This document shows, in pieces, positions 1 to 64,000 of a stretch of DNA of 64,000 nucleotides (position 1 is its first letter; each line of letters opens with the position of its first letter). The position numbers and the translations under genes were made by a program. The notes under the pieces were generated by a model that saw nothing but the letters and a program-made list of their open reading frames with translations, searched no databases and was not told the DNA's origin. Source of the stretch: Acidobacteriota bacterium (GTDB lineage: Bacteria > Acidobacteriota > UBA4820 > DSQY01); the NCBI GenBank assembly GCA_021778515.1, contig JAJYCJ010000002.1, positions 1,542 through 65,541 on the forward strand. The letters run 5' to 3'.

Positions 1-1036
1 CGCCCTTGACCGTGATGGACTGGGCGAGCATGGAGCCGTCGGCGCGCGTAAGCCCCTGGACCTTGACCTTCATACCGGTCGAAAGGGAATTGCCGGACAT
101 CATCTGGCCCTTCCGGGTGATCTGCGTGGCACCGTTCATCACCACGTTGGTGCGCGTGCCGCTCTTGTTCATCGTGAAGCCGGATACATTGCCCGAGGAG
201 TCGTGCATGACACTCTGGATGGAGCCGTTGTCCATCATGCCGTTGGCCATCACGTGGCCGAAGACGGCTGCATACACGCCGTTGCTCACGATGCCACCGA
301 AGGCGACGTAGGCGCCGACCTGGAGGAGCTGGGTGTCGCTGACGGTGGTGCCCTCTTTGACCATGCCACCGCCGCCCATGCCTCCACCGGAGCCACTACC
401 ACTGCCGGAGCCGCTTCCACTGCCGGAGCCGCCTCCCATCCCGCCGCCGCCGCCCATGCCACCGCTACCCATCATGCCTCCGGAGCCCATCCCGCCGGAC
501 AGGTTTCCACCCATGCCGCTGCCCATGTTGCTGGAGTCCATGCCATCAAAGAGGGCCTGCGAAGCGTTGATGGCGTAGATTCCGTCCACCGTGACGGTCT
601 GCGGGTTGCCCTGGGAGTCGTTCTGAATCGCCGTCACCTGGCCCTGAATCATGAAGGTCAGGCCCCGGTAGAGCGACGTGAGAGTAGGAGTGCCGCTGCT
701 GTTGGTTTCGAAGGCCGTGACCATGTCTCCCACCTGGAAATCGGCGGGCGTCAGCGTCTGCAGATTTCCGGAGGCGTCCTCACCCACGTAGACGACCTGG
801 GAACCCAGGACGAGTTGCGCCCCCTGGATGGTGACGCTCGTGCCGTCCATGGCCGTGATGGGACCGGCGAAGTAGGCCATTCCCTCGGGCGTCCCTGTCG
901 TCTGAGCGCTGGCGGGCAGAGCCACCGCAGCCACCAACGCGGCGGTCAGCACGGCGCACAGCCAGGCGGTGGCCCGCACGGGCCGGTGAGTGTGGGTCTC
1001 CATGGGTTCCCCCTGCCGAGCCTGTCTACTATTCAT
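1..1036 (-). CDS. secreted DUF5666-like beta-rich protein with Met/Gly/Ser-rich linker (C-terminus lies beyond window start)
   Basis: Absent from the ORF track because it runs off the window edge. Manual minus-strand translation gives MNSRQARQGEPMETHTHRPVRATAWLCAVLTAALVAAVALPASAQ (signal peptide, AxA site), then ...GPITAMDGTSVTIQGAQLVLG.... A linker GSGMGGNLSGGMGSGGMMGSGGMGGGGGMGGGSGSGSGSGSGSGSGGGMGGGGM lies at about nt 370-540, followed by ...TGMKVKVQGLTRADGSMLAQSITVKG. RBS GAAAGGAG (1053-1046) precedes ATG 1036 / GTG 1039; alternative ATG at 1003. The DUF5666 call is from memory of the pattern and needs an HMM check. Confidence 0.6.
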   Translation of the reverse strand, partial: MNSRQARQGEPMETHTHRPVRATAWLCAVLTAALVAAVALPASAQTTGTPEGMAYFAGPITAMDGTSVTIQGAQLVLGSQVVYVGEDASGNLQTLTPADFQVGDMVTAFETNSSGTPTLTSLYRGLTFMIQGQVTAIQNDSQGNPQTVTVDGIYAINASQALFDGMDSSNMGSGMGGNLSGGMGSGGMMGSGGMGGGGGMGGGSGSGSGSGSGSGSGGGMGGGGMVKEGTTVSDTQLLQVGAYVAFGGIVSNGVYAAVFGHVMANGMMDNGSIQSVMHDSSGNVSGFTMNKSGTRTNVVMNGATQITRKGQMMSGNSLSTGMKVKVQGLTRADGSMLAQSITVKG

Positions 1037-1141
1037 CACGATGCGCTCCTTTCTGAGTACTTCTCTCCACGATCTTTCTTCGCAAACATCCGTATTCTCA
1101 GTCCTCTAAGCTTTTCAAGGCCCATCGGCCGCGGGTTATCT

Positions 1142-1157
1142 TGCAACCTCCGTGCCA
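1142..1157 (-). promoter_or_regulatory. sigma54 -24/-12 promoter candidate for the Met/Gly-rich secreted protein gene
   Basis: Minus strand reads TGGCAC-GGAGG-TTGCA, a full match to TGGCAC-N5-TTGCW. It lies in the 1037-1185 intergenic gap, about 100 nt upstream of the start codon. An NtrC-type activator gene is 1.2 kb away. Confidence 0.6.
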
Positions 1158-1185
1158 CCATCCCTGCCTTGGCCGCCCCCCATGC

Positions 1186-1623
1186 TCAGAAGTAGACGGG
1201 CCAGAATGCGGAGGGGTTCAGTGGATCTTCCACGACCACCTGACCCTTGAGGTGTTCCATCCCGCAGTGCATGGCGAAATGTCCCGCTCGCCTCGGCGTA
1301 AATCTCACATCCGTGATCCCGAAAGGCTTCAGCTTAGTGCTGATGTGCAAGCCGTCCACCACGAGCCTCCGCGTGCAGGCCGAGTCGCTGGGGCGCCAGA
1401 AGCGCAGGTCCGCGGGACGCCCCACGACGATTTCGACGGTGGCGGGCGAGTAGGTCCCCTCCACCGCGATGTTACGGACTTGGGCCCTTCCCGCCCCGCC
1501 CCAGGGCAAGAGCGCCGCCGACAAGACAACCAAGACTATGCACCCTATCACGACGGCCACTTCCCAGCCGTTCGAGGTCGTTTCCTTTTTTGAAAAACAG
1601 AGCTGATTGGGTTTTTGTTCCAT
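1186..1623 (-). CDS. membrane-anchored cupredoxin-like domain protein (paralog 2)
   Basis: ORF 1186..1701. Preferred start is ATG 1623, preceded by GGAGGAGG. TM helix WEVAVVIGCIVLVVLSAALL is followed by a beta-rich domain ending GHFAMHCGMEHLKGQVVV (Cys/His/Met cluster). Clear paralog of the upstream gene. Confidence 0.65.
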   Translation of the reverse strand: MEQKPNQLCFSKKETTSNGWEVAVVIGCIVLVVLSAALLPWGGAGRAQVRNIAVEGTYSPATVEIVVGRPADLRFWRPSDSACTRRLVVDGLHISTKLKPFGITDVRFTPRRAGHFAMHCGMEHLKGQVVVEDPLNPSAFWPVYF

Positions 1624-1716
1624 GCCCGCCTCCTCCATGGTCCCTGCCGCCCCTTGTTCAAGGCGCGTCTTCCAGTCACCTGCCGCAAGGCGCCGCGGCA
1701 CGAACCAATGCGCCGA

Positions 1717-2133
1717 TCAAGTTCCCGCCCAGATCACTCCCTTCAGGCAACCCATGCGGCAGTGAAACGGATACCCGCCCGGCGTGAGGGGGTCAACGAC
1801 GATCCCGGTGGACTGGTCCAGCTTCAGGCTTCGGTCGATGCCCCAATGGGTCAGAACGACACCCCTCGTACAGAGTCCGCCCTCCCGCCGCACGAATCGC
1901 AGCTCCACCGGCTGTCCCGTCTTCACGTGCAGGACGGCTGGGTGAAACCCTTTGGCGTCCATGGTGATGGTCACGACCGGCAAGGGGTGCACCTGATTCT
2001 TATGATCGAGGTAGATGGTGAAGATGATGGCGGCCACCATGGCGGTAAGGCTCACCGCCATGACCACCAGGGCCTGCCCGCCGGTCAGCATGACCGCGGG
2101 AATCAGTTCGTCCTCTTTCCCATTGGCCGCCAT
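1717..2133 (-). CDS. membrane-anchored cupredoxin-like domain protein (paralog 1)
   Basis: ORF 1717..2139 begins with GTG. ATG 2133 has AAGGAGG 5 nt upstream. TM helix ALVVMAVSLTAMVAAIIFTIYL is followed by a beta domain ...PVELRFVRREGGLCTRGVVL...GGYPFHCRMGCLKGVIW. Confidence 0.65.
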   Translation of the reverse strand: MAANGKEDELIPAVMLTGGQALVVMAVSLTAMVAAIIFTIYLDHKNQVHPLPVVTITMDAKGFHPAVLHVKTGQPVELRFVRREGGLCTRGVVLTHWGIDRSLKLDQSTGIVVDPLTPGGYPFHCRMGCLKGVIWAGT

Positions 2134-2180
2134 GAACACCTCCTTGCCCCGAGGCCAGACCCGTGAGGCGCCACCCTAAG

Positions 2181-2196
2181 AGCAAGCAGCGTGCCA
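2181..2196 (-). promoter_or_regulatory. sigma54 -24/-12 promoter candidate for the cupredoxin-like gene pair
   Basis: Minus strand reads TGGCAC-GCTGC-TTGCT (full consensus match), about 45 nt upstream of ATG 2133. An AT-rich near-palindrome at 2205-2221 lies immediately upstream. Confidence 0.65.
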
Positions 2197-2388
2197 CCCG
2201 CAACTGACTGTATATACGTCAATTAGCGTTTGTAGGCTGGTGGAATGTGAGCAGCGCTTCAAAGCCTTTTGAAGGATAGTCTCGAACGCAGCCGCACGGG
2301 CGAACCGGCCATTGCCCACGGGGATGCGCCGCCTACGATGGCCTTCGGGATGGCCAGCGCGGGTCTTGGGGGCTCGTCGCCAGGAAGT

Positions 2389-3720
2389 CTAGGAAAGGCC
2401 GTACTTCTTCATGCGGTAGATGAGGATGTGTCTGGGGATGCGAAGGGAGCGGGCCGCGGCGGACTGGTTCCCGTTGTGCTCCCTGAGAGCCTTCACGATG
2501 GCCTCGCGCTCCATTCCCCACAGGCCCTCCGCCGGCGTCTGCCTGTCGGTCTCCACGCCCCGCATCTCGGGCGGGAGCATCGTAGGGACGATGGCCTGGT
2601 CCGGGTAGAGAATAGCCAGGCGCTGGCACAGGCTCTGGAGCTCCCGAACATTTCCAGGCCATCGGTAGTTGCTGAGAATCGCCATGGCCCCGGGTTCGAG
2701 TTTGGGTTCGGTTCCACCATACTGCCGGCAGAAATGGGAGAAGAGAATCGCCACGTCCTCCATGCGCTCTCTGAGGGGGGGCACGCCAAGGGGAATCACG
2801 TTGAGGCGCCAGTAGAGGTCCTCGCGAAAAGCCCCCGCCTTCACCGCCCCCGACAGGTCCCGATGGGTTGCCGCCAGAATCCTTACGTCCACCGCCTTCG
2901 AGGCACGCGAACCGACCGGATCAACGACCCGCTCTTGAAGAACGCGGAGAATCTTGGCTTGGAGCGACAGGTCCATGTCGCCGATCTCGTCCAAGAAGAG
3001 AGTCCCGCCGTTGGCCTGAACGAACTTGCCGGGCTTGGTCTCGGTGGCTCCCGTGAAGGCGCCCCGCTCGTGCCCGAACAGCTCGCTCTCCAGGAGCTCC
3101 CTGGGCATGGCGGCGCAATTGATGGCCACGAAGGGCTTGCCCATCCTCGGAGAGAGGGAGTGAAGAGCCCTGGCTACCAACTCCTTTCCGGTGCCGCTCT
3201 CCCCCGTGATCAGAACCGTGGCGTCCGTGGGAGCCACGCGGCGGATGGCATCGAGCAGCTTCTGGATGGGCGCGCTAGTACCCAGGATGGATTCAACGGG
3301 CCGCTTCTCCTGGAGGTTTTCTCTCAGGCGCCGGTTCTCCTTCCGGAGGTCCGAGACCCTCAGCGCTTTCTGGACCGTGAGCAGAAGAGTCTCCCGCTCG
3401 ACGGGTTTCGTGAGGTAGTCGGCGGCCCCGAGGCGCATGGCCTCCACCGCATCCTGAATGGTCCCGTAGGCCGTCATGACCACCACGGGGAGGTCGGGAT
3501 CCTTCTCGCGGATGGCCTTCAGCAGCTCGATGCCGTCCATGCCCGCCATGCGGACGTCGGTCACCACGAGATTGAAAGGCTCGGCGGACAAGCACTCCAG
3601 CGCCGACCGGCCGTCGCTGGCCTGGACGACGACGTGCTCCTGCCTCTCCAGGTGGTAGGAGAGTATTCGGCGAAGGTTGGGATCATCCTCGACGATCAGA
3701 ACTCGATTCGCGCGCGCCAT
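2389..3720 (-). CDS. sigma54-dependent Fis-family response regulator (NtrC/ZraR type: REC + AAA+ + HTH)
   Basis: MARANRVLIVEDDPNLRR... with DVRMAGMDG (REC), GESGTGKE Walker A, the GAFTGA sigma54-contact loop, WPGNVREL, and a C-terminal HTH ...AAARSLRIPRHILIYRMKKYGL. The 849-aa track ORF is an out-of-frame upstream extension over the kinase gene. The real ATG is at 3720. Confidence 0.95.
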   Translation of the reverse strand: MARANRVLIVEDDPNLRRILSYHLERQEHVVVQASDGRSALECLSAEPFNLVVTDVRMAGMDGIELLKAIREKDPDLPVVVMTAYGTIQDAVEAMRLGAADYLTKPVERETLLLTVQKALRVSDLRKENRRLRENLQEKRPVESILGTSAPIQKLLDAIRRVAPTDATVLITGESGTGKELVARALHSLSPRMGKPFVAINCAAMPRELLESELFGHERGAFTGATETKPGKFVQANGGTLFLDEIGDMDLSLQAKILRVLQERVVDPVGSRASKAVDVRILAATHRDLSGAVKAGAFREDLYWRLNVIPLGVPPLRERMEDVAILFSHFCRQYGGTEPKLEPGAMAILSNYRWPGNVRELQSLCQRLAILYPDQAIVPTMLPPEMRGVETDRQTPAEGLWGMEREAIVKALREHNGNQSAAARSLRIPRHILIYRMKKYGLS

Positions 3721-3722
3721 GG

Positions 3723-4802
3723 CTACCCTTTCTTGGCCCGAGGCCCGGGGGCAGCAGCGTCCGGAGCCGATAGTCCCCTGCCGCTCTGCCGGAGCCAGAG
3801 CGCGAACCGGGCCCCGCCCTCGGGCCGGTTCTCGCCCCTCACCCAACCTCCGTGGGCCTCCGCGACCTGCCTCACCAGAGCGAGGCCGAGCCCGGTCCCG
3901 TCCTTCCTCTTGGTGAAGAAGGGCTCGAAGAGCCGGCCCTCTTCGCCCGGAGGTAGGCCAGAGCCTTCGTCTTCCACGGCGAAAAGGCAGCCCTCCCCGT
4001 CCAGCCAGGCGTCCATGCGCACCCGCCCGCCTTTTGCCGAGGCCTGGATGGCATTGCGCAGGAGGTTCGTGAGGGCCTGGTGGAGGCGGAAGGGATCCGC
4101 CCAGATCCGGCAGTCCGCCGGCACCCCTATGTCGACCCGCACTCCGCTGCCCTCTGCCAACGCCATGAGACTGTTGCGGCAGGCTTCGGCAATGTCCCTG
4201 GCTCCCAGCTCCTCGGGTTCCACCGTGATGGGGCGCCCCAGATCCAGAAACTCCTGCACCACGGCCTTGAGGCGGCCGACCTCGGCCATAAGAATGTCGA
4301 GAAAGGCCTTCTTGGGATGGCCCTCGGGATAGTCCTCGGCCAGGATCTCGGCCGCGCCCTGGATGGAGCCGAGGGGCGTGCGTATCTCGTGCGCGACGCC
4401 CGAGGCCAGGCGGCCTAGGGCGGCCTGCCGCTCGCTCCGCTCCAGCTGTTGGCGGAGCCGCTCGGCGTTCGACCGCTCGCGCTCGCGCCTGTCCACGAGG
4501 ACCCCCGTCAGAATACCCAGGCCGAAGTAGAAGGTGATCTCGATGAGGTCCTCGTTGGTCCAAATCGGGCCGTGGTACATAAGCGCCAGGGGCAGCGTGG
4601 CGGAGGCGATCACCAGGGCCACACCGAAGCCCCCGGCCAATCCAAACCAGAGCCCACCCAGGAGGATGGGCACGTAACAGAGGCGGCGATGAAGCAGGTG
4701 AATCCAGTGGGGCATCGGAAAGAGCATGTAATGGAGAGACAGCGTGAAGGCCGTCATCAGCACGAGGATGAGAACCCGAACCCACGATGCCCGCTTCTCC
4801 AT
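3723..4802 (-). CDS. sensor histidine kinase with membrane-embedded (about 4 TM) sensor and no periplasmic, PAS or HAMP domain
   Basis: H-box GVAHEIRTPLGSI, N-box LLRNAIQAS, G-boxes VEDEGSGL and GTGLGLAL. The N-terminal 130 aa are hydrophobic and contain LHYMLFPMPHWIHLLHRRLCYVPI. Start taken at MEKRASW (ATG 4802); the ORF is open to 4907. The stop abuts the regulator start. Confidence 0.9.
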   Translation of the reverse strand: MEKRASWVRVLILVLMTAFTLSLHYMLFPMPHWIHLLHRRLCYVPILLGGLWFGLAGGFGVALVIASATLPLALMYHGPIWTNEDLIEITFYFGLGILTGVLVDRRERERSNAERLRQQLERSERQAALGRLASGVAHEIRTPLGSIQGAAEILAEDYPEGHPKKAFLDILMAEVGRLKAVVQEFLDLGRPITVEPEELGARDIAEACRNSLMALAEGSGVRVDIGVPADCRIWADPFRLHQALTNLLRNAIQASAKGGRVRMDAWLDGEGCLFAVEDEGSGLPPGEEGRLFEPFFTKRKDGTGLGLALVRQVAEAHGGWVRGENRPEGGARFALWLRQSGRGLSAPDAAAPGPRAKKG

Positions 4803-5024
4803 TGCCTGCCCTCCGGCTCCGTTGGTGCAAGGCCTGGGCCAACGCGGAGCTTTCACCCGCAGCATGGCCTGCCACCACCTGAACACTATTAACCACATCG
4901 AGCGCATAATATTCTACAATTGGTGGTGTATGGTGCATGCTGTTTCCTGAAGGGAGGTCCTTGCAGTCTCGCCCCTGCTCCGCATACCGTTAGATAGGCC
5001 TCCGTGGGTAACCCCCCGCTCTCT

Positions 5025-5040
5025 TGGCACGCAACGTGCC
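5025..5040 (+). promoter_or_regulatory. sigma54 -24/-12 promoter candidate for the cusC...copA operon
   Basis: TGGCAC-GCAAC-GTGCC: the GG and GC dinucleotides are correctly spaced, with one mismatch in the -12 box. It lies 43 nt upstream of the cusC ATG. It is also a perfect palindrome GGCACG-caa-CGTGCC, so an operator is an alternative reading. Confidence 0.5.
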
Positions 5041-5082
5041 TAAGAGAAGCCACCGCCTGCCGGGCGGGCACCGAGAGGAGTC

Positions 5083-6423
5083 ATGATGAAGCCAATGGTT
5101 GCCGCAGTAGGGACCTTCGCCATGGTGGTGGCCGCCTTCGTCTGTGCTGCCCAGGCGCCGGAGGCGCCCCCCCAGGACCCCATGACGACTTTGGTGGAGA
5201 CGGCCGTCGCCAACAATCCGGCTCTCGCGGCCCAGCGCCAGAAGGTGGCGGCGGCCCTCGATCGCCTCCCGCAGGCCAAGGCCCTTCCGGACCCCACCGC
5301 CGACCTGGAACTCATGATGTTGTCGGTCAACCATTTCAATGCGGGCGACGCGCTCAGCAAAGGGGTCTCCATCGGCGTCACGCAGGCGCTGCCCTATCCG
5401 GGCAAGCGCAAACTTCGGGAAGAGAAAGCGCGGCGCCAGGCGGCCGTGGCCCAGGCTGATCTACACGCCATGGAGAGCGAACTGCGGGGCGAGGTGAAGG
5501 CGGCGGCCTATCGTTACGCGTTGAACCTCCGCCTGCTGGACCTCAATGACCAGACCACAGACGCCTTGAAGGCCGCCGCCAGCGGGGCGATGGCGCTCTA
5601 CGCCTCCGGCGGAGGCACTCAGACCGACGTGCTTCTGGCCCAGACCGCCATCACCCAGGCCGACAAGGAGCACCTCGACCTGGTGCAGGAGCGAGAGATC
5701 GCCGCCGCTCGGCTGACAGACCTGCTGGGCGGGTCTCTCGACCGGTCACTCCTCCAACGGGTGGACATCCCCGAACCGGCCGAGGAGCCTTCCCTGGACG
5801 GTCTTCTGAACGAGCTGGACGGGGGAGCGCCGCGGATCGCCGCCTCACAGGCTCGGGAGCAGGTTGATGAGAGACAGGTGGCTATCGCCAAAAAGGACTT
5901 CGAGCCAGACTTCATCGTGGGTGGGCGTTACCGCCACAACGACGTGACCATGGGCGGGGGAGACTACCTCACGGCGATGGTCGGCATCACCCTGCCCTTT
6001 TTCCACCGAAAGGACCGCTACGGCCCCGCTCTCGATGAGGCCCTGGCCCAGCGGGAGGGAGCCAAGCAGGAGACGGCCGGCGTTATGAACCAGGTTCGCT
6101 ACGATCTCACTGAGGCCTGGCAGTCCGCTTCGCGGGATCGGGCCGTGTTCGAGCTTCTTCAGAACGGCCTCGTGATCCAGGCCAAACAGGCCTATGAATC
6201 GAGCCTGGCCAGCTATGGCGTAGGAAAGACGGACTTCACGACCCTTCTGAACTCGCTGGCTGGATACTACGGCGATCAGCGGCAGACCCTTGTGGCGCAG
6301 GCCGATTTTCAGATAGCCCTTGCTCGCATGGAAGCCATCCTGGGCGTGCCATCCCTCCATGCGGCGTCCCGCGAAGGCGCTGCCCGGCCCGCCGTCACCC
6401 CTCCAGACAAGAAGGAGCATTGA
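5083..6423 (+). CDS. cusC: TolC-family outer membrane efflux protein (CusC-like)
   Basis: Signal peptide MMKPMVAAVGTFAMVVAAFVCAAQA. Typical OEP N-terminus TLVETAVANNPALAAQRQKV and two OEP repeats. First gene of the RND cluster. RBS GAGAGGAG; ATG 5086 is equally possible. Confidence 0.88.
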   Translation: MMKPMVAAVGTFAMVVAAFVCAAQAPEAPPQDPMTTLVETAVANNPALAAQRQKVAAALDRLPQAKALPDPTADLELMMLSVNHFNAGDALSKGVSIGVTQALPYPGKRKLREEKARRQAAVAQADLHAMESELRGEVKAAAYRYALNLRLLDLNDQTTDALKAAASGAMALYASGGGTQTDVLLAQTAITQADKEHLDLVQEREIAAARLTDLLGGSLDRSLLQRVDIPEPAEEPSLDGLLNELDGGAPRIAASQAREQVDERQVAIAKKDFEPDFIVGGRYRHNDVTMGGGDYLTAMVGITLPFFHRKDRYGPALDEALAQREGAKQETAGVMNQVRYDLTEAWQSASRDRAVFELLQNGLVIQAKQAYESSLASYGVGKTDFTTLLNSLAGYYGDQRQTLVAQADFQIALARMEAILGVPSLHAASREGAARPAVTPPDKKEH

Positions 6424-6425
6424 GC

Positions 6426-6920
6426 ATGAAACCCCGCACGATACTGTTGTCCTTCACCGCCCTCGCCGCACTGGTCCTGCTCCTGCTTTCTCCCGCCGTC
6501 TTGGCGGACGGCCCAGGCAAGTCAGGGCTCAGCGCATCTTCGGGAGTCTCCTCCGCGAGGATCACCTACGTTTGTCCCATGCATCCAGAGGTCACCTCGG
6601 ACAAGCCCGGTCGCTGTCCGAAGTGTGGCATGTTCCTCGAGGCCACGCCGCGGGAGATTGCTTACTACACGTGTCCCATGGACGCCGACGTTCGGCAGGA
6701 CCACCCCGGCAAGTGTCCCCAGTGCGGGATGGCCCTTCAGAGGGAGACCGAGAAGGTCGCCTACATCTACGCCTGTCCCATGCACCCGGAGGTGCGCCAG
6801 GATCACCCGGGCAAGTGCCCGAAATGCGGCATGCTTCTGGAGGCGCGGGCCGTTGCGCCCGCATCAGGACGGTCCGCCGTGACGGCCGTTCCCGCTGCCA
6901 ACTCAGGCCACTCTCACTGA
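6426..6920 (+). CDS. secreted protein with three tandem heavy-metal-binding domains (HMBD, CPMHPE...PGKCPKCGM type)
   Basis: Signal peptide MKPRTILLSFTALAALVLLLLSPAVLA. Three modules: YVCPMHPEVTSDKPGRCPKCGMFL, YTCPMDADVRQDHPGKCPQCGMAL and YACPMHPEVRQDHPGKCPKCGMLL. C-terminal tail ends NSGHSH. RBS GAAGGAG lies 8 nt before ATG 6426 (the track ORF starts at TTG 6420). Confidence 0.85.
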   Translation: MKPRTILLSFTALAALVLLLLSPAVLADGPGKSGLSASSGVSSARITYVCPMHPEVTSDKPGRCPKCGMFLEATPREIAYYTCPMDADVRQDHPGKCPQCGMALQRETEKVAYIYACPMHPEVRQDHPGKCPKCGMLLEARAVAPASGRSAVTAVPAANSGHSH

Positions 6921-6990
6921 AGTGTTGCGGGGCGCGATCTCGTTCCATGGCGATCGCCGGCCCGCTGTCCGCAAAACTGAGGAGAAGAGA

Positions 6991-8787
6991 ATGCGTCCCT
7001 CCCGTCGTCTGAAGAGTGCATGCCTGGGCGTCCTTTCCGTGATGGTCCTTCTCGTGGTTCTATCGGCGTGCTCCGTCAGCGGGAAGGCGCAGGAAGCGCC
7101 GCTGTACCACTGCCCCATGCATCCCCAGGTCACTTCCGACAAACCCGGAGACTGCCCCATCTGCGGCATGCGGCTCGTGCGCGTGAAGCCGAACCCGGCC
7201 CCCGGGCAGACCGCCCGACCGGAACCAACGGCGGCCTCTCGGTCACCGCAGGCCGCCTCCGCCGACCCTGGCGTCGCGCCCACTCAGGCCACCACGACTT
7301 TGCCGCCCCCACCCAAGACCAAGACCATGTGGCGCTCCACCATGAATCCCGACGAGGTGAGCGACCACCCCGGCAAGGACTCCATGGGCATGGAAATGGT
7401 GCCCTTCACGGTCAGCGAGCCGGCACCCGCCGAAAGCACCGGGGCTTCGCCACCGGCCTCCTCCTCCACTTCGCCGCCCAAGACCAAGACCATGTGGCGC
7501 TCCACCATGAACCCCGGCGAGGTCAGCGACCACCCCGGCAAGGACTCCATGGGTATGGACATGGTGCCCTTCACGGTCAGCGAGCCGGCACCCGCCGAAA
7601 CCACCGGGGCTTCGCCACCGGCCTCCTCCTCCGCTTCGCCGCCCAAGACCAAGACCATGTGGCGCTCCACCATGAACCCCGGCGAGGTCAGCGACCACCC
7701 CGGCAAGGACTCCATGGGCATGGACATGGTGCCCTTCACCGTGACCGAATCATCCACCCCAACGCCCAAGGGACTGGCGGCCGTTTCGGTGACGGGTGAA
7801 GACGCCAAGCGCATGGGGCTGACTTACGGAACGGTCCAAGAGCGGGACCTGCGCCGCGACGTGCGCACCGCGGCGCGGATCGTGCCCGACGAGACGCGCC
7901 TTTACCGTGTCAACACGAAGGTGGGCGGCTGGGTCGAGAAGCTCTACGTCAACACCACGGGGCAGGCCGTCCGCCGGGGCCAGCCGCTCCTTTCCATCTA
8001 CAGCCCCGACCTGCTGGCCTCGGAGCAGGAGCTGCTCTCCGCCCTGAGCGCCGCCAAGCAGCTCGCCCAGAGTCCCTACAGCCAAGTGTCCCAGGGCGGT
8101 CAGGCGCTGGTAGACGCCGCCGTGCGGCGCCTCAGGCTCTGGGATATCAGCCAGGCCCAGATCGAGCGGATCGAGAAGACGGGGCAGGTGGAAAAGGACG
8201 TGACTCTCTACGCACCGGCATCCGGGTACGTTACGGACAAGACGGTGCTTCCCGGACAGCGCATCACCCCCGGCGATCCCCTCATGGTCGTGGCCGATCT
8301 CTCGACGGTGTGGGCCGTGGCCGAACTCTACGAATCGGACCTCCCCTACGTCAAGGTGGGCATGCCCGCCAAGGTGACTCTCCCCTACTGGCCTGGCAAG
8401 GTTTTCAAGGGGCGCGTCCGCCTCCTCGACCCCTTCCTCGATCCCACCACTCGGACGCTGAAGGCCCGCTTGGTGATCCCCAACCCGGGGATGGTCCTCA
8501 AACCCGGCATGTACGGCGATGCCCACCTGGAATACGACCTCGGGGTGCGGACCGCCGTTCCCGACTCGGCGATCCTGCCGGCGGGAGAGCACAACTACGC
8601 CTTCGTGGCCGGTTCCGACGGCACCCTCACCCCCGTCGAGGTGACCCTCGGGCCGCGCAGCGGTGGCTACTTCGAAGTGTTCTCGGGCCTCACCCCGGGC
8701 CAGCGCGTCGTTACGTCAGCCAACTTCCTGGTGGATTCGGAATCCTCCCTCAAGGCCGCACTTCAGGCCATCGCTACCGGGAAGTGA
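6991..8787 (+). CDS. cusB: efflux RND periplasmic adaptor (CusB-like) lipoprotein with one N-terminal HMBD and three Met-rich modules
   Basis: ATG 6991 follows GGAGAAGAGA. Lipobox VLSAC. HMBD YHCPMHPQVTSDKPGDCPICGMRL. Three copies of KTKTMWRSTMNP(D/G)EVSDHPGKDSMGM(E/D)MVPFTV. MFP core ...LYAPASGYVTDKTVLPGQRITPGDPLMVVADLSTVWAVAELYESD.... Confidence 0.9.
   Translation: MRPSRRLKSACLGVLSVMVLLVVLSACSVSGKAQEAPLYHCPMHPQVTSDKPGDCPICGMRLVRVKPNPAPGQTARPEPTAASRSPQAASADPGVAPTQATTTLPPPPKTKTMWRSTMNPDEVSDHPGKDSMGMEMVPFTVSEPAPAESTGASPPASSSTSPPKTKTMWRSTMNPGEVSDHPGKDSMGMDMVPFTVSEPAPAETTGASPPASSSASPPKTKTMWRSTMNPGEVSDHPGKDSMGMDMVPFTVTESSTPTPKGLAAVSVTGEDAKRMGLTYGTVQERDLRRDVRTAARIVPDETRLYRVNTKVGGWVEKLYVNTTGQAVRRGQPLLSIYSPDLLASEQELLSALSAAKQLAQSPYSQVSQGGQALVDAAVRRLRLWDISQAQIERIEKTGQVEKDVTLYAPASGYVTDKTVLPGQRITPGDPLMVVADLSTVWAVAELYESDLPYVKVGMPAKVTLPYWPGKVFKGRVRLLDPFLDPTTRTLKARLVIPNPGMVLKPGMYGDAHLEYDLGVRTAVPDSAILPAGEHNYAFVAGSDGTLTPVEVTLGPRSGGYFEVFSGLTPGQRVVTSANFLVDSESSLKAALQAIATGK
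7312..7742 (+). repeat. in-frame tandem repeat, 165-bp unit, about 2.6 copies, inside cusB
   Basis: Units start at 7312, 7477 and 7642 (CCCAAGACCAAGACCATGTGGCGCTCCACCATGAA...). Copies 2 and 3 are almost identical, and copy 1 differs at a handful of positions. Each encodes a 55-aa module PPKTKTMWRSTMNPxEVSDHPGKDSMGMxMVPFTVSEPAPAExTGASPPASSSxS. Confidence 0.9.
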
Positions 8788-8791
8788 CAGC

Positions 8792-11700
8792 ATGATCCGC
8801 AAGCTCATCACCTTCTCGGCGCACAACAAGTTTCTGGTGCTGGCCCTTGTGGCGGCGGCCCTGGCCTACGCCGCTTACGCCCTCCACCACATCCGCCTGG
8901 ACGCCATCCCCGACCTATCCGACACCCAGGTCATCGTGTACACGCGCTGGGACCGGAGCCCGGACGTCATCGAGGACCAGGTCACCTATCCCATCATCGC
9001 CGCCCTGTTGGGGACGCCCCGGGTGAAGGCCATCCGGGGCTTCTCGGATTTCGGCTTCTCCTACGTCTACGTGGTCTTCGACGACGGCACCGACATCTAT
9101 TGGGCCCGCAGCCGGGTGCTGGAGTACCTCTCCAAGATCCAGGGAAGCCTGCCGGAGGGCGTGCATCCGGAGCTGGGGCCCGACGCCACCGGCGTCGGCT
9201 GGGTCTATCAGTACGTCCTGGTTGACCACAGCCACGAGCACAACCTCGCCCAGCTGCGCTCCTATCAGGACTGGACCCTCCGCTACGCCCTCGAGAGCGT
9301 ACCCGGCGTGGCCGAGGTGGCGAGCATCGGCGGCTTCCAGAAGCAGTACCAGGTGACCATCGACCCCATCCGCCTTCAGGCCTACAACCTCTCGATCCTG
9401 GACGTGGCCAGGGCCATCCGGCAGAGCAACAACGAGGTGGGCGGCAGGCTCATCGAATTCGCCGGCACCGAGTTCATGGTGCGCGGCGAAGGATACCTCC
9501 AATCCACCTCCGACCTCGACAAGGTCGTGGTGAAGGCGACACCTGGCGGAACACCCGTGCTTCTGAAGGACGTGGCCACGGTCGCTCTCGGTCCTCAGAT
9601 GCGCCGCGGAATCCTGGACTGGAACGGCGACGGCGACGCCGTGGGCGGCATCGTGGTCATGCGCCAGGGCGAGAACGCCCTCAACGTCATCGACCGGGTC
9701 AAGGCGAAGCTCGCCTCCATGAAGGCCTCGCTCCCCGCGGGCGTCACCATCGAGCCGGCCTACGACCGCTCCGAGCTCATCCAGCGCTCCATCGACAACC
9801 TCAAGGAAGAGCTGCTTCTGGAGATGCTCGTCGTGAGCCTGGTGATCCTCTTCTTCCTCTGGCACTTCCCGTCGGCCATGGTGCCCATCATCACGATTCC
9901 CATCAGCGTACTCCTGGCCTTCATCCCCATGTATTTCATGGGCATCACCTCCAACATCATGAGCCTCTCCGGCATCGCCATCTCCATCGGCGTGCTCGTG
10001 GACGGGGCCATCGTGGAGGTGGAGAACGCCTACAAGAAGCTGGAGCTGTGGCAGGAGGGCGGCCGCGTGGGCGACTTCCACGCCGTGCGCCTGGAGGCCC
10101 TGCTGGAGGTGGGGCCCTCGGTCTTCTTCTCCCTCGCCGTCATCGCCGTGGCCTTTCTGCCCATCTTCACCCTGACGGGTCAGGAGGGGCGGCTCTTCAA
10201 GCCGCTCGCTTACACGAAGACGCTCGCCATCGCCATCGCGGCGCTTCTCGCCGTGACCCTCGATCCGGCCGTGCGCATGCTCTTCGCGCGGATGGACCGC
10301 TTCAAGGTAAAGCCCCGCTTCATCGGCAGGACGCTCGATGCACTCTTCATCGGCACCTACTACCCCGAGGAGAAGCACCCCGTGAGCCGGGTCCTCTTCT
10401 GGCTCTACGAGAAGCCGTGCCGCTTCGTCCTGCGCCACCCCAAGAGCATCATCGCGACGGCCCTGCTTCTCGTCGCCATCTCCGTTCCCATTTACTTCCG
10501 GCTCGGCCAGGAGTTCATGCCTCCCCTGGACGAGGGCACGATCCTCTACATGCCGACCACCCTGCCGGGCATCTCGGTGACGCAGGCTCAGGAGCTGCTC
10601 CAGACCGAGGACCGCATCCTCAAATCCTTCCCCGAGGTCGTCTCGGTCTTCGGAAAGGCCGGCCGGGCGGACACCTCCACCGATCCAGCGCCTTTCTCCA
10701 TGATGGAGACGACGGTGGTACTCAAGCCCGATTCCCAGTGGGGGGCCAAGCCCCGCTGGTACTCCTCCTGGGCGCCTCACTGGCTCAAGGGGGTGCTGAG
10801 CCACGTCTGGTCCGATCACATCTCCTACAGCGAGCTCATTGATCAGATGGACCGGGCCATCCAGATCCCCGGAAACACCAACGCCTGGACCATGCCCATC
10901 CGGGGCCGCATCGACATGCTCACGACGGGGGTTCGCACCCCCATCGGGATCAAGATTCTCGGGGACAACCTGGATGAGATTCAGCGCATCGGCGAGCAGA
11001 TCCAGCGGGTCCTGCAGAATGTCCCCGGAACCCGCAGCGTCTTCGCCGAGCGCACCGGCGGGGGCTACTACGTGGACTTCGTCCCGAAGCGCGACGCGCT
11101 GGCTCGCTACGGGCTCACCATACAGGACCTGCAGGACGTGATCATGACGGCGGTGGGAGGCGAGAACATCACGACGACCGTCGAGGGGCGCGCGCGCTAC
11201 TCGGTGAACCTGCGCTACCCCCGCGACCTGCGCGCCAACCTCGACCAGCTCCGGAGGATCCTCGTCAGCACCCCCACCGGCGTGCAGGTTCCCATGGAGG
11301 AGCTGGCCGACGTTCGGACGGACCTGGGGCCCTCCATGATCCGGGACGAGAACGGCATGCTGGCGGGTTACGTCTACGTGGATCTGACCGGCCGGGACGT
11401 GGGCTCTTACGTGGCGGCCGCGCAGAAGGCCGTGGAGAAGGCGGTGCACCTGCCCACGGGCTACTCCCTCATCTGGAGCGGACAGTGGGAGAACATGATC
11501 AGCGTGCGGCAGCGCCTGAAAGTCGTGGTACCCATCACGCTGTTGCTCATCTTCCTGCTCCTCTACATGAACACCAAGTCCCCATTCAAGGCGATGGTGG
11601 TGTTGCTGGCGGTCCCCTTCTCGGTGGTGGGCGCCATCTGGCTTCTCTACTTCTTGCACTACAACGTCTCCATCGCCACGTGGGTGGGGATGATCGCGCT

Positions 11701-12097
11701 CATGGGGCTGGACGCGGAGACGGGCGTCTTCATGCTCCTATTTCTGGATCTCTCCTACGACGAGGCCTTGAAGGCGGGACGCCTGCGCTCGCTGGGCGAC
11801 CTCCACGATGCCATCGTCCACGGCGCGGTGAAGCGCATCCGCCCCAAGATGATGACCGTCACCGCGGCGGCCATGGGCCTCATGCCCATCATGTGGTCCC
11901 AGGGCACGGGCGCGGACATGATGAAGCGCGTGGCGGCGCCCATGGTGGGCGGACTCTTCACCTCGTTCCTGATGGAACTTCTCGTCTATCCCGCCATTTA
12001 TCTGCTCTGGAAGAGGCGCACCTTGCCCGCTCAGGAGGGCCCGTCCCAGGGGTCGGACCACCAGGGGGCAAGTGGCCGCATCCTGGGTGGCATGTGA
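8792..12097 (+). CDS. cusA: CusA/CzcA-family heavy-metal efflux RND transporter
   Basis: [53 protein letters not shown]... is a typical HME-RND N-terminus. About 1100 aa with 12 TM segments. ATG 8792 lies 5 nt after the cusB stop. The track ORF start (8663) is an upstream extension. Confidence 0.93.
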
Positions 12098-12120
12098 CGA
12101 GAGCGCCGCGGAGGCAACGC

Positions 12121-14793
12121 ATGAAGAGGCAAGCGGAGACAGAAGCACACCGGGCCGCCGACGCGCCCGCCGACACGCGGGACCCCGTCTGCGGCATGAC
12201 GGTGGACCCGGAGCACCCTCGCGGCGGAACCGCCGCCTACGGCGGCAAGACCTACGGCTTCTGCAATCCGATGTGCCGGGAAAGGTTTCTCGCAGAGCCC
12301 GAGAAGTACCTCGCGCCCACCTACAGGCCCATGGGGATGCCGATGATGCCGGTGATGATGAAGCACCAGCCGGCAAAGGCGGCCGAGCAGCCCAGGGACC
12401 CGGTGTGCGGCATGACGGTCTCCCCTGACGGGGCCGCGGGAAGCTTCGAGCAGGATGGCACCACCTATTGGTTCTGCTCGGCGCACTGCCTGGAGAAATT
12501 CAAGGCGGATCCGCGCGCCCACCTCGGCGAAAGGCCAGCTCGAAGCGTGGCAAAGGTGGCACCGGGAGGCACCCGCTACACATGTCCCATGGATCCAGAA
12601 GTGGTACAGGACCATCCGGGGGCCTGCCCCAAGTGCGGCATGGCCCTCGAGCCCATGGACATCACGGCGCCCGCGACTGCCACCGTCTTCACCTGCCCCA
12701 TGCACCCCCAAATCCGGCAGGACCATCCGGGCGCGTGCCCCAAGTGCGGCATGGCTCTTGAGGCGCAGACGGTCACGGTCGAGGAGGAGAATCCGGAATA
12801 CAAGGACATGAAGCGGCGCTTCTGGGCGGCGCTAGCCCTGACCGTGCCTCTCTTTGTCGTGGCCCTCCCTCACATGGTTCCAGCGCTCACCATGCAGCAC
12901 CTCATCTCCTCCGGGACGGCGGGATGGCTGGAATTCATTCTCTCCACGCCCGTGGTCTTCTGGGCCGGCTGGGTTCTGCTCAAGCGGGGGTGGGATTCTC
13001 TGGTCCACCGCAGCCCGAACATGTTCACCCTCATCGGCATGGGCGTCGGCGTCTCCTACGTCTACAGCGCAGTAGCCCTTCTCTTCCCGCAGGTTTTCCC
13101 GCCCGCCTTCCGCGATGAGAGCGGGCAGATCGCCACGTACTTCGACGCGGCCGCCATGATCACGGTGCTGGTACTCCTGGGCCAGGTAATGGAACTCAAG
13201 GCCAGGAGCCGCACATCGAGCGCCATCAAGGCGCTGCTCGGCCTGGCGCCGAAGACGGCGAGGATGGTCAGGTCCGACGGATCCGATTCGGACGTCCCCC
13301 TTGATCAGGTCCGGCCCGGCGACACCTTGCGAGTCCGTCCCGGCGAGAGGGTGCCCGTGGACGGCCTCGTGCTCGATGGTTCCAGCTCCGTGGACGAATC
13401 CATGATGAGCGGCGAACCCATTCCCGTCGAGAAGGGCCCCGGCGACCCGGTCACCGGCGGAACGGTCAACGCTACCGGCGGTTTTACCATGCGGGCCGAG
13501 CGCGTGGGCGGCGACACCCTGCTGGCCCAGATCGTCCGCATGGTGGGCGAGGCCCAGCGAAGCCGCGCGCCCATCCAGCGCATCGCCGACGCCGTGGCCT
13601 CCTATTTCGTGCCGGCCGTGGTCCTCGCGGCGGTGGTCACTTTCATCGTCTGGGCCCTGTTGGGTCCACAGCCCGCACTGGCCTACGCGCTCGTCAACGC
13701 GGTGGCGGTCCTGATGATCGCCTGCCCGTGCGCCCTCGGCCTCGCCACCCCCATGTCCATCATGGTGGCCACCGGCCGGGGCGCCCGCGCGGGGATTCTC
13801 ATCAAGAACGCCGAAGCCCTGGAAACCCTTCAGAAGGTAGACACGCTGGTGGTGGACAAGACGGGCACCCTGACCGAAGGCAGACCCAGGTTGAGGGAGG
13901 TCGTGGCCCTCGACGGCCTCTCAGAAAACGAACTCCTCGGCCTCGCCGCAAGCCTCGAACGAGCCAGCGAGCATCCTCTCGCGGCGGCCATCGTCGCCGG
14001 CGCCGAAGAACGAGCAGTCCCGCTCCAGAAGGTCGAAGAGTTCCAATCCGTCACGGGCAAGGGAGTGACCGGAAAGATCGCGAACCGCGCCGTTGCCCTC
14101 GGCAATGCCCGCTGGCTGCAATCCATGAACATCGGGGAGGGGATCCTCGCCGAGAGGGCGGAAGGTCTTCGAAGACTCGGCAGGACCGTCATGTTCGTGG
14201 TCCTTGGAGGACGACTGGCCGGCCTGATCACCGTCTCGGACCCCGTCAAACGTACCACCGCCGAGGCGGTGAGGTCTTTGAAGGAACAAGGAATCCGCAT
14301 CATCATGCTGACGGGCGACAACCGGGCCACGGCGCAGGCCGTGGCCGACGAGCTGGGCATCGAGGAGGTCGAGGCGGACATCCTGCCCGACCAGAAGAGC
14401 GCCGTGGTCAAGCGTCTCCAGAGCGAGGGCCGCTTCGTGGCCATGGCCGGAGACGGGGTGAACGACGCTCCGGCGCTCGCTCAGGCCCAGGTGGGCATCG
14501 CCATGGGTTCGGGCACGGACGTGGCCATGGAAAGCGCGGGCATCACCCTTCTGAAGGGTGATTTGCGCGGCATTGCGATGGCCTACAGGCTCAGCCGGAA
14601 GACCATGGCCAACATCAAGCAGAACCTCTTCTTCGCCTTCGTGTACAACACGATCGGCATTCCCATCGCCGCGGGCATACTGTACCCATTCTTCGGTCTC
14701 TTGCTGAGCCCCGTGATCGCGAGCGCGGCCATGAGTTTCAGCTCCGTGTCGGTCATCAGCAACGCCCTACGTCTGCGCAGGGTGGTTCTATGA
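12121..14793 (+). CDS. copA: Cu(I)/Ag(I)-translocating P1B-type ATPase with 2 YHS/TRASH-like + 2 HMBD N-terminal modules
   Basis: N-terminus carries [10 protein letters not shown]...[18 protein letters not shown]...[32 protein letters not shown] and [24 protein letters not shown]. Core motifs: TM CPC ([12 protein letters not shown]), DKTGT (VVDKTGTLT), [10 protein letters not shown] (FVYNTIGIP) and MSFSS. ATG 12121; the track ORF start at 11485 overlaps cusA. Confidence 0.95.
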
Positions 14794-15611
14794 AGAAGAA
14801 ACGCGTCGCGGGCCTCGTCGTGGCGTTCGTGATTCTGGCCGCCACGGCCAGGTGGTGGCCCGACTGGTACTGGACCTATCGCACCCGCAACCCCGTTCGC
14901 GCGGGGGCCAATCTGGCGGCCAGGAACGGGTGCCTCGCCTGTCACGCCCCGCTCCAGCGCGACCAGCACGACGACCCGGGAAGCCGGTGGGGAAGCGTCC
15001 CCTCCTTCTACCGCGGGAACCTGATGATGTACGTCAACAACCCCAAGGAGGTCGAAAACTTCATCAGCTTCGGGCGGCCAGAACCTCCACCCAAGAAGAC
15101 GGCCGCCCCCCCGCCATCCAGCCCGGCCGAACCGGGCACGAAGGCGGCCCCGCTCTTTCACATGCCCGCCTTCAAGGGACGCCTGAGTCCCTCGGAGATA
15201 CACGATCTGGCGCTCTACGTCGTGGCGGCCGACGGCTACCAGGTTCCCGACTCGGGTACCGTGGCAGACGGCTTCACTCTCTCGCGCAAGTACGGCTGCG
15301 AGTCCTGCCACGGGATCGGAGGCTCGGGCGGGGTGCCCAACCCGCGCTCCTTTACCCTCACCGTCCCCGGATGGATCGGGGCGGACTTCTCAAGCCTGGT
15401 CCAGAACCAAGAGGAATTCCGGGAGTGGGTAATGGACGGCCGATCCAAACGCATGGCTCGGAATCCCGCCGCCTCCTTCTTCCTAGAGCGTGCGAACCTC
15501 TACATGCCGAGCTTCCGTAACGCCCTCAAACCCAAGGATGTGGACGCCCTGTGGGCCTACGTCCAGTTTCTGAGAGTTCAGCCGCATGGGCGCGCCGGCG
15601 CGCCCAAATGA
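14790..15611 (+). CDS. membrane-anchored diheme c-type cytochrome
   Basis: Two CxxCH motifs (NGCLACH, YGCESCH), each followed by a distal Met motif (FHMPAF, LYMPSF). N-terminal anchor [15 protein letters not shown]. Its ATG overlaps the copA stop (ATGA). Confidence 0.8.
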
Positions 15612-15666
15612 CCCAGGAATACGCGTCTCTCCCAGGTTGTTAGTTTCTCTCAAATGGAGGTGAACA

Positions 15667-16065
15667 ATGCAGCGTATGACCAAACGTGGTTTCGTGGTGA
15701 GCATTCTCGTTCTGGCTCTGATGAGTTTCATCGGATCGGCGGTTTTCGCTGCCGGTCCCATGAAGATGGGAAAAGAGTCGAGCATCACGGTGAAGGGCGA
15801 AATCCTTGATATGGCCTGCTACCTCGGTCATGGCGCCATGGGCATTAAGCATCAGCAGTGCGCCCTGATGTGCCTGAAGGGCGGCCAGCCCATGGGGCTA
15901 AGGACGGCGGACGGCAAAGTCTACCTGCTGGTGGCCAGCCACAAGGACGGCAAGCCTTTCGAGGAGGCCAAGGGTTACGCCGCCGACCAGGTGGAGGTGA
16001 CCGGACCGCTCTTCCAGCGCGACGGTATCAGCGCCATCGAGGTCGATACCGTCAAGAAGCTTTAG
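15667..16065 (+). CDS. small secreted Cys/His/Met-containing protein of unknown function
   Basis: RBS GGAGGTGAACA precedes the ATG. Signal peptide ...FVVSILVLALMSFIGSAVFAAGP. Mature part ...ILDMACYLGHGAMGIKHQQCALMCLKGGQPMGLRTADGKVYLLV.... Last gene before a terminator. Confidence 0.7.
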   Translation: MQRMTKRGFVVSILVLALMSFIGSAVFAAGPMKMGKESSITVKGEILDMACYLGHGAMGIKHQQCALMCLKGGQPMGLRTADGKVYLLVASHKDGKPFEEAKGYAADQVEVTGPLFQRDGISAIEVDTVKKL

Positions 16066-16088
16066 TTCGAATCGCCGGTGGATCAGGG

Positions 16089-16120
16089 GGGCCTCCCGGT
16101 TTCTGCGGGGGGCCCTTTTT
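16089..16120 (+). terminator. rho-independent terminator closing the cus/cop operon
   Basis: GGGCCTCCCG - GTTTCTG - CGGGGGGCCC forms a 10-bp stem (one G-U pair) followed by TTTTT, 24 nt after the stop of the 15667 gene. Confidence 0.6.
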
Positions 16121-16269
16121 GCGTGGCGAGACCGGGGGACTGGTTCCGCTCCTCCGTTTCCAGCGGTAACACCTTGGCTCCTGATCGGACCAGCCCGGGG
16201 GAACAAATAGAGCCGGTCTGCCGCATCCGCGCATTACCCCATCAGCGTTTCAACGAAGTGCTGCCAACA

Positions 16270-16285
16270 TGGCACGGTGTTTGAA
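16270..16285 (+). promoter_or_regulatory. weak sigma54-like promoter candidate upstream of the TRASH/YHS gene
   Basis: TGGCAC-GGTGT-TTGAA has a perfect -24 box, but the -12 box reads TTGA rather than TTGC (the conserved C is lost). It lies 25 nt before GTG 16310. Confidence 0.25.
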
Positions 16286-16309
16286 AGTCCAGTGGACAGG
16301 AGGCGGCCC

Positions 16310-16507
16310 GTGATCCTGGAACGCTGTCCCGTTTGCGGTGGTTTCTTGAGTCCAGAAGCGGGGACCTTCGAGGTCACCTACGAGGGCAAGTCCTTCTCGT
16401 TCTGCTCCTTGGACTGCATGCACATTTTTCAGCACTTTCCGCAGGCCTACGCCGAGGGGCAGGAGCCCGATCTTCAGGCCATCGAGGATTTCGGTCTTCA
16501 AGACTGA
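16310..16507 (+). CDS. stand-alone TRASH/YHS-type metal-binding domain protein
   Basis: CPVCG-x22-FCSLDC fits C-x2-C-x19-22-C-x3-C. GTG 16310 is preceded by GGAGG (16298-16302). The track ORF starts at 16277. Confidence 0.6.
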   Translation: MILERCPVCGGFLSPEAGTFEVTYEGKSFSFCSLDCMHIFQHFPQAYAEGQEPDLQAIEDFGLQD

Positions 16508-17481
16508 CCGTTGGCCGGTTTCCCTCGCAGGGATTTGAAGGCCCGCGCGGCGAGCGGGCCCATTCCCGCCTTCACGTTGTCGAAAAGCATCCAGATCCAC
16601 AACACGTCGTCCCGCAGCCTGCGGACTCCGAGGACGGGTGATTCGAGCTGCCCCACCTCCACCGGAGAGGGCCACCGCTCTCCCCTGAACAGGTGAAAGT
16701 AGCCCTGCTTTTTCAGGACAGCGCGCATTCTTTTTTCGGGATCCGCCGCGGTTTGCAGGTGAACCAGAGAGGAGAGGCCCGTGTTGTGGAACACGGGAGT
16801 CTGCATGGACACCAGGGTCGTGGTCAGCTGCCGGTTGCTGATGCAACGGACCTGATCCCCAAAGAGATCGCCGCCGGGTTGGGCCTCGGACGGAAACAGG
16901 TTGAAGGCCACCTGCCGGCCGAAGATTTCTGTTGGAAGCGGCTTGAAATTCAGCAGGCTCACACTCTGCTGAAACAACTCGTCCACCCCCGCTTCGCCCC
17001 TGATCGACGCGGGCAAAAAGAGGTGGCAGTCCACGGAAGGGATCTCCTGGCCTTCCAGGGCATTCAATGCAAGGCCCAGGAAGAGAGCGGCGGGGGCCGG
17101 AAAGCTGAGCAGAGCTCCCATCGAACGCAGTGTGTCTGCATCGGCCAGCGGGTTGCACCAGCCGTCGGGCAAACCCGCCTGGGGGGAGAGGTCCAAAACG
17201 AGGGCGCCGGCCCTCTGGGCCCAACCGAGCACAAACTGACGTGCCTGAACATCGCTCGTAAACAGGAAGACGGTCCCGACCTTGCGGAGCAGCTCCTCGT
17301 CCAGCGGCAGGTAGATGGCCGCGGCGTCGTCCTCTACCGACATCTCCCAGGTCCCGAGCTTGGGCCCGAAGACCAGAATCGCCGATTCCTCCAGGCCCAT
17401 CTCCGTGAGCCTCGATTTCAGTTCGAGGACCTCCAGAGATCCGGCGCCGACGAGCGCCACGTAGTGGGGCTCAGGGTTCAT
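16498..17481 (-). CDS. aspartate-semialdehyde dehydrogenase (Asd) family homolog lacking the catalytic Cys and His
   Basis: Family matches: VAFNLFP, PVLGVRRLRDD, LFDNVKAG. Where Asd has NPNCST this protein has FPAPAA, and where Asd has TGHSE it has TGLSS. The Rossmann motif is degraded (VGAGSLEV). The start overlaps the pssA stop. Confidence 0.7.
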   Translation of the reverse strand: MNPEPHYVALVGAGSLEVLELKSRLTEMGLEESAILVFGPKLGTWEMSVEDDAAAIYLPLDEELLRKVGTVFLFTSDVQARQFVLGWAQRAGALVLDLSPQAGLPDGWCNPLADADTLRSMGALLSFPAPAALFLGLALNALEGQEIPSVDCHLFLPASIRGEAGVDELFQQSVSLLNFKPLPTEIFGRQVAFNLFPSEAQPGGDLFGDQVRCISNRQLTTTLVSMQTPVFHNTGLSSLVHLQTAADPEKRMRAVLKKQGYFHLFRGERWPSPVEVGQLESPVLGVRRLRDDVLWIWMLFDNVKAGMGPLAARAFKSLRGKPANGQS

Positions 17482-18277
17482 GCTGCTCCTCCCCGGCGAT
17501 CTCCGGAGGGACCCCTTCTCCGGCCGGGGAGCCCCGCCTGATCAGCTTGGTCCACACCCAGCCAGCCGGGCCCGATAGGGCGTACCCGACGGCGAGGAGG
17601 AGCAGGATGAGCGTCGGGTAGAGGGCTACGAGCACCAGCACCAATGCCAGCACGAAGACGAGCCGCGACGGCCGCCTTTCGCGCCAGTCGAACTCCTTGA
17701 ACGACCGGTAGCGAATCGTGCTCACCATGAGCCACGAAAGCGCCACCACATAGGCCAGAGCCGCCGCCTTGAAGGCTGGCGGCAGCCCCTCGGGCAAAAA
17801 GTAGAGCGGGAGAACGGCGGCGGCCGCGCCAGCGGGGATCGGTAGCCCCACGAAGTAGCGCTTGTCCAGCTTGGCGGCCTGGACGTTGAACCTCGCCAAT
17901 CGCAGGGCCCCCGCCACCGGCAGTAGAAAGGCGAAGAGCCACCCCGTGCGCCCAAGGTCCGCGAAGCCCCAGTGGTAGAGAATCAGAGCCGGCGCGAGAC
18001 CGAAGGAGAGGAAGTCGGACAGCGAATCCAGCTCCTTTCCGAATTCGCTGGAGGTGCCCGTCATCCGTGCAATACGCCCATCCAGGCTGTCCAGGATGCC
18101 GGCCATGATGACCAGCGTGACGGCCCACTCGAACCTGTGCTTGGAACCAAGGATGATGGCGTAGTAACCGCAGAACATGTTGGCGACGGTGAAGAGCGAA
18201 GGAAGAGCGGCCACGCCCCTCCGGATGGGGATGGGCCGGCCGACCCGGGCGAGGGGTCCCAGGTGCCTCGGGGTCAT
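17471..18277 (-). CDS. pssA: CDP-diacylglycerol--serine O-phosphatidyltransferase
   Basis: CDP-alcohol phosphatidyltransferase motif DSLDGRIARMTGTSSEFGKELDSLSD with multiple TM segments. ATG 18277 (MTPRHLG) overlaps the psd stop. Confidence 0.9.
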   Translation of the reverse strand: MTPRHLGPLARVGRPIPIRRGVAALPSLFTVANMFCGYYAIILGSKHRFEWAVTLVIMAGILDSLDGRIARMTGTSSEFGKELDSLSDFLSFGLAPALILYHWGFADLGRTGWLFAFLLPVAGALRLARFNVQAAKLDKRYFVGLPIPAGAAAAVLPLYFLPEGLPPAFKAAALAYVVALSWLMVSTIRYRSFKEFDWRERRPSRLVFVLALVLVLVALYPTLILLLLAVGYALSGPAGWVWTKLIRRGSPAGEGVPPEIAGEEQHEP

Positions 18278-18891
18278 CGGCCCACGCTCCAGCGGGCCAC
18301 CGGTGTGCGGCCCGCCCGCACCCGCTCCCCCGGCGCGACGAGAAGTTCCACCTCGCCGGGCGGGAGCAGCAGGTCCACCCTCGAGCCGAACCGGATCAGG
18401 CCGATCCTTTCGCCCCGCCTGAACTGCCGGTCCTTGACAGCCCAACACACGATCCTTCTGGCGATCAGGCCCGCGATGAGAACGACTTCGACCGGGCCAT
18501 GTTCGGTCCTCAACTGGATCCTGACCTGCTCGTTGTCAAGGGAGGCCTTGTCGTTCCATGCGGCCAGGAACTTGCCCGGGTTGTACAACGAGGCCGAGAC
18601 CCGGCTGTCGGAGGGTGCGCGATTGACGTGCACGTTGAACACCGACATGAAGATGCTGATCTTGGCGTGCTCCCCTTCCCTTCTGGCGATGAGGATGCGT
18701 CCGTCCGCCGGGGCCACAATCAAATGCCCGTCCGGCGGCGGATGCCGTTCCGGATCGCGAAAGAAGGCGCACACGCACAGACTCACGAGCAGGAGTGCGC
18801 CGCACCAGACGGGATACCCCAGGACCGCCAGCGCCACGCCGGCTACGGCCGGAGGTCCGGCAAACGGAAAGGCTTCTTCTCGAACGGGCAT
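18274..18891 (-). CDS. psd: phosphatidylserine decarboxylase (short, archaeal-type proenzyme)
   Basis: ...IVAPADGRI...FMSVFNVHVNRAPSDSRV...GERIGLIRFGSRVDLLLP (GS self-cleavage site). ATG 18891 (MPVREEAF). Confidence 0.85.
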   Translation of the reverse strand: MPVREEAFPFAGPPAVAGVALAVLGYPVWCGALLLVSLCVCAFFRDPERHPPPDGHLIVAPADGRILIARREGEHAKISIFMSVFNVHVNRAPSDSRVSASLYNPGKFLAAWNDKASLDNEQVRIQLRTEHGPVEVVLIAGLIARRIVCWAVKDRQFRRGERIGLIRFGSRVDLLLPPGEVELLVAPGERVRAGRTPVARWSVGR

Positions 18892-19017
18892 ACGGCCTCC
18901 CCCTGTGCTTATTATCACCCGAAGGTGGGAGTTAGGGAAGGTGTGACTTTCGCATCTGAGTTCACCAAGAGCGCAAGAAACTGGAAGCGGAAAAACCCCG
19001 CCAATGGCCCACCGCCC

Positions 19018-19047
19018 TTGACGGGAAGCCGCTAACTGTGGTATTCT
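19018..19047 (+). promoter_or_regulatory. sigma70-type promoter candidate for yceD-rpmF-plsX-fab operon
   Basis: TTGACG - 18 nt - TATTCT with TGG immediately upstream of the -10 box (extended -10-like), 28 nt before the yceD ATG. Confidence 0.45.
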
Positions 19048-19074
19048 GTTGCGCTTAGGAGGAGCCATCGCGCC

Positions 19075-19596
19075 ATGTGGATCCGTTTTTCAGATGTGGT
19101 CCAGCCGGTAGAGTTCCACGAGCGCGTGGCGCCTTTCCGGGTGGAGCTCGGCTTCAACTACGAGGCTACCGTCACCCCGGGCGAGCTCTCGTTGCTGGTT
19201 GAACCGTGGAAGGGTGCCCACAAGCTGGACGGGAAGTTCGATTATTCGGCCGTGGCCCCCTGTTCCCGCTGCCTCGCGCCGGCCTCCATGACCGGGACCT
19301 GCGCATTCTCTCTCGAATATAGGCCCGCCGCCCAGGCACCCGTGGAAGAGGCCGTGGACGTTTCTAGCGGATCTGACGAAATCACGTACTATGACGAGGA
19401 TATTCTGCAGCTCGAAGACCTCATGGCCCAGCAGATGTACCTGGAAATGCCGGAGAAGATCCTCTGCCGTGAGGACTGCAAAGGCTTGTGCCCCCGTTGC
19501 GGTGCCGACCTGAACCAGGGTCCCTGCGCTTGCCCCCCCGATCCTGATTTGCGCTGGATCCCCCTGGCTCACTTCGTCTCCCCACGAAAGGAGTAA
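19075..19596 (+). CDS. yceD: YceD/DUF177 family ribosome-maturation protein
   Basis: C-terminal CREDCKGLCPRCGADLNQGPCAC motif and the conserved position immediately upstream of rpmF. Confidence 0.85.
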   Translation: MWIRFSDVVQPVEFHERVAPFRVELGFNYEATVTPGELSLLVEPWKGAHKLDGKFDYSAVAPCSRCLAPASMTGTCAFSLEYRPAAQAPVEEAVDVSSGSDEITYYDEDILQLEDLMAQQMYLEMPEKILCREDCKGLCPRCGADLNQGPCACPPDPDLRWIPLAHFVSPRKE

Positions 19597-19599
19597 CCC

Positions 19600-19782
19600 A
19601 TGCCCAACCCCAGACGCCGCCATTCGAAAACCCGCAGGGATAAGCGCCGCACCGGCGACGCCCTGAGTCTGCCCAACCTGGTGGACTGCCCCCAGTGCCA
19701 CGAGAAACGGCCGCCGCATCAGGTTTGCCCCGCGTGCGGCCACTACGACGGACGCGCCGTCATTGAAGTCAAGGAAACCTGA
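19600..19782 (+). CDS. rpmF: 50S ribosomal protein L32
   Basis: MPNPRRRHSKTRRDKRR...CPQCHEKRPPHQVCPACGHY. Confidence 0.95.
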   Translation: MPNPRRRHSKTRRDKRRTGDALSLPNLVDCPQCHEKRPPHQVCPACGHYDGRAVIEVKET

Positions 19783-19789
19783 GGGTTGA

Positions 19790-20824
19790 ATGACCATCCG
19801 CATCGCTCTTGACGCGATGGGGGGGGACCGGGCTCCACTTCCCGAGGTCATCGGCGCGGTGGAGGCCTATCGGCGATTCGGCGTCCGGACCGTCCTCGTC
19901 GGGGACGAGCCGCGGCTCAGGCGCGAACTCGCCCAGCTCAAAGCCGAGGAGGAGGGGCTCTCCGTGGTGCACGCCGAGGAGGTCGTCACCATGGACGACC
20001 CCCCCATGACGCCCATCCGCAAGAAGCGGAGGAGCTCCCTGCGCATCGCCGCCGAAATGGTCAAGGCCGGTGAGGCCCAGGGGTTGGTCTCGGCCGGAAA
20101 CACGGGCGCCGTCATGGCCACGGCCAAACTGGTGATCGGCGGCATCGAGGTCGTGGAAAGGCCCGCGCTGGCCACCTGGCTGCCGCACGCCAAGGGCGCC
20201 TCCCTCATCCTGGATGTTGGGGCCAACAGCGACTGCAAGCCCTCCCAGCTCCTTCAGTTCGCGATCATGGGGAGCATCTACGCCTCTCAGGTCACCGGCA
20301 TCGAGCACCCGCGCGTGGGCCTCCTCTCCATCGGGGAGGAGGACATCAAGGGCAACGACCTGACCAAGGAGGTGTTCAAACTCCTCCAGCAGGCGGACAT
20401 CAATTTTACGGGCAACGTGGAGGCGCACGGGCTCTTCGGAGGCGAGGCCGACGTCATCGTCACGGACGGATTCACCGGAAACGTGGTGCTGAAGACCGGC
20501 GAGTCGGTTTACGAATACATTGGACAGACGCTCAGGGAGGGCTTTCAGCAAAGCGCCATCTCCAAGCTGGGATACCTTCTCTCCTCCAAGGTCTACAAGG
20601 GATTAAGGGCCAAGATGGATTACGCAGAGTACGGAGGGGCACTCCTCCTGGGCGTCCGGGCCGTCACCATCATTTGCCACGGCCGCTCCCAGCCCAAGGC
20701 CATCATGAACGCCCTCCGACTTGCCCGCGACTTCTGCCTCGCCGGGCTGAATCAGCGGATCATCGACCAGATTCACGCGCGTATGAAGGACACCCCCAAT
20801 GGCAAACGTTCGGTCGCGAATTAG
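19790..20824 (+). CDS. plsX: phosphate acyltransferase PlsX
   Basis: MTIRIALDAMGGDRAP...VSAGNTGAVMA...TDGFTGNVVLKT. Confidence 0.95.
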   Translation: MTIRIALDAMGGDRAPLPEVIGAVEAYRRFGVRTVLVGDEPRLRRELAQLKAEEEGLSVVHAEEVVTMDDPPMTPIRKKRRSSLRIAAEMVKAGEAQGLVSAGNTGAVMATAKLVIGGIEVVERPALATWLPHAKGASLILDVGANSDCKPSQLLQFAIMGSIYASQVTGIEHPRVGLLSIGEEDIKGNDLTKEVFKLLQQADINFTGNVEAHGLFGGEADVIVTDGFTGNVVLKTGESVYEYIGQTLREGFQQSAISKLGYLLSSKVYKGLRAKMDYAEYGGALLLGVRAVTIICHGRSQPKAIMNALRLARDFCLAGLNQRIIDQIHARMKDTPNGKRSVAN

Positions 20825-21785
20825 CGGCACGGGACACTCCCTCCCGCAGAAGGTCCTGACCAACGCCGACCTAGAAAAGATGGTGGATACGACCGACGAG
20901 TGGATCACCGCTCGAACGGGTATCCGAGAGCGGCGAATCGCCGCTGAGAACGAGTACCTCTCCCTGTTCGTGGCCGAGGCCTCTCGCCGTGCCCTGGAGA
21001 TGGCCGGCCTGAAGGCGGATGAACTCGACCTGATCATCGTCGCCACGGTGACCCCCGATCAGCCCATCCCCTCGACCGCCTGCTTCGTCCAGCACATGAT
21101 CGGCGCCAAGAAGGCGGCCGCCTTCGACATGGCGGCGGGCTGCTCGGGCTTCATCTACGCCATCACCGTCGGGGACAGCTTCGTCCGCAACGGACTCGCC
21201 CGCCACGTCCTCGTGGTCGGGGCGGAGATTCTCTCCAAGTTCGTGGACTGGCATGACCGCGCCACGTGCGTCCTCTTCGCGGACGGCGCGGGAGCCGTGG
21301 TCCTATCGGCGGAGGAGAACGGCCGGGGGCTCCTCTCCTCGGCCATCCACGCCGACGGCTCCATGGCCGAATTCATCACCCTGCCCGGCGGAGGCTCCAA
21401 GATCCCCGTGAGCCACGCCATGATCGACGCCAACCTCCACACGATCAAGATGAAGGGCAACGAGACCTTCAAGATCGCCGTCCGCTCCCTTGAATCGGTC
21501 TGCCGCGAGGCCATCGAACGGGCGGGCCTCACCCCGGCGGACGTGCGCTGGTTCGTACCCCACCAGGCCAACGTGAGGATCATCAGCGCCGTCGCTGAGC
21601 GCCTCGGCTGGCCGCCCGAGACCATCTACCTCAACATCGACCGCATCGGGAACACCTCCGCCGCCTCCATCCCCATCGCGCTGGACGAACTGGTGCGCTC
21701 CGGGAAGGTGCAGCCGGGCGACATCCTCCTTTTCGCCGCCTTCGGTGCCGGTCTCACCTGGGGTTCCGGATTGATCCGCTGGTAG
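20799..21785 (+). CDS. fabH: 3-oxoacyl-ACP synthase III
   Basis: ...DEWITARTGIRERR...AAGCSGFIYA...VPHQANVRII...GNTSAASIP.... Confidence 0.95.
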   Translation: MANVRSRISGTGHSLPQKVLTNADLEKMVDTTDEWITARTGIRERRIAAENEYLSLFVAEASRRALEMAGLKADELDLIIVATVTPDQPIPSTACFVQHMIGAKKAAAFDMAAGCSGFIYAITVGDSFVRNGLARHVLVVGAEILSKFVDWHDRATCVLFADGAGAVVLSAEENGRGLLSSAIHADGSMAEFITLPGGGSKIPVSHAMIDANLHTIKMKGNETFKIAVRSLESVCREAIERAGLTPADVRWFVPHQANVRIISAVAERLGWPPETIYLNIDRIGNTSAASIPIALDELVRSGKVQPGDILLFAAFGAGLTWGSGLIRW

Positions 21786-21850
21786 GGAGCGGCGACGGGC
21801 GCCGCAACGGTGCCAGCGGCGTTTCTGAACCCAGTCATCGCGCCTTAGGG

Positions 21851-22795
21851 GTGTCCATGAAGATCGCCGTCGTCTTTCCTGGTCAGGCTTCTCAGTACGT
21901 GGGCATGGGGAAGGGCCTCTCCGAGACCTTCGCCGAGTCGGCCGAGGTGTTCGCGCACGCGGACGCGGCCCTGGAGGCGGATTTTCGCAAGCTCCTCTGG
22001 GATGGGCCAGCCGAAGCCCTGAATCTCACCGAAAACACACAGCCCGCCGTCCTGACGGTCTCCTTGGCGGCCTGGGCGGCCCTCATGAGTGTCAAACCCG
22101 GCCTCGCGCCCGCCTACTTCGCGGGCCACTCCCTCGGCGAGTACAGCGCCCTCGTGGCCGCCGGCTCCGTTCCCTTGGCGGAAGCCTTGAGAATCGTTCG
22201 CCATCGTGGACAGTTCATGCAAGAGGCCGTCCCCGTTGGGGTGGGCGCCATGGCCGCCCTGATGGGCATCGAGATCGACGCGGTCCGGCAGGCCTGCTCC
22301 CAGGCGGCCCAGGGCCAGGTCGTCAGCCCGGCCAACGACAACGCTCCGGGACAGGTGGTCATCGCCGGCCACGCCGAGGCCGTCAACAGGGCCGTGGAGA
22401 TGGCCAAGGCGCTCGGCTGCCGCAAAGCCGTCCTCTTGCCCGTCTCGGCCCCGTTCCACTGCTCCCTCATGGCCCCCGCGCGCGAGCGCCTCACACCCGA
22501 GTTCGAAGCCCTCGCATTCTCGGATCCTAGGTGGCCCGTGGTGGCCAACGTGGACGCCGCCCCCACCACGGAAGGGGCGTCGGCCCGCGCCAAACTCATC
22601 GCGCAGGTGGATTCGCCCGTACGGTGGCGCGAGACCCTGCTCTTCCTGCAAAGCCAGGGCGTGGATACGATTCTGGAGGTGGGCCCTGGCACCGTCCTCT
22701 GCGGCTTGGCCAAACGGGTCAACCGGGATTGGAAGCTCCTGAACGTGGAGTCTCCGGAGAGCCTGGACAAGGCACTCGCGGGGCTCCAGGGCTGA
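21851..22795 (+). CDS. fabD: malonyl-CoA:ACP transacylase
   Basis: KIAVVFPGQASQYVGMG, GHSLGEYSAL, SAPFHCSLM. Confidence 0.95.
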   Translation: MSMKIAVVFPGQASQYVGMGKGLSETFAESAEVFAHADAALEADFRKLLWDGPAEALNLTENTQPAVLTVSLAAWAALMSVKPGLAPAYFAGHSLGEYSALVAAGSVPLAEALRIVRHRGQFMQEAVPVGVGAMAALMGIEIDAVRQACSQAAQGQVVSPANDNAPGQVVIAGHAEAVNRAVEMAKALGCRKAVLLPVSAPFHCSLMAPARERLTPEFEALAFSDPRWPVVANVDAAPTTEGASARAKLIAQVDSPVRWRETLLFLQSQGVDTILEVGPGTVLCGLAKRVNRDWKLLNVESPESLDKALAGLQG

Positions 22796-22843
22796 TCGGG
22801 GGAAGGGCCCCCACACTGCACCGACACACCGAGGGAGGCGAAC

Positions 22844-23587
22844 ATGGCTCGTTTTTCAGATCGCGTAGCGCTCGTGTCCGGAGCTGCCCAGGGAATAGGC
22901 CTCGCCATCGTGGAGATACTGGCCGGCGAAGGTGCCCGCGTTTTCGGCGGCGACCTCAACCTCGCGGGTATGACCCAGTCCGCGCAAGCGCTATCGGCCC
23001 GCGGCCTGAAGGTCATCCCCATGGAGCTCAACGTCTCCGACCGCGCCTCCTGCGAAGCGGCCGTCCAGGCGGTCTCGGAACAGGCCGGGCGCCTGGATCT
23101 GCTGGTCAACAACGCGGGCATAACACGCGATGCCCTGCTGATGCGCATGAAGCCGGAGGACTGGGACGCCGTCCTTTCCGTCAATCTGACGGGCACCTTC
23201 AACCTCAGCCAGGCCGCCCTCAAACCCATGATGGCCGAGCGCTTCGGCCGCATAGTGAACATCGCCTCCGTGGTGGGTCTCATGGGGAATGCGGGACAGG
23301 CCAACTACGTGGCCAGCAAGGCCGGCATCATCGGGCTCACCAAGGTGACCGCTCGCGAGCTCGCCAGCCGAAACATCACCTGCAACGCGGTGGCCCCGGG
23401 GTTCATCGTGACGGCCATGACCGACAAGCTCACGGAGCAGCAGAAGGAGCAGATGGCCTCGATCATCCCCATGAAACGATTCGGCAGCGCCGAGGACATC
23501 GCGCGCGCCGTGGCCTTTCTGCTCAGTGACGACGCGGGCTACATCACGGGCCAGACCCTCTCGGTGAACGGCGGAATGTACATGTGA
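22844..23587 (+). CDS. fabG: 3-oxoacyl-ACP reductase
   Basis: SDR motifs: VSGAAQGIG, NNAGIT, YVASKAGIIGLTK. Confidence 0.95.
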   Translation: MARFSDRVALVSGAAQGIGLAIVEILAGEGARVFGGDLNLAGMTQSAQALSARGLKVIPMELNVSDRASCEAAVQAVSEQAGRLDLLVNNAGITRDALLMRMKPEDWDAVLSVNLTGTFNLSQAALKPMMAERFGRIVNIASVVGLMGNAGQANYVASKAGIIGLTKVTARELASRNITCNAVAPGFIVTAMTDKLTEQQKEQMASIIPMKRFGSAEDIARAVAFLLSDDAGYITGQTLSVNGGMYM

Positions 23588-23684
23588 CGGCCGGGGCCGC
23601 GAGGCGGCCCCGCCACCTTGCTCCTCCCTGAGCCTTTATGGGTCTCGCCTCCCGTGTCATGATGCGCGCTGGAGGTGTTCCCGT

Positions 23685-25439
23685 ATGGCTCAGGCAAGAA
23701 TTCCTCTCGCCGCCCTTCTCCTTGCCCTCGCCACACCTCTGTTTGCGGCTCCTCCCGCGGGCCGATCTTTCGACAACTCCCTGTGTGACTCCATCTGCGG
23801 CGCGCGCAACTTTCACGTGGAGGAGAGCGCCCTCAAGGCGAAGGAGCTTTTCGAGAGGGCTCGGACTGAGGCCGCCGGAGTCCAGCCCCACCAGGCACTG
23901 GATATCGAACACTATCGCCTCGACATCCATCTCGACCCCGCCGCGCGTACGATCCAAGGCACGGTCACGCTTACCTTTCACCCCACGGCCCCCCTCGGCC
24001 AGCTCCGCCTTCGCCTCCACCCCGCCCTGAAGATGGACGGCGCCTCTCTGGATGGAACCGGTCTGTCGACGGTCAGCCGAAGGGGCTCCAACGTGACGCT
24101 CGCCTTCGCGCCGCGATTGCTCCCCGCGAGCCGGCACGAAATCGCGGTCTCTTACAGTGGTTCTCCGGTGACCACCTCGGGCCTGGGCGGCGGCATGCTT
24201 TTCGCCAGCCACGCCGGGGTCCCCAGCGCCACCACTCTGTCCGAGCCCTTCGATTCCTATGCCTGGTGGCCCTGCGTGGATGACGTGGACGACAAAGCCA
24301 CGCTGGATATGATTCTCACGGTGCCCTCCGGCATGGTCGGGGCTTCCAACGGCACCCTCCAGGAGGTGTTCAACAACCCCGACGGCACCCAGACCTACCA
24401 CTGGAGGGAATCCTACCCCATCGCCAACTATCTGATCTCGGCCAACGTCACCAATTATGCCTTCTTCTCGGATACCTACACGGCGCTGAACGGCTCGACC
24501 ACCATGCCGGTCACCTACTACGTCTATCCCGAGTCCCTTCCATCGGCCACGGGGAACGTGCAGGCCGTTCCGGACATGATCCGCTACTTTGCAGAGCTCT
24601 GTGGGGAATACCCCTTCATCGACGAAAAGTACGGAATGGTGGCCTTTCCCTGGGGCGGCGGCATGGAGCATCAGACGCTCACGAGCATGGGAGACGCCTT
24701 CCTGGGGCGGTCGGGGAATTTCGAGGGCATCTACGCCCACGAGCTGGCCCACCAGTGGTGGGGGGACGAGGTGACCTGCGGCACCTGGAACGACATCTGG
24801 CTGAACGAGGGCTTCGCCACCTACTTCGAAGTGCTCTGGCTCGCACGCTCCAACGGGCTCTCGGAGAGCGACGTCATCAGCCAGTACGACGACGGGGCCT
24901 ACAACGGCTACCTGGGCGGCAGCGTTTACGTCACCGATGGGAACAAACCCTTCGCGGACACGGGCGCCATCTACGACAAGGGGGCCTGGGTTCTCCACAT
25001 GCTGCGCCACGTCGTGGGAGAATCGGCCTTCTGGCAAGGCCTGGCCGACTACCGCCAGGCCCAGGGTTACGGAAACGCCACGACGGACGATCTCCGACAC
25101 GCCTTCGAGGCGGCCTACGGACGCTCGCTCGCGTGGTTTTTCGACCAATGGGTCTACACCCCGAAGCGCCCCATCTACAGCCTCGCGTCCAGCCAAACCG
25201 GCAACACACTGACCGTCACCCTCGCCCAGAAGCAGAAGCACTTGGTGCGGCGGCGTTCCACCCACCGGGACACCTACATCATGCCCGTGGACCTGACCTT
25301 GCACTATCAGGACGGGAGTGAGGAGACGAGGAGCGTCTGGAACGACCAGCGGACCCAGACCTTCACCCTGCCGGTTAACCAGGACGTTGCGGCCGTAGGG
25401 CTCGACGAGGATCACTGGATTCTCAAGGTCGTACGTTAG
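23685..25439 (+). CDS. secreted M1-family zinc aminopeptidase
   Basis: Signal peptide MAQARIPLAALLLALATPLFAAP. Exopeptidase motif GGMEH, zinc motif HELAHQWWG plus WLNEGFATY. Confidence 0.9.
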   Translation: MAQARIPLAALLLALATPLFAAPPAGRSFDNSLCDSICGARNFHVEESALKAKELFERARTEAAGVQPHQALDIEHYRLDIHLDPAARTIQGTVTLTFHPTAPLGQLRLRLHPALKMDGASLDGTGLSTVSRRGSNVTLAFAPRLLPASRHEIAVSYSGSPVTTSGLGGGMLFASHAGVPSATTLSEPFDSYAWWPCVDDVDDKATLDMILTVPSGMVGASNGTLQEVFNNPDGTQTYHWRESYPIANYLISANVTNYAFFSDTYTALNGSTTMPVTYYVYPESLPSATGNVQAVPDMIRYFAELCGEYPFIDEKYGMVAFPWGGGMEHQTLTSMGDAFLGRSGNFEGIYAHELAHQWWGDEVTCGTWNDIWLNEGFATYFEVLWLARSNGLSESDVISQYDDGAYNGYLGGSVYVTDGNKPFADTGAIYDKGAWVLHMLRHVVGESAFWQGLADYRQAQGYGNATTDDLRHAFEAAYGRSLAWFFDQWVYTPKRPIYSLASSQTGNTLTVTLAQKQKHLVRRRSTHRDTYIMPVDLTLHYQDGSEETRSVWNDQRTQTFTLPVNQDVAAVGLDEDHWILKVVR

Positions 25440-25589
25440 AAGAAACCCCCGCCAGGCCTCGCTCTTCGCTCACGCTCTCGCGGCGGGGCTACGCCGTCTC
25501 CCGCCCTTCTCGTCCCCCCTTCTCGTGCCTTCGAGGAGCCCTGAGACACCGGTGGGGAGGGTCTCCCCTCCCCACCCAAGTACAACCTT

Positions 25590-25698
25590 TGGTGCCGAAG
25601 GGGGGACTCGAACCTACGCGGCCTAGAAGCCTCGCCGCTCACGAATCTCGCGGCTCCGTTTCAAGGCCGCCTACGGTTCCCGGGGCGGGTCCCTCGGC
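25590..25698 (-). pseudogene. tRNA-Leu-derived tRNA-like remnant (unit 1)
   Basis: Minus strand is 109 nt: GCCGAGGGACCCGCCCCGGGAACCGTAGGCGG...GTAGGTTCGAGTCCCCCCTTCGGCACCA. The 3' 25 nt are identical to the real tRNA. A complementary 5' acceptor half (GCCGAGG) and a D-arm-like GGAACCGTAGGCG are retained. The T-stem 5' half and the anticodon arm are not intact by eye. Confidence 0.35.
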
Positions 25699-25852
25699 TT
25701 GCCCCGCTTCGCTGCGAACGCTCGCTCTTCGCTCGCGTTCTCCCGGCGGGGCTACGCCATCTCCCGCCCTTCTCGTCCCCCCTTCTCGTGCCTTCGAGGA
25801 GCCCTGAGACACCGGTGGGGAGGGTCTCCCCTCCCCACCCAAGTACAACCTT

Positions 25853-25961
25853 TGGTGCCGAAGGGGGGACTCGAATCTACGCGGCCTAGAAGCCTCGCCG
25901 CTCGCGAGTCTCGCGGCTCCGTTTCAAGGCCGCCTACGGTTCCCGGGGCGGGTCCCTCGGC
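25853..25961 (-). pseudogene. tRNA-Leu-derived tRNA-like remnant (unit 2)
   Basis: Same 109-nt element as 25590-25698, with 3 substitutions (GAATC for GAACC; CGCGAGT for CACGAAT on the plus strand). Confidence 0.35.
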
Positions 25962-26115
25962 TTGCCCCGCTTCGCTGCGAACGCTCGCTCTTCGCTCGCG
26001 TCCTCGCGGCGGGGCTACGCCGTCTCCCGCCCTTCTCGTCCCCCCTTCTCGTGCCTTCGAGGAGACCGGAGACGTCAGCGGGGAGGGTTTCCCCTCCCCA
26101 CCCAAGTACAACCTT

Positions 26116-26202
26116 TGGTGCCGAAGGGGGGACTCGAACCCCCATGGTCTTGCGGCCGGTGGATTTTGAGTCCACTGCGTCTACCGGTTCCGCCACTTCG
26201 GC
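26116..26202 (-). tRNA. tRNA-Leu (anticodon CAA), CCA encoded
   Basis: Minus strand: GCCGAAGTGGCGGAACCGGTAGACGCAGTGGACTCAAAATCCACCGGCCGCAAGACCATGGGGGTTCGAGTCCCCCCTTCGGCACCA. It has a 7-bp acceptor stem, anticodon stem GTGGA/TCCAC with loop CTCAAAA, a long variable arm, and T-stem GGGGG/CCCCC. Confidence 0.9.
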
Positions 26203-26636
26203 CAAGGGGCCATTCTAGGAAGGATCGCCCGGTGCGTCAACCTCCGGAGAAATGCCAGCCGGGCGGCGATGCGGGTTTCCAGCCTCCAGACAGCCCCGCG
26301 CACGCGCATTTCTCGGCCGCCGGCTCATGCGCGAACGGTTTCGTGAATCCAAGGTTCCGATCCCGGGGCCAGGCAAAAGGTCGGCTGGAGCAGGCTCACC
26401 CCCGGACAGAGGAGCCGTCCACGAAGTAGAAGCGGTGGAATCAGCTCCTTTCGAGGGCCGCGAGCTCATCGGCGAGGACGGCACAGGAGCGGCAGCGGCA
26501 GCATGGCGCTCCGCTCGGTGTCGGCGGAAATCCGCAACACCTTCCTCGATGGCCTCAAGGGGGATTTGAGTGACTACCCTCCGGGGAGGGAAGAGCCGAC
26601 GTCGAAGGCGGGCCGCGCCGATGGCGGGAGTATTCC

Positions 26637-27404
26637 TCAGGCCCGGCGCTCAAGCAGAATGACGGTGATGTTGTCCTCGCCGCCCTTCTGATTGGCCAGC
26701 TCTACGAGGGAGCGGCAGGTGGCTTCGAGGGACTCCCGGCGGGCAAAAGTTTTGGCGATATCCTCCTCGGCGGCCATGGAGTTCAGCCCATCGCTGCACA
26801 AGAGGACCCGGTCGCCCACCCCCACATCCATTTCGAGCACGTCCGCCTGCGCCTGGTCTCTCGTGCCGAGCGCCTTGGTAATGACGTTTCGGAACGGGTG
26901 GTGGGCCGCCTCCTCTTCCGTCAGGAAGCCCAGCCGCACCTGCTCGCTGACCCATGAATGGTCCATGGTGAGAACCGAGAGCTGGCTGCTGGAATAGAGG
27001 TAGGCCCTGCTGTCGCCCACGTGCCCGATAATGAGCTTGTCCCCCACGACGAGCGCCGCCACGACCGTGGTCCCCATGCCTCTCGATTCGGGATGCTCCG
27101 AGGAGTAGTTCTGAATCTGCTCGTTCGCAAGGGCAATGGCGGTCCTCAGCTTGTTCCCTTCGAATGAGAGGCTGTCGTCGTAGGAGGGGTAGGGCCAGGT
27201 CGCCTCTTCGGAGAGGTCTTGAATCTCAAAAAAGGCCACGATCTGATTGACGGCCATCTGCGCGGCCACCTCGCCCGAAGAGTGGCCCCCCATGCCGTCG
27301 GCCACCACATAAAGTCCGAGCTCGGGGCGGACGGCAAAAGCGTCCTCGTTGTTGCTTCGCTTGCGACCCACGTCGGTCAGGCCGGAGGCCTCCATAGTCA
27401 TCAT
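26637..27404 (-). CDS. PP2C-family Ser/Thr protein phosphatase
   Basis: GLTDVGRKRSNNEDAF, VVADGMGGHSSGEVA, LLCSDGL, GGEDNITVILL. Its ATG overlaps the upstream stop (ATGATGA). Confidence 0.92.
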   Translation of the reverse strand: MMTMEASGLTDVGRKRSNNEDAFAVRPELGLYVVADGMGGHSSGEVAAQMAVNQIVAFFEIQDLSEEATWPYPSYDDSLSFEGNKLRTAIALANEQIQNYSSEHPESRGMGTTVVAALVVGDKLIIGHVGDSRAYLYSSSQLSVLTMDHSWVSEQVRLGFLTEEEAAHHPFRNVITKALGTRDQAQADVLEMDVGVGDRVLLCSDGLNSMAAEEDIAKTFARRESLEATCRSLVELANQKGGEDNITVILLERRA

Positions 27405-28060
27405 TTTTTCTTTCCAAGGAGGGGGAGGCCCCAGGATTTGTCGCCCGTGAGCTGGGCAAGGAGGGCCTTGATGTTGTCGTCGGCAGGATAGTTCTTCTGG
27501 GATGTCTCCAGAAGGCGAAGGGCGCGAATCGATTGCCCGTTTTCCATGAGGAACCGGGCGTACTCCACGACGAAACCGGAGGAAAAGGGATCCAGTTCGA
27601 TGGCTCTTTCCACCTGCTGGCTTCCAAGCGTCCGCCAGCGGGGGTTTCTCAGCCGGATCATCCCCGCGTGGAAGAGGGCTTGCGGGTTTTCGGGATCCTG
27701 GCGAAGCAGATGATCGAAGACGCTGAGCGCACCGGCCAAATCTCCCGACTTCAGGCGCGCCCTTCCCTGCTGAAGGTACTCTCTGGCCATCTCCTGCGGG
27801 GACCGCTGCGCCGTTTGAGCCGGGACCGATGAGGCCAGGGACCTGTCGTAGGCGTCACGCTGAGCTTTTCGGCCGACGGTGTTGAAGGCCTCCGTCAGGC
27901 GCTTCAAAAGGGCCTCCGCCTCGGCTTTCTCCGCCGGGTCGGTGAACCTGTCGGGGTGATGCTCCTTCACCAGGTCTCGAAAGGCCGCTCGTATCTCGCT
28001 GTCCCGGGCCTGCGAGCTCACTCCCAACACCTCGTAGTAGTTCTGGTCATTCTGGTCCAT
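27401..28060 (-). CDS. J-domain (DnaJ-like) protein with C-terminal TPR repeats
   Basis: NYYEVLGVSSQARDSEIRAAFRDLVKEHHPDR (HPD motif), then TPR-like helices. ATG 28060 follows GGTGG. Confidence 0.85.
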   Translation of the reverse strand: MDQNDQNYYEVLGVSSQARDSEIRAAFRDLVKEHHPDRFTDPAEKAEAEALLKRLTEAFNTVGRKAQRDAYDRSLASSVPAQTAQRSPQEMAREYLQQGRARLKSGDLAGALSVFDHLLRQDPENPQALFHAGMIRLRNPRWRTLGSQQVERAIELDPFSSGFVVEYARFLMENGQSIRALRLLETSQKNYPADDNIKALLAQLTGDKSWGLPLLGKKK

Positions 28061-28117
28061 AGCGACCACCTTAGCTCAAGCCGTCCCCATCCCGCAAGGC
28101 CGCACAGCCGACCTCTG

Positions 28118-29299
28118 CTACTTCTTCTTGTAGGTAGTCACCTTTCTCGAATTGCGCGTGTCCCATAGCTTGCGCGCCTCGCGCCGGATGGCCTCGCTGA
28201 TGTTGCGGTCCTTGATCGTCAACTTCAGGTCCAGGTCGGTAAGCCTCGGCAAAAACTGAAGAACAAGGCCGATGGGCACCTTGGGATTGGCGACCAGGGA
28301 TTTCACAACGCTATATCTTTTGGTCCATTCCCTGTTGCGCGCCATCTTTCGGAACAGGTCCTCGGACAGGTTGCGCTGACGGGCAAAGGATTCTATCTCG
28401 AGCTCGCTCAGCTTGGGGGAGTCCAGGACGGCCTCCTGGACCACCTTGTTGCTGTCACGGATCAGAAGGCCCCTGGCCTCCTTGTTCCCCTTGAGCGCCA
28501 GCTCGATCTTCGCGGGAATGGACATGGTGATGATCTGCTGGTAGAGCGACTTGTACTGCTCCGCCGACAGCTCCTCCTCCACGAGCGCCTCGGGCGGCAG
28601 CTCCAGCGCCTCGTAATCGAGCCCCGCCTGATCCCCCGCTGGCTCCTCCGCCCCGATGCCCGGGGCGACCGGTGGCTGAACGGGGGGACGGATCGTCTCC
28701 GATCTCCGAGGGACGCCGCCGGCCTCGGGAATGTTCATCGTGAATGCTCCCCCGGCGGCGCCGAGCTTCAGGCCGAATCGACTCTCTAGCATGCCTGGAA
28801 TCTGCGGATGGCCCCGGAAGAACTGCTCCACCAGGTCGTAGATCCTTCTCACCTGGCTCGTGCCCAGGGTCCGGTTCCTCAGGATGGCCTCGAGGATGGA
28901 GGGCTCCTGCAGTAGCCGCACCTGGTTGTCCAGCATGAGGTCGATGACGTCGCCCCCGCCCGTTTCGCCGAGCCATTCCAGCGTCTCGACGGGCACCCCC
29001 CGGTTCTTGAGAGCCGCCCGCCGGATCTGCTCGTTCTTGCCCAGGACCCGTATGGCAAAATCGAGCACCTCCGGATGGAACTCGTACCCCGGCAGGAGAG
29101 CGTCCCACTCCTCCTCCTTCAGGGCGGCGAGGCTCTCCTTGCAGGCGATCCGGACCTCTGGATCCTCGTCGTTGCGAAGGAGGACCCAGAGTTCCACGAA
29201 CTCCTCCCGGGACAGGGGCAACGCGCCTCTGGCGGCGGCCCTCTTGACGTGTGCCTGGGTCTCGCCCGCCAGGATCCGTTCTACGAGGGGGTGCGTCAT
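28118..29299 (-). CDS. helical-repeat (HEAT/LRV-like) protein of unknown function, paralogous to 30240-30974
   Basis: MTHPLVERILAGETQAHVKRAAARGALPL.... The C-terminal half carries repeats such as REWTKRYSVVKSLVANPKVPIGLVLQFLPRLTDLDLKLTIKDRNISEAIRREARKL. ATG 29299 overlaps the rodZ stop. Confidence 0.7.
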   Translation of the reverse strand: MTHPLVERILAGETQAHVKRAAARGALPLSREEFVELWVLLRNDEDPEVRIACKESLAALKEEEWDALLPGYEFHPEVLDFAIRVLGKNEQIRRAALKNRGVPVETLEWLGETGGGDVIDLMLDNQVRLLQEPSILEAILRNRTLGTSQVRRIYDLVEQFFRGHPQIPGMLESRFGLKLGAAGGAFTMNIPEAGGVPRRSETIRPPVQPPVAPGIGAEEPAGDQAGLDYEALELPPEALVEEELSAEQYKSLYQQIITMSIPAKIELALKGNKEARGLLIRDSNKVVQEAVLDSPKLSELEIESFARQRNLSEDLFRKMARNREWTKRYSVVKSLVANPKVPIGLVLQFLPRLTDLDLKLTIKDRNISEAIRREARKLWDTRNSRKVTTYKKK

Positions 29300-30243
29300 G
29301 GCGTCTGAGGCTGTACGGCGGGAGGAATCTGGAAGTTTTTGAGGAGCTTCCCCGGAGCGCCGGGCAGCGCGACGCTGCGCCCCTGGAAGGTGATGGAGAG
29401 TGCGGAAGGGTCGCCGATGTCGGCCTTGAAGCGCTTCCCGTTGAGTGCCACCGTCTCCCCGGCCCTCAGCTGGCGGTATATCTTCCTCTGTCCATCGGCC
29501 CACAGGGCGAGCCAGCACGTCTTGTTGCAGACGATGACGAGGTCGCCCCGAGGTGCCACTGGAACGGCGGCGGCAGGCGCCTCCGCTGCCGCAGGGGGGG
29601 CCGTGGGCTCCGCGGAGGAGGCGGCGGCGGGCTCCGAAGGCGGCTTCTCGGGCGCTTCAACGCTGGTCTCCGGAGCCATTGCCGGAGTAGCGGAGGACAC
29701 AGCGGCCGCAACCGCCGTTCCCGGCGTGGCCAGCTCGGTGGGTGCCGCTTCGCCCTTTGTGGCCTGCTCCATGGGGGTCTTCTCGGGAGCAGCGGCAGGG
29801 GGTGATGGGGAGGGCTCCCGCGGGCCGGCAGGGGCGGCGGCTTCCGGCGCACGGCGGTCCCCTCCCGTGCCATAGTGCAGCCAGAACCAGATAGCGCCAC
29901 CGGCCGCCAAAACCACCAGGACAACCGCGAGAAGTACCGGCCACACGCGAAAGCGGGGGGCCGCCAGGACCACTGCCGAGCGGCTCTCCGCCAGGGGAGC
30001 GCGCGTGATCTGCCGGAGGCGTTCCACGTACGGTTCACCATCCAATTCCAGAACCGCCGCGTAGGCCCGGAGATGCCCCGCCATGAAGACGGCAGGCGGG
30101 AGATCCTCCAGTCGGCCCTCCTCCAGGGCGAGCAGGATGGGCTTCCGGATCTTCGTAGCCCTGGATACGTCCTCCAGGCTCAGACCCTTGGCTTTCCGGG
30201 CTGCCGAAAGCTCTTCGCCCAGGACCTTCGCCGCATGGTTCAC
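29296..30243 (-). CDS. rodZ: RodZ-like cytoskeleton protein (HTH + TM + Pro/Ala-rich linker + DUF4115-like C-terminus)
   Basis: LGEELSAARKAKGLSLEDVSRATKIRKPILLALEEG (XRE-type HTH), TM segment VWPVLLAVVLVVLAAGGAIWFW, and C-terminus VIVCNKTCWLALWADGQ...LSITFQG. Confidence 0.8.
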   Translation of the reverse strand: MNHAAKVLGEELSAARKAKGLSLEDVSRATKIRKPILLALEEGRLEDLPPAVFMAGHLRAYAAVLELDGEPYVERLRQITRAPLAESRSAVVLAAPRFRVWPVLLAVVLVVLAAGGAIWFWLHYGTGGDRRAPEAAAPAGPREPSPSPPAAAPEKTPMEQATKGEAAPTELATPGTAVAAAVSSATPAMAPETSVEAPEKPPSEPAAASSAEPTAPPAAAEAPAAAVPVAPRGDLVIVCNKTCWLALWADGQRKIYRQLRAGETVALNGKRFKADIGDPSALSITFQGRSVALPGAPGKLLKNFQIPPAVQPQTP

Positions 30244-30974
30244 GGTTTCCTCCCGAGTCTAGTCAGAAGCATCCGCCGCACGGCCACGGGGACCTTCGGG
30301 TCCTGCGACAACGCCCGCGCCTCCGCGAGATTCAGGGAACTCAAAAAGGGGATGACGGCGGCGAGGGGGGTGTGCATGTTGCGGATGAGGCCCACCCGGA
30401 CCTCCTGCCGCGCCGACCATTTCGGATCCCGGGCGACGGCCTCGAGTACCGGGGCGGGTGTCTTGGGCTGATTGATGAGGAACAGGACGTCGTCCTCGAC
30501 GGTCCGACCGTTCTCCAGCAGCGCTTTGACGACCCTCGGGTCCTTGTCGTTCCTCAGCATCTTGAGGGCCTGTCCCGCTGCCGCCCGGGCGAAGGTGATC
30601 TTCTCCCCCACCGCCATGGCGGGAATGCGCTGCAAGAGAACGGTTTCGGCCGCGTGCCTCACTTCGCTCGCAATGTGGAAGTTCTGTATGGTGAGGTTGA
30701 GGTCGCGCCAGGCCAGGAATTTCACGAAATTCATGGCGTCGGCCAAGGGGGTGGCGGCGTGGTTGACGAGCGAGAATTGCACCCTGACGGACCGGACCCA
30801 TTTGCCGTGGCTCACTTGGGCGAGAAAGCTCTCTGGCAGGTCCCTGCGCTCTAGCAGCTTGAGGAGGTGGCGCTCCCTGGTGGCGGGGTGGTCCAGGAGG
30901 GCCGGGAGTTCCTGAAAAGAGAGGGAGGGAATCTTGCCCCAGAGCTCGTCTTCGGTCAGACCCGAGTCCAGCAT
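30240..30974 (-). CDS. helical-repeat protein of unknown function, paralogous to 28118-29299
   Basis: Repeats KWVRSVRVQFSLVNHAATPLADAMNFVKFLAWRDLNLTI and KWSARQEVRVGLIRNMHTPLAAVIPFLSSLNLAEARAL. The stop overlaps the rodZ start. Confidence 0.65.
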   Translation of the reverse strand: MLDSGLTEDELWGKIPSLSFQELPALLDHPATRERHLLKLLERRDLPESFLAQVSHGKWVRSVRVQFSLVNHAATPLADAMNFVKFLAWRDLNLTIQNFHIASEVRHAAETVLLQRIPAMAVGEKITFARAAAGQALKMLRNDKDPRVVKALLENGRTVEDDVLFLINQPKTPAPVLEAVARDPKWSARQEVRVGLIRNMHTPLAAVIPFLSSLNLAEARALSQDPKVPVAVRRMLLTRLGRKP

Positions 30975-32011
30975 GCCCCGTCACCCCTGCTTCCGATTGT
31001 AGGGCCCCCGCCTTCTCCTGACAAGGCTCTCACGTTCCAGCCGGCGGAGACGAACCGCTCCAGCGACTCCCGCTCGGCCGGGGGCAGGAGCGACGCCCTC
31101 GCCGCCAACTCTTGGCTGCGGGCGAGCTCCCGCGGTCCCCAGCCCAGCCGACGCCTCGCCCACTGGAGCTCCCGGCTCAGGGTCGTGTGAAAGAGCGCAG
31201 GATCGTCCGTGCCGAGGGACAGCGATACTCCCCCTGCCCAGAGCTGCGCCAGGGGATGCCTTTTGCCCCTGGGGACCACGCCGGTCCGGCGGTTGCTGGT
31301 GGGGCACACCTCCAGGTGCGTGCCCCGACGGGCGAGCTCCGCCACCAGGGCCGGGGACTCGGCGGCCCTGATGCCGTGTCCGATCCTCGGCGGATCAAAC
31401 ACGTCGAGAGCCGACGCCACCTCGTCGGCTCCGAGTCCTTCTCCCGCGTGGGGGATTATGGGGAAGCGGTGTTTCCGCGCCTCGTGGGCGAGCTCCTTGA
31501 ACAGGCTCGAAGGGGCAGCCGCTTCGTCCCCCCCGAGCCCGAAAGCCACCACGCCACGGCGCCTGCACCCGAGGGCCAATTCGAAGTCGCGAATCAGGCT
31601 TCGGCGATCCCACTGGCGAACGCCGTCGATGATGAACGAGCACCGCGGAACGCCGGTTCTCGCCGCATCCAGCAGGGCATCGAGGGTCTCCTCGGCTGGC
31701 AGTCCGTGTCGCTCCCACACGGACGGGGACACGCGCAGCTCCGCGTACACGATCCCCTGGCGCCTGAGTCTTCCCTGCACCTTTTTAAAGAGCCACCCCA
31801 GATCAGATGGATCTGCCAACAGGTCCACGAGGCGGCCGAAATGAATCAGGAAGTCTCTGAGGCTGCCGTGCCGATAACAGGCCGCGAGGTCGGAGGGCCC
31901 GATCCCTCGGCCGGCCGGGTTGCGCTCGGCCAGCATCCTTGCTTCCGCGGGTGAGATGCACCCCTCGAGGTGAAGGTGCAGCTCCACCTTGGGGAGGGCC
32001 AGCAGGTTCAA
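30956..32011 (-). CDS. add: adenosine deaminase family protein
   Basis: PKVELHLHLEG, IPHAGE, EVCPTSN, SLGTDDP. No ATG is suitably placed. TTG 32011 (LNLLALPKVELH) overlaps the upstream TGA stop (TTGA). The track ORF start 32215 overlaps the upstream gene. Confidence 0.8.
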   Translation of the reverse strand: MNLLALPKVELHLHLEGCISPAEARMLAERNPAGRGIGPSDLAACYRHGSLRDFLIHFGRLVDLLADPSDLGWLFKKVQGRLRRQGIVYAELRVSPSVWERHGLPAEETLDALLDAARTGVPRCSFIIDGVRQWDRRSLIRDFELALGCRRRGVVAFGLGGDEAAAPSSLFKELAHEARKHRFPIIPHAGEGLGADEVASALDVFDPPRIGHGIRAAESPALVAELARRGTHLEVCPTSNRRTGVVPRGKRHPLAQLWAGGVSLSLGTDDPALFHTTLSRELQWARRRLGWGPRELARSQELAARASLLPPAERESLERFVSAGWNVRALSGEGGGPTIGSRGDGACWTRV

Positions 32012-32367
32012 TAGTGCTCGGCCTGCTGGTTGAAATCGTAGTGGAGGACCAGCTTGTAGACCTTCAGGTCCACGGGCATGTCGAACTTGGCCCCGATGCT
32101 GACGGTGGAACCCCGCCGCTCCACGGTGACGTCCTTCTCGGTGAGCGGCAGGTTGAGCCGATGCGCCTTGGCCACGAGGTCCTGCTTCATCTGTTCGGGG
32201 GAGCGGTTCCAGCAATCGGTCCGTGCGTACTCTCCCATCCAGTCCTTGAACTCGTACGCATTGATCCGGGGAGGCACGACCTTCACGAGCACGAAAATGG
32301 CGGCCGCCAGAATCAGCAGCATGACGAAGAGCCCCAGTTTGCCCTCACCCCGCTCCGCGTTTCTCAT
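32008..32367 (-). CDS. small membrane-anchored hypothetical protein (DUF4845-like)
   Basis: N-terminal TM segment LGLFVMLLILAAAIFVLVKVV, then a soluble ~85-aa domain. It lies in the operon with add. Confidence 0.55.
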   Translation of the reverse strand: MRNAERGEGKLGLFVMLLILAAAIFVLVKVVPPRINAYEFKDWMGEYARTDCWNRSPEQMKQDLVAKAHRLNLPLTEKDVTVERRGSTVSIGAKFDMPVDLKVYKLVLHYDFNQQAEHY

Positions 32368-32415
32368 GGCGTGACTCTCCTTTCGGCCTCATGATAAAAA
32401 GGTCGTTCACCGCTG

Positions 32416-35079
<2,664 letters not shown>

Positions 35080-35185
35080 GGCTTTCTCTCCCGGCTGAAA
35101 GGGCCTCAGGGCTGTCTTGCCGCGGCCTCGGAGCCTGGACCGGGCTCCTTCGTGTGCCCCCGGCCGTCCCCGCGCCTCGCATACA

Positions 35186-35212
35186 CGAAAACAGGGGCGA
35201 ACCCCTGTTCTC
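35186..35212 (-). terminator. rho-independent terminator after the REC-protein gene
   Basis: Minus strand: GAGAACAGGGG-TTCG-CCCCTGTTTTC, an 8-10 bp GC-rich stem with a T-run, about 35 nt after the stop at 35244. Confidence 0.55.
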
Positions 35213-35243
35213 GCGCTTTAGCTGCCATCGGCGAACCTCGGTT

Positions 35244-37343
35244 TCAGCCCGCCTCGGTCTCCAGTTCCTGGATGCGGCGCCGGATGAGGTTTTCCGCCAT
35301 CTCCGGAATGACTTCCCAGGCGACCTGCCGGATGATCTCGGGGGCCGTCTCGCGAAGGACTTGCAACACCGCGTCCCGCACCGCCGCCTGCACGGCCTCC
35401 GGCGCCATTCGCTCCGCGTGTTCCCGAGCGGCCTCCCGCACCGCGGCGGGAGCCGATTCCGCCACGGCCTGCCGGACGAGATCCGGCGCCTGCTGCGCCA
35501 CCGCCTGCTGCACGGCGCCCGGAACGGTTTCGCGCGCGACGGCCGAAGCGTGATCGGGGGCGATCTCCCGGGCGATCTCGCGGATGTGCGCTCCGGCCAT
35601 ATCGGAGACGATCGCCCTGATGTGGTCGGGCGCCATCTCCCGCACCGTCTCGGCAATCACGGCCGGAGCCAAGGCCTGCGCCACCTCCCGGGCTATCCCC
35701 GGGTGCGCCTCGGCGACGGCCTTCCTCACCGACTGCTCCAGCTCCTCGCCCGGAATCGTTGGAGGGGCGGGCGCCTGCGCCGCCGGGGCTATGGGCTCGG
35801 GCTCGGCCGGCAAGGGCTCGGCGGGGACCAGCGCGGCGACGGTGGGCTCCTCGGGCTGGATCCCCGGGGCGGGCTCCTCGAAGGGAGAGACCTCCTCCAT
35901 GCCCGCCGGGAGCTCTTCCGTGTGTTCTCCCAGGGCGAGAGGTGCCTTCACGGCCTCGCTCACGTGTTCCGCGGGTACCTCGGGAAGGCCGCTTCGAACC
36001 TCGCCCTCCTCCAGGAAGGGGGTCTCCTCAAGCCGGGGTTCTTCGGGTTGTGCCTGTTCGGCCGTGTCCACCGACGAGGGTACAACCTCCTCATAGGCGG
36101 GAACCAGCTCCCCCTCGATCTTCGGAAGCTCGACGGACGACGCTTCGATCGTTTCCTCCGGGGCGCCCGCAAAGGCCGAGACCGGCGCCTCCATCTTGGC
36201 CTGGGCCTCGGCCTGGGCTTGGGAAACCATGTCTTGCTGTTCCGTCATGTCGTGGACGATCAGGGACTCGTCCATGGCCTCCTCGGCGGGAAGGGATTCC
36301 TCCTCCTTCAAGCCCGGCTCCGCGGGCAGGCCCTCAGGCTCGATCACGTCGGGAGCCGCAGGCCGCCGACCCTCCCCCCAATCCTCGGCGCCCATGACGG
36401 AGACGGGCGCCGTCTCAAGGGGCGGCGCCGAGCTCGCCGACAGGTCCGCCTCGAGCACGTCGGGCTCACCCGCGTCCTCGGGTCCCGCCACGCCGATCAC
36501 GACCTCGTCTTTGGCCGCATGCGGGGGAGCCACGATCTCCTCAAAGGCCTGCTCCGAAGCCTCCTCAGACGGAAGAGGCCCCAGATCGATGGATTCAAAG
36601 GGCTCCTCGGGCTGAATCGCCTCCGTCACCGGCGGCTCGGCCGCCTGTTCCGGCTTTTGCGCAACGGGCAGAGGTTCACTCACCCATTCGGTGGGCCAGG
36701 CCGCCTCCGAAGCGGGCTTGATGTCAGGCCCTTCCTGCGCCGCTGAGGGTTCAGCGACGGCTAGAGGGCGGCCGGAAACAACATGGGCGGGTTCCACCGC
36801 GGCCTTCTCCTCCACGGCTTCCTGCTCGAACGCCTGCTCGAATGGCTCGGCAGGCTTCGGCGGGACCGCCGCGGCTCCCTCCCGTTCCACCTGCGGCTCA
36901 TGCACCAGGAGGAACTCCTCCCTGGCCTGAAAGACCTGGGCGGGCTCCATGGGGGCGGCCGTGTCCAGCACCGGCCGTCGGCTTATGAGCTCCTCTACCT
37001 TATCTACCAGGAGCTTGGAATCGAAGGGCTTGGTGACGTAGGTGTCGGCTCCTGAGAGCCTCGCCTTGTCCTCGTCGAAGGGCTCGAAGGTCCCCGTCAG
37101 CAGAATGACCGGGATCCCGGAATAGGTCGGGTTCTTCTTGACGAAGGAGGCCACGTCGTACCCGTTCATCTCGGGCATGATCACGTCGCAGAGGAGGATG
37201 TCGGGGCGGTCATCCTGGATCTTCTGCACCGCGGCCTTCCCGTTGGACACGCACACCACCGCGTAGTCCCCTTCCGCGAAGGTCAGCTCCACGACCTTCT
37301 GGATGGTGACGCTATCGTCAGCCAGCAGGATTTTCTTCGGCAT
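35244..37343 (-). CDS. response regulator: N-terminal REC domain, ~430-aa acidic Pro/Glu/Ala-rich region, repetitive helical C-terminus
   Basis: MPKKILLADDSVTIQK...DVIMPEMNGYD...TGT.. (REC), then long PE-rich low complexity. C-terminus has degenerate repeats AP(D/E)xxRxxVxE... and ends VAWEVIPEMAENLIRRRIQELETEAG. Confidence 0.85.
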   Translation of the reverse strand: MPKKILLADDSVTIQKVVELTFAEGDYAVVCVSNGKAAVQKIQDDRPDILLCDVIMPEMNGYDVASFVKKNPTYSGIPVILLTGTFEPFDEDKARLSGADTYVTKPFDSKLLVDKVEELISRRPVLDTAAPMEPAQVFQAREEFLLVHEPQVEREGAAAVPPKPAEPFEQAFEQEAVEEKAAVEPAHVVSGRPLAVAEPSAAQEGPDIKPASEAAWPTEWVSEPLPVAQKPEQAAEPPVTEAIQPEEPFESIDLGPLPSEEASEQAFEEIVAPPHAAKDEVVIGVAGPEDAGEPDVLEADLSASSAPPLETAPVSVMGAEDWGEGRRPAAPDVIEPEGLPAEPGLKEEESLPAEEAMDESLIVHDMTEQQDMVSQAQAEAQAKMEAPVSAFAGAPEETIEASSVELPKIEGELVPAYEEVVPSSVDTAEQAQPEEPRLEETPFLEEGEVRSGLPEVPAEHVSEAVKAPLALGEHTEELPAGMEEVSPFEEPAPGIQPEEPTVAALVPAEPLPAEPEPIAPAAQAPAPPTIPGEELEQSVRKAVAEAHPGIAREVAQALAPAVIAETVREMAPDHIRAIVSDMAGAHIREIAREIAPDHASAVARETVPGAVQQAVAQQAPDLVRQAVAESAPAAVREAAREHAERMAPEAVQAAVRDAVLQVLRETAPEIIRQVAWEVIPEMAENLIRRRIQELETEAG

Positions 37344-37367
37344 CCGCAGCCCCCTTATCGTCCCTGA

Positions 37368-37769
37368 TTATTCTATGCCAATTCCCAAACCCCTGTAAAG
37401 CCGCGCAAGATCGATGCACCGGATTTCCGGATCCGCCGCCACCACCCCTTCGCACCACGGGGCAGCCTCCGGCGGCGCCATTTCCATGCGTGCGCGCCAG
37501 AGTCTCGGTCCGCGCGCCGGCAAGGCCAGCACGCGTCCGCTCCACTCCACGACGATGAGGACCTCCGGGGGTTCCTTGGGCCCTCCGAATATCTCCTCCC
37601 GCAGAACGGGCACCACGCCTCCCTCGCCGGGCAACAGTCCCCACAGCCACTCCGCTCCCTCTGGCAACGGATGCGGCGCCGACCAGTCGCGAACCGTGAC
37701 TACCGCCGCCTCCGGGACCGCAAGCCTCAGCTCGCCCGCGTCGAACACCACGAAGCCGCGTTCATCCAT
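37368..37769 (-). CDS. CheW-like domain protein
   Basis: MDERGFVVFDAGELRLAVPEAAVVTV...VLIVVEWSGRVLALP...IRCIDLARL. The ATG overlaps the upstream stop (ATGGATGA). Confidence 0.6.
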   Translation of the reverse strand: MDERGFVVFDAGELRLAVPEAAVVTVRDWSAPHPLPEGAEWLWGLLPGEGGVVPVLREEIFGGPKEPPEVLIVVEWSGRVLALPARGPRLWRARMEMAPPEAAPWCEGVVAADPEIRCIDLARLYRGLGIGIE

Positions 37770-38136
37770 TCCCTTCCCCGAACCCCTCTTCGTTGACCAC
37801 ATAAACCCAGCGCCCCCGGTCCGACAGCACCCCCCTGCACCAGGCCCGGCCGCGAAAAAGATCGCCGGGCAGGGAGAGGTAACTCAGGCTTTCGCGCCCG
37901 TCGGGAAGAAGGACCTCTCCGGCGCGCCAGCACGCGCCACTGTTGAGCAAGATGAGAACGCCTGGAAGGCCGGCCCCGGGAGTGACTCCAAGGCACTCGG
38001 CGAGGTCTGCGGCCTGAGAGGCGTACGATTCAAAATCTCTCTCCTGCCGGTGAAGTACCCTGTGCACCTGCGAGAAAGGCAGGGCCAATTCCAGGGCGTC
38101 GCCGACCTGCAACAGCAACCACTGCTCCGAAGGCAT
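37762..38136 (-). CDS. CheW-like domain protein
   Basis: MPSEQWLLLQVGDALELALPFSQVHRV...GVLILLNSGACWRAGEVL...GRWVYVVN. ATG 38136 follows GGAAAGG. Confidence 0.55.
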   Translation of the reverse strand: MPSEQWLLLQVGDALELALPFSQVHRVLHRQERDFESYASQAADLAECLGVTPGAGLPGVLILLNSGACWRAGEVLLPDGRESLSYLSLPGDLFRGRAWCRGVLSDRGRWVYVVNEEGFGEGNG

Positions 38137-38548
38137 CACCTTTCCTTCCTGGCGGTAACATAGAGGGCGGCTGCCGAAGCGTCAAGGGGCCCGGCGGAAC
38201 GGAGGCCCCCTTCACGACCAGGTTGGACGAGAGGATCGGATGTGAGAGGTTCCTTCTGCAGGAGAAGGTCTTGCGGTTGCCGGAATTTCAACGCACCGGA
38301 GGGCGTATTCCAAGGGCCCCTGCGGTAAATGCCCCAAACCCTTCTCTCCTGGCGCCACAATTTCATCGGGCGCTAGCGCCCATCGGGCCAAGAATTCTAT
38401 AATCTCAACCTCGGCCGGGGCCCAGGGCCTGCGGCCAGGCAATTCCGAGAGCGAAGTGAACCACAGAACCGGTGTCGGCTGCCCGTGCGAGAGTTCTGCG
38501 CCGCGGAAACAGGCAACAGCGCGGGAGCCTTAAGGAACGGAGATCCTG

Positions 38549-41500
38549 ATGGTGAGGCGGAAAGTAACCATCGACGGCAACGAGGCGGCCGCCTACGTTG
38601 CCCACAAAGTGAACGAGGTCTGCGCCATTTATCCCATCACGCCCTCCTCCCCCATGGGGGAATGGGCCGACCAATGGTCATCCGAGGGCCAGGCCAACAT
38701 CTGGGGAACGGTTCCCTCGGTGGTCGAGCTGCAGAGCGAGGGAGGCGCCTCCGGCGCCGTGCACGGCGCCCTCCAGACGGGGGGCCTGACGACCACCTTT
38801 ACGGCATCCCAGGGCCTCCTCCTGATGATCCCCAACATGTTCAAGATCGCGGGCGAATTGACCTCCACGGTCTTCCACGTGTCCGCGCGCACCCTGGCCA
38901 CCCATGCCCTCTCCATCTTCGGCGACCACAGCGACGTCATGGCCGTGCGCTCCACGGGTTGGGCCATGCTCTGCTCGTGCTCCATCCAGGAGATCATGGA
39001 TTTCGCCCTCATCGCCCAGGCCGCCACCCTGGAAGGGCGCATCCCCGTCCTGCACTTCTTCGACGGCTTCCGAAGCTCCCACGAGGTTCAGAAGATCGAA
39101 CAACTCGATGAGAGTGACCTGCGCGCGCTCATCAGCGACGACCTGGTGCGGGCCCACCGAGGAAGGGCCCTCTCCCCCGACCGGCCGGTGCTCCGGGGCT
39201 CGGCGCAAAACCCCGACGTCTTTTTCCAGGCGCGGGAGCGGATCAACCCCTTCTACCAGGCCTTCCCCGAGATCATGCAGCGCGCCATGGACAGGTTCGC
39301 CGAGGTGGTGGGCCGCCAGTACCGCCTGTTCGATTACGTCGGCGCGCCCGACGCCGAGCGCGTCATCGTCATGATGGGCTCGGGCGCGGAAGCCGCCCAC
39401 GAGGCCGTTGAACGCCTCGTGGCCGACGGAGAGAAGGTGGGGCTGCTGAAGGTCCGCCTGTTCCGTCCCTTCTCCACCGAGGCCTTCATCAAGACCCTGC
39501 CCTGGACGGCCAAATCCATTGCCGTTCTGGACCGGACAAAGGAACCAGGCTCCGCCGGAGAACCCCTCTACCAGGACATCGTGACGGTCCTGGGCGAGGA
39601 GCTCTCCTCGGGCCGGCTGCCCTTCCGCTTCCCGCGCGTCGTGGGGGGCCGCTACGGCCTCTCCTCCAAGGAGTTCACCCCGGCCATGGTGAAGGCGGTC
39701 TTCGACAACCTCGCGCAGGATGATCCCAAGAACCATTTTTCGGTGGGCATCCAGGATGATGTGACCCACCAGAGCCTCCCCTTCGACCCCGCCTTCATCA
39801 CCGAGGGCGATGGCGTCATCCGCTGCCTCTTCTACGGCCTCGGTTCGGACGGCACAGTGGGAGCCAACAAGAACTCCATCAAGATCATCGGCGAAGAGAC
39901 CGGGAACTACGCCCAGGGTTACTTCGTCTATGACTCCAAGAAGGCCGGCTCCATCACCGTCTCCCACCTCCGCTTCGGGCCCAAGCCGATCCACTCCACC
40001 TACCTGGTCTCCTCGGCCAACTTCGTGGCGTGTCACGCCTTCACCTTCCTCGAAAAGTTCGACATGCTGCGGGACGCCGTTCCGGGCGCCACCTTCCTGT
40101 TGAACAGCCCCTACGGGCCCGACGAGGTGTGGGACAAGATTCCGCGCAGCGTACAGCAGCAGATCATCGACAAGCGGCTCAAGCTCTACGTCATCGACGG
40201 TTACAAGGTGGCCCGCGAGGCCGGCATGGGAGGCCGCGTCAACACCATCATGCAGACCTGCTTCTTCGCCATCTCGGGGGTCCTGCCCAAGGACGAGGCC
40301 ATCGCGGCCATCAAGCACTCCATCGAAAAGACGTACGGCAAGAAGGGCGAGGAGGTGGTCCGCAAGAACTTCGAGGCCGTGGACGCCACCCTGGCCAACC
40401 TCTTCCAGGTCGCCGTGCCCGAGAAGGCCAGTGCGGACTTCGACAAGCCGCCGGTGGTTTCTGAAAAGGCCCCCGACTACGTCCGGGACGTCCTGGCCAA
40501 GATCATCGCCAACGAAGGCGACGACCTGCCCGTCTCCGCCATGCCCCCCGACGGCACCTTCCCCACGGCCACGGCCCAGTGGGAGAAGCGGAACATCGCC
40601 CTGGAGATCCCCGTATGGGATGAGAAGCTCTGCATCCAGTGCGGCAAGTGCGCGCTCGTCTGCCCCCACGCGGCGATCCGCATCAAGGTCTACGACTCCG
40701 CCCTGCTCAGGGAGCCCCCGGTCTCCTTCAAGTCCATGGACTATAAGGGGCAGGAGTTCAAGGGCATGAAGTATACCGTCCAGGTGGCGCCCGAGGATTG
40801 CACGGGGTGCGCCGAGTGCGCCTTCATCTGCCCCGCAAAGGACAAGAGCAACCCCAAGCACAAATCCCTGGACATGGCCGACCAGATCCCGCTGCGCGAG
40901 CCGGAGCGCGACAACTACGCCTTCTTCCTCGCGCTGCCCGAGGTCGACAGGACCATCGTCAAGATAGACTCCGTCAAAGGCTCCCAGTTCCTCCAGCCTC
41001 TCTTCGAGTACTCGGGCGCCTGCGCCGGCTGCGGCGAGACGCCCTACATCAAGCTCCTGACCCAGCTCTTCGGCGATCGGGCCCTCATCGCCAACGCCAC
41101 GGGCTGCTCCTCCATCTACGGGGGCAACCTCCCCACCACTCCCTACACGATCAATCCCGACGGCCGCGGCCCCGCCTGGTCCAACTCGCTCTTCGAGGAC
41201 AACGCCGAGTTCGGCTACGGCTTCCGCCTCACCCTCGACCAGCACCGCCAGTATGCCCGTGAGCTCCTGCTGAAGCTGAGGTCCTCCCTGGGCGACGACC
41301 TCGTGGACGGCCTCCTGAACGAGCCGCAGACCGATGAGATAGGCATCGCACGCCAGCGGGCCCGAGTCTTCGCCCTCAGGCAGAAGCTGGCCGGCGCCAC
41401 GGACGGGGAGGCCCAGAACCTCCTCTCGGTCTCTGATGCACTCGTGAAGAAGAGCGTCTGGATCGTGGGCGGCGACGGCTGGGCCTACGACATCGGCTAC

Positions 41501-42130
41501 GGCGGACTGGACCACGTACTCGCCTCGGGCCGCAACGTGAACGTGCTCGTCCTGGACACCGAGGTTTACTCCAACACCGGCGGCCAGTGCTCGAAGGCCA
41601 CACCCATCGGGGCCGTTGCGAAGTTCGCGGCGGGCGGCAAGGCCCTGCCCAAGAAGGACCTCGGACTCCTGGCCGTGACCTACGGGAACATCTACGTGGC
41701 GCGCGTCGCCATGGGCGCCAGCGACAACCAGACGGTCAAGGCCTTCCTGGAGGCCGAGGCCTACGACGGCCCCTCCCTGATCATCGCCTACAGCCACTGC
41801 ATCGCTCACGGTTTCGACATGACGGAGGGCATGCAGCACCAGAAGGAGGCCGTGGAGTGCGGCGCCTGGCCGCTCTTCCGTTACAATCCAGATCTGGCCA
41901 AGGAAGGCAAGAACCCGATGAAGCTTGACTCCAAGGCGCCCAAGAGCGCTTTCGCGGACTACGCCATGAAGGAGACGCGTTTCAAGATGCTCACCAAGAG
42001 CCATCCGGAGGTCGCCCGGGAGCTCATGCAACTCGCCCAGAAAGAGAACGTCGCCCGCTGGGAGGTCTACGAGCAGTTGGCCGGCATACCGTTCGGCGAG
42101 AAGACCCCTCAGCCGGACAAGGGCGTATAG
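38549..42130 (+). CDS. nifJ: pyruvate:ferredoxin (flavodoxin) oxidoreductase, single-polypeptide type
   Basis: 1193 aa. N-terminus TIDGNEAAAYVAHKVNEVCAIYPITPSSPMGE. Two 4Fe-4S motifs CIQCGKCALVCPH and CTGCAECAFICP. TPP domain GCGETPY...GGDGWAYDIGYGGLDH. Confidence 0.97.
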   Translation: MVRRKVTIDGNEAAAYVAHKVNEVCAIYPITPSSPMGEWADQWSSEGQANIWGTVPSVVELQSEGGASGAVHGALQTGGLTTTFTASQGLLLMIPNMFKIAGELTSTVFHVSARTLATHALSIFGDHSDVMAVRSTGWAMLCSCSIQEIMDFALIAQAATLEGRIPVLHFFDGFRSSHEVQKIEQLDESDLRALISDDLVRAHRGRALSPDRPVLRGSAQNPDVFFQARERINPFYQAFPEIMQRAMDRFAEVVGRQYRLFDYVGAPDAERVIVMMGSGAEAAHEAVERLVADGEKVGLLKVRLFRPFSTEAFIKTLPWTAKSIAVLDRTKEPGSAGEPLYQDIVTVLGEELSSGRLPFRFPRVVGGRYGLSSKEFTPAMVKAVFDNLAQDDPKNHFSVGIQDDVTHQSLPFDPAFITEGDGVIRCLFYGLGSDGTVGANKNSIKIIGEETGNYAQGYFVYDSKKAGSITVSHLRFGPKPIHSTYLVSSANFVACHAFTFLEKFDMLRDAVPGATFLLNSPYGPDEVWDKIPRSVQQQIIDKRLKLYVIDGYKVAREAGMGGRVNTIMQTCFFAISGVLPKDEAIAAIKHSIEKTYGKKGEEVVRKNFEAVDATLANLFQVAVPEKASADFDKPPVVSEKAPDYVRDVLAKIIANEGDDLPVSAMPPDGTFPTATAQWEKRNIALEIPVWDEKLCIQCGKCALVCPHAAIRIKVYDSALLREPPVSFKSMDYKGQEFKGMKYTVQVAPEDCTGCAECAFICPAKDKSNPKHKSLDMADQIPLREPERDNYAFFLALPEVDRTIVKIDSVKGSQFLQPLFEYSGACAGCGETPYIKLLTQLFGDRALIANATGCSSIYGGNLPTTPYTINPDGRGPAWSNSLFEDNAEFGYGFRLTLDQHRQYARELLLKLRSSLGDDLVDGLLNEPQTDEIGIARQRARVFALRQKLAGATDGEAQNLLSVSDALVKKSVWIVGGDGWAYDIGYGGLDHVLASGRNVNVLVLDTEVYSNTGGQCSKATPIGAVAKFAAGGKALPKKDLGLLAVTYGNIYVARVAMGASDNQTVKAFLEAEAYDGPSLIIAYSHCIAHGFDMTEGMQHQKEAVECGAWPLFRYNPDLAKEGKNPMKLDSKAPKSAFADYAMKETRFKMLTKSHPEVARELMQLAQKENVARWEVYEQLAGIPFGEKTPQPDKGV

Positions 42131-42139
42131 GGGGAAATC

Positions 42140-43129
42140 ATGGACCTGACTACCAGATACCTCGGTTTGGAGCTGAAGAACCCGCTGGTGGCCTCCGCGA
42201 GCCCCCTGTCCAAGGACCTGGACACCCTCAAGCACTTGGAGGACGCCGGCTTGGCCGCGGTCGTCATGGAATCCCTCTTCGAGGAACAGATCCGCCACGA
42301 GGAGGGCGCGCTGGATCACTACCTCACCCACGGCACGGAGAGTTTTGCCGAGGCCCTCTCCTACTACCCCGAGACATCGGAATTCACGCGGGGACCCGAA
42401 GAGTACCTTGAGCACGTCCGCAAAGCCAAGCGGTCCCTCTCCATCCCCGTCATCGCGAGCCTCAACGGGGTCTCATCGGGCGGATGGATGGATTACGCCC
42501 GCAAGATCCAGGAGGCCGGAGCGGATGCGCTGGAGCTGAACATCTACTACGTGCCGACCGACCCCGCCATTCCGGGCTCCGAGGTCGAAAGGGTGTACCT
42601 CGACGACGTCCGCACCGTCCGCACCGCCGTGACCATCCCCGTCGCCGTCAAATTGAGCCCCTACTTCAGCAACATGGCGAACATGGCCGCCCAGATCGAC
42701 GCGCTGGGCGTCAACGGGCTGGTGCTCTTCAACCGCTTCTACCAGCCCGACATCGACCTGGAGGAGCTGGAGGTGGCGCCCAATCTGGTCCTCTCCTCCT
42801 CCTCCGAGATGCGCCTCCCCCTGCGATGGATCGCCATCCTCTTCGGGCGCGTCAAGGCCGACCTGGCTGCCACCAGCGGCATCTACAGGACGGAGGACGT
42901 CCTGAAGATGCTCATGGCCGGCGCCAGCGCTACCATGCTCTGCTCGGCCCTCCTGGTGCACGGAATCCGGCGCGCCACCGAGATCCTCAAGGGCATGGAG
43001 TCCTGGATGGAAGAGCACGAGTACGACTCCGTCCGCCAGATGCAGGGCAGTATGAGCCAGCAGCGCTGCCCCGAACCCGCCGCCTTCGAGCGGGCCAACT
43101 ACATGAAGGTGCTGCAGAGCTACAAATGA
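42140..43129 (+). CDS. dihydroorotate dehydrogenase-like TIM-barrel flavoprotein (non-canonical)
   Basis: [15 protein letters not shown]...IPVIASLNG...[10 protein letters not shown]...IPVAVKLSP.... The position of the class-1 NLSCPN catalytic-Cys motif reads LNIYYVP. It begins 9 nt after the nifJ stop. Confidence 0.8.
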
Positions 43130-43207
43130 AGCGGGCGCCCGCGCCCTGAGCGGTTCCCATTGGGCCCCGGCCCCCGGGTCGGGGCCCCATACTGAAGGGG
43201 TTAGACC

Positions 43208-44500
43208 ATGACCGATTCCTCACCCAACCGCATCAACGCCATCAGCCTGGGTCCCGAGGACAAACGAAGGCTGCTGGAGCGCTTCCTCCGGTACGTGAAG
43301 ACCGAGACTCGATCCAGCGAGACTTCGGAGACCTTCCCCTCGACCCAGGGGCAATGGGATCTCCTCAGAATGCTGGAAGTGGAAATGCGGGAGTTGGGCC
43401 TGGCCGAGGTGGAACTGGACGAGAAGGGATACCTATTCGGGACCTTGCCCTCGACCCTTCCGCCCGGCCGCGACGCCAAGGTCATCGGCTACCTGGCGCA
43501 CGTGGATACCTATCCCGGCACCAACGCCACGGGCGTCAACCCGCAGGTCATCCCCGCTTACGACGGGCGGGACATCCACTTGCCGGCGGCCCCGGGGCTG
43601 ACCCTCACCGTCGCCGAGAATCCGGACCTGGCCCGGTGCACGGGCCACACCCTCGTCACCACCGACGGGACCACCCTCCTGGGTGCGGACGACAAGGCCG
43701 GCGTCGCCGCGATCATGACCGCCTGCGATTGGTTTCTCAATCACCGCGAGGTCCCCCACGGGCCCATCCGCATCGGATTTACCCCGGACGAGGAGACGGG
43801 CAACGGGACGCGCTTCTTCGACGTGAAGCGCTTCGGCGCCTACGCGGCCTACACCTTCGACGGCTCCCTCCTGGGGGAGATCGAGGAGGAGACCTTCTGC
43901 GGCGATTCGGCCGTCCTGACCATCACCGGCAAGGATATCCACCCCGGCGTCGCCAAGGGCAGGATGGTCAACGCCCTCCGCGTGGCGGCTGAGATCATGG
44001 GCCGCCTCCCTAAAGGGTTTCTGCCCGAAACCACGGAAAAGCGCGAGTCCTACCTCCACCCCTACGTGTTCGACGGAGAGGTCGGCAGGGCCAACCTCCG
44101 CTTCATCGTCCGAGGCTTCACCGTCGGGGAGCTGCGCGCACGCGAGGAGGATCTCCTCCGCATCGCGAGCGAGGCCGAGGAGGCATTTCCGGGCGCCAAG
44201 GTGGACGTGCTCATCCAGGAGTCCTACCGGAACATGAAGGTCATCCTGGACCAGCACCCGGAGGTGCTGAACATGGCCATCGAGGCCGTTCGCCGGTCGG
44301 GCGTCGAGCCGGTCCGAAGCTATATCCGGGGCGGGACTGACGGTTCGGCCCTCTGCTTCAAGGGATTGCCCACGCCCAACATCTTCGCCGGCGGCGTCAA
44401 CTTCCACGGCCTCCAGGAGTGGGTGAGCCTGGAGTGGATGGCCAAATCCGTCGAAACGGGGCTCCATTTGGCGCTCCTCTGGGGCGAAAAGGGCGCCTGA
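43208..44500 (+). CDS. pepT: peptidase T (M20B tripeptide aminopeptidase)
   Basis: LLERFLRYVKTETRS, YLAHVDT, LLGADDKAGVAAIM, FTPDEETGNG. Confidence 0.9.
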   Translation: MTDSSPNRINAISLGPEDKRRLLERFLRYVKTETRSSETSETFPSTQGQWDLLRMLEVEMRELGLAEVELDEKGYLFGTLPSTLPPGRDAKVIGYLAHVDTYPGTNATGVNPQVIPAYDGRDIHLPAAPGLTLTVAENPDLARCTGHTLVTTDGTTLLGADDKAGVAAIMTACDWFLNHREVPHGPIRIGFTPDEETGNGTRFFDVKRFGAYAAYTFDGSLLGEIEEETFCGDSAVLTITGKDIHPGVAKGRMVNALRVAAEIMGRLPKGFLPETTEKRESYLHPYVFDGEVGRANLRFIVRGFTVGELRAREEDLLRIASEAEEAFPGAKVDVLIQESYRNMKVILDQHPEVLNMAIEAVRRSGVEPVRSYIRGGTDGSALCFKGLPTPNIFAGGVNFHGLQEWVSLEWMAKSVETGLHLALLWGEKGA

Positions 44501-44591
44501 GCCAGTCCAGACTTGGGCTGCAGGCTCCTTGGCGGCCCCCCTTGCATCTCCGTTTCTCCTCGTGCATGCTAGGGCGGTCAGGAGCGTCTCC

Positions 44592-45332
44592 ATGGAACAA
44601 CGGAGTCAGCAGAGTCCCCCGAAGGGTTTCATAACTCTTGCAGGGCAAAGGCTTACCTATACCATCCGGAGAAACAACAGGGCCCGCCGCATCTGGATCA
44701 AGGTGGAGGACAGGGAGGGCCTTGTGCTGGTGTTTCCCAAGTGGGCCAAGACGAGCCAGGCCCCGGACCTGATCCGCAAGCACCGCGAATGGATCCTCGG
44801 CCGGCTCGGACAGCGAGCCGCCCACCTCGCGAGCGCCCCTCCCCCTCTGGGAGAGGGTCGCACCGTCTCCTATCGCGGCCGCGCCCTGCCTTTGCGCGTG
44901 CGCAACTGCGCCTGCGTCAACCCCTCCGTGGAAATTCACCGAGATTCCGTGGTCGTGCGGGTGCCCCGCGACCGCGACGCCCCCGTCGGTGAAGTGCTCA
45001 CCGCCTTCTATCACGAGAGGGCCAGAGAGGTGTTCACGCGGCGGGTCCAGGCTTTGGCGGAGGCCATCGGCGTCAAACCGAAGCGGCTCTCGGTCCGCGA
45101 CCAGAAAACCCGCTGGGGCGCATGCACTGGGCGCGGCACGCTCACCTTCAACTGGCGCCTTCTGCTGGCCCCTCCGGCCGTGCTCGATTACGTCGTCGTC
45201 CACGAGCTTTGCCACCTGCGGCACGCCAACCACGGGCGGCGCTTCTGGGAGCTGGTGGCCTGCCACAGCCCGAACTTCGAGGCTCACCGCGACTGGCTTC
45301 GTACCTACGGGCGGCTCCTGACCCTGGGATAG
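44592..45332 (+). CDS. YgjP/DUF45-family (M48-like) metal-dependent hydrolase
   Basis: RWGACTGRGTLTFNWRLLLAPPAVLDYVVVHELCHLRHANHGRRFW (HExxH). ATG 44592 (MEQRSQQ). Confidence 0.85.
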   Translation: MEQRSQQSPPKGFITLAGQRLTYTIRRNNRARRIWIKVEDREGLVLVFPKWAKTSQAPDLIRKHREWILGRLGQRAAHLASAPPPLGEGRTVSYRGRALPLRVRNCACVNPSVEIHRDSVVVRVPRDRDAPVGEVLTAFYHERAREVFTRRVQALAEAIGVKPKRLSVRDQKTRWGACTGRGTLTFNWRLLLAPPAVLDYVVVHELCHLRHANHGRRFWELVACHSPNFEAHRDWLRTYGRLLTLG

Positions 45333-45355
45333 CCGCCCTTACCACCTTCCCGTTC

Positions 45356-45604
45356 ATGGAGGATGCCTTGGAAGAACCTCTCAGCCCCCAAAAGGCCCCT
45401 TTCGTATTGGACCTCGAAGCCGCCGACTACTACTGGTGCGCCTGCGGCCGTTCCGGCAAACAGCCCTTCTGCGACGGAAGCCACAAGGGAACGGGATTCC
45501 AGCCCGTCCAGTTCAGGCTCGACCAGCCCAAGAGGGTGGCCCTCTGCGGCTGCAAGTACTCGGGCCACAAACCCTTCTGCGACGGCAACCACAAGGAGCT
45601 CTGA
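45356..45604 (+). CDS. CDGSH-type iron-sulfur domain protein (two CDGSH motifs)
   Basis: CACGRSGKQPFCDGSHKG and CGCKYSGHKPFCDGNHKE. ATG 45356. Confidence 0.85.
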   Translation: MEDALEEPLSPQKAPFVLDLEAADYYWCACGRSGKQPFCDGSHKGTGFQPVQFRLDQPKRVALCGCKYSGHKPFCDGNHKEL

Positions 45605-45712
45605 AGGGCGGGCTCGCGGCCGCGCGGCTGAGGCCGGGCGATTTCCCCCGGACGTCCATCTTCGCGGTATCCCGTGATGCCTGGACCGTGACGGGACCTC
45701 TCAGGTAGCTTC

Positions 45713-46543
45713 ATGCCCTTCCTCGATCTCGGCCCCCTTCAGATCCATTACCGGATCGCGGGTTCCGGCCCGCCGCTGGTTCTCATTCCGGGATGGACCC
45801 TGAACCTGCATCTCTGGGATGAGATGGCCCCCCTCCTGGAACCGCATCATCGGGTCATCCGCTACGATCCGCGCGGCGCCGGCCGGTCCACCTCGAACCC
45901 GGACCTGGAATACTCACGCCTCGCCGACGCCGAGGACCTGGCCGCCCTCCTCGATCACCTCGGCATTGCGGAGGCCAACCTCGCCGGCCATTCCAAAGGG
46001 GCCAGAATCGCGCTCACCTTCGCCATGAATTGGCCCGGGCGCTCCCTTTCGGTGGCGGCCATCGGCTCCGCGGAGCCGCACCCCGCGGGCTCGGGGGCCA
46101 GCTTTCGCCCCATCGCCGCACAGTGGGTGGCCAAAGCCGCCAAGACCGCCAGGGAAGAGGGCCCCGAGGCCGCCCTTAGGAACCTGGGCCGCGCCCGGCT
46201 GTTCGGAAAGCTGCGCTCCTCGCCCGAGGGTCTGCGGCACCTGCGACTGGCCATGGAGGGGTACGCCGCGGCCGACCTGCTCTCCGAGGCAGCCAAGCGA
46301 ACCTGCGACACCGAGGCGGGCGCTCCCCGGCTCACCATGCCGGTCCTCTTTCTGGCGGGCGAAGAGGACCCCTTCCTGGAGGAGTGCCGCTACGCCCACG
46401 AGCACCTCCCCTCCTCGCGCCTGGTCGTCCTGCCGCGCTGCGGCCACATGGCTCCCATCGAGCGTCCGCGGGCCGTGGCCGATGCCCTCCAGGCCTTCCT
46501 CTCCGAGGCGGGCCCACCTGCGTCAGGGGACGGGCCGCGGTAG
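45713..46543 (+). CDS. alpha/beta-fold hydrolase
   Basis: PLVLIPGW, nucleophile elbow GHSKGA, C-terminal CGHMAPIE. Confidence 0.85.
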   Translation: MPFLDLGPLQIHYRIAGSGPPLVLIPGWTLNLHLWDEMAPLLEPHHRVIRYDPRGAGRSTSNPDLEYSRLADAEDLAALLDHLGIAEANLAGHSKGARIALTFAMNWPGRSLSVAAIGSAEPHPAGSGASFRPIAAQWVAKAAKTAREEGPEAALRNLGRARLFGKLRSSPEGLRHLRLAMEGYAAADLLSEAAKRTCDTEAGAPRLTMPVLFLAGEEDPFLEECRYAHEHLPSSRLVVLPRCGHMAPIERPRAVADALQAFLSEAGPPASGDGPR

Positions 46544-47548
46544 CTCGCGGAGGGCCGATTCGTATTCGGCGATCATATCCCGGACGATGGCGCCGGCGGG
46601 TTTGATCTCTTCGATGAGGCCCACGCTCTGGCCGGCGCTCCAGATATCCTTCCAGGCCTTGCCTCCGCCTTGCGCAGAGCCTCTCATGGCCCGCGAGATG
46701 GTGAGCATCCGGAGGGTCTTGGCCCAACGCTTGGTGGCAGGGGATCGGTAGAGCGCGCGCTCCCACCACGTGAGCTCGGTGCCCAGCTTGTCGAGATAGG
46801 GCGTGCGGATGAAGTTGGCGTGCGTCCCGGTGGGTCTCGCGGTGTACAGGATGTCCTCCGGTCCGCTGGCCAGGACTGCCTTCTTATAGCCCTCCCCCAC
46901 CTCGGCCTCCTCCGAGGCGATGAATCGCGTGCCCACGTAGACGCCGTCGGCGCCGAGAGCCATCATGGCGAGCATCCCCCGCCCGTCGGCGATTCCTCCT
47001 GCGGCCAGAACGGGAATGGCCACACGGCTCTTGAGATAGGGCACCAGCACGGTGGGAATGGTGCGGCCCGCGTGTCCGCCCGCCCCGGCGCCCACGGCCA
47101 CCACGCCGTCCGCGCCGAGATCCTGGACCTTCAGCGCATAGCCCAGATCCACGACGTCGCACAGGACTTTCGCGCCGTTCCGGTGGGCGTCCGAGATCAG
47201 GCTCTCGGGGCTTCCGAGGGAGGTGACGTACACGGGGACACCCTCTTCCAGGCAGATCCTGGCGTGCTCTTCTCGGTACGGGTTGGAGCGGTTCACGATG
47301 AGGTTGACCGCGTAAGGGGCCGACGTGAGCCCCCTGACCTCCCGCAGGGCCGCGCGCAGATCCTCCCCCTTCCGGTAGTTGAGGCTCGGTACGGCTCCCA
47401 GCCCCCCGGCCTCCGAGACGGCCGCCACCAGCCGGGGCGTGGTCACCAGGAACATCGGCGCACCAACGATGGGGTATCGGATCCCCAGGAGGCGCGTCAG
47501 CGCGGTGGGGATGGATTGGGAGATCGGTGAGGGCTCCGCGGGGCTCAT
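46523..47548 (-). CDS. nitronate monooxygenase / FabK-like FMN oxidoreductase family protein
   Basis: LGIRYPIVGAPMFLVTTPRLVAAVSEAGGLGAV...AGGHAG...PVLAAGGIADGRG. ATG 47548 overlaps the upstream stop. Confidence 0.85.
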   Translation of the reverse strand: MSPAEPSPISQSIPTALTRLLGIRYPIVGAPMFLVTTPRLVAAVSEAGGLGAVPSLNYRKGEDLRAALREVRGLTSAPYAVNLIVNRSNPYREEHARICLEEGVPVYVTSLGSPESLISDAHRNGAKVLCDVVDLGYALKVQDLGADGVVAVGAGAGGHAGRTIPTVLVPYLKSRVAIPVLAAGGIADGRGMLAMMALGADGVYVGTRFIASEEAEVGEGYKKAVLASGPEDILYTARPTGTHANFIRTPYLDKLGTELTWWERALYRSPATKRWAKTLRMLTISRAMRGSAQGGGKAWKDIWSAGQSVGLIEEIKPAGAIVRDMIAEYESALRELPRPVP

Positions 47549-48339
47549 GGTCGCTCCTCCTGCACCCGCGCCAAGAGATCGAGCACCGCGCCGTTGAAGG
47601 GTTCGGGCTCCTCCACGCAGGCGAGATGGCCCGCCCCGGGGATCTCCACGTAGAAGGCCCCGGGGATGAGGCCCGCGAAGCCCGCGGCCTCCATGGGCGG
47701 CGTGACGGCATCCTGGCTGCCGACGGCCACGAGGGTCGGGCAGGTGATCGTCCGCAGGAAATCCAGCCTGGAGGGCCTGTCGCGCATGGCGAGCAGCGCT
47801 GCCGCCACTCCCTCCCGGCGCTGATCCACCATCATGGACCAGACCCGCCTGGACAGATCCACGCCTTCGCGCAGCGTCTTCTCGCCGAGGAGCTTGAAGA
47901 GCATGTCGTCGGCCAGGAACGTCATGCCCTCGGCCAGCACCCGCCGGGCCGTCGCCGATCGGGCCTCCTTTACGGAAGCCGAGTCGGCCGCCGCTCGCGT
48001 GTCCGCAAGCGCGAGCCCCGCCACCCTCCAAGGAAAGAGGGCCGCGAAGGCCAGCGCCACGTAGCCGCCCATGGAGAACCCGCAGATCACTCCCTTGGGC
48101 GCGCCGTGGGCGTCCATGCAGGCGGCCAGGTCCCGGGCATGGTCTTCGATGGAATGCGGGCCCTTGGGAAGAGGGGATCGCCCGAATCCGCGAAGGTCCG
48201 GCACGAGGACCCTCGCCCTTGACGCCAGCGCCCCGATCTGACGCTCCCACATGCGTCCGTCCAGCGGGAACCCGTGGACCAGCACCAGCGGTACGCCGTC
48301 ACCGTCGCCGAAGGTCGCCCCGGCCAGCCCTTGTCCCAT
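47545..48339 (-). CDS. alpha/beta-fold hydrolase
   Basis: PLVLVHGFPLDGRMW, nucleophile elbow GFSMGG, GAGHLACVE. ATG 48339 (MGQGLAG). Confidence 0.85.
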   Translation of the reverse strand: MGQGLAGATFGDGDGVPLVLVHGFPLDGRMWERQIGALASRARVLVPDLRGFGRSPLPKGPHSIEDHARDLAACMDAHGAPKGVICGFSMGGYVALAFAALFPWRVAGLALADTRAAADSASVKEARSATARRVLAEGMTFLADDMLFKLLGEKTLREGVDLSRRVWSMMVDQRREGVAAALLAMRDRPSRLDFLRTITCPTLVAVGSQDAVTPPMEAAGFAGLIPGAFYVEIPGAGHLACVEEPEPFNGAVLDLLARVQEERP

Positions 48340-48506
48340 GTGCGCAGCTCCCGATTTCGGCCCTGATCGCCACACGGCCGCTCCAGAGACGAGCCTACCA
48401 CCCGACCACGGAGCGGGGGCCAAAGCCGAGCGCCAGCGCCCTCTGCTGGGTCAAAAGGCGCGCCGACGGCGAAAGCACGCCACCCCCACCCGGACCTCGA
48501 CTCTCC

Positions 48507-50024
48507 TCAGTAGAGATGGCGCCGGAATAGGGCGATGAAGAAGCCGTCCCAGGAATGGCGGTGAGGAAGGCAGGTGAAGCGGCCGCTTCCGGCGGAATCG
48601 AGGATCTCAGCCAGCGGCTTCGGGGGCTTGCAGGGCTGCGGAGAAAAGCCCGCGTTCTCCGCCAGGAACCGTTCCGCCACGGCCTCCGTCTCCTCGGGCT
48701 CGATGGAGCAGACCGAGTAGCAGAGTACCCCTCCGGGGGACACCGCCCGGGCCGCCTCGGTCAGGAACCGGAATTGACGGTCGGCGCGGAAGGCCAGGTC
48801 GCTCTCCTGGATTTGCCAGCGGATCTCGGGGTTGCGCCGCAGGGTCCCCAGCGAGGAGCACGGGGCGTCCAGCAGCACCGCCGGCCACTCGGGGCGAAAG
48901 GGGAGCCCCGCTTCCAAATCCACCTGCGCCAGCCGGACGTTGGTGAGGCCGAGGCGCCGCACGTTCTCGGCGATCTGGGCCAGGCGGCGCCGGTGGACGT
49001 CGGTCGAGAGGACCCATCCCCGCTCCCCCACCCGGCCGGAAAGAAGGACGGTCTTCCCCCCGGGCGCCGCGCACAGGTCCAGCACCCGCGTACTCCCCTC
49101 CACGGGCAGGAGGAGGGCGGGCACTTGGGACGCGGGGTCCATGATGTAGAAGTGCCCGCGCCGGAAGGCTTCCGTTTCCGCCGGATTGCCCCTCCGAACC
49201 GCGTAGGTGAGGGGCAGCGCCGCGTCCGGCTCCAGGACGATGCCTTCCCGCCTGAGGAGCGGCAGTCCCTGGGCCCGGGCCGAGGGCGAGGGGAAGACCA
49301 GGTTCGTGGGCGCCGGGGCCTGGAAGGCCTCCATGAGATCCTCCCCGGCGGCCTCTCCGAATCGGGCCAGGTAGCGCTGTGCCAGCCACTCGGGCATGCC
49401 CAGCCGGAGTGCGGCCCCCTCACCCCCGTTGAGTCGGTAGGGAAGCTCCCCCGCCTCGTCACGGCGCTCGGCGACCCCCCTCAGGATTCCGTTCACGAAA
49501 CCTCCGGCACCCGGGCGGACGGCCTTCGCGGCTTCCACGCACTGGTCCACGGCCGCGTAGGCGGGAACCCTGTCCAGGAAGAGGAGCTGGAAGGCCCCCA
49601 CCCTCAAGATGTGCCTCAGTTCGGCCTGCGTGTCAGCAAGGCCTCGCTCGGTCTGGTCGTCGAGGACCCAGTCCAGGAGGGGGAGGTGCCGGACCACGCC
49701 CGAGGCCAGCTCCCGCAGGAGAGCGCGGTCCTCTTCCCTGACCAGCCGCGCCTGGCGCTCCTGGAGGAGCCTCTTCAGCGACTGCCGATGGTCCAGGACT
49801 TCGCCAAGGACGCCCGCCGCCTCCGCGCGCAGGTTCGCCCGCCCGGCGGGCTTCTCCACCGCGCCTGCGAGGGGTTCCGGCCGCAGAGGGCCTCCGCCGG
49901 CGCGGAGCTTCCCCGGGCCGCTCCTTCGGCCCCCGTCCCCGCCCGCGCCGCCCTCGTGCTGGCGACGGCCGCGGCCAGGGGGCCGGCCCCTAGAGTCGGG
50001 TGCCCGGCGGGATGGCGTATCCAC
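48507..50024 (-). CDS. rsmB: 16S rRNA (cytosine967-C5)-methyltransferase
   Basis: NusB-like N-terminal half, then DLCAAPGGKT and PCSSLGTLRRNPEIRW. Conserved def-fmt-rsmB order. The start is uncertain; the longest ORF overlaps fmt by 35 nt. Confidence 0.85.
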   Translation of the reverse strand: MDTPSRRAPDSRGRPPGRGRRQHEGGAGGDGGRRSGPGKLRAGGGPLRPEPLAGAVEKPAGRANLRAEAAGVLGEVLDHRQSLKRLLQERQARLVREEDRALLRELASGVVRHLPLLDWVLDDQTERGLADTQAELRHILRVGAFQLLFLDRVPAYAAVDQCVEAAKAVRPGAGGFVNGILRGVAERRDEAGELPYRLNGGEGAALRLGMPEWLAQRYLARFGEAAGEDLMEAFQAPAPTNLVFPSPSARAQGLPLLRREGIVLEPDAALPLTYAVRRGNPAETEAFRRGHFYIMDPASQVPALLLPVEGSTRVLDLCAAPGGKTVLLSGRVGERGWVLSTDVHRRRLAQIAENVRRLGLTNVRLAQVDLEAGLPFRPEWPAVLLDAPCSSLGTLRRNPEIRWQIQESDLAFRADRQFRFLTEAARAVSPGGVLCYSVCSIEPEETEAVAERFLAENAGFSPQPCKPPKPLAEILDSAGSGRFTCLPHRHSWDGFFIALFRRHLY

Positions 50025-50931
50025 GCAGCACCTCCTCGGACGTCATGGGGCGCTTGCCCGGCCTCTGCATCCTGCCCACGAGGAGAACGCGGCCGTCCCC
50101 GCAGGCGACCCCGAAGGCCCCGCCCGCGACCACCTCGCCGGGCTGTGCCCGCGTGCTGGTCGGTCCCACCGCCGCGGCGAGCACCTTGATCCGCTCTTCC
50201 CGATACTCGAAGAAGGTGCCGGGCCAGGGGTCGAAGGCCCGCACCTGCCGCTCCAGCTCCGCCGCGGGCCGCGAAAAGTCGAGGCGTCCGTCCTCGCTCG
50301 TCAGCCTGGGAGCGTAGGTGGCCAGCGCCTCGTCCTGGGGCCGCGCCTCCAGCGTTCCGGCATGGAGCCCCTCGAGGGTCTCGATCAGGAGTCCCGAGCC
50401 AAGCCGGGCCAGTACGGGAGAGAGAGCCCCCGTCGTGGTGGAGGGCGGGATGGGCATTCGCCCTTCGAGGTAGACGGGGCCCGTGTCGAGCCCCTTGTCC
50501 ATTCGCATGGTGCACACGCCCGTCTCCGCATCCCCGGCCCAGATCGCGCGGGCGATCGGCGAGGCACCGCGGTGTCGAGGGAGCAGCGAGGCGTGGACGT
50601 TCACGCAGCCGAGGCGGGGAATGGCGAGCACGGCCTCGGGGAGGATCTTGCCGTAAGCCACCACCACGATCACGTCGGGGCCGAGGTCTCTCAGGAGCCC
50701 TTGAACCTCGGCGCCCTTCAGGGAGGCGGGCTGGTGCACCTCCAGGCCCCGATCGACCGCGAACAGCTTCACCGGCGGCGCCGTGAGGAGCCTCCTGCGC
50801 CCTACGGACTTGTCCGGCTGGGTGAACACGGCGAGGGGGCGAACCCCCGCCTCCACGAGCGCCTGAAGGTGAACGCGCGCGAAATCGGGCGTCCCCATGA
50901 AGACGATGCGCTCGGGCAGGATGCGTCCCAT
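49990..50931 (-). CDS. fmt: methionyl-tRNA formyltransferase
   Basis: RIVFMGTPDFA...HASLLPRHRGASPI.... ATG 50931. Confidence 0.93.
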   Translation of the reverse strand: MGRILPERIVFMGTPDFARVHLQALVEAGVRPLAVFTQPDKSVGRRRLLTAPPVKLFAVDRGLEVHQPASLKGAEVQGLLRDLGPDVIVVVAYGKILPEAVLAIPRLGCVNVHASLLPRHRGASPIARAIWAGDAETGVCTMRMDKGLDTGPVYLEGRMPIPPSTTTGALSPVLARLGSGLLIETLEGLHAGTLEARPQDEALATYAPRLTSEDGRLDFSRPAAELERQVRAFDPWPGTFFEYREERIKVLAAAVGPTSTRAQPGEVVAGGAFGVACGDGRVLLVGRMQRPGKRPMTSEEVLRGYAIPPGTRL

Positions 50932-50965
50932 GCGCGATTCCCCCCTTTGCATCGCCGGGACGCCG

Positions 50966-51520
50966 TCAGGCGTCCTGGCTCCGCCGCTCGAGCTGGGGGT
51001 AAGGATCCTCCCACTCCCCGTCCCGGATGAGCTTCTTGATCTTGCGCTTGACGATGTCGCGGCGCAGGGGGGAGAGCCTGTCGACGAAGAGGATCCCGTC
51101 GAGGTGGTCGATCTCGTGACAGAGAGCCCGGCAGAGAAACTCGGTGCCTTCGATCTCGAAAGGTTTCCCGTCGCGGTCGAGCGCCTTGACCCTGATCCTG
51201 GCTGGACGCTTAACCCGTTCGTAGATCTTGGGGATGGAGAGGCAGCCCTCCTCTTCGTGCATCTCCCCCGACTGTTCCACGATTTCTGGATTGAGCAGGT
51301 AGAGGATCTGTTCCTTCTCGCCCTGTGCGCCGAGGTCCACGACCATGGCCCGCGAGGCGATCCCCACCTGATTGGCCGCGAGGCCGGCGCCCGAGGCGTG
51401 CCGCATGGTCTCGACCATGTCGTCCAGCAGCGCCTGAACCTCGGGGGTGATGTCGGTCACGGGGGCGGACTTCTCCCGCAGGACCGGCGACCCGTAGAGT
51501 TCAATCTTCCGAATGGCCAT
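50966..51520 (-). CDS. def: peptide deformylase
   Basis: GAGLAANQVG, EGCLSIP, HEIDHLDG. Confidence 0.95.
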   Translation of the reverse strand: MAIRKIELYGSPVLREKSAPVTDITPEVQALLDDMVETMRHASGAGLAANQVGIASRAMVVDLGAQGEKEQILYLLNPEIVEQSGEMHEEEGCLSIPKIYERVKRPARIRVKALDRDGKPFEIEGTEFLCRALCHEIDHLDGILFVDRLSPLRRDIVKRKIKKLIRDGEWEDPYPQLERRSQDA

Positions 51521-52514
51521 CTGATCGCGCTCCCCGTCTCTTGATCAGCGAGAGGGTCTGTTCCACCCTCTCTTGAAGCAGGACCTCGAGGTGCTCCATG
51601 GAATCCGGGCAGGCATCCAGCGCCTGCCGGGTGGCGGGCCCGGGAAGCTCCAGCACCATGGACCGCTCGGACGCCGTCACGGTGGCCGTCCTCGGCACCT
51701 TCTTGAGGAAGGCCACTTCACCGATGATGTCTCCCGGGGCGAAGACCGCCAGGGGCATCTCCTCCTCCCCGACGGTGCCGCGAGCCGCCAGGCGGCCCCT
51801 CACCAGAATAAACAGCGAATCACCCTCCTCCCCTTCCCTGACCAGGAGGTCGCCCGGATCCAGGTTCCTCGGAATGGCCACCGAACCCAGGAGGCGGGCG
51901 TGTTCCGCGTCCATCTCCGGAAAGAGCATCTGAATCCAGAACGGGCCGGCCTCGTCGGGCTGAGGCGCGGACCCTTCGAGGGAGTTGTCCGGAAGCGGCG
52001 CCTCCTCGATGCGAAACGCCCGCTGGGGCTCCACGGAGCTCTCCTCCCAGGGCGCGCCAAGGGCTCCGCCCGTGACTTCCGGCCCTGCTCCGGGGCCGGG
52101 GCCTTCCGGCGCCACGGTGACCTGCCGCTCCGGCTCCTGGGGTGGTCCGGCGGAGAGATCGAAGGAGAAGGCTGAGGTGTCCTCCACCTTCTGCCCACCA
52201 CCCTCCAGCTCCGCCATTCGCTTCGCCAGGGCGGCATCTTCCGGGGCCAGGCGCGCGGCCCTCCTCAGGAGCGCCAGCCCGTCCGACCGCCTGCCGCCCA
52301 CGAGCCGGGCCTCCCCCTCGTCGCGGTAGATCCGCGCCGCTTCCTCCGGGCGACCAGCCCCCTCGTAGGCCTCCGCCAGGTGGACTTTCAGGGCGAGATC
52401 GTAGGGCTCCCTCTGGAGCCTGCGCTCCAGGAGGGACGCGGCCAGCTCGTAGCGGCCCTGCTTCATCAGGGCCAGCGGATCCTCCTCCCCCTTTCCCTTC
52501 CCGAACAAGGACAT
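51501..52514 (-). CDS. TPR-like N-terminus + disordered linker + cyclic-nucleotide-binding domain protein
   Basis: N-terminal helical repeats (GRYELAASLLERRLQREPYDLALKVHLAEAYEGAG). C-terminal cNMP-binding fold ...GDLLVREGEEGDSLFILVRGRL...APGDIIGEVAFL...RTATV. No output domain. Confidence 0.75.
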   Translation of the reverse strand: MSLFGKGKGEEDPLALMKQGRYELAASLLERRLQREPYDLALKVHLAEAYEGAGRPEEAARIYRDEGEARLVGGRRSDGLALLRRAARLAPEDAALAKRMAELEGGGQKVEDTSAFSFDLSAGPPQEPERQVTVAPEGPGPGAGPEVTGGALGAPWEESSVEPQRAFRIEEAPLPDNSLEGSAPQPDEAGPFWIQMLFPEMDAEHARLLGSVAIPRNLDPGDLLVREGEEGDSLFILVRGRLAARGTVGEEEMPLAVFAPGDIIGEVAFLKKVPRTATVTASERSMVLELPGPATRQALDACPDSMEHLEVLLQERVEQTLSLIKRRGARSDGHSED

Positions 52515-52637
52515 GGCATCCTCCGCCTGCTGGGAGTCTACCGCACCATCGGTCCACCCTCAAGCCGCACAACCGCGGACTTCCGTTGCGTTTCCGAACC
52601 GGCGTCTCTACAATGGGGGCCTGCCGGAGGGTTCAAG

Positions 52638-53522
52638 ATGCCAGAGTTCTACCCGTCGAATTTTGGGGGATTACCGCCCGCGCAATCCTCGCTGGAGACC
52701 TCCCGCTTCGTCATCCTGCCCATCCCGTACGAGGTGACGACCTCCTACGCCAAGGGGACCAAGTTCGGCCCCAGGGCCATCATCGAGGCTTCCAGGAACA
52801 TGGAGCTCTACGACGAGGAGCTGGGGCTGGAGCCCTGCGAGGCGGGCATCTTCACCTCCGAGGACCTCCTATTCCACGACATCAGCCCGAGGTCCATGGT
52901 GGATACGGTCAAGGAGGCCGTGGGCCACTACCTTTCCATGGACAAGTTCGTGGTGAGCCTGGGCGGCGAGCACAACCTGAGCTTCCCCTGCTTTCTGGCC
53001 CACCGGGAGGTGCACGGGGAGATCGGCGTGGTCCAGCTGGACGCCCACGCGGACCTGCGAGAGTCCTACGAAGGCACTCCATTCAACCACGCCTGCGTCA
53101 TGCGGCGCATCGTGGGGTGCAGCGCGGGCACCGCCCAGGTGGGCATCCGGTCCCTGTCACGGGAGGAGGCGGATTACCTCAAGGCCAAAGGCACGTGGCC
53201 CGTGGTCTGGGCGCGGGAGTGCCAGGAGGGGGACGGCTGGATGGACCGAGCCCTGGCGGCGCTCCCCCCAAAGGTCTATCTGACCGTGGACGTGGACGGC
53301 TTCGACCCGTCCCTGGTTCCCTGTACGGGCACCCCCGAACCGGGAGGACTGCAGTGGTACCCGACCCTCCGATTCCTGCGCCGCCTGTGCCGAGAGCGCG
53401 AGGTCGTCGGGATGGACGTCATGGAGCTAGCACCCGACCGCGTGCACTTCGCCGCCGATTTCCTGGTGGCCCGACTCCTCTACAAGGTCATGGGGTACCT
53501 TTCCGAGGCCTCCAGGCCATGA
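52638..53522 (+). CDS. speB: agmatinase / ureohydrolase family protein
   Basis: GGEHNLS, QLDAHADL, TVDVDGFDPS, EPGGL. ATG 52638. Confidence 0.85.
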   Translation: MPEFYPSNFGGLPPAQSSLETSRFVILPIPYEVTTSYAKGTKFGPRAIIEASRNMELYDEELGLEPCEAGIFTSEDLLFHDISPRSMVDTVKEAVGHYLSMDKFVVSLGGEHNLSFPCFLAHREVHGEIGVVQLDAHADLRESYEGTPFNHACVMRRIVGCSAGTAQVGIRSLSREEADYLKAKGTWPVVWARECQEGDGWMDRALAALPPKVYLTVDVDGFDPSLVPCTGTPEPGGLQWYPTLRFLRRLCREREVVGMDVMELAPDRVHFAADFLVARLLYKVMGYLSEASRP

Positions 53523-54262
53523 TGGAAGCGGCGCCCTCCGTCCTCCTTTCCGTGGTGGTTCCGGTCTACAACGAGCGGGAGAACCTGCCCCTGCTGCTAT
53601 CGGAAGTCCGGCAGGCGCTCGATCCCCTGGGAGAGCCCTACGAGATCATCTGCATAGACGACGGCAGCACCGACGGCTCCCTCGACGTGCTCAAGGAGCT
53701 TGGCCCCGTCCACCCCATGCTCCGGATCCTCGTCTTCGAGAAGAACGCCGGCCAGAGCGCGGCCTTCGCCGCCGGCTTTCGCGCCGCGCGCGGGGACCGC
53801 ATCGTCACTCTGGACGCGGACCTGCAGAATGATCCTGCGGACATCCCCCGCCTTCTCTCCGAGCTGGACCGCTTCGACGCGGCCGTGGGCTGGCGGGTCA
53901 AGCGCGCCGATTCCCTCCTGAAGCGGATCAGCTCTCGCGTCGGGAACGGGGTGCGCAACTGGGCCACACGGGAGGTGATCGCGGATACGGGATGCTCCCT
54001 GAAGGCCTTCCGGCGCGAGGCGCTGGCTCCCCTCAAGCTGTACAGGGGTCTCCACCGCTTTCTGCCCACGCTCATCCGGATGGAGGGCTTCTCGGTGACC
54101 CAGGTGAGGGTCAATCACCGTCCCAGGACCCGTGGCAAGACCAAGTACGGGGTGCTCGATCGCCTGCGCGCGACGGTGCCCGACCTGATGGCCGTCCGCT
54201 GGATGCAGTCCCGCCTGATCCGGTACAGCGTCAAGGAAGAGCTGGGGCCGTGGCCCTCCTGA
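53519..54262 (+). CDS. family-2 glycosyltransferase (polyprenol-phosphate sugar transferase type)
   Basis: LSVVVPVYNERENL, IDDGSTDGS, TLDADLQNDP. The ATG overlaps the speB stop (ATGA). The 706-aa track ORF is a spurious extension. Confidence 0.88.
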   Translation: MMEAAPSVLLSVVVPVYNERENLPLLLSEVRQALDPLGEPYEIICIDDGSTDGSLDVLKELGPVHPMLRILVFEKNAGQSAAFAAGFRAARGDRIVTLDADLQNDPADIPRLLSELDRFDAAVGWRVKRADSLLKRISSRVGNGVRNWATREVIADTGCSLKAFRREALAPLKLYRGLHRFLPTLIRMEGFSVTQVRVNHRPRTRGKTKYGVLDRLRATVPDLMAVRWMQSRLIRYSVKEELGPWPS

Positions 54263-54418
54263 GCTGGTCCCCCTCTCGACGGGCGAGCGTTGCTCTCCGT
54301 CGGCCTCTGGCTTCGTTCTCAGATCGGCACTTGCAGGGTACGGCGGTTGCGGCCGACGAGAGCCAGCCCGCACCTTCCCGGTGACCCGTCGCATCGGCTC
54401 CCCGGTGAGACGGCCTCC

Positions 54419-54784
54419 TCATCCCTGTGAGGGGAGGTGGCTCTTTACGGCGGCCAGAAGCCGGACCAGCGAAAAGGGCTTCTCGATGTAGTCTGCGGCC
54501 CCCGCCTCGATGGCGCTCCTGCGGTCCGCCTCCTGGCCTTTGGCCGAGAGCACCAGCACCGGCGGGCGCCGTCGAAGTTTGGCCATCTCTCCGAGCACGG
54601 CAAAGCCGTCCATGCCCGGCATCCGCAGATCCAGAAGCAGAAGATCGGCGGGCTCCTGCCGGAGCTGGGCCAGGAGTTCTGCGCCGCTCTCCGCGGTGCC
54701 CACCGAATAGCCCTCCTTCTCCAGGATGAAGCGGATCATCTCGAGTATGTCCGGCGTGTCGTCGCAGACCAGGATCCTGGCCAC
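54419..54784 (-). CDS. single-domain response regulator (CheY-like)
   Basis: ARILVCDDTPDILE...LLLLDLRMPGMDG...VLSAKG. GTG start with GGGGAGG 6 nt upstream. Confidence 0.88.
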   Translation of the reverse strand: MARILVCDDTPDILEMIRFILEKEGYSVGTAESGAELLAQLRQEPADLLLLDLRMPGMDGFAVLGEMAKLRRRPPVLVLSAKGQEADRRSAIEAGAADYIEKPFSLVRLLAAVKSHLPSQG

Positions 54785-54820
54785 CTGGCGCCTCCCCGAG
54801 CAGATGCCCGGCCCTTCCCC

Positions 54821-55630
54821 TCACCGCTGGGATTCGGCCGGCTTCCCATCCACGAAGTCCTTCAACTCCCGCCACGTTGTGATCGGAACCCTCTCCCTCG
54901 CCAGATCGACGAGCCGATAGAGGATCCGTCCCGCTGCCCGCGCGTCGTCCAGGGCCCGATGCCGCGCGCTAAACTCGTAACCGAACCGCTCCGCCAGCGC
55001 GTCCAGGCCCCGGCCTTCCTCCCTCGGAATGAGCCTCCGCGCGAAGCGGAGCGTGCAGAAGGCGGGCTCGCGCAACTGCTGGCCGCTCTCCAGGCGCTCG
55101 ATCTCCTGACAGAGCACGCGCCGATCGAAGGCCAGGTTGTGCGCCACGAGCACCCGGCCGCGCAGCCTCTGCGCCAGTTCGGGCCAGACGGCGCCGAAGG
55201 TGGGGCGGCCCGCCAGGTCACCCGGCGCGATTCCCGTCAGGCGCTGGACGAACGGCGCCACGGGAGTCCCCGGATCCAGGAGGGTCTCGAAGGTCTCGAT
55301 CTCCTCTCCGCCCTCGAAGCAGGCCAGGCCGATCTCGATGGCCCTCTCGGGCTCCATCCCGTTCGTCTCGAAATCCACCACCGCGAAGGGGACCCTCTCC
55401 ACCTCCTCGGTCTCGAAGGGATCGGGGCGCGGGGCCAGCCGCACCACGCCGTCACGCACCTCAAAGCGCCCGTCCCTGGCGAGGAGGGCGCCCAGGACCT
55501 GGCCGCCAAGTCCCGCGTCCTGTGTGTGGAGGAGAAGGCGGGCCAGCCCCTCCAGCGCGCACGCCGTCTCCCTCTCCTGAAGGTGCCGGTGGAGGCGCTC
55601 CAGAACCCCCTGGGGCTCTCCGGTGCTCAT
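54821..55630 (-). CDS. DnaQ/DEDDh-family 3'-5' exonuclease with ~95-aa N-terminal extension
   Basis: FAVVDFETNG (ExoI), LVAHNLAFDRRVL (ExoII), HRALDDARA (ExoIII). ATG 55630. Confidence 0.85.
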   Translation of the reverse strand: MSTGEPQGVLERLHRHLQERETACALEGLARLLLHTQDAGLGGQVLGALLARDGRFEVRDGVVRLAPRPDPFETEEVERVPFAVVDFETNGMEPERAIEIGLACFEGGEEIETFETLLDPGTPVAPFVQRLTGIAPGDLAGRPTFGAVWPELAQRLRGRVLVAHNLAFDRRVLCQEIERLESGQQLREPAFCTLRFARRLIPREEGRGLDALAERFGYEFSARHRALDDARAAGRILYRLVDLARERVPITTWRELKDFVDGKPAESQR

Positions 55631-56574
55631 GCGTTGGATTCCCAAAGGCTCGACACCGGAAGGATGTCCATGTCGCGGTCCGTCCATCGGGCCATCCGGC
55701 CGAGTTCACCACCGGGGGAGAGATCCAGGAGACGCCGAACGCCGAGCGCCCTGAGTCCGGCCACGGCGGCCACCCAGTCCGTGGGTGAGGAGAGGGCCTC
55801 CGCGACCTCCTTGCGGAACTCCCTGCCGGCGTGAATCACGTGCCCATCTCGCGGCGAGATGAGTGGCCAGAGAGGATCTGCCGCCGGCACCCCCTGCCAC
55901 CAGGGATTCGCCTCGGAGCGGGCTCTCTCCACGTAGTGCGTATGAAGAGGAACGTCCAGCGGGAGGAGGCGCGCGTCCATCACCAGGTCCTTCATGCGTT
56001 CCGTGGCCCGTTCGACGGCACTCCTGGGCCCCGCGAAGACCACCTGCTTGGGGTTGTTGACGTTGGCCACGGCCACCTCGCCCAGGCCCCAGCGGTCGAG
56101 CAGGGCCTCTACCTCTGCGCGCGAGAGGCCCGTCTCGGAGGCCAGCGCGAACCTGCCGGGAGGGAAATCCCTTCCGTTGGCCGCGTTCACCCTCTCCAGC
56201 CATTCCAGCACGGCCGAGGCCTTGACGCAGCGCGCGAAAAGGCCGGCCGCGTAAAAGCCGAGAGAGTACCCGGCCACCGCCTCGGGCGGGCCGAAGCGGG
56301 AAAGGGCCACTTCGGCGCAGAGGGCGCCGTAGAGAACCATGGCCGCGGGGGCGATGAAGCGCTCTCCCAGCTCTTCGGGCGGGGCTTGCGTGACCCAGTA
56401 GCGGAACCGTCCGCCCGTGAGGCCGTCGAAGCCTCCCGCCAGGCGTTCAAAAACCTCATCGCCCGCGAGAGGGAGGGCCATACCGGCTCGTTCCGAGAGC
56501 TGCCCGGGCATCAGTATGGCGTAGGGGCTGCTGTCCCAGATCAAATTGACTCCCCTGGGGAAGCATATTACCAT
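55627..56574 (-). CDS. FabD-like acyltransferase-domain protein (divergent)
   Basis: YAILMPGQ, nucleophile motif GYSLGFYAA (FabD: GHSLGEYSA), VPLHTHY (FabD: AFHS). The start is uncertain (56574 or 56604), with no convincing RBS. It lies head-to-head within 20 nt of the next gene. Confidence 0.65.
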   Translation of the reverse strand: MVICFPRGVNLIWDSSPYAILMPGQLSERAGMALPLAGDEVFERLAGGFDGLTGGRFRYWVTQAPPEELGERFIAPAAMVLYGALCAEVALSRFGPPEAVAGYSLGFYAAGLFARCVKASAVLEWLERVNAANGRDFPPGRFALASETGLSRAEVEALLDRWGLGEVAVANVNNPKQVVFAGPRSAVERATERMKDLVMDARLLPLDVPLHTHYVERARSEANPWWQGVPAADPLWPLISPRDGHVIHAGREFRKEVAEALSSPTDWVAAVAGLRALGVRRLLDLSPGGELGRMARWTDRDMDILPVSSLWESNA

Positions 56575-56594
56575 GCGCGCAGGGAGGAGTCGGA

Positions 56595-57104
56595 ATGGCC
56601 CCATTCGAGATGCAGTTGGCGCAGCTGCCCATCCTCCAGGGACTGGAACCGGAGGAATTCGCCCTGGTCACCGGCCGGTTCGTCAGAGAACAGTTCCCGA
56701 AGGGGTCCCGCATCCTCGAGGAGGGCTACGGCGGCCTGAAGCTGTTCGTCATGCTGGAGGGCAGGATCAGGGTCTACCGCACGATGGGTGACACGCCCAT
56801 CGTCATCACCACCCTCGAACCCCCGGAGACCTTCGGGGAGATCAGCATCATCGACGGGAGTCCCATCTCCGCAACGGTGGAGGCAGAATCGGACGTGGTG
56901 GTCCTGACGTTGAGCCGCGAGGACTTCTACGAGATCGTCCAGACCTCGTGCGTCCTGCAGGCCAAGCTCTACGGCAACCTGCTTCGGACCCTGTGCCAGC
57001 GCCTCCGGACCACAACCAACCAGGTCCACGACTACTTCGCGATCAACAAGGCCCTGTGCGAAAACGAAAGCTTCCGGCAGTTCTACAAGCTCTTCACCAC
57101 TTGA
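56595..57104 (+). CDS. stand-alone cyclic-nucleotide-binding domain protein
   Basis: ILQGLEPEEFALVTGRF...FPKGSRILEEG...FGEISIIDGSPISATVEA. No HTH. RBS AGGGAGGAG. Confidence 0.8.
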   Translation: MAPFEMQLAQLPILQGLEPEEFALVTGRFVREQFPKGSRILEEGYGGLKLFVMLEGRIRVYRTMGDTPIVITTLEPPETFGEISIIDGSPISATVEAESDVVVLTLSREDFYEIVQTSCVLQAKLYGNLLRTLCQRLRTTTNQVHDYFAINKALCENESFRQFYKLFTT

Positions 57105-59632
57105 TGCCCGGCGGCAAGGGCCTCAAGCTGGCGCTCTGGTTCCTCTTGGCCGGAGTGGTCGCGGGGATATCGGCGGGTCTGTATGTCACCCGCAACATCC
57201 CCGAGGTGGATAGCCTCCAGTTCACCACCCCGAGCCTCATGACGCGGATCTACAGCCGGGACGGCCAGGTGCTCCAGGAGTACGGGGCCGAAAAGAGGAC
57301 CCTGATCCACTTCGCCGATATCTCCCCCAACTTCATCCACGCGCTGCTCGCCGTCGAGGATTCGGACTTCTACCACCACCACGGCATCTCGGTCCGCGGA
57401 ACGATCAGGGCCGCCCTGCAGGACCTGCTGCACGGGAGCCCCGGCCAAGGAGGGAGCACCCTGACGCAGCAGCTGGCCAGGCAGTACTTCCTCACGCCGG
57501 AAAAGACCATCTCCCGCAAAATCCGAGAGGCCATCCTGGCCATCAACATCGAAAGGCACTACAGCAAGGACCAGATCCTCGAGATGTATTCCAACAAGGT
57601 CTGCTTCGGCTACGGCTATTACGGAGTGGAGGCCAGTTCGCGGTTCTACTTCAACAAGAAGGCCAGGGACCTCACCATTCCCGAGGCCGCCCTGCTGGCC
57701 GGGCTCATCCAGCGCCCGGGCTATTACGCCCCCCTCAGCCATCCCGACCGCGCGCTGGCTCGCCGCAACGCCGTTCTCCTGCGGATGCTGCAGACCAAGT
57801 ACCTCACGCGGAGCCAGTACGAACAGTTCGTGCAAGCGCCGCTGGGCCTATCGACGGGGTTGGCGGAAAGCGAGAGCCGGGCCCCGTACGTCACCGAGCG
57901 CATCCGCATGTACTGCGAGGAGAAATACGGCGAGGAGGCTCTGTACGAGAAAGGCCTCCAGGTGTACACGACCATCGATCCCGCGCTGCAAGCTCAGGCC
58001 CAGCGGGCCGTGGTGGACGGCCTCCACTCCTACACCAACCGCCACGGCTACAAGGGGCCGCGGCGCGGAAACGGCGCCCCGCCGGAGTACACGGGCAGCC
58101 AGTTCGAGAAGGACGGCCGCTACTGGGCCACCGTCCAGAGCGCCAGCGCAGGAGAGGTGGTGGCGCGCCTGGGCCAGACCGAGGTCACCCTCACGCCCAA
58201 GAACTGGCCCTGGGCGCCGCAACTGGTCGCCGGCCGGACCTTCCGAGAAGGCGACCGCATCCTGCTCCACGTCACCGATCCCGGCCCGCCCCCAAAATTC
58301 GAACTGGACCAGGAGCCCAGGGCCCAGGCGGCCCTCATCGCCATGGACCCGCACACGGGCGAAGTCCTCGCCCTGGTGGGCGGCTACGACTTTTCGCAGT
58401 CCATGTACAACCGGGCCATCCAGGCCATGAGGCAGACCGGCTCCGCCGTCAAGCCCATCATTTACGCCACGGCCCTCGGGCTCGGCAGGACCCTGGCGGA
58501 CCAGGTCATCGACGAACCCACCCTCTTTCTGACGGGACGCGAACACGCGGACCAGCTCTGCACCGAAGGCTATATCCCACGGGACTTCGACCCGGACTAT
58601 TTCGGCCTGATCACCTACCGAACCGCCCTCGAGCACTCGGTCAACATCGCCGCCGTCCACATCCTCAACCAGATCGGCTATCAGCGTGTCATCGACGCGG
58701 CAAGGCGCCTCCACATCACCTCGACCCTCGAACCCTACCCCTCCATGGCGCTCGGCGCCTTCGAGATCAGCCTATGGGAGCTTACGGGGGCCTACACGGC
58801 CCTGGACAACAACGGCATCTGGGAACAGCCCCGCTTCATGAACCGCATCGCGGACCGGGACGGCAAGACCCTGGAGGAGGTCCGCTCCCTCGCCCAGCCC
58901 GTCTTCACCCCGGAAGTCAGCTACCTCATGATCCAGGCCATGAAGGGCGTCCTCAAGGTGGGAACGGCTGCCTCGGCGGCGGACATGAAGGGGAATTTCG
59001 CCGGCAAGACCGGCACCACGGACAAGTACACCGATGGCTGGTTCATCGGCTTCAACCCCGCAATCCTCTGCGGCGTCTGGGTCGGCAAGGATGACCACAA
59101 ATCCCTGGGGAACCTGGAGACCGGCGCCCGGGTAGCCCTCCCCATCTGGAGGCAGTTCATGGAGAAGGCCACCGCCGGGCAGCAGGATCTCGACTGGGTC
59201 CAGCCCCCCGACATCGTGACCGTTCCCATCGACGCACAGACCGGCCTTCGCTCCGACGCGGGCACCGCGTGCACCAAGGTGATCGACGAATACTTCCTCC
59301 AGGGGACGGAGCCCCAGGCCAGCTGCGGCCCGAAGGACCATCTCCGGGTCAAGCTCCCCTATTTCCTCCAGCGCTATCCCATCACCGACGGCCTCGCCCT
59401 CGTCATCCCCCGATCCGACCTCCAGGCCTGGCTCGCGGACTACCCCGCGGTCATCTCCCTCAAGGGAAGCAACGCCTTGCTCGTCTCCTGGGGCGGCGCT
59501 ACATTCACGGTGAAGCTGGAGATCGGGCCGCCTCGCGAAGGTCCCGTCCCGCAGGCCGTCATGCCCGGTCTCCCCCATGAAGGGGACGTGGCCTGCCGTG
59601 CCGTCACCGAGTACATCACGCAAGACCATTGA
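57104..59632 (+). CDS. mrcA: class A penicillin-binding protein (PBP1A, transglycosylase/transpeptidase)
   Basis: GT51 motifs EDSDFYHHHG and GGSTLTQQLAR. Transpeptidase motifs SAVKP, SVN and KTGT. ATG 57104 overlaps the upstream stop. Confidence 0.93.
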   Translation: MPGGKGLKLALWFLLAGVVAGISAGLYVTRNIPEVDSLQFTTPSLMTRIYSRDGQVLQEYGAEKRTLIHFADISPNFIHALLAVEDSDFYHHHGISVRGTIRAALQDLLHGSPGQGGSTLTQQLARQYFLTPEKTISRKIREAILAINIERHYSKDQILEMYSNKVCFGYGYYGVEASSRFYFNKKARDLTIPEAALLAGLIQRPGYYAPLSHPDRALARRNAVLLRMLQTKYLTRSQYEQFVQAPLGLSTGLAESESRAPYVTERIRMYCEEKYGEEALYEKGLQVYTTIDPALQAQAQRAVVDGLHSYTNRHGYKGPRRGNGAPPEYTGSQFEKDGRYWATVQSASAGEVVARLGQTEVTLTPKNWPWAPQLVAGRTFREGDRILLHVTDPGPPPKFELDQEPRAQAALIAMDPHTGEVLALVGGYDFSQSMYNRAIQAMRQTGSAVKPIIYATALGLGRTLADQVIDEPTLFLTGREHADQLCTEGYIPRDFDPDYFGLITYRTALEHSVNIAAVHILNQIGYQRVIDAARRLHITSTLEPYPSMALGAFEISLWELTGAYTALDNNGIWEQPRFMNRIADRDGKTLEEVRSLAQPVFTPEVSYLMIQAMKGVLKVGTAASAADMKGNFAGKTGTTDKYTDGWFIGFNPAILCGVWVGKDDHKSLGNLETGARVALPIWRQFMEKATAGQQDLDWVQPPDIVTVPIDAQTGLRSDAGTACTKVIDEYFLQGTEPQASCGPKDHLRVKLPYFLQRYPITDGLALVIPRSDLQAWLADYPAVISLKGSNALLVSWGGATFTVKLEIGPPREGPVPQAVMPGLPHEGDVACRAVTEYITQDH

Positions 59633-59633
59633 C

Positions 59634-60650
59634 GTGGGGCAGAGGGCCGTCCTCTGGCATGCGGGCGAGTCGGGGCGGGTGGTCTGCGATCTATGCGCCC
59701 ACCGCTGCACGATCCTCCCGGGGCGTCCGGGCATCTGCCAGGTGAGGGTGAACGCTCAGGGCGAGCTGCGCACCCTCTGCCACAACCGCCTCATCGCGGC
59801 CCACGTGGATCCCATCGAAAAGAAGCCCTTCTTCCATTTCCTGCCCGGCACGCGCTCCTACTCCATCGCGACCGTGGGCTGCAACTTCCGGTGCCGATAC
59901 TGCCAGAACTGGCAGATCAGCCAGGCCGTGCGAGAATTCAAGGAGACGGATGGAACGGAGATTGCTCCCGAGAAGGTTGTGGCCGCGGCCATCGGCCAGG
60001 CCTGCGACACCATCGCCTACACCTACACCGAGCCGACCATCTTCTTCGAGACGTGCGAGAGCGTCGGCCTGCTGGCCCGCGGGGCGGGGCTTCGCAACCT
60101 CTTCGTGACGAACGGCTACCTGACCCGCGAGGCCGTCGCCAGGGCCTCCACCTTTCTGGACGCCGCCAACGTGGACCTCAAGGGGTTCGACGACGGCCGA
60201 TACCGCCGGGTGTGCGGCGCCACCCTCAAGGGGGTCTTGGAGGGTCTGGAGCTGCTCCTGGCCGCCGGGGTCTGGGTCGAGGTCACCACGCTCGTCGTGC
60301 CGGGCGTGAACGACTCCGATCAGGAGCTGCGCTCCATAGCCCTCCACCTGGCGGGTCTTGGACGCTCCATCCCCTGGCACATCTCCCGGTTCCATCCGGA
60401 CTACAAGATGCTGGAGGAGGAGGCGACTCCCGTCGCCACCCTGGAGCGCGCCTACGCCCTCGGGCGGGAGGCGGGGCTCGATTACGTCTACGTGGGCAAC
60501 GTGCCCGGGCACCCCGGCGAGAGCACCTTCTGCCCGAATTGTGCGACAATGGTCATCACCCGGGAGGGCTTCACGCTGTCCTCCCGGCACATGCGAAACG
60601 GCGCTTGCAGCCGGTGCGGCGCGCCCGTCGCCGGCGTCTTTTCGGACTGA
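59634..60650 (+). CDS. amrS: AmmeMemoRadiSam-system radical SAM enzyme
   Basis: CDLCAHRCTILPGRPGICQVR, IEKKPFFHF, CNFRCRYCQNW, and C-terminal CPNC...CSRCG. GTG 59634 lies just after the PBP1A stop; the track start is 59577. Confidence 0.85.
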   Translation: MGQRAVLWHAGESGRVVCDLCAHRCTILPGRPGICQVRVNAQGELRTLCHNRLIAAHVDPIEKKPFFHFLPGTRSYSIATVGCNFRCRYCQNWQISQAVREFKETDGTEIAPEKVVAAAIGQACDTIAYTYTEPTIFFETCESVGLLARGAGLRNLFVTNGYLTREAVARASTFLDAANVDLKGFDDGRYRRVCGATLKGVLEGLELLLAAGVWVEVTTLVVPGVNDSDQELRSIALHLAGLGRSIPWHISRFHPDYKMLEEEATPVATLERAYALGREAGLDYVYVGNVPGHPGESTFCPNCATMVITREGFTLSSRHMRNGACSRCGAPVAGVFSD

Positions 60651-60663
60651 AGGAGAGCCTCGG

Positions 60664-61083
60664 ATGGCGTTCAACACCAATCGGCAGGATGGCGACCCCG
60701 TCGCCGACATCAACGTCACGCCCCTGGTGGACGTGATGCTCGTGCTCCTCGTCATCTTCATGATCACCACGCCCCTGTTCGAGCGCGGAATCGACGTCAA
60801 CCTCCCGCAGACCGTCACGAGCAACATCAGCGGGCAGGAGAGGGTGATCCTGACCATACCGAAGGACAAGAACTACGTCTATTTCAACAGCCAGCCCGTG
60901 AACCGCAACCTCATGAAGAGCTACCTGGAGCAGATCTTCAAGAATCGGCGCGACAAGACGGTCTACCTCTTTGCGGACCAGAGCGTTCCGTACGGTGAGG
61001 TGCTCTCCGTCATGGATGAGGTGAAACAGGCCGGCATCGAGACCGTCGGCCTGGCCACCGAGCCACCAAGCCACAAGCATTGA
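60664..61083 (+). CDS. ExbD/TolR-family biopolymer transport protein
   Basis: ADINVTPLVDVMLVLLVIFMITTP...DKTVYLFADQSVPYGEVLSVMDEVKQAGI. Confidence 0.88.
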   Translation: MAFNTNRQDGDPVADINVTPLVDVMLVLLVIFMITTPLFERGIDVNLPQTVTSNISGQERVILTIPKDKNYVYFNSQPVNRNLMKSYLEQIFKNRRDKTVYLFADQSVPYGEVLSVMDEVKQAGIETVGLATEPPSHKH

Positions 61084-61111
61084 CGGAGCGGGGCTCGCGG
61101 GAGGCCGTGCC

Positions 61112-61945
61112 ATGCGACCGGAGGGGACGGGAAGTTCCAAGGGCGACAGGCCTCCTTCCTCCACCGGCTCGACCTCCAACCGCCGCAGGGCCGCCGGACG
61201 TCCCCCGCTCCAGCCGCGACAGCCCATCCTCTCGAACCTCAGGCCCCTCAGGAGCAGGTCCGATTCCATCCTGCCCGTGGCCCTCATCCTCTCGGTCCTG
61301 GCCCACTTCATCGCCTTCGCCCTGGTCCTGACCCAGGTGCCCTCCTCCCACAAGCCGCTCTTCAACGGACCGGTCGTGGTCAGGCTCATCGAGCTGCCCA
61401 AGGGAGTGGGCGGGGAGACCGAGGGCACGCCCGGCAAGACCGCGGTGAGGCCCCCCCCCAAGGTTACCGAGCCCCCCGTGCGCCAGGAGAAGCCCAAGAC
61501 CACCCTTCCGGGCAAGGCGCCGCCGCCGCCCAAGGAAGGCGCATCGGTAGTCCAGTCCGAGAAGCCTGGGAAGGCCCTGGGCCTTGGCCACGGCGGACAG
61601 ACCGGGCTGGGCGGCAAGGCGGAGGGGCTGATCCTCGACGAGCCGACCTTCCAGTACGCCTGGTACAAGGCGCGCCTGGAGGACACCCTCAAGGCCAATT
61701 GGAGGAAGCCCGTCCTCAATAACACCAAGACGATCTCGGCCTCGGTCCACTTCATGATCCTGGCCAACGGAACCGTGCAGGGGGTCCAGCTCGTCTCCCC
61801 CTCGGGCATCGCTCAGTTCGACCAGTCCGTGCTCAGGGCGGTCTACAGCTCGGTCCCCTTTCCCCATTTCCCCCCGCAGTACACCGACCCCCAGCTCGGC
61901 GTCCTCTACACCTTCGAGCTCCTGCCCGAGGGCCAGAACCCGTGA
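61112..61945 (+). CDS. TonB/TolA-like energy-transducer protein
   Basis: TM segment ILPVALILSVLAHFIAFALVL, Pro/Lys-rich spacer, and C-terminal TonB_C-like YKARLEDTLKANWRKP...ILANGTVQGVQLVSPSG...FDQSVLRAV. Confidence 0.8.
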   Translation: MRPEGTGSSKGDRPPSSTGSTSNRRRAAGRPPLQPRQPILSNLRPLRSRSDSILPVALILSVLAHFIAFALVLTQVPSSHKPLFNGPVVVRLIELPKGVGGETEGTPGKTAVRPPPKVTEPPVRQEKPKTTLPGKAPPPPKEGASVVQSEKPGKALGLGHGGQTGLGGKAEGLILDEPTFQYAWYKARLEDTLKANWRKPVLNNTKTISASVHFMILANGTVQGVQLVSPSGIAQFDQSVLRAVYSSVPFPHFPPQYTDPQLGVLYTFELLPEGQNP

Positions 61946-61977
61946 AGGGAGCGCAGCCCGCGCCGAAGCCCCCGCCC

Positions 61978-62094
61978 ATGGAAGTCCGCCCCATGGGGAT
62001 CGTCCGATCCGCCTTGAAGAGGCGCGACGAGGCCCCCCGGCAGGGCCGCGAGGGGGCACCCCTTCTGGGCATCAAGCGCGACCGCGAGGAGTGA
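61978..62094 (+). pseudogene. 38-codon ORF resembling the N-terminus of TrmO/TsaA tRNA methyltransferase (possible gene remnant)
   Basis: MEVRPMGIVRSALKRRDEAPRQGREGAPLLGIKRDREE* resembles the TrmO N-terminal pattern (I)xPIGxIRSPxKxxxxxPRQ, from memory. It is truncated by a stop and no continuation is seen in other frames. Confidence 0.3.
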
Positions 62095-62196
62095 CGGCCG
62101 GGCCTCTCCACCTCGGCTGTGCCCCACATCGCGTCCGCAACGGGCCTCCACCAGGACACCTTGCGGCCCCGGCTCTCATCAGGTATTCTCGTCCCC

Positions 62197-63666
62197 ATGG
62201 CCCGCTTCCGCGAGCTCCTGAGGACTAAGAGCCTGGACGCCATCCTCGCCGATGCCGCGCGGGGCACCGACCACCTCAAGCGCGTCCTGGGCGCCTTCGA
62301 CCTCATGCTGCTGGGCATCGGCGGCGTGATCGGCGCCGGGATCTTCGCCCTGGTAGGCACGGCGGCGGCGGGTGACGCGGCCCGGCCGGGCGCCGGACCG
62401 GCCCTGGTGCTCTCCTTCCTCCTCACCGGCATCGCCTGCGCCTTCTGCGGCCTCTGCTATGCCGAGTTCGCTAGCCTGGTCCCCATTTCGGGAAGCGCCT
62501 ACACTTACGCCTATGCCACCCTGGGCGAGCTGATCGCCTGGATCATCGGCTGGGACCTGATCCTCGAATACGCCGTGGGCAACGTGGCCGTGGCCGTTTC
62601 CTGGTCGGGCTACTTCTGCGAGCTTCTGCGGGGCTTCGGCATCGAGTTCCCCCGCTGGCTGGCAACCGATCTGAGGACCGCGATCCACTCCCCCGAGATC
62701 CTCCACAGCGCGCCTCACATCTTCGGGGTGCCCATCATCTTCAACCTCCCAGCGTTCTCCATCGTCACCGCCCTCACCGTGCTCCTCGTCATCGGCATCA
62801 AGGAGAGCGCGCGGTTCAACGGCATCATGGTGGGAATCAAGCTCCTGGTGCTCGCCTTCTTCGTGGTGGTGGGCCTCACCTACGTCAAGCCGGCCAACTG
62901 GACCCCCTTCGCGCCCAACGGATGGGCCGGCGTCCAGGCGGGCGCGGCCGTGATCTTTTTCGCCTACATCGGCTTCGACGCCGTCTCCACGGCGGCGGAG
63001 GAGTGCAGGAACCCCACCCGCGACATGCCCATCGGCATCCTGGGCTCGCTGGCGATCTGCACCGTGATCTACATCGTCGTGGCCGCGGTCCTCACGGGCA
63101 TGATCCCGTGGAACCACCTGAACACGGCCGAACCCCTGTCGGTCGCCATGCGCGTGGTGCACAAGAACTGGGCCGCGGGGATAGTAGCCTTCGGGTCGGT
63201 GGTGGCCCACACGGCGGTTCTTCTGGTGTTCCAGCTCGGCCAGCCGAGGATCTTCTTCTCCATGTCGCGCGACGGGCTCCTGCCCCGTTCCTTTTCCAAG
63301 GTCCACCCGCGCTTCAAGACGCCCTACGTGACCACGATCCTGACGGGCGCCTTCGTGGCGCTGGCCTCCTCCATGGCGAGCCTCGATGAGATGGCGGACC
63401 TCTGCAACATCGGCACCCTGTCCGCCTTCATCCTCGTCTGCGCCGGGGTCATCGTGCTGCACTACCGCGAGCCGCTCCGCCCCCGTCCCTTCAAGACCCC
63501 CCTCGTGCCCCTCGTGCCCCTACTGGGCATCGGCTTCTGTCTCTACCTCATGCTGGGCCTACCCACCTTGGCGTGGATCCGCTTCGCCGTCTGGCTCGTG
63601 GTGGGGCTGGGCCTCTACTACGCGTACGGGTTCACCCACAGCAGGCTCGCCACGCGCTCCACGTGA
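62197..63666 (+). CDS. APC-superfamily amino acid permease (cationic amino acid transporter-like)
   Basis: LKRVLGAFDLMLLGIGGVIGAGIF...SFLLTGIACAFCGLCYAEFAS...FAYIGFDAVSTAAEE. About 12-14 TM segments. ATG 62197. Confidence 0.9.
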   Translation: MARFRELLRTKSLDAILADAARGTDHLKRVLGAFDLMLLGIGGVIGAGIFALVGTAAAGDAARPGAGPALVLSFLLTGIACAFCGLCYAEFASLVPISGSAYTYAYATLGELIAWIIGWDLILEYAVGNVAVAVSWSGYFCELLRGFGIEFPRWLATDLRTAIHSPEILHSAPHIFGVPIIFNLPAFSIVTALTVLLVIGIKESARFNGIMVGIKLLVLAFFVVVGLTYVKPANWTPFAPNGWAGVQAGAAVIFFAYIGFDAVSTAAEECRNPTRDMPIGILGSLAICTVIYIVVAAVLTGMIPWNHLNTAEPLSVAMRVVHKNWAAGIVAFGSVVAHTAVLLVFQLGQPRIFFSMSRDGLLPRSFSKVHPRFKTPYVTTILTGAFVALASSMASLDEMADLCNIGTLSAFILVCAGVIVLHYREPLRPRPFKTPLVPLVPLLGIGFCLYLMLGLPTLAWIRFAVWLVVGLGLYYAYGFTHSRLATRST

Positions 63667-63697
63667 CCTTCGACGCGGGGCCCCCAAGAAGGGAGGA

Positions 63698-63718
63698 GGG
63701 CCGTCGCGCTGACGGCCC
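63698..63718 (+). terminator. GC-rich hairpin downstream of the permease (possible terminator, no U-tract)
   Basis: GGGCCGTC-GCGCT-GACGGCCC is a perfect 8-bp stem, 32 nt after the stop. Confidence 0.3.
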
Positions 63719-64000
63719 TCGGAGGAGGGGGAGGTATGAGATCGAGGTCCAGAGTATGGAGAACGATTCCAAAGGGCGTTTTGCGGATGCATATCGCTTT
63801 CGAAACATGCGCCGTCCGCCCCGACTGGTGCCGATTCAACCGCCGCAGCGCGGCCTCGGCCTCTCTCGGCCCCGCTTCGAATGGCCGCACGAAGAGGCGC
63901 CGGCTTGAATTTGCCCGGCTCCGGCCTGTACATTGGTTCCAGATGAGAGGTCAGGGAGGAACGCCATGCCGATGACCTATCCCACGAGGCGGTTCCCGCG

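Follow-up and report, generated by a model that had tools for sequence, protein, structure and literature searches.

Sigma-54-dependent control of copper genes by an NtrC-type two-component system has been studied experimentally in Myxococcus xanthus, where CorSR controls a Cupredoxin_1 protein, CopA and a cbb3-type cytochrome c through four putative sigma-54 promoters (PMC3707914). In that organism copA is under dual control, by CorR/sigma-54 and by the ECF factor CorE (PMC3707914). A related arrangement is found with ZraR, which drives the divergent sigma-54 promoters of zraP and zraSR (PMC4987338).

We analysed a stretch of 64,000 nucleotides from an Acidobacteriota bacterium (hereafter the window), in which an NtrC-type regulator and its kinase lie within a cluster of Cu/Ag-type genes. 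The gene assignments of the preliminary description were borne out by Pfam (two Cupredoxin_1, REC-Sigma54_activat-HTH_8, HisKA/HATPase, OEP, three HMBD, a CusB-type membrane fusion protein, cytochrome c, DUF5818 and DUF5666), and are as follows:

1 to 1039, minus strand: Met/Gly-rich secreted DUF5666 protein (Pfam DUF5666, E = 1e-10)
1186 to 1623, minus strand: membrane-anchored cupredoxin-like protein B, 145 aa (Pfam Cupredoxin_1, E = 3e-11; start codon checked)
1717 to 2133, minus strand: membrane-anchored cupredoxin-like protein A, 138 aa (Pfam Cupredoxin_1, E = 7e-15)
2389 to 3720, minus strand: NtrC-type response regulator/bEBP, 443 aa (Pfam Response_reg, Sigma54_activat, AAA_lid_14 and HTH_8)
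3723 to 4802, minus strand: sensor histidine kinase, 359 aa (Pfam HisKA and HATPase_c only)
5083 to 6423, plus strand: cusC-type outer-membrane factor (Pfam OEP, E = 3e-41)
6426 to 6920, plus strand: periplasmic protein with three HMBD domains, in the cusF position (Pfam HMBD, E = 3e-43, three stretches)
6991 to 8787, plus strand: cusB-type membrane fusion protein (Pfam HlyD_D23 and, N-terminally, HMBD)
8792 to 12097, plus strand: cusA-type RND pump, 1101 aa (from its translation; ACR_tran on the identical gene in locus L093)
12121 to 14793, plus strand: copA-type P1B ATPase, 890 aa, with N-terminal YHS and HMBD (Pfam via the identical L093 gene; start codon checked)
14790 to 15611, plus strand: cytochrome c, cbb3 subunit III-like (Pfam Cytochrom_C and Cytochrome_CBB3; weak ccoP match)
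15667 to 16065, plus strand: secreted DUF5818-like protein, last in the cusC operon (Pfam DUF5818, E = 6e-4, under the curated cut-off)
16310 to 16507, plus strand: YHS-domain protein, 65 aa (Pfam YHS, E = 2e-10)

The final 4 codons of the DUF5666 gene fall outside the start of the window; in the full contig it encodes 350 aa (the full gene is present in L093), with a signal peptide and GMGGG/GSGS runs. The cusB-type protein contains a 55-aa Met/His-rich repeat in 2.6 copies (tandem repeat 7312-7739, period 165), and a terminator-like hairpin (16098-16114) lies 3' of the DUF5818 gene.

The regulator carries GAFTGA and GESGTGKE and is, as previously proposed, a bEBP and the sole one within the window. 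It scores under every NCBIfam equivalog cut-off, and its HTH segment, NQ(S/T)AAAR.L.IPRH.L(I/L)YR, is common to close and distant regulators of the family. The kinase is a compact membrane sensor without a periplasmic domain. Its AF2 model (pLDDT 92.5) has helices at 2-24, 32-41, 43-74 and 84-157, the last continuing into HisKA; three membrane helices and a short amphipathic helix bearing His24/His35 are predicted. Residues H24, H35, Y43, P45 and E88 are nearly invariant among 70 homologs, Cys42 is present in 53 of the 70, and His38 is also conserved in most. A gene for sigma-54 itself, rpoN, was not found in the window or in any retrieved locus.

The preliminary description had placed three full or near-full sigma-54 motifs in this cluster. 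Direct reading of the sequence found all three at operon heads, with the positions and strands claimed, but two more had been overlooked (4841 to 4826 and 16270 to 16285), as had the enhancer dyads described below. The scores given here come from an approximate weight matrix, built from the published consensus rather than from a curated set:

2196 to 2181, minus strand: predicted sigma-54 promoter of the cupredoxin pair (site 1), TGGCACGCTGCTTGCT, exact consensus, score 18.9, ending 47 nt from ATG 2133 of the first cupredoxin gene
1157 to 1142, minus strand: predicted sigma-54 promoter of the Met/Gly-rich gene (site 2), TGGCACGGAGGTTGCA, exact consensus, score 18.9, ending 102 nt from GTG 1039/ATG 1036
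5025 to 5040, plus strand: predicted sigma-54 promoter of the cusC operon (site 3), TGGCACGCAACGTGCC, score 12.5, ending 42 nt from ATG 5083
4841 to 4826, minus strand: predicted sigma-54 promoter of the kinase/regulator operon, TGGCCCAGGCCTTGCA, score 13.8, ending 23 nt from the kinase ATG 4802
16270 to 16285, plus strand: tentative candidate sigma-54 promoter of the YHS gene, TGGCACGGTGTTTGAA, score 13.2, ending 24 nt from GTG 16310, with GGAGG ahead of this start codon

Each of the five lies in an intergenic region in the correct orientation. Site 3 departs from the consensus at two positions only, -15 (G for T) and -11 (C), while the YHS-gene site is weaker than the others, with A replacing the nearly invariant -12 C. 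High scores were confined to operon heads: no such sites were found at genes internal to the operons (best score at most 7.2; 3.2 for cupredoxin-like protein B). The sole other strong sigma-54-type site in the window, at 59951 (score 16.3), is inside a radical-SAM ORF. For TGGCAC-N5-TTGCW with at most one mismatch, the window holds 5 matches versus 1.12 expected, a count reached in 0 of 100 shuffles; for matrix scores of at least 17 there are 2 versus 0.07 expected, exact matches thus being about 30 times more frequent than chance. The cusC and kinase promoters score just 12.5-13.8, a level that is met about twice per 64 kb at random, and site 3 is not significant on score alone; we accept it for where it lies and for its retention in orthologs rather than for its score.

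Conservation was examined in orthologous loci from Acidobacteriota MAGs and metagenomes. In loci with regulators 61-92% identical, the kinase/regulator pair is divergently oriented relative to cusC-HMBD-cusB-cusA(-copA), and the kinase and cusC promoters are kept in more than 10 diverged loci, with TGGC..N..TTGC/GTGC at fixed distances and drifting flanks. Across 11 distinct ortholog sequences, the kinase promoters share TGGC.C.....TTGC[AT] (TGGC-N7-TTGC[AT]), with unconserved flanks, 17-28 nt upstream of the start codon (22-28 nt with a single exception). The cusC promoters, likewise in 11 distinct sequences with unconserved flanks, share (T/C)GGCA(C)......TG(C/A), that is GGCA(C)-N6-TGC with TGA instead in two loci, 13-62 nt (mostly 39-62) upstream of cusC. 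In one ortholog, L089/L100, the kinase promoter motif was not found and the cusC motif is weak (CGGCACCCGACCTGCA, score 9.3). The Met-rich-gene promoter is conserved amid diverged flanks as TGGCACTCGGATTGCA in L081 and TGGCACCGAGGTTGCA in L083/L096, and L088 has TGGCATTTCCCGTGCT 44 nt upstream of its cupredoxin-like gene. At the same place as the YHS gene of the window, the P0041 locus has a 62-aa YHS gene. These data establish the motifs, their positions and their conservation; the transcription start sites used below are predictions from the motifs.

A 16-bp dyad with the consensus TGTAGAATATTCTACA is shared by the close orthologous loci, and two copies of it lie between the divergent kinase and cusC promoters. 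The dyad matrix was hand-curated from the alignments and trained on kinase-cusC spacer sites only, and scores of at least 12 are expected by chance at about 0.4 sites per 64 kb. The dyads in the window are:

4880 to 4895, unstranded: enhancer dyad 1, TGAACACTATTAACCA, score 18.9, part of the training set; a conserved block in the kinase-cusC alignment A1
4903 to 4918, unstranded: enhancer dyad 2, CGCATAATATTCTACA (minus strand TGTAGAATATTATGCG), score 23.2, 23 bp from dyad 1 centre to centre
1023 to 1038, read on the minus strand: enhancer-like dyad over the Met-rich-gene start codon, TGATGAATAGTAGACA, score 17.0 (untrained), about +101 from the predicted start site
1054 to 1069, unstranded: second, weaker enhancer-like dyad in the Met-rich-gene 5' UTR, TGGAGAGAAGTACTCA, score 9.9, about +70 and 31 bp from the preceding dyad
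2270 to 2285, unstranded: weak enhancer-like dyad at the cupredoxin promoter, TGAAGGATAGTCTCGA, about -107, score 10.8
16419 to 16434, unstranded: tentative enhancer-like dyad inside the YHS gene, TGCACATTTTTCAGCA, about +130, score 12.6 with the window base composition as background and below 12 with a uniform one

Every close locus has the pair in its kinase-cusC spacer, at a spacing of 19-23 bp (mostly 23). Untrained matches occur in the Met-rich-gene 5' UTR (in the window, L081, L083 and L096), 5' of the L088 cupredoxin-like gene and near the L092 DUF5666 gene. The dyad at 1023 to 1038 has equivalents in L081, L083 and L096; that at 1054 to 1069, in the best-conserved block of alignment A3, has counterparts scoring 13.0-18.3 in the same three loci, and the L088 block aligned to 2270 to 2285 (TGCGGACTTTTCTTCA) scores 16.2. 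Among distant-family loci, 21 of 61 have the dyad, which in many cases lies some 70 nt 5' of a TGGCAC-N5-TTGTA site preceding cusC. At scores of at least 16 there were 27 matches in 0.37 Mb of distant-family loci, in contrast to no match in 1.25 Mb surrounding 80 unrelated NtrC paralogs. The dyad is specific to this kinase/regulator family, and is likely the binding site of the activator. The placement of the Met-rich-gene dyads downstream of the promoter is unusual; enhancers downstream of their promoters are rare.

Control of the cluster by the adjacent NtrC-type regulator and sigma-54 is well supported computationally, and we assign a probability of roughly 0.7 to its reading as a Cu(I)/Ag(I)-resistance regulon under a sigma-54-dependent two-component system. 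The kinase would sense a signal, most likely Cu(I)/Ag(I) because of the content of the regulon, and phosphorylate the activator (REC-AAA+-HTH, GAFTGA), which would bind the dyads and remodel a presumed sigma-54 RNA polymerase at the -24/-12 promoters. From the dyads at 4880-4918, between the back-to-back promoters, it would act on site 3, predicted to drive an 11-kb operon of cusC, the HMBD protein, cusB, cusA, copA, cytochrome c and DUF5818 as one transcript, and on the site at 4841 to 4826, predicted to drive the kinase/regulator genes; a sigma-54 site at the head of their own operon implies positive autoregulation. Downstream of the regulator gene, sites 1 and 2 would drive the cupredoxin pair and the Met/Gly-rich periplasmic protein, the latter probably with activator dyads in the 5' UTR and at the start codon, and the fifth, weaker site may drive the small YHS protein. 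The earlier proposal that one bEBP and sigma-54 serve the whole cluster agrees with the conserved promoters, the site-free internal genes and the family-specific dyad at promoters, but with five promoter-type sites and not three.

Sigma-54 could also be one layer only, with most efflux-gene expression coming from unrecognised sigma-70 or ECF promoters. The documented dual control of copA by CorSR (PMC3707914), an ECF sigma gene near one ortholog locus and gaps in the long operon (70 nt before cusB, 55 nt before DUF5818) would allow for this. We consider it unlikely, since the spacers drift while their sigma-54 motifs stay conserved, and no sigma-70-type match was found in the intergenic regions of the cluster with an E. 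coli-type consensus, which may not fit Acidobacteriota.

Alternatively, the regulator might own the divergent cusC and kinase promoters only, the cupredoxin and Met-rich promoters being served by another bEBP or by looping from 4880-4918, with the nearby dyad-like sequences incidental. Consistent with this, the cupredoxin dyad scores just 10.8, loci otherwise 88% identical differ in having or lacking the cupredoxin pair (an indel), and further bEBPs are encoded in the genome, one of them some 6 kb away in L094; moreover, the Met-rich-gene dyads, downstream of their promoter, overlap conserved coding/RBS sequence, which could account for their conservation. However, L081, L083 and L096 share untrained matches of 13-19.5 at the two 5'-UTR positions seen in the window, and with the kinase-cusC pair these are the only matches of at least 9.5 in those loci (9-21 kb). 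The strong dyad upstream of the L088 cupredoxin-like promoter, another before the L092 DUF5666 gene, and the persistence of cupredoxin/Met-rich genes beside the regulator across orthologs also make so narrow a regulon quite improbable.

The promoters and activator may be as described and the signal not Cu/Ag, in which case the system would be, like ZraSR, a sensor of general envelope stress, zinc or redox state, with its control of metal-efflux genes incidental. The kinase has no recognisable metal-binding domain (Pfam matches are HisKA/HATPase only), its closest NCBIfam models, AtoS and ZraS, resemble it in the catalytic core only, and some family members lie beside unrelated genes, namely an ankyrin-repeat protein (L086/L087) or DUF302, TetR and an ABC transporter (L090). 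Against this, nearly all predicted targets are of Cu(I)/Ag(I) type (CusCBA with HMBD, CopA with YHS/HMBD, cupredoxins, the YHS protein and the Met-rich periplasmic protein), linkage to cusC is present in close and distant branches of the family, and the sensor His residues and Cys42 are widely kept, so that a different signal appears rather doubtful. That such motifs arose by chance in a GC-rich genome and lack promoter function is scarcely credible: random sites do reach the score of site 3 and the strong site at 59951 is plainly intragenic, but the excess of exact matches, the intergenic position and proper orientation of all five sites, and their retention across diverged loci with a family-specific dyad alongside argue otherwise.

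The preliminary description had called a sigma-54 regulon of this kind an unusual regulatory architecture, with CusRS and CueR as the benchmark. That was overstated and the benchmark wrong, as M. xanthus CorSR and E. coli ZraSR are precedents, and the design is already known in outline from them. CorSR follows the same logic, with cupredoxin, CopA and cytochrome c targets as in this cluster, and ZraSR has the divergent, autoregulated sigma-54 promoters that are predicted here for the kinase/regulator pair. What is new relative to CorSR and ZraSR is the type of kinase, the operator and the RND pump as a target.

The preliminary description had reported three sigma-54 (-24/-12) promoter matches around an NtrC-type two-component system and proposed that a single NtrC-type regulator (bEBP) drives the whole Cu/Ag cluster. 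All three motifs were read directly from the sequence at the positions and on the strands assigned to them, and the scoring that it had called for was carried out with an approximate sigma-54 weight matrix modelled on the published consensus. As sigma-54 promoters we counted sites with GG and GC 10 nt apart within TGGCAC-N5-TTGCW. Two further candidates emerged, which extends the set to five promoter-type sites plus an operator.

Promoter-type sites in the window
2196->2181, minus strand: site 1, promoter of the cupredoxin pair; TGGCACGCTGCTTGCT, exact consensus, score 18.9; ends 47 nt upstream of ATG 2133, where the first cupredoxin gene starts
1157->1142, minus strand: site 2, promoter of the Met/Gly-rich gene; TGGCACGGAGGTTGCA, exact consensus, score 18.9; ends 102 nt before the gene start
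5025-5040, plus strand: site 3, promoter of cusC; TGGCACGCAACGTGCC, score 12.5; ends 42 nt before cusC
4841->4826, minus strand: new site of the kinase operon; TGGCCCAGGCCTTGCA, score 13.8; ends 23 nt before kinase ATG 4802
16270-16285, plus strand: new candidate site of the YHS gene; TGGCACGGTGTTTGAA, score 13.2; ends 24 nt before GTG 16310

The two exact sites were the only ones to score at least 17, against 0.07 expected in dinucleotide-preserving simulations, and with at most one mismatch TGGCAC-N5-TTGCW had five matches in the window against 1.12 expected. A score of 12.5 is reached by about two random sites per 64 kb, and by score alone site 3 is no proof. The kinase and YHS sites both ranked within the window's six best in the matrix scan. 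GG, TGC and the distance between the two elements are all kept in site 3 and the kinase site; at -13/-12 the YHS site reads GA. The promoter sites are intergenic, correctly oriented and end 23-102 nt before start codons. The 65-aa ORF at GTG 16310 has GGAGG ahead of its start and encodes a YHS-domain protein (Pfam E = 2e-10), and a terminator-like hairpin follows the DUF5818 gene at 16098-16114. Upstream of the internal operon genes (cupB, regulator, HMBD, cusB, cusA, copA, cytochrome c, DUF5818) the best sigma-54 score was 7.2 or less, and a scan of the cluster intergenic regions for sigma-70-type matches found none.

Three other candidates were set aside. Site 3 forms an inverted repeat with perfect 6-bp arms (GGCACG-CAA-CGTGCC), and its minus strand also reads GG-N10-GC with a score of 9.3; since GCAC and GTGC are reverse complements of each other, this reading does not indicate a second promoter. 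We rejected it as the kinase promoter (AGGCACGTTGCGTGCC, 9.3) in favor of the better, position-conserved site 23 nt before the kinase start. The sixth of the best sites, TGGAACGGAGATTGCT at 59951-59966 on the plus strand (score 16.3), was rejected as a promoter because a radical-SAM ORF with CNFRCRYCQNW spans it (59577-60650); the site is probably a chance or non-productive intragenic match, and non-productive intragenic sigma-54 sites of this kind have reportedly been mapped in E. coli. A 282-aa gene convergent with the Met-rich gene is syntenic, but its best sigma-54 score was 3.3-4.6, and it was left out of the regulon. An RpoN-box pattern search found no rpoN in the window or in any of 175 numbered loci (L081 and so on, MAG or metagenome contigs carrying relatives of the kinase or regulator). 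As a general rule, an intact bEBP would imply rpoN in the genome.

Pfam searches and translations bore out the gene content of the preliminary description. On the minus strand lie genes for a DUF5666 Met/Gly-rich secreted protein, two membrane-anchored Cupredoxin_1 proteins, the NtrC-type regulator and the kinase; on the plus strand lie cusC, a triple-HMBD protein gene, cusB, cusA, a YHS/HMBD copA, and genes for a cytochrome c and a DUF5818-like protein. In the part of cusB that encodes the N-terminal region, 7312-7739 holds a 165-bp (55-aa) Met/His-rich tandem repeat (...TMWRSTMNPGEVSDHPGKDSMGMDMVPF...) in 2.6 copies with 96% matching, and in three contigs otherwise 99.7-100% identical (L093, L094 and L095) CusB measures 598, 543 and 488 aa, one repeat apart each.

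The regulator, the only bEBP in the 64 kb, matches Sigma54_activat (1.5e-71), Response_reg (2.2e-32) and HTH_8 (4.7e-11), with GAFTGA and Walker A present. Against the NCBIfam equivalogs it scored 394 bits for ZraR (cut-off 760), and the kinase scored 182 bits for ZraS (cut-off 479), in its catalytic core only; both proteins are far below the NtrC and AtoC cut-offs as well. The only Pfam domains of the kinase are HisKA and HATPase_c. An AlphaFold model (pLDDT 92.5, 70-sequence alignment) has helices at 2-24, 32-41, 43-74 and 84-157, the last of which runs directly into the HisKA helix; neither Pfam nor the model contained a periplasmic domain or a HAMP domain. Several residues are conserved among the 70 sequences, which include homologs down to 33% identity.

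Conserved kinase residues
H24: 69/70
H35: 66/70
H38: 51/70
C42: 53/70
Y43: 70/70
P45: 70/70
E88: 69/70

Judged by the content of the regulon, the ligand of these residues would be Cu(I)/Ag(I).

With the regulator as query, a protein search returned a clear orthologous group of 58-92% identity, Acidobacteriota where labelled, below which identity falls to about 52% (Geobacter AtoC-like paralogs). A contig scan of genomes with the regulator found no orthologs, only NtrC paralogs of 40-50% identity without adjacent copper genes. The ortholog contexts share one layout, in which kinase and regulator are divergent from cusC-HMBD-cusB-cusA(-copA) and cupredoxin-like genes and/or the Met-rich gene lie 3' of the regulator. 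A metagenome scan with the kinase alignment added 80 more loci, all with a bEBP partner beside the kinase. Where the kinase is 49-83% identical (close tier), cusC is usually divergent; where it is 33-39% identical (distant tier), the order is often kinase-regulator-cusC-cusB.

The preliminary description had let its model depend on whether the motifs persist in orthologous loci, and there the motifs are conserved and their flanks are not. In anchored alignments, 11 distinct kinase promoter sequences share only TGGC.C.....TTGC[AT] and a downstream Shine-Dalgarno sequence, the motif ending 17-28 nt from the start codon (22-28 nt with one exception). Ahead of cusC, 11 distinct sequences share (T/C)GGCA(C)......TG(C/A), 13-62 nt (mostly 39-62) before the gene. 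Positions -15 to -12 of most of these read GTGC, as in site 3, so the deviation of site 3 is a family trait. For the Met-rich gene three promoter sequences were counted, TGGCACTCGGATTGCA in L081 and TGGCACCGAGGTTGCA in L083/L096, 105-135 nt from the start, and in L088 TGGCATTTCCCGTGCT precedes a weak Cupredoxin_1 homolog by 44 nt. Because L085 is 98.6% identical to window 1-3223, it was treated as non-independent evidence for sites 1 and 2. There are exceptions: the ortholog L089/L100 lacks the kinase promoter motif and has only CGGCACCCGACCTGCA before cusC, and the 49-50% tier without cusC has no kinase promoter. In the distant branch (L120, L131, L144, L156, L157, L164), cusC promoter-like sites read TGGCAC-N5-TTGTA or GTGTA; T here replaces the nearly invariant -12 C and is conserved across differing sequences.

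Alignment of the kinase-cusC spacers revealed one conserved AT-rich block, which resolved into two 16-bp dyads with the consensus TGTAGAATATTCTACA, a putative binding site for the activator. Dyad centres lie 19-23 bp apart across loci, mostly 23. A 14-nt matrix (13 sites) was too weak beyond the spacer and was superseded by a hand-curated 16-nt matrix built from 27 spacer sites only, so that the matches elsewhere in the window are untrained.

Dyads in the window
4880-4895 and 4903-4918: spacer dyads, at about -71/-94 relative to the transcription start predicted for the kinase and -163/-140 relative to that of cusC
1023-1038: untrained match, score 17.0, overlapping the start codon of the Met-rich gene
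1054-1069: untrained match, score 9.9, in the 5' UTR of the Met-rich gene
2270-2285: untrained match, score 10.8, roughly at position -107 relative to the cupredoxin promoter
16419-16434: untrained match, score 12.6, within the YHS ORF

By expectation, 64 kb should contain about 0.4 sites with a score of at least 12. In L081, L083 and L096 (9-21 kb), the only matches of at least 9.5 beyond the spacer pair coincide with the two 5'-UTR positions of the window (13.0-19.5); in L088 a match of 16.2 lies upstream of the cupredoxin-like promoter, and L092 has one ahead of its DUF5666 gene. A repeat search of 1000-5200 returned only coding-sequence coincidences. From these positions, the enhancer of the Met-rich gene appears to lie 3' of its promoter, which fits the long, strongly conserved leader; an Rfam scan of 1-17000 gave no relevant match for this 5' UTR.

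Dyads also occur in the distant tier, which was not part of the training set. They lie just after the regulator gene (TGGAGAATATTCTGCA in L120/L131, TGTAGGATATTCTACA in L164, TGCAGAATATTCTGCA in L169), about 70 nt upstream of the TGGCAC-N5-TTGTA/GTGTA sites that are themselves 30-50 nt before cusC. As a control, we scanned with a uniform background for scores of at least 16 and found 27 matches in 21 of the 61 distant-family loci (0.37 Mb) and none in the 1.25 Mb that surround 80 unrelated NtrC paralogs, those of the contig scan above; by this comparison the dyad is specific to this kinase/regulator family. The helix-turn-helix segment NQ(S/T)AAAR.L.IPRH.L(I/L)YR is kept across both regulator tiers. 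This specificity and the conserved HTH together make our best case that the dyads would be read by this regulator family rather than by another bEBP. The dyad pair is retained upstream of the kinase in L087 and L090 despite unrelated neighbors: regulator orthologs adjoin a 1041-aa ankyrin-repeat protein in L086/L087 (3713-6838), and in L090 (11524-18016) the ortholog adjoins DUF302 plus a TetR and an ABC exporter.

The locus varies in other ways. L093, L094 and L095 carry a 100%-identical regulator and the same cluster, and past the 282-aa gene (beyond locus coordinate ~14800) their genes differ entirely: DAO/GtrA genes, pyrH-frr-ispDF, and aminotransferase/endonuclease V. This suggests rearrangement, transfer or assembly chimeras. 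Their right flank (pssA, psd, yceD, plsX, fabH) is common to the context of a 61%-identity ortholog. The 98.6% identity of L085 covers the Met-rich gene and everything up to and including the 3' 830 bp of the regulator gene; beyond that L085 diverges, and its regulator is only 71% identical overall; this points to a putative recombination breakpoint in its AAA+ domain. An insertion/deletion accounts for the presence of the cupredoxin pair and its promoter (window 1070-2398 versus L081 11323-11752, otherwise about 88% identical), and in L081, L083 and L096 the regulator is followed directly by the Met-rich gene, with no cupredoxin pair. Downstream of the cluster, the orthologous loci L081 (14503-16207) and L083 (13776-15474) carry MbnB/TglH/ChrH-family (DUF692) and HvfC_N genes with a 102-103-aa ORF ahead, which resembles a small metal-binding-peptide maturation cassette; no sigma-54 site was found upstream of it.

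The comparative evidence supports the proposed sigma-54 regulon of one bEBP well as a sequence-derived model. The kinase/regulator operon would be autoregulated from the predicted promoter at 4841->4826 and cusC transcribed from that at 5025-5040, with the dyads between them. The most far-reaching interpretation, to which we give a probability of about one half, is that the locus belongs to a family of Cu/Ag two-component systems, dependent on sigma-54, that is widespread but so far uncharacterised and occurs in Acidobacteriota, with distant members in Geobacter/Desulfuromonadaceae-like and other metagenomic lineages. Its kinase, lacking a periplasmic domain, would sense metal by a membrane-embedded His/Cys cluster (HY..H..H-RR-L-C-Y-x-P); the family would use one conserved operator, TGTAGAATATTCTACA, with the CusCBA pump as ancestral target, and in some targets the enhancer would lie 3' of the promoter, in the 5' UTR or at the start codon.

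To our knowledge, there has been essentially no work on how these bacteria, abundant in soils and sediments, regulate metals. If the model holds, Cu/Ag efflux in Acidobacteriota and uncultured relatives gains a circuit of sensor, activator, operator and five promoters, and it becomes testable how a kinase without a periplasmic domain senses periplasmic or membrane metal load and whether a natural bEBP enhancer works from within a 5' UTR. The 16-bp operator and the -24/-12 signature together form a search tool for regulon annotation in metagenomes, and the promoter/regulator set could serve as a tightly off, metal-inducible switch or biosensor.

The preliminary description had also called this architecture unusual, a view that does not stand beside CorSR of M. 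xanthus and ZraSR of E. coli and Salmonella, of which it is a variant in design; sigma-54 control of metal genes is established by these systems, and current understanding is not overturned. The closest functional precedent is CorSR, an NtrC-type system with four putative sigma-54 promoters, for which copper- and CorSR-dependent expression was shown for a Cupredoxin_1 protein, CuoA, CopA and corS itself (PMC3707914). The two share a sigma-54-dependent NtrC-type two-component system within a copper-resistance cluster, several sigma-54 promoters and apparent autoregulation. Set against Table 1 of PMC3707914, the two clusters also have in common a protein of the Cupredoxin_1 family (PF13473), a P1B-ATPase of the CopA type and a cytochrome c resembling cbb3 subunit III (PF13442); in the CorSR system the cbb3-type cytochrome c is in the same operon. 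CorR (MXAN_3418) and the window regulator are likened here by cluster content and description. CorS combines a signal peptide and one TM segment with a periplasmic sensor and HAMP, whereas the window kinase has none of the four; in curA all genes point the same way in one operon, which includes a multicopper oxidase and lacks an RND pump, whereas the window has CusCBA as main target, a divergent layout and no multicopper oxidase; and no operator has been defined for CorR, whereas a 16-bp dyad is proposed here. The searchable literature, whose coverage is incomplete, yielded no account of a kinase of this type, of this operator or of cusCBA under sigma-54 control, nor was this system described in literature on Cupriavidus ZniR/HmzR and on Geobacter RpoN with copper. 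ZniR/HmzR of C. metallidurans may likewise be sigma-54-type.

ZraR drives divergent sigma-54 promoters, those of its own operon and of the periplasmic metal-binding protein gene zraP (PMC4987338). ZraSR is likewise metal-linked and NtrC-type, and its back-to-back autoregulated layout is that predicted at 4826-5040, with two dyads between the promoters. However, zraP, which encodes a CpxP-like chaperone, is not among the 13 cluster genes, and ZraSR responds to Zn/Pb or envelope stress with that chaperone as target, whereas the window targets are an efflux pump and an ATPase. ZraS has a periplasmic sensor domain. CusRS-cusCFBA and CueR-copA are alike only in effector genes, the CusC/CusB/CusA tripartite pump and the CopA ATPase. 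CusR is OmpR-type and CueR MerR-type, both working with sigma-70, whereas the only regulator in the window is a bEBP; moreover, a triple-HMBD protein holds the position of CusF, and pump and ATPase lie in one predicted operon.

The UAS of NifA has the consensus TGT-N10-ACA. In PMC4987338 the GlrR enhancer is listed as TGTC-N10-GACA. The dyad resembles both in being 16 bp long with TGT...ACA ends and in occurring in two copies near a -24/-12 promoter, but differs in its core, AGAATATTCT, and in lying 3' of the promoter at one target. The system is a coherent, widely distributed regulatory module, experimentally tractable and set in poorly studied phyla, with one unusual feature, the predicted downstream enhancer, to which the 3' ftr enhancers of Caulobacter flagellar genes offer a comparable case.

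Follow-up and report, generated by a model that had tools for sequence, protein, structure and literature searches.

The closest known counterpart of the element described here is RtT of Escherichia coli (rttR, Rfam RF00391), in which units of 178 bp lie behind tyrT and tyrV and with which the bracket architecture is shared. The repeats of the tRNA tail behind E. coli tyrT have been known since 1978 and, to our knowledge, have never been explained. E. coli rttR/RtT gives a processed RNA. The Mauriceville retroplasmid of Neurospora and retroposition of the SINE type involve a 3′ tRNA-like end with CCA and the capture of tRNA by template switching, together with homology integration beside tRNA genes and long duplications of variable length. 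Context on such retroplasmids and SINEs is available (PMC9925561, bioRxiv 10.1101/792986), and the processed RtT RNA is echoed in a preprint (bioRxiv 10.1101/2024.07.17.603846). Integrative elements that target tRNA and tmRNA genes cross over in the T-loop, accrete in tandem and include cis-mobilisable elements (CIMEs) without an integrase of their own (PMC5704250, PMC6323972). In the literature on tRNA-linked structured repeats, in Acidobacteria or elsewhere, we found no description of the element reported here. Archaeal tRNA disruption (PMC3293823) was considered as a precedent and is a different case.

The array behind tRNA-Leu(CAA)

The window analyzed here is a stretch of 64,000 nucleotides from an Acidobacteriota genome. 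The original prediction described a tRNA-Leu(CAA) followed by 2.6 tandem units of 263 bp, each with a 109-nt segment derived from tRNA-Leu, and the layout was recovered as described. TRF returned the same period and number (263 bp, 2.6 copies, 95% matches, span 25458-26140), and the two 109-nt segments differ at 3 positions, as claimed. The last 24-25 nt of the tRNA occur again at 25853-25876 and 25590-25613, the first copy with one change, GATTCGAG. The hairpin that follows the tRNA is likewise repeated (GGGGAGGGG-ARA-CCCTCCCC at 26080-26099, 25817-25836 and 25554-25573). The features of the region are, in window positions:

26212-26240, (-) strand: sigma-70-type promoter of tRNA-Leu(CAA) (TTGACG, 17 nt, TAGAAT; 10/12 matches)
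26116-26202, (-) strand: functional tRNA-Leu(CAA) (ARAGORN call; Rfam tRNA model, 59.2 bits)
26116-26138, (-) strand: segment D, the final 23 nt of tRNA-Leu(CAA) from T54 to CCA, repeated behind each unit
26050-26115, (-) strand: trailer F, copy 1, containing the hairpin GGGGAGGGGAAACCCTCCCC at 26080-26099
25853-26049, (-) strand: element unit 1, 197 nt (covariance model R1, 191.6 bits, C80:27394-27590)
26033-26048, (-) strand: P1 5′ strand of unit 1, GAAGGGGGGACGAGAA (motif coordinates)
25945-26032, (-) strand: arm P2 of unit 1, GGGCGGG...CCCGCCC (motif coordinates, fold)
25877-25944, (-) strand: arm P3 of unit 1, with the conserved internal loops CCTTGAAACGG and GCGAGGCTTCTAGG (motif coordinates, fold)
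25853-25875, (-) strand: D copy of unit 1 (motif coordinates)
25787-25852, (-) strand: trailer F, copy 2 (hairpin 25817-25836)
25590-25786, (-) strand: element unit 2, 197 nt (model R1, 196.5 bits)
25770-25785, (-) strand: P1 5′ strand of unit 2
25590-25612, (-) strand: D copy of unit 2
25523-25589, (-) strand: trailer F, copy 3 (hairpin 25554-25573)
25458-25522, (-) strand: distal remnant (weak R1 match, 30.7 bits)
23685-25439, (+) strand: convergent M1-family peptidase gene (Peptidase_M1, 103.9 bits), not part of the element

The promoter of tRNA-Leu(CAA) is the sole promoter-like site of the region, its score of 10/12 comparing with a shuffle mean of 0.0. The hairpin in the first trailer copy lacks a T-run and hence is not a canonical terminator. 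Folding of a single unit (unit 2) against shuffles gives z = -6.7 as RNA and -5.9 as DNA. The distal remnant contains a third P1 5′ strand (25507-25522) and the first ~50 nt of arm P2, followed by unrelated sequence; P3 and D are missing, and the orthologous remnant is shorter in a sister genome. The array ends 18 nt from the stop codon of the peptidase gene. The absence of an integrase nearby, noted originally, extends to the 92-kb contig, which has no tyrosine recombinase. The genome has five of these (XerC/D- and island-integrase-like by sequence), its five Phage_integrase matches lying on other contigs.

That the arrays are an assembly artefact of a repeat-rich MAG has next to no probability in our view. 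Runs of N do occur in several arrays of this and sister MAGs, and many copies are found at contig ends. However, the same architecture recurs across MAGs of different studies and assemblers, including arrays inside contigs of 145-540 kb, and orthologous loci agree. MAGs of other studies have one copy at the orthologous Leu-CAA locus (one unit in G003, one in G009 and one resolved unit in G002, where an assembly gap lies at the tRNA end); hence the element behind tRNA-Leu(CAA) is real, while the number of 2.6 copies may be strain-specific or assembly-limited. At the same locus, G003 also carries a 6.6-kb island, which crosses over within the anticodon loop and bears no relation to the units.

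A lineage-specific family at tRNA and tmRNA 3′ ends

Each 263-bp unit of the tandem array is a copy of a structured, lineage-specific element of ~190 nt, which encodes no protein and is associated with tRNA and tmRNA genes at their 3′ ends. Comparison of the unit with this 3.3-Mb genome and its relatives displays a dispersed family with 18 full copies here, plus fragments. Host genes in this genome are tRNA-Leu (CAA, CAG and GAG), Arg-CCG, Gly-CCC, Lys-CTT, Ser-TGA, Ser-GCT, Ala-CGC and tmRNA, and every copy with resolvable context lies directly behind a tRNA or tmRNA gene; the targets overall amount to ~19 tRNA kinds and tmRNA. Covariance model R1 matches 25/25 genomes of the bacterial family (Thermoanaerobaculia MAGs), with several hundred matches in total and 2-24 per genome, partial copies included. 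In the sister family, one of four genomes is matched; 13 genomes of further families, one from the same class and 12 from the rest of the phylum, have no match. When 185,579 species genomes were scanned with an exact pattern, only Acidobacteriota/Thermoanaerobaculia MAGs were returned, and such a scan of viral contigs gave no matches. No Rfam family matched the units when all were searched (E <= 10 for the array region, E <= 1 for three other loci); weak matches to sX4 and mascRNA are confined to the real tRNA.

The units were originally thought to be possible decayed tandem duplicates of tRNA-Leu, homogenized by recombination, a derivation that these data make hardly credible. It draws on short similarities, namely GCCGAGG, and GGAACCG-TAGGCG compared with GGAACCGGTAGACGC. 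However, the core is shared by ~19 other tRNA kinds and tmRNA, each copy carrying the tail of its own gene, and core identity within the subfamily is 77-96% across Lys, Arg, Ala, Trp, Ser, Gly and tmRNA loci. The pieces named as acceptor strand and D-arm pair elsewhere, and they covary with their partners. GCCGAGG, taken for the 5′ strand of an acceptor stem, is unchanged behind tRNA-Lys, where it is unable to pair with the acceptor; it pairs within P2 instead and covaries with its P2 partner in Arg copies (CGGC/GCCG to CGCC/GGCG). The supposedly D-arm-like GGAACCG is a strand pairing with GGTTC of the unit's own T-loop piece, and this pair is kept in GAATC/GATTC variants. Nor do detection tools see tRNA-like units, as ARAGORN and Infernal (Rfam tRNA, E <= 10) find no tRNA in them. 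The derivation from decayed tRNA-Leu copies was rejected, being contradicted by the loci of other tRNAs, the matching tails and the covariation.

Fold, local matching and possible modes of insertion

A unit consists of the D copy (the local tRNA from T54 to CCA), usually with its trailer F, of the P1 5′ strand and of the core. The P1 5′ strand (12-16 nt) is complementary to the beginning of D. The conserved core is made of the two arms P2 and P3, the latter with GAACC pairing to the GGTTC that precedes D. The resulting three-way junction is closed by P1, with the acceptor strand and CCA remaining single-stranded. Paired cells amount to 95.4%, versus 82.8% in shuffles and 35-53% with slid partners, and changes on both sides occur in 26/43 pairs, which was equalled by 0/500 shuffles. 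In the GAATC/GATTC variants the P3 pairing is held even where the copy deviates from the tRNA. G-T and A-C mismatches are near-equal (84 versus 59); hence the mismatches favour neither strand and neither type of folded molecule (RNA or DNA).

Over its last 23-25 nt, the unit repeats the local tRNA sequence that runs from position 54, in the T-loop, through CCA. Among 53 copies with an upstream tRNA or tmRNA gene on the same strand (one further copy at an assembly gap was left out), 49 differ from the 3′ end of that gene at no more than 2 of the last 23-26 nt, and 38 are identical to it. P1 pairs with the local tRNA over 12-16 nt, tRNA-specific positions included. Adaptation of P1 by point mutation alone was considered and rejected: in one genus, the Leu, Lys and Trp loci have cores that are <10% different but P1 strands with at least 5 differing positions. 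The T-loop of occupied tRNAs in this genome is TTCGA in 11/11 cases, and none of the 14 TTCAA tRNAs is occupied (p about 0.007, an estimate). A second, unrelated repeat, X, is arranged likewise ("A - element - A") at protein-gene 3′ ends, which points to a more general mechanism that makes duplications.

Filled and empty sites of tRNA-Trp and tRNA-Gly(TCC) within one genus differ by exactly one unit, with a 25-nt repeat as bounds, and the tmRNA locus has 2 units in this genome and 0 in three sister genomes. The degenerate member of an array, where present, is the distal one. Cores cluster by genome as much as by tRNA, and the core tree needs 32 changes of tRNA type, the minimum being 14. Core identity between genera is 85-92%, that of the tmRNA gene 81-89%. 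Core subfamilies differ, and even an unrelated core occurs, inside one and the same bracket. A CRISPR-like model (the core as "spacer", D-F-P1 duplicated at each insertion) was rejected as a general one; the clean Trp and Gly-TCC insertions duplicate D only, and truly empty sites have no P1.

With moderate confidence, we propose that the element is a selfish, non-autonomous one that inserts and amplifies with the tRNA T-loop as its anchor. A unit (D-F-P1-core) would enter the tRNA gene at T54, inside the T-loop TTCGA, such that the gene would remain whole and a second D copy would stay behind the unit. Units would be gained or lost through recombination between D repeats, the newest ones adjoining the tRNA, and copies without a distal D, being no longer removable, would degenerate in the distal part of the array. 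The fold may offer the attachment segment as a duplex, and P1 would thereby be kept locked to the local tRNA. The agent is most likely a recombinase supplied in trans, or the homology-driven integration of unit-length circles. Among the earlier readings, scars of a small integrative element or a reservoir of att sites comes closest to this proposal: att-like repeats of the tRNA 3′ end bound the units, and one integrase island, at tRNA-Ser(GCT), used the tRNA tail of an element as its site of attachment and lies inside the D of that element. However, the units (190-260 bp, gene-free) hold no integrase gene. C38-type integrases are doubtful as the agent; they are tRNA-Ser-specific island integrases, and six element-bearing genomes are without them. 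Linkage of the elements to a recombinase, transposase or reverse transcriptase was not found. Against the proposal of a selfish element stands that a site-specific circle model does not explain the re-matching of D and P1 to ~19 tRNAs with cores 90-96% alike within a genus, and the like arrangement of repeat X also counts against it. The genus-level divergence of the core, similar to that of tmRNA, could also mean purifying selection at the level of the host.

A serious rival to a DNA recombinase, to which we assign a low probability, is a route by which the unit spreads via RNA and cDNA with a reverse transcriptase acting in trans. The enzyme would copy the 3′ end of the tRNA or its precursor, starting at CCA or at the terminator, would switch templates within the T-loop TTCGA onto the element RNA, and would then copy the core. 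The folded cDNA end would snap back and copy the start of D into the P1 5′ strand, and the product would integrate through homology with the tRNA 3′ end. The repeat most often stops exactly at the mature 3′ end, in distal units at CCA in 7/37 and within 6 nt of CCA in 6 more, and at some loci (L027, L029) at the terminator T-run; the left boundary is T54 in all tRNAs, and also for the X repeat at two tRNAs. P1 fits every local tRNA despite near-identical cores, a fit more readily expected from templating than from point mutation. Duplications range from 23 to over 100 bp, with one end fixed; long duplications of variable size are characteristic of insertion by target priming or via cDNA. The family does have group II intron reverse transcriptases, and one lies 200 nt upstream of an element; such enzymes switch templates and make snap-back DNA (bioRxiv 10.1101/792986; 10.1101/2022.03.14.484287). 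However, RVT_1 reverse transcriptase genes are found in just 8/25 family genomes, and the intron next to the element sits in a different repeat (R2), in the manner of introns that target terminator-like hairpins. A promoter for an element RNA was not found either, sigma-70-like sites being present upstream of 0/59 units. Furthermore, the clean insertions at Trp and Gly-TCC have a trailer F′ that separates the tRNA from P1 and requires an extra template switch, and many copies have GAGAA in place of TCGAA at the P1/core junction, which snap-back priming on TTCGA would not yield. As CCA is encoded in all tRNA genes of this genome, an RNA origin of D is not demonstrable.

Doubtful as well is a host-useful small RNA of the RtT type, made by read-through from the tRNA promoter and excised by the tRNA 3′-end machinery because the unit ends like a tRNA, which would act as a structured RNA, for example in stress or in the control of tRNA processing; changes in copy number would be a by-product of the repeats. 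The E. coli repeats with the same bracket yield their processed RNA, and the missing T-run of the hairpin behind the array's tRNA makes read-through plausible. Strong covariation, conserved internal loops and the tmRNA-like divergence between genera are also in line with such an RNA. However, presence and copy number vary within one genus, distal copies decay, and G-U is not in excess over A-C mismatches. A terminator-like hairpin stands between tRNA and unit in at least 14 of 59 units, with a good intrinsic terminator at many loci, and the one bracket is shared by different core subfamilies and by the unrelated core.

On a wider view, which we consider improbable at present, the units may be a bacterial case of a general, undescribed class of programmable structured mini-elements, E. 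coli RtT included. These would be three-way-junction molecules of ~190 nt (RNA or ssDNA), in which two internal strands would recognise a chosen tRNA gene by its T-loop and 3′ strand; insertion at T54 would need no gene of their own, and the guide P1 would be rewritten from the target at each insertion, e.g. by snap-back synthesis. In that case, tRNA 3′ ends would be platforms for such elements and their arrays in many phyla. Independently of this view, the family shows that its conserved principle is the closing helix with the tRNA tail, that a TTCGA T-loop is required, and that the core is exchangeable while the bracket stays locus-matched. Mobile units would define a way to target tRNA genes without an element-encoded enzyme; they would also remodel tRNA and tmRNA 3′ ends together with the terminators and offer islands additional attachment sites. 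Units acting as RNAs would make up a large and new family of small RNAs linked to tRNA genes. In practice, the elements break MAG assemblies at tRNA loci and are mistakable for tRNA pseudogenes or att scars.

Comparison with known systems

The Mauriceville plasmid and SINE-type retroposition share with the present family the tRNA-like CCA end, tRNA capture, integration by tRNA genes and variable long duplications. In contrast to those systems, the family is bacterial and has no linked reverse transcriptase. MITEs, REPINs and BIMEs are likewise small, non-coding, structured and multi-copy, lie downstream of genes and have terminal inverted complementarity. Here, however, the ends are target-derived and locus-specific: constant terminal inverted repeats are absent, and the inverted ends P1 and D vary by locus and equal the target. 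Likewise, duplications of 23 to over 100 bp with one fixed end take the place of short, fixed target-site duplications.

Integron cassettes recombine at attC sites, which are conserved by structure and not by sequence; the newest member of an array is proximal, and sequence just beyond the crossover travels with the unit, all of which resembles the present arrays. The latter differ by the apparent absence of IntI and of an attI context, by the tRNA T-loop as target, and by a three-way junction instead of the attC hairpin. Integrative elements and CIMEs share the tRNA 3′-end direct repeats that bound the insert, the intact gene, the tandem stacking at the tRNA and, in CIMEs, members without an integrase. 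However, those elements span kilobases, compared with gene-free units of 190-260 bp here, in which one conserved fold pairs with the attachment segment and one family serves many tRNAs.

The likeness to E. coli RtT goes furthest. In both, a tRNA gene is followed directly by tandem units, every one of which finishes with a copy of the tRNA terminus, CCA included (19 nt in E. coli); an upstream complement of the start of this copy is followed by GAGAA (GGGGAAGGAT-GAGAA ... AATCCTTCCCCCACCACCA), giving the same closing helix. Model R1 picks up all four E. coli RtT units via this bracket (10.6-14.5 bits), with P1 aligned on all four. The interiors, on the other hand, are not alignable (85 nt in RtT, about 160 nt here), the copy begins at position 58 in E. 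coli and at 54 here, and the Rfam RtT model (RF00391) has no match on the present units (E <= 10 in the array region, E <= 1 at three other loci). RtT is known at one tRNA, the present family at ~19 tRNA kinds and tmRNA. With this range of targets, several hundred matches over 25 genomes, clean examples of occupied and of empty sites, and strongly covarying pairs, the family supplies comparative material that the single E. coli case lacks.

The array behind tRNA-Leu(CAA)

The array lies on the minus strand of the window and is arranged as follows:

26637-27404, minus strand: PP2C-type phosphatase gene (PP2C_2, 70.6 bits), upstream of the tRNA promoter
26212-26240, minus strand: sigma-70-type promoter (TTGACG, 17 nt, TAGAAT) preceding tRNA-Leu(CAA)
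26116-26202, minus strand: tRNA-Leu(CAA) (ARAGORN; Rfam tRNA model, 59.2 bits)
25458-26140: tandem repeat, period 263 bp, 2.6 copies, 95% matches (Tandem Repeats Finder)
25853-25876 and 25590-25613: copies of the last 24-25 nt of tRNA-Leu(CAA)
25458-25522: degenerate distal piece of the array, 65 nt, with the 5' part kept and the distal tail lacking

ARAGORN, the Rfam tRNA model and Tandem Repeats Finder confirm the predicted arrangement of a tRNA-Leu(CAA) gene followed by 2.6 units of 263 bp. Recurrence of the tRNA 3' end, with the hairpin GGGGAGGGG-ARA-CCCTCCCC behind each copy, is borne out at both unit positions, and alignment of the two units displays the expected 3 differing positions between their 109-nt segments. 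As was also anticipated, no integrase lies near the array, the five tyrosine recombinases of this genome all being encoded off this contig. The phosphatase gene is the final gene of a rodZ-containing unit.

ARAGORN and the Rfam tRNA model (E <= 10) call only the genuine tRNA and none within the units. Folding of unit 2 yields z = -6.7 as RNA and -5.9 as DNA.

A family of elements at tRNA and tmRNA genes

With one unit as query, the window's own assembly (176 contigs, 3.34 Mb) gives strong matches on eight other contigs; wherever the context of a copy can be resolved, a tRNA or tmRNA gene in the same orientation lies immediately upstream of it. Besides Leu-CAA, the occupied genes are Leu-CAG, Leu-GAG, Arg-CCG (after His), Gly-CCC, Lys-CTT, tmRNA, Ser-TGA, Ala-CGC and Ser-GCT. 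Common to these loci are about 165 nt preceding the tail, and not the tRNA-Leu tail or the hairpin; the end of each copy reproduces the local tRNA from GGTTCGA of the T-loop to CCA. The original reading as decayed tandem tRNA-Leu duplicates is refuted by this shared core, which precedes other tRNA tails, and by the supposed tRNA segments GCCGAGG and GGAACCG, which belong to arms P2 and P3 of the fold described below.

Among the 53 scorable copies at the retrieved loci (one more was left out because of an assembly gap), the tail shows at most 2 differences from the 3' end of the upstream same-strand tRNA or tmRNA over the last 23-26 nt in 49, and is identical to it in 38. Targets overall comprise Leu (five anticodons), Arg-CCG, Arg-ACG, Lys-CTT, Trp, Ser-TGA/CGA/GCT, Ala-CGC, Glu-CTC, Asp-GTC, SeC, Gly-TCC/CCC and tmRNA. 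In the window's genome all 11 occupied tRNAs carry the T-loop TTCGA; elements are present at 11 of 30 tRNAs with TTCGA versus none of 14 with TTCAA. Isoacceptors with C34, which are often dispensable, make up 6 of 9 among the occupied tRNAs of this genome matched by R1, a covariance model of the element built here.

Each of the 25 genomes from the window's family, belonging to six genera, has between 2 and 24 R1 matches when partial copies are counted. R1 also matches 1 of 4 genomes of the sister family and none of 13 genomes of other families (1 of the same class, 12 elsewhere in the phylum). When one genome from each of 185,579 species was scanned for an exact pattern, 51 stretches matched, and all of them belong to uncultured Acidobacteriota/Thermoanaerobaculia MAGs; these stem from several studies and several assemblers and include arrays within contigs of 145-540 kb. 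IMG/VR viral contigs gave no match. No genes were found within the units. The units are very probably copies of a structured element that encodes no protein, occurs throughout the lineage and is anchored on the segment from T54 to CCA in tRNA and tmRNA genes.

Predicted fold of the element

Folding of single copies yields a three-way junction, and the same fold is obtained from 14 aligned copies. The 5' strand of the closing helix P1, 12-16 nt at the 5' end of the element (GAAGGGGGGACGAGAA in the window, CGGGTCTCGAA behind Gly-CCC), is predicted to pair with the T-loop and the 3' strand of the T-stem in the tRNA-derived tail of that same copy, which would leave the acceptor 3' strand and CCA unpaired. 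Arm P2 has the closing pair GGGCGGG/CCCGCCC; its hairpin varies, with at least three types distinguished (A, B and a longer C). Arm P3 begins with GAACC paired to GGTTC, followed by a covarying stem (GCGGCC/GGCCGC, GCCTCCC/GGGAGGC, TTTCCC/GGGAAG, GCGCCC/GGGCGC), the conserved internal loops CCTTGAAACG and GCGAGGCTTCTAGG, and an apical hairpin. Variants with GAATC/GATTC show that identity with the tRNA starts at T54 and that P3 is kept for its own sake.

GCCGAGG, previously taken for an acceptor 5' strand, lies inside P2 and pairs with ACGGC, where Arg copies have ACGCC/GGCGT; it is not an acceptor strand, because it is unchanged behind tRNA-Lys. The "D-arm-like" GGAACCG is a P3 strand.

Covariation was scored on 86 distinct copies from many genomes, in an alignment that was fitted to R1 and hence favours the structure by construction: 95.4% of cells are paired, versus 82.8% after column shuffling and 35-53% when the partners are slid, and 26 of 43 pairs are changed on both sides, values reached by none of 500 shuffles. 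An independent MAFFT/RNAalifold analysis recovers the same covariation. The folded form may be RNA or single-stranded DNA; mismatch types favour neither, G-T and A-C being similarly frequent (84 versus 59).

Turnover, mode of life and relatives in kind

Two clean filled/empty pairs were found within the genus, at tRNA-Trp (between rpmG and secE) and tRNA-Gly(TCC), each occupied by a single unit in a sister genome but empty in the window's genome. The difference is exactly trailer, P1, core and tail, with a 25-nt repeat at the bounds. The tmRNA locus holds two units in the window's genome and none in three sister genomes, with a short distal remnant in all four; one genome of another genus is truly empty, a further genome has a 3'-truncated copy, and a third (G021, locus L093) carries a chimera of tmRNA P1 and tRNA-Ala tail, a sign that elements at different loci may have recombined. 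In genus g1 the tmRNA trailer (L084-L087) reads AAGAGAT and then a purine-rich stretch, terminator included; it looks element-derived, because a similar opening occurs within the unit at tRNA-Gly(TCC) of the related genome G001. A P1-like remnant lies past the tmRNA terminator in all four g1 genomes.

The orthologous Leu-CAA locus has one unit each in the related genomes G003 and G009, and one resolved unit in G002, with an assembly gap at the tRNA end. In G003, tRNA-Leu(CAA) and the element are separated by a 6.6-kb island (L062, 269-6905) whose attR is a copy of tRNA-Leu from anticodon loop to CCA. Degenerate or truncated array members, where present, are farthest from the tRNA and keep the 5' part without a distal tail. 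We read this position as survivorship: a unit between two tails would easily be lost by recombination between them, and one without a distal tail would be stuck in place.

The duplicated segment begins at T54 throughout. Its other end coincides with CCA in 7 of the 37 distal units and lies no more than 6 nt from CCA in another 6; in the remaining units it extends further downstream, in some of them to a terminator T-run. Grouping of the cores follows genus and genome as much as tRNA type, and their tree requires 32 changes of tRNA type versus a minimum of 14. Within the genus, the Leu, Lys and Trp loci have cores that are 90-96% alike while each P1 fits its own tRNA, which excludes adaptation of P1 by point mutation alone; hence cores were exchanged between loci or P1 was re-templated.

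The same bracket behind tRNA-Gly(GCC) and tRNA-Asp is filled by X (13 copies), a GC-rich repeat of 130-150 nt with several hairpins that is unrelated to the element; there, too, the duplication begins at GGTTCGA. X is found at the 3' ends of protein genes, too. Six of 7 strictly matched copies are followed by 30-60+ nt of exact copy of sequence 89-162 nt upstream, namely a protein-gene 3' end with stop codon or, at two tRNAs, GGTTCGA...CCA plus trailer. A third repeat, R2 (CCAAGAGGGA(A/G)GC...CTCGCTGAACTCCTC...GGGCAAAGCCCG), occurs in trailers between tRNAs and elements, and in L127 it holds a group II intron (459-aa RT/maturase, TIGR04416, 412 bits).

X, window's genome, outside the window: C152:2208-2355, C110:39277-39427, C118:~12560-12700, C107:~11670-12050, C57, C59, C133
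R2, window's genome: C1:12320-12560, C2:~7030-7160, C38:~7610-7720 and ~8080-8200; also L025 and L127:1870-1960

Since X shows the element's layout at tRNAs and protein genes alike, the process making these duplications may extend beyond a single site-specific integrase. The element is most likely a non-autonomous insertion and amplification element. For its spread, we give roughly even chances to a DNA-based route, by a recombinase acting in trans or by homology-driven circles. The tyrosine recombinases of the window's genome are two XerC/D-like proteins, one longer P4-like integrase and two small island integrases, which are tRNA-Ser-specific and absent from six element-bearing genomes. At one locus, an island with a small integrase sits inside an element's tail, so that tails can serve as extra attachment sites, in line with the suggested att-site reservoir. 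Spread via RNA and cDNA is judged less likely; the layout of X keeps it, or a replication-based mechanism, in play. Reverse transcriptases are present in 8 of the 25 family genomes. One element has a group II intron 200 nt upstream, but this intron is inserted in another repeat. A host-useful RNA similar to RtT, the E. coli repeat behind tRNA-Tyr genes, is given the same lower chance. A sigma-70-like promoter precedes none of 59 units, and at least 14 of the 59 have a terminator-like hairpin with T-run between tRNA and unit. In the window, the hairpin after tRNA-Leu has no T-run, and read-through into the units from the tRNA-Leu promoter would therefore be possible.

In the tyrT-tyrV-rttR region of E. 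coli K-12 (NC_000913.3:1286300-1288000, L132), the 178-bp rttR/RtT repeats form four units, each ending with AATCCTTCCCCCACCACCA and carrying GGGGAAGGAT and then GAGAA 85 nt upstream of the tail. As in the element, GGGGAAGGAT is the complement of the tail's start and would form a closing helix with the copy of the tRNA-Tyr tail; the GAGAA following this strand is shared by many element copies. R1 aligns its P1 on all four RtT units (10.6-14.5 bits, interior skipped), and the Rfam RtT model finds no match in the present units. The element is similar to RtT in architecture but is not a member of the RtT family. The tyrT-rttR region is reported in a preprint to display raised exonuclease-resistant DNA coverage under stress, its mode of action being left open by the authors (bioRxiv 10.1101/2024.07.17.603846).

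The element represents the first rich comparative data set for a poorly understood kind of repeat. Relatives in kind include integron attC cassettes, MITEs, REPINs and the Neurospora retroplasmid, which captures tRNA ends through cDNA. Integrative elements that target the T-loop and cis-mobilisable elements are further relatives (PMC5704250, PMC6323972); template switching and snap-back synthesis are described elsewhere (bioRxiv 10.1101/792986, 10.1101/2022.03.14.484287).
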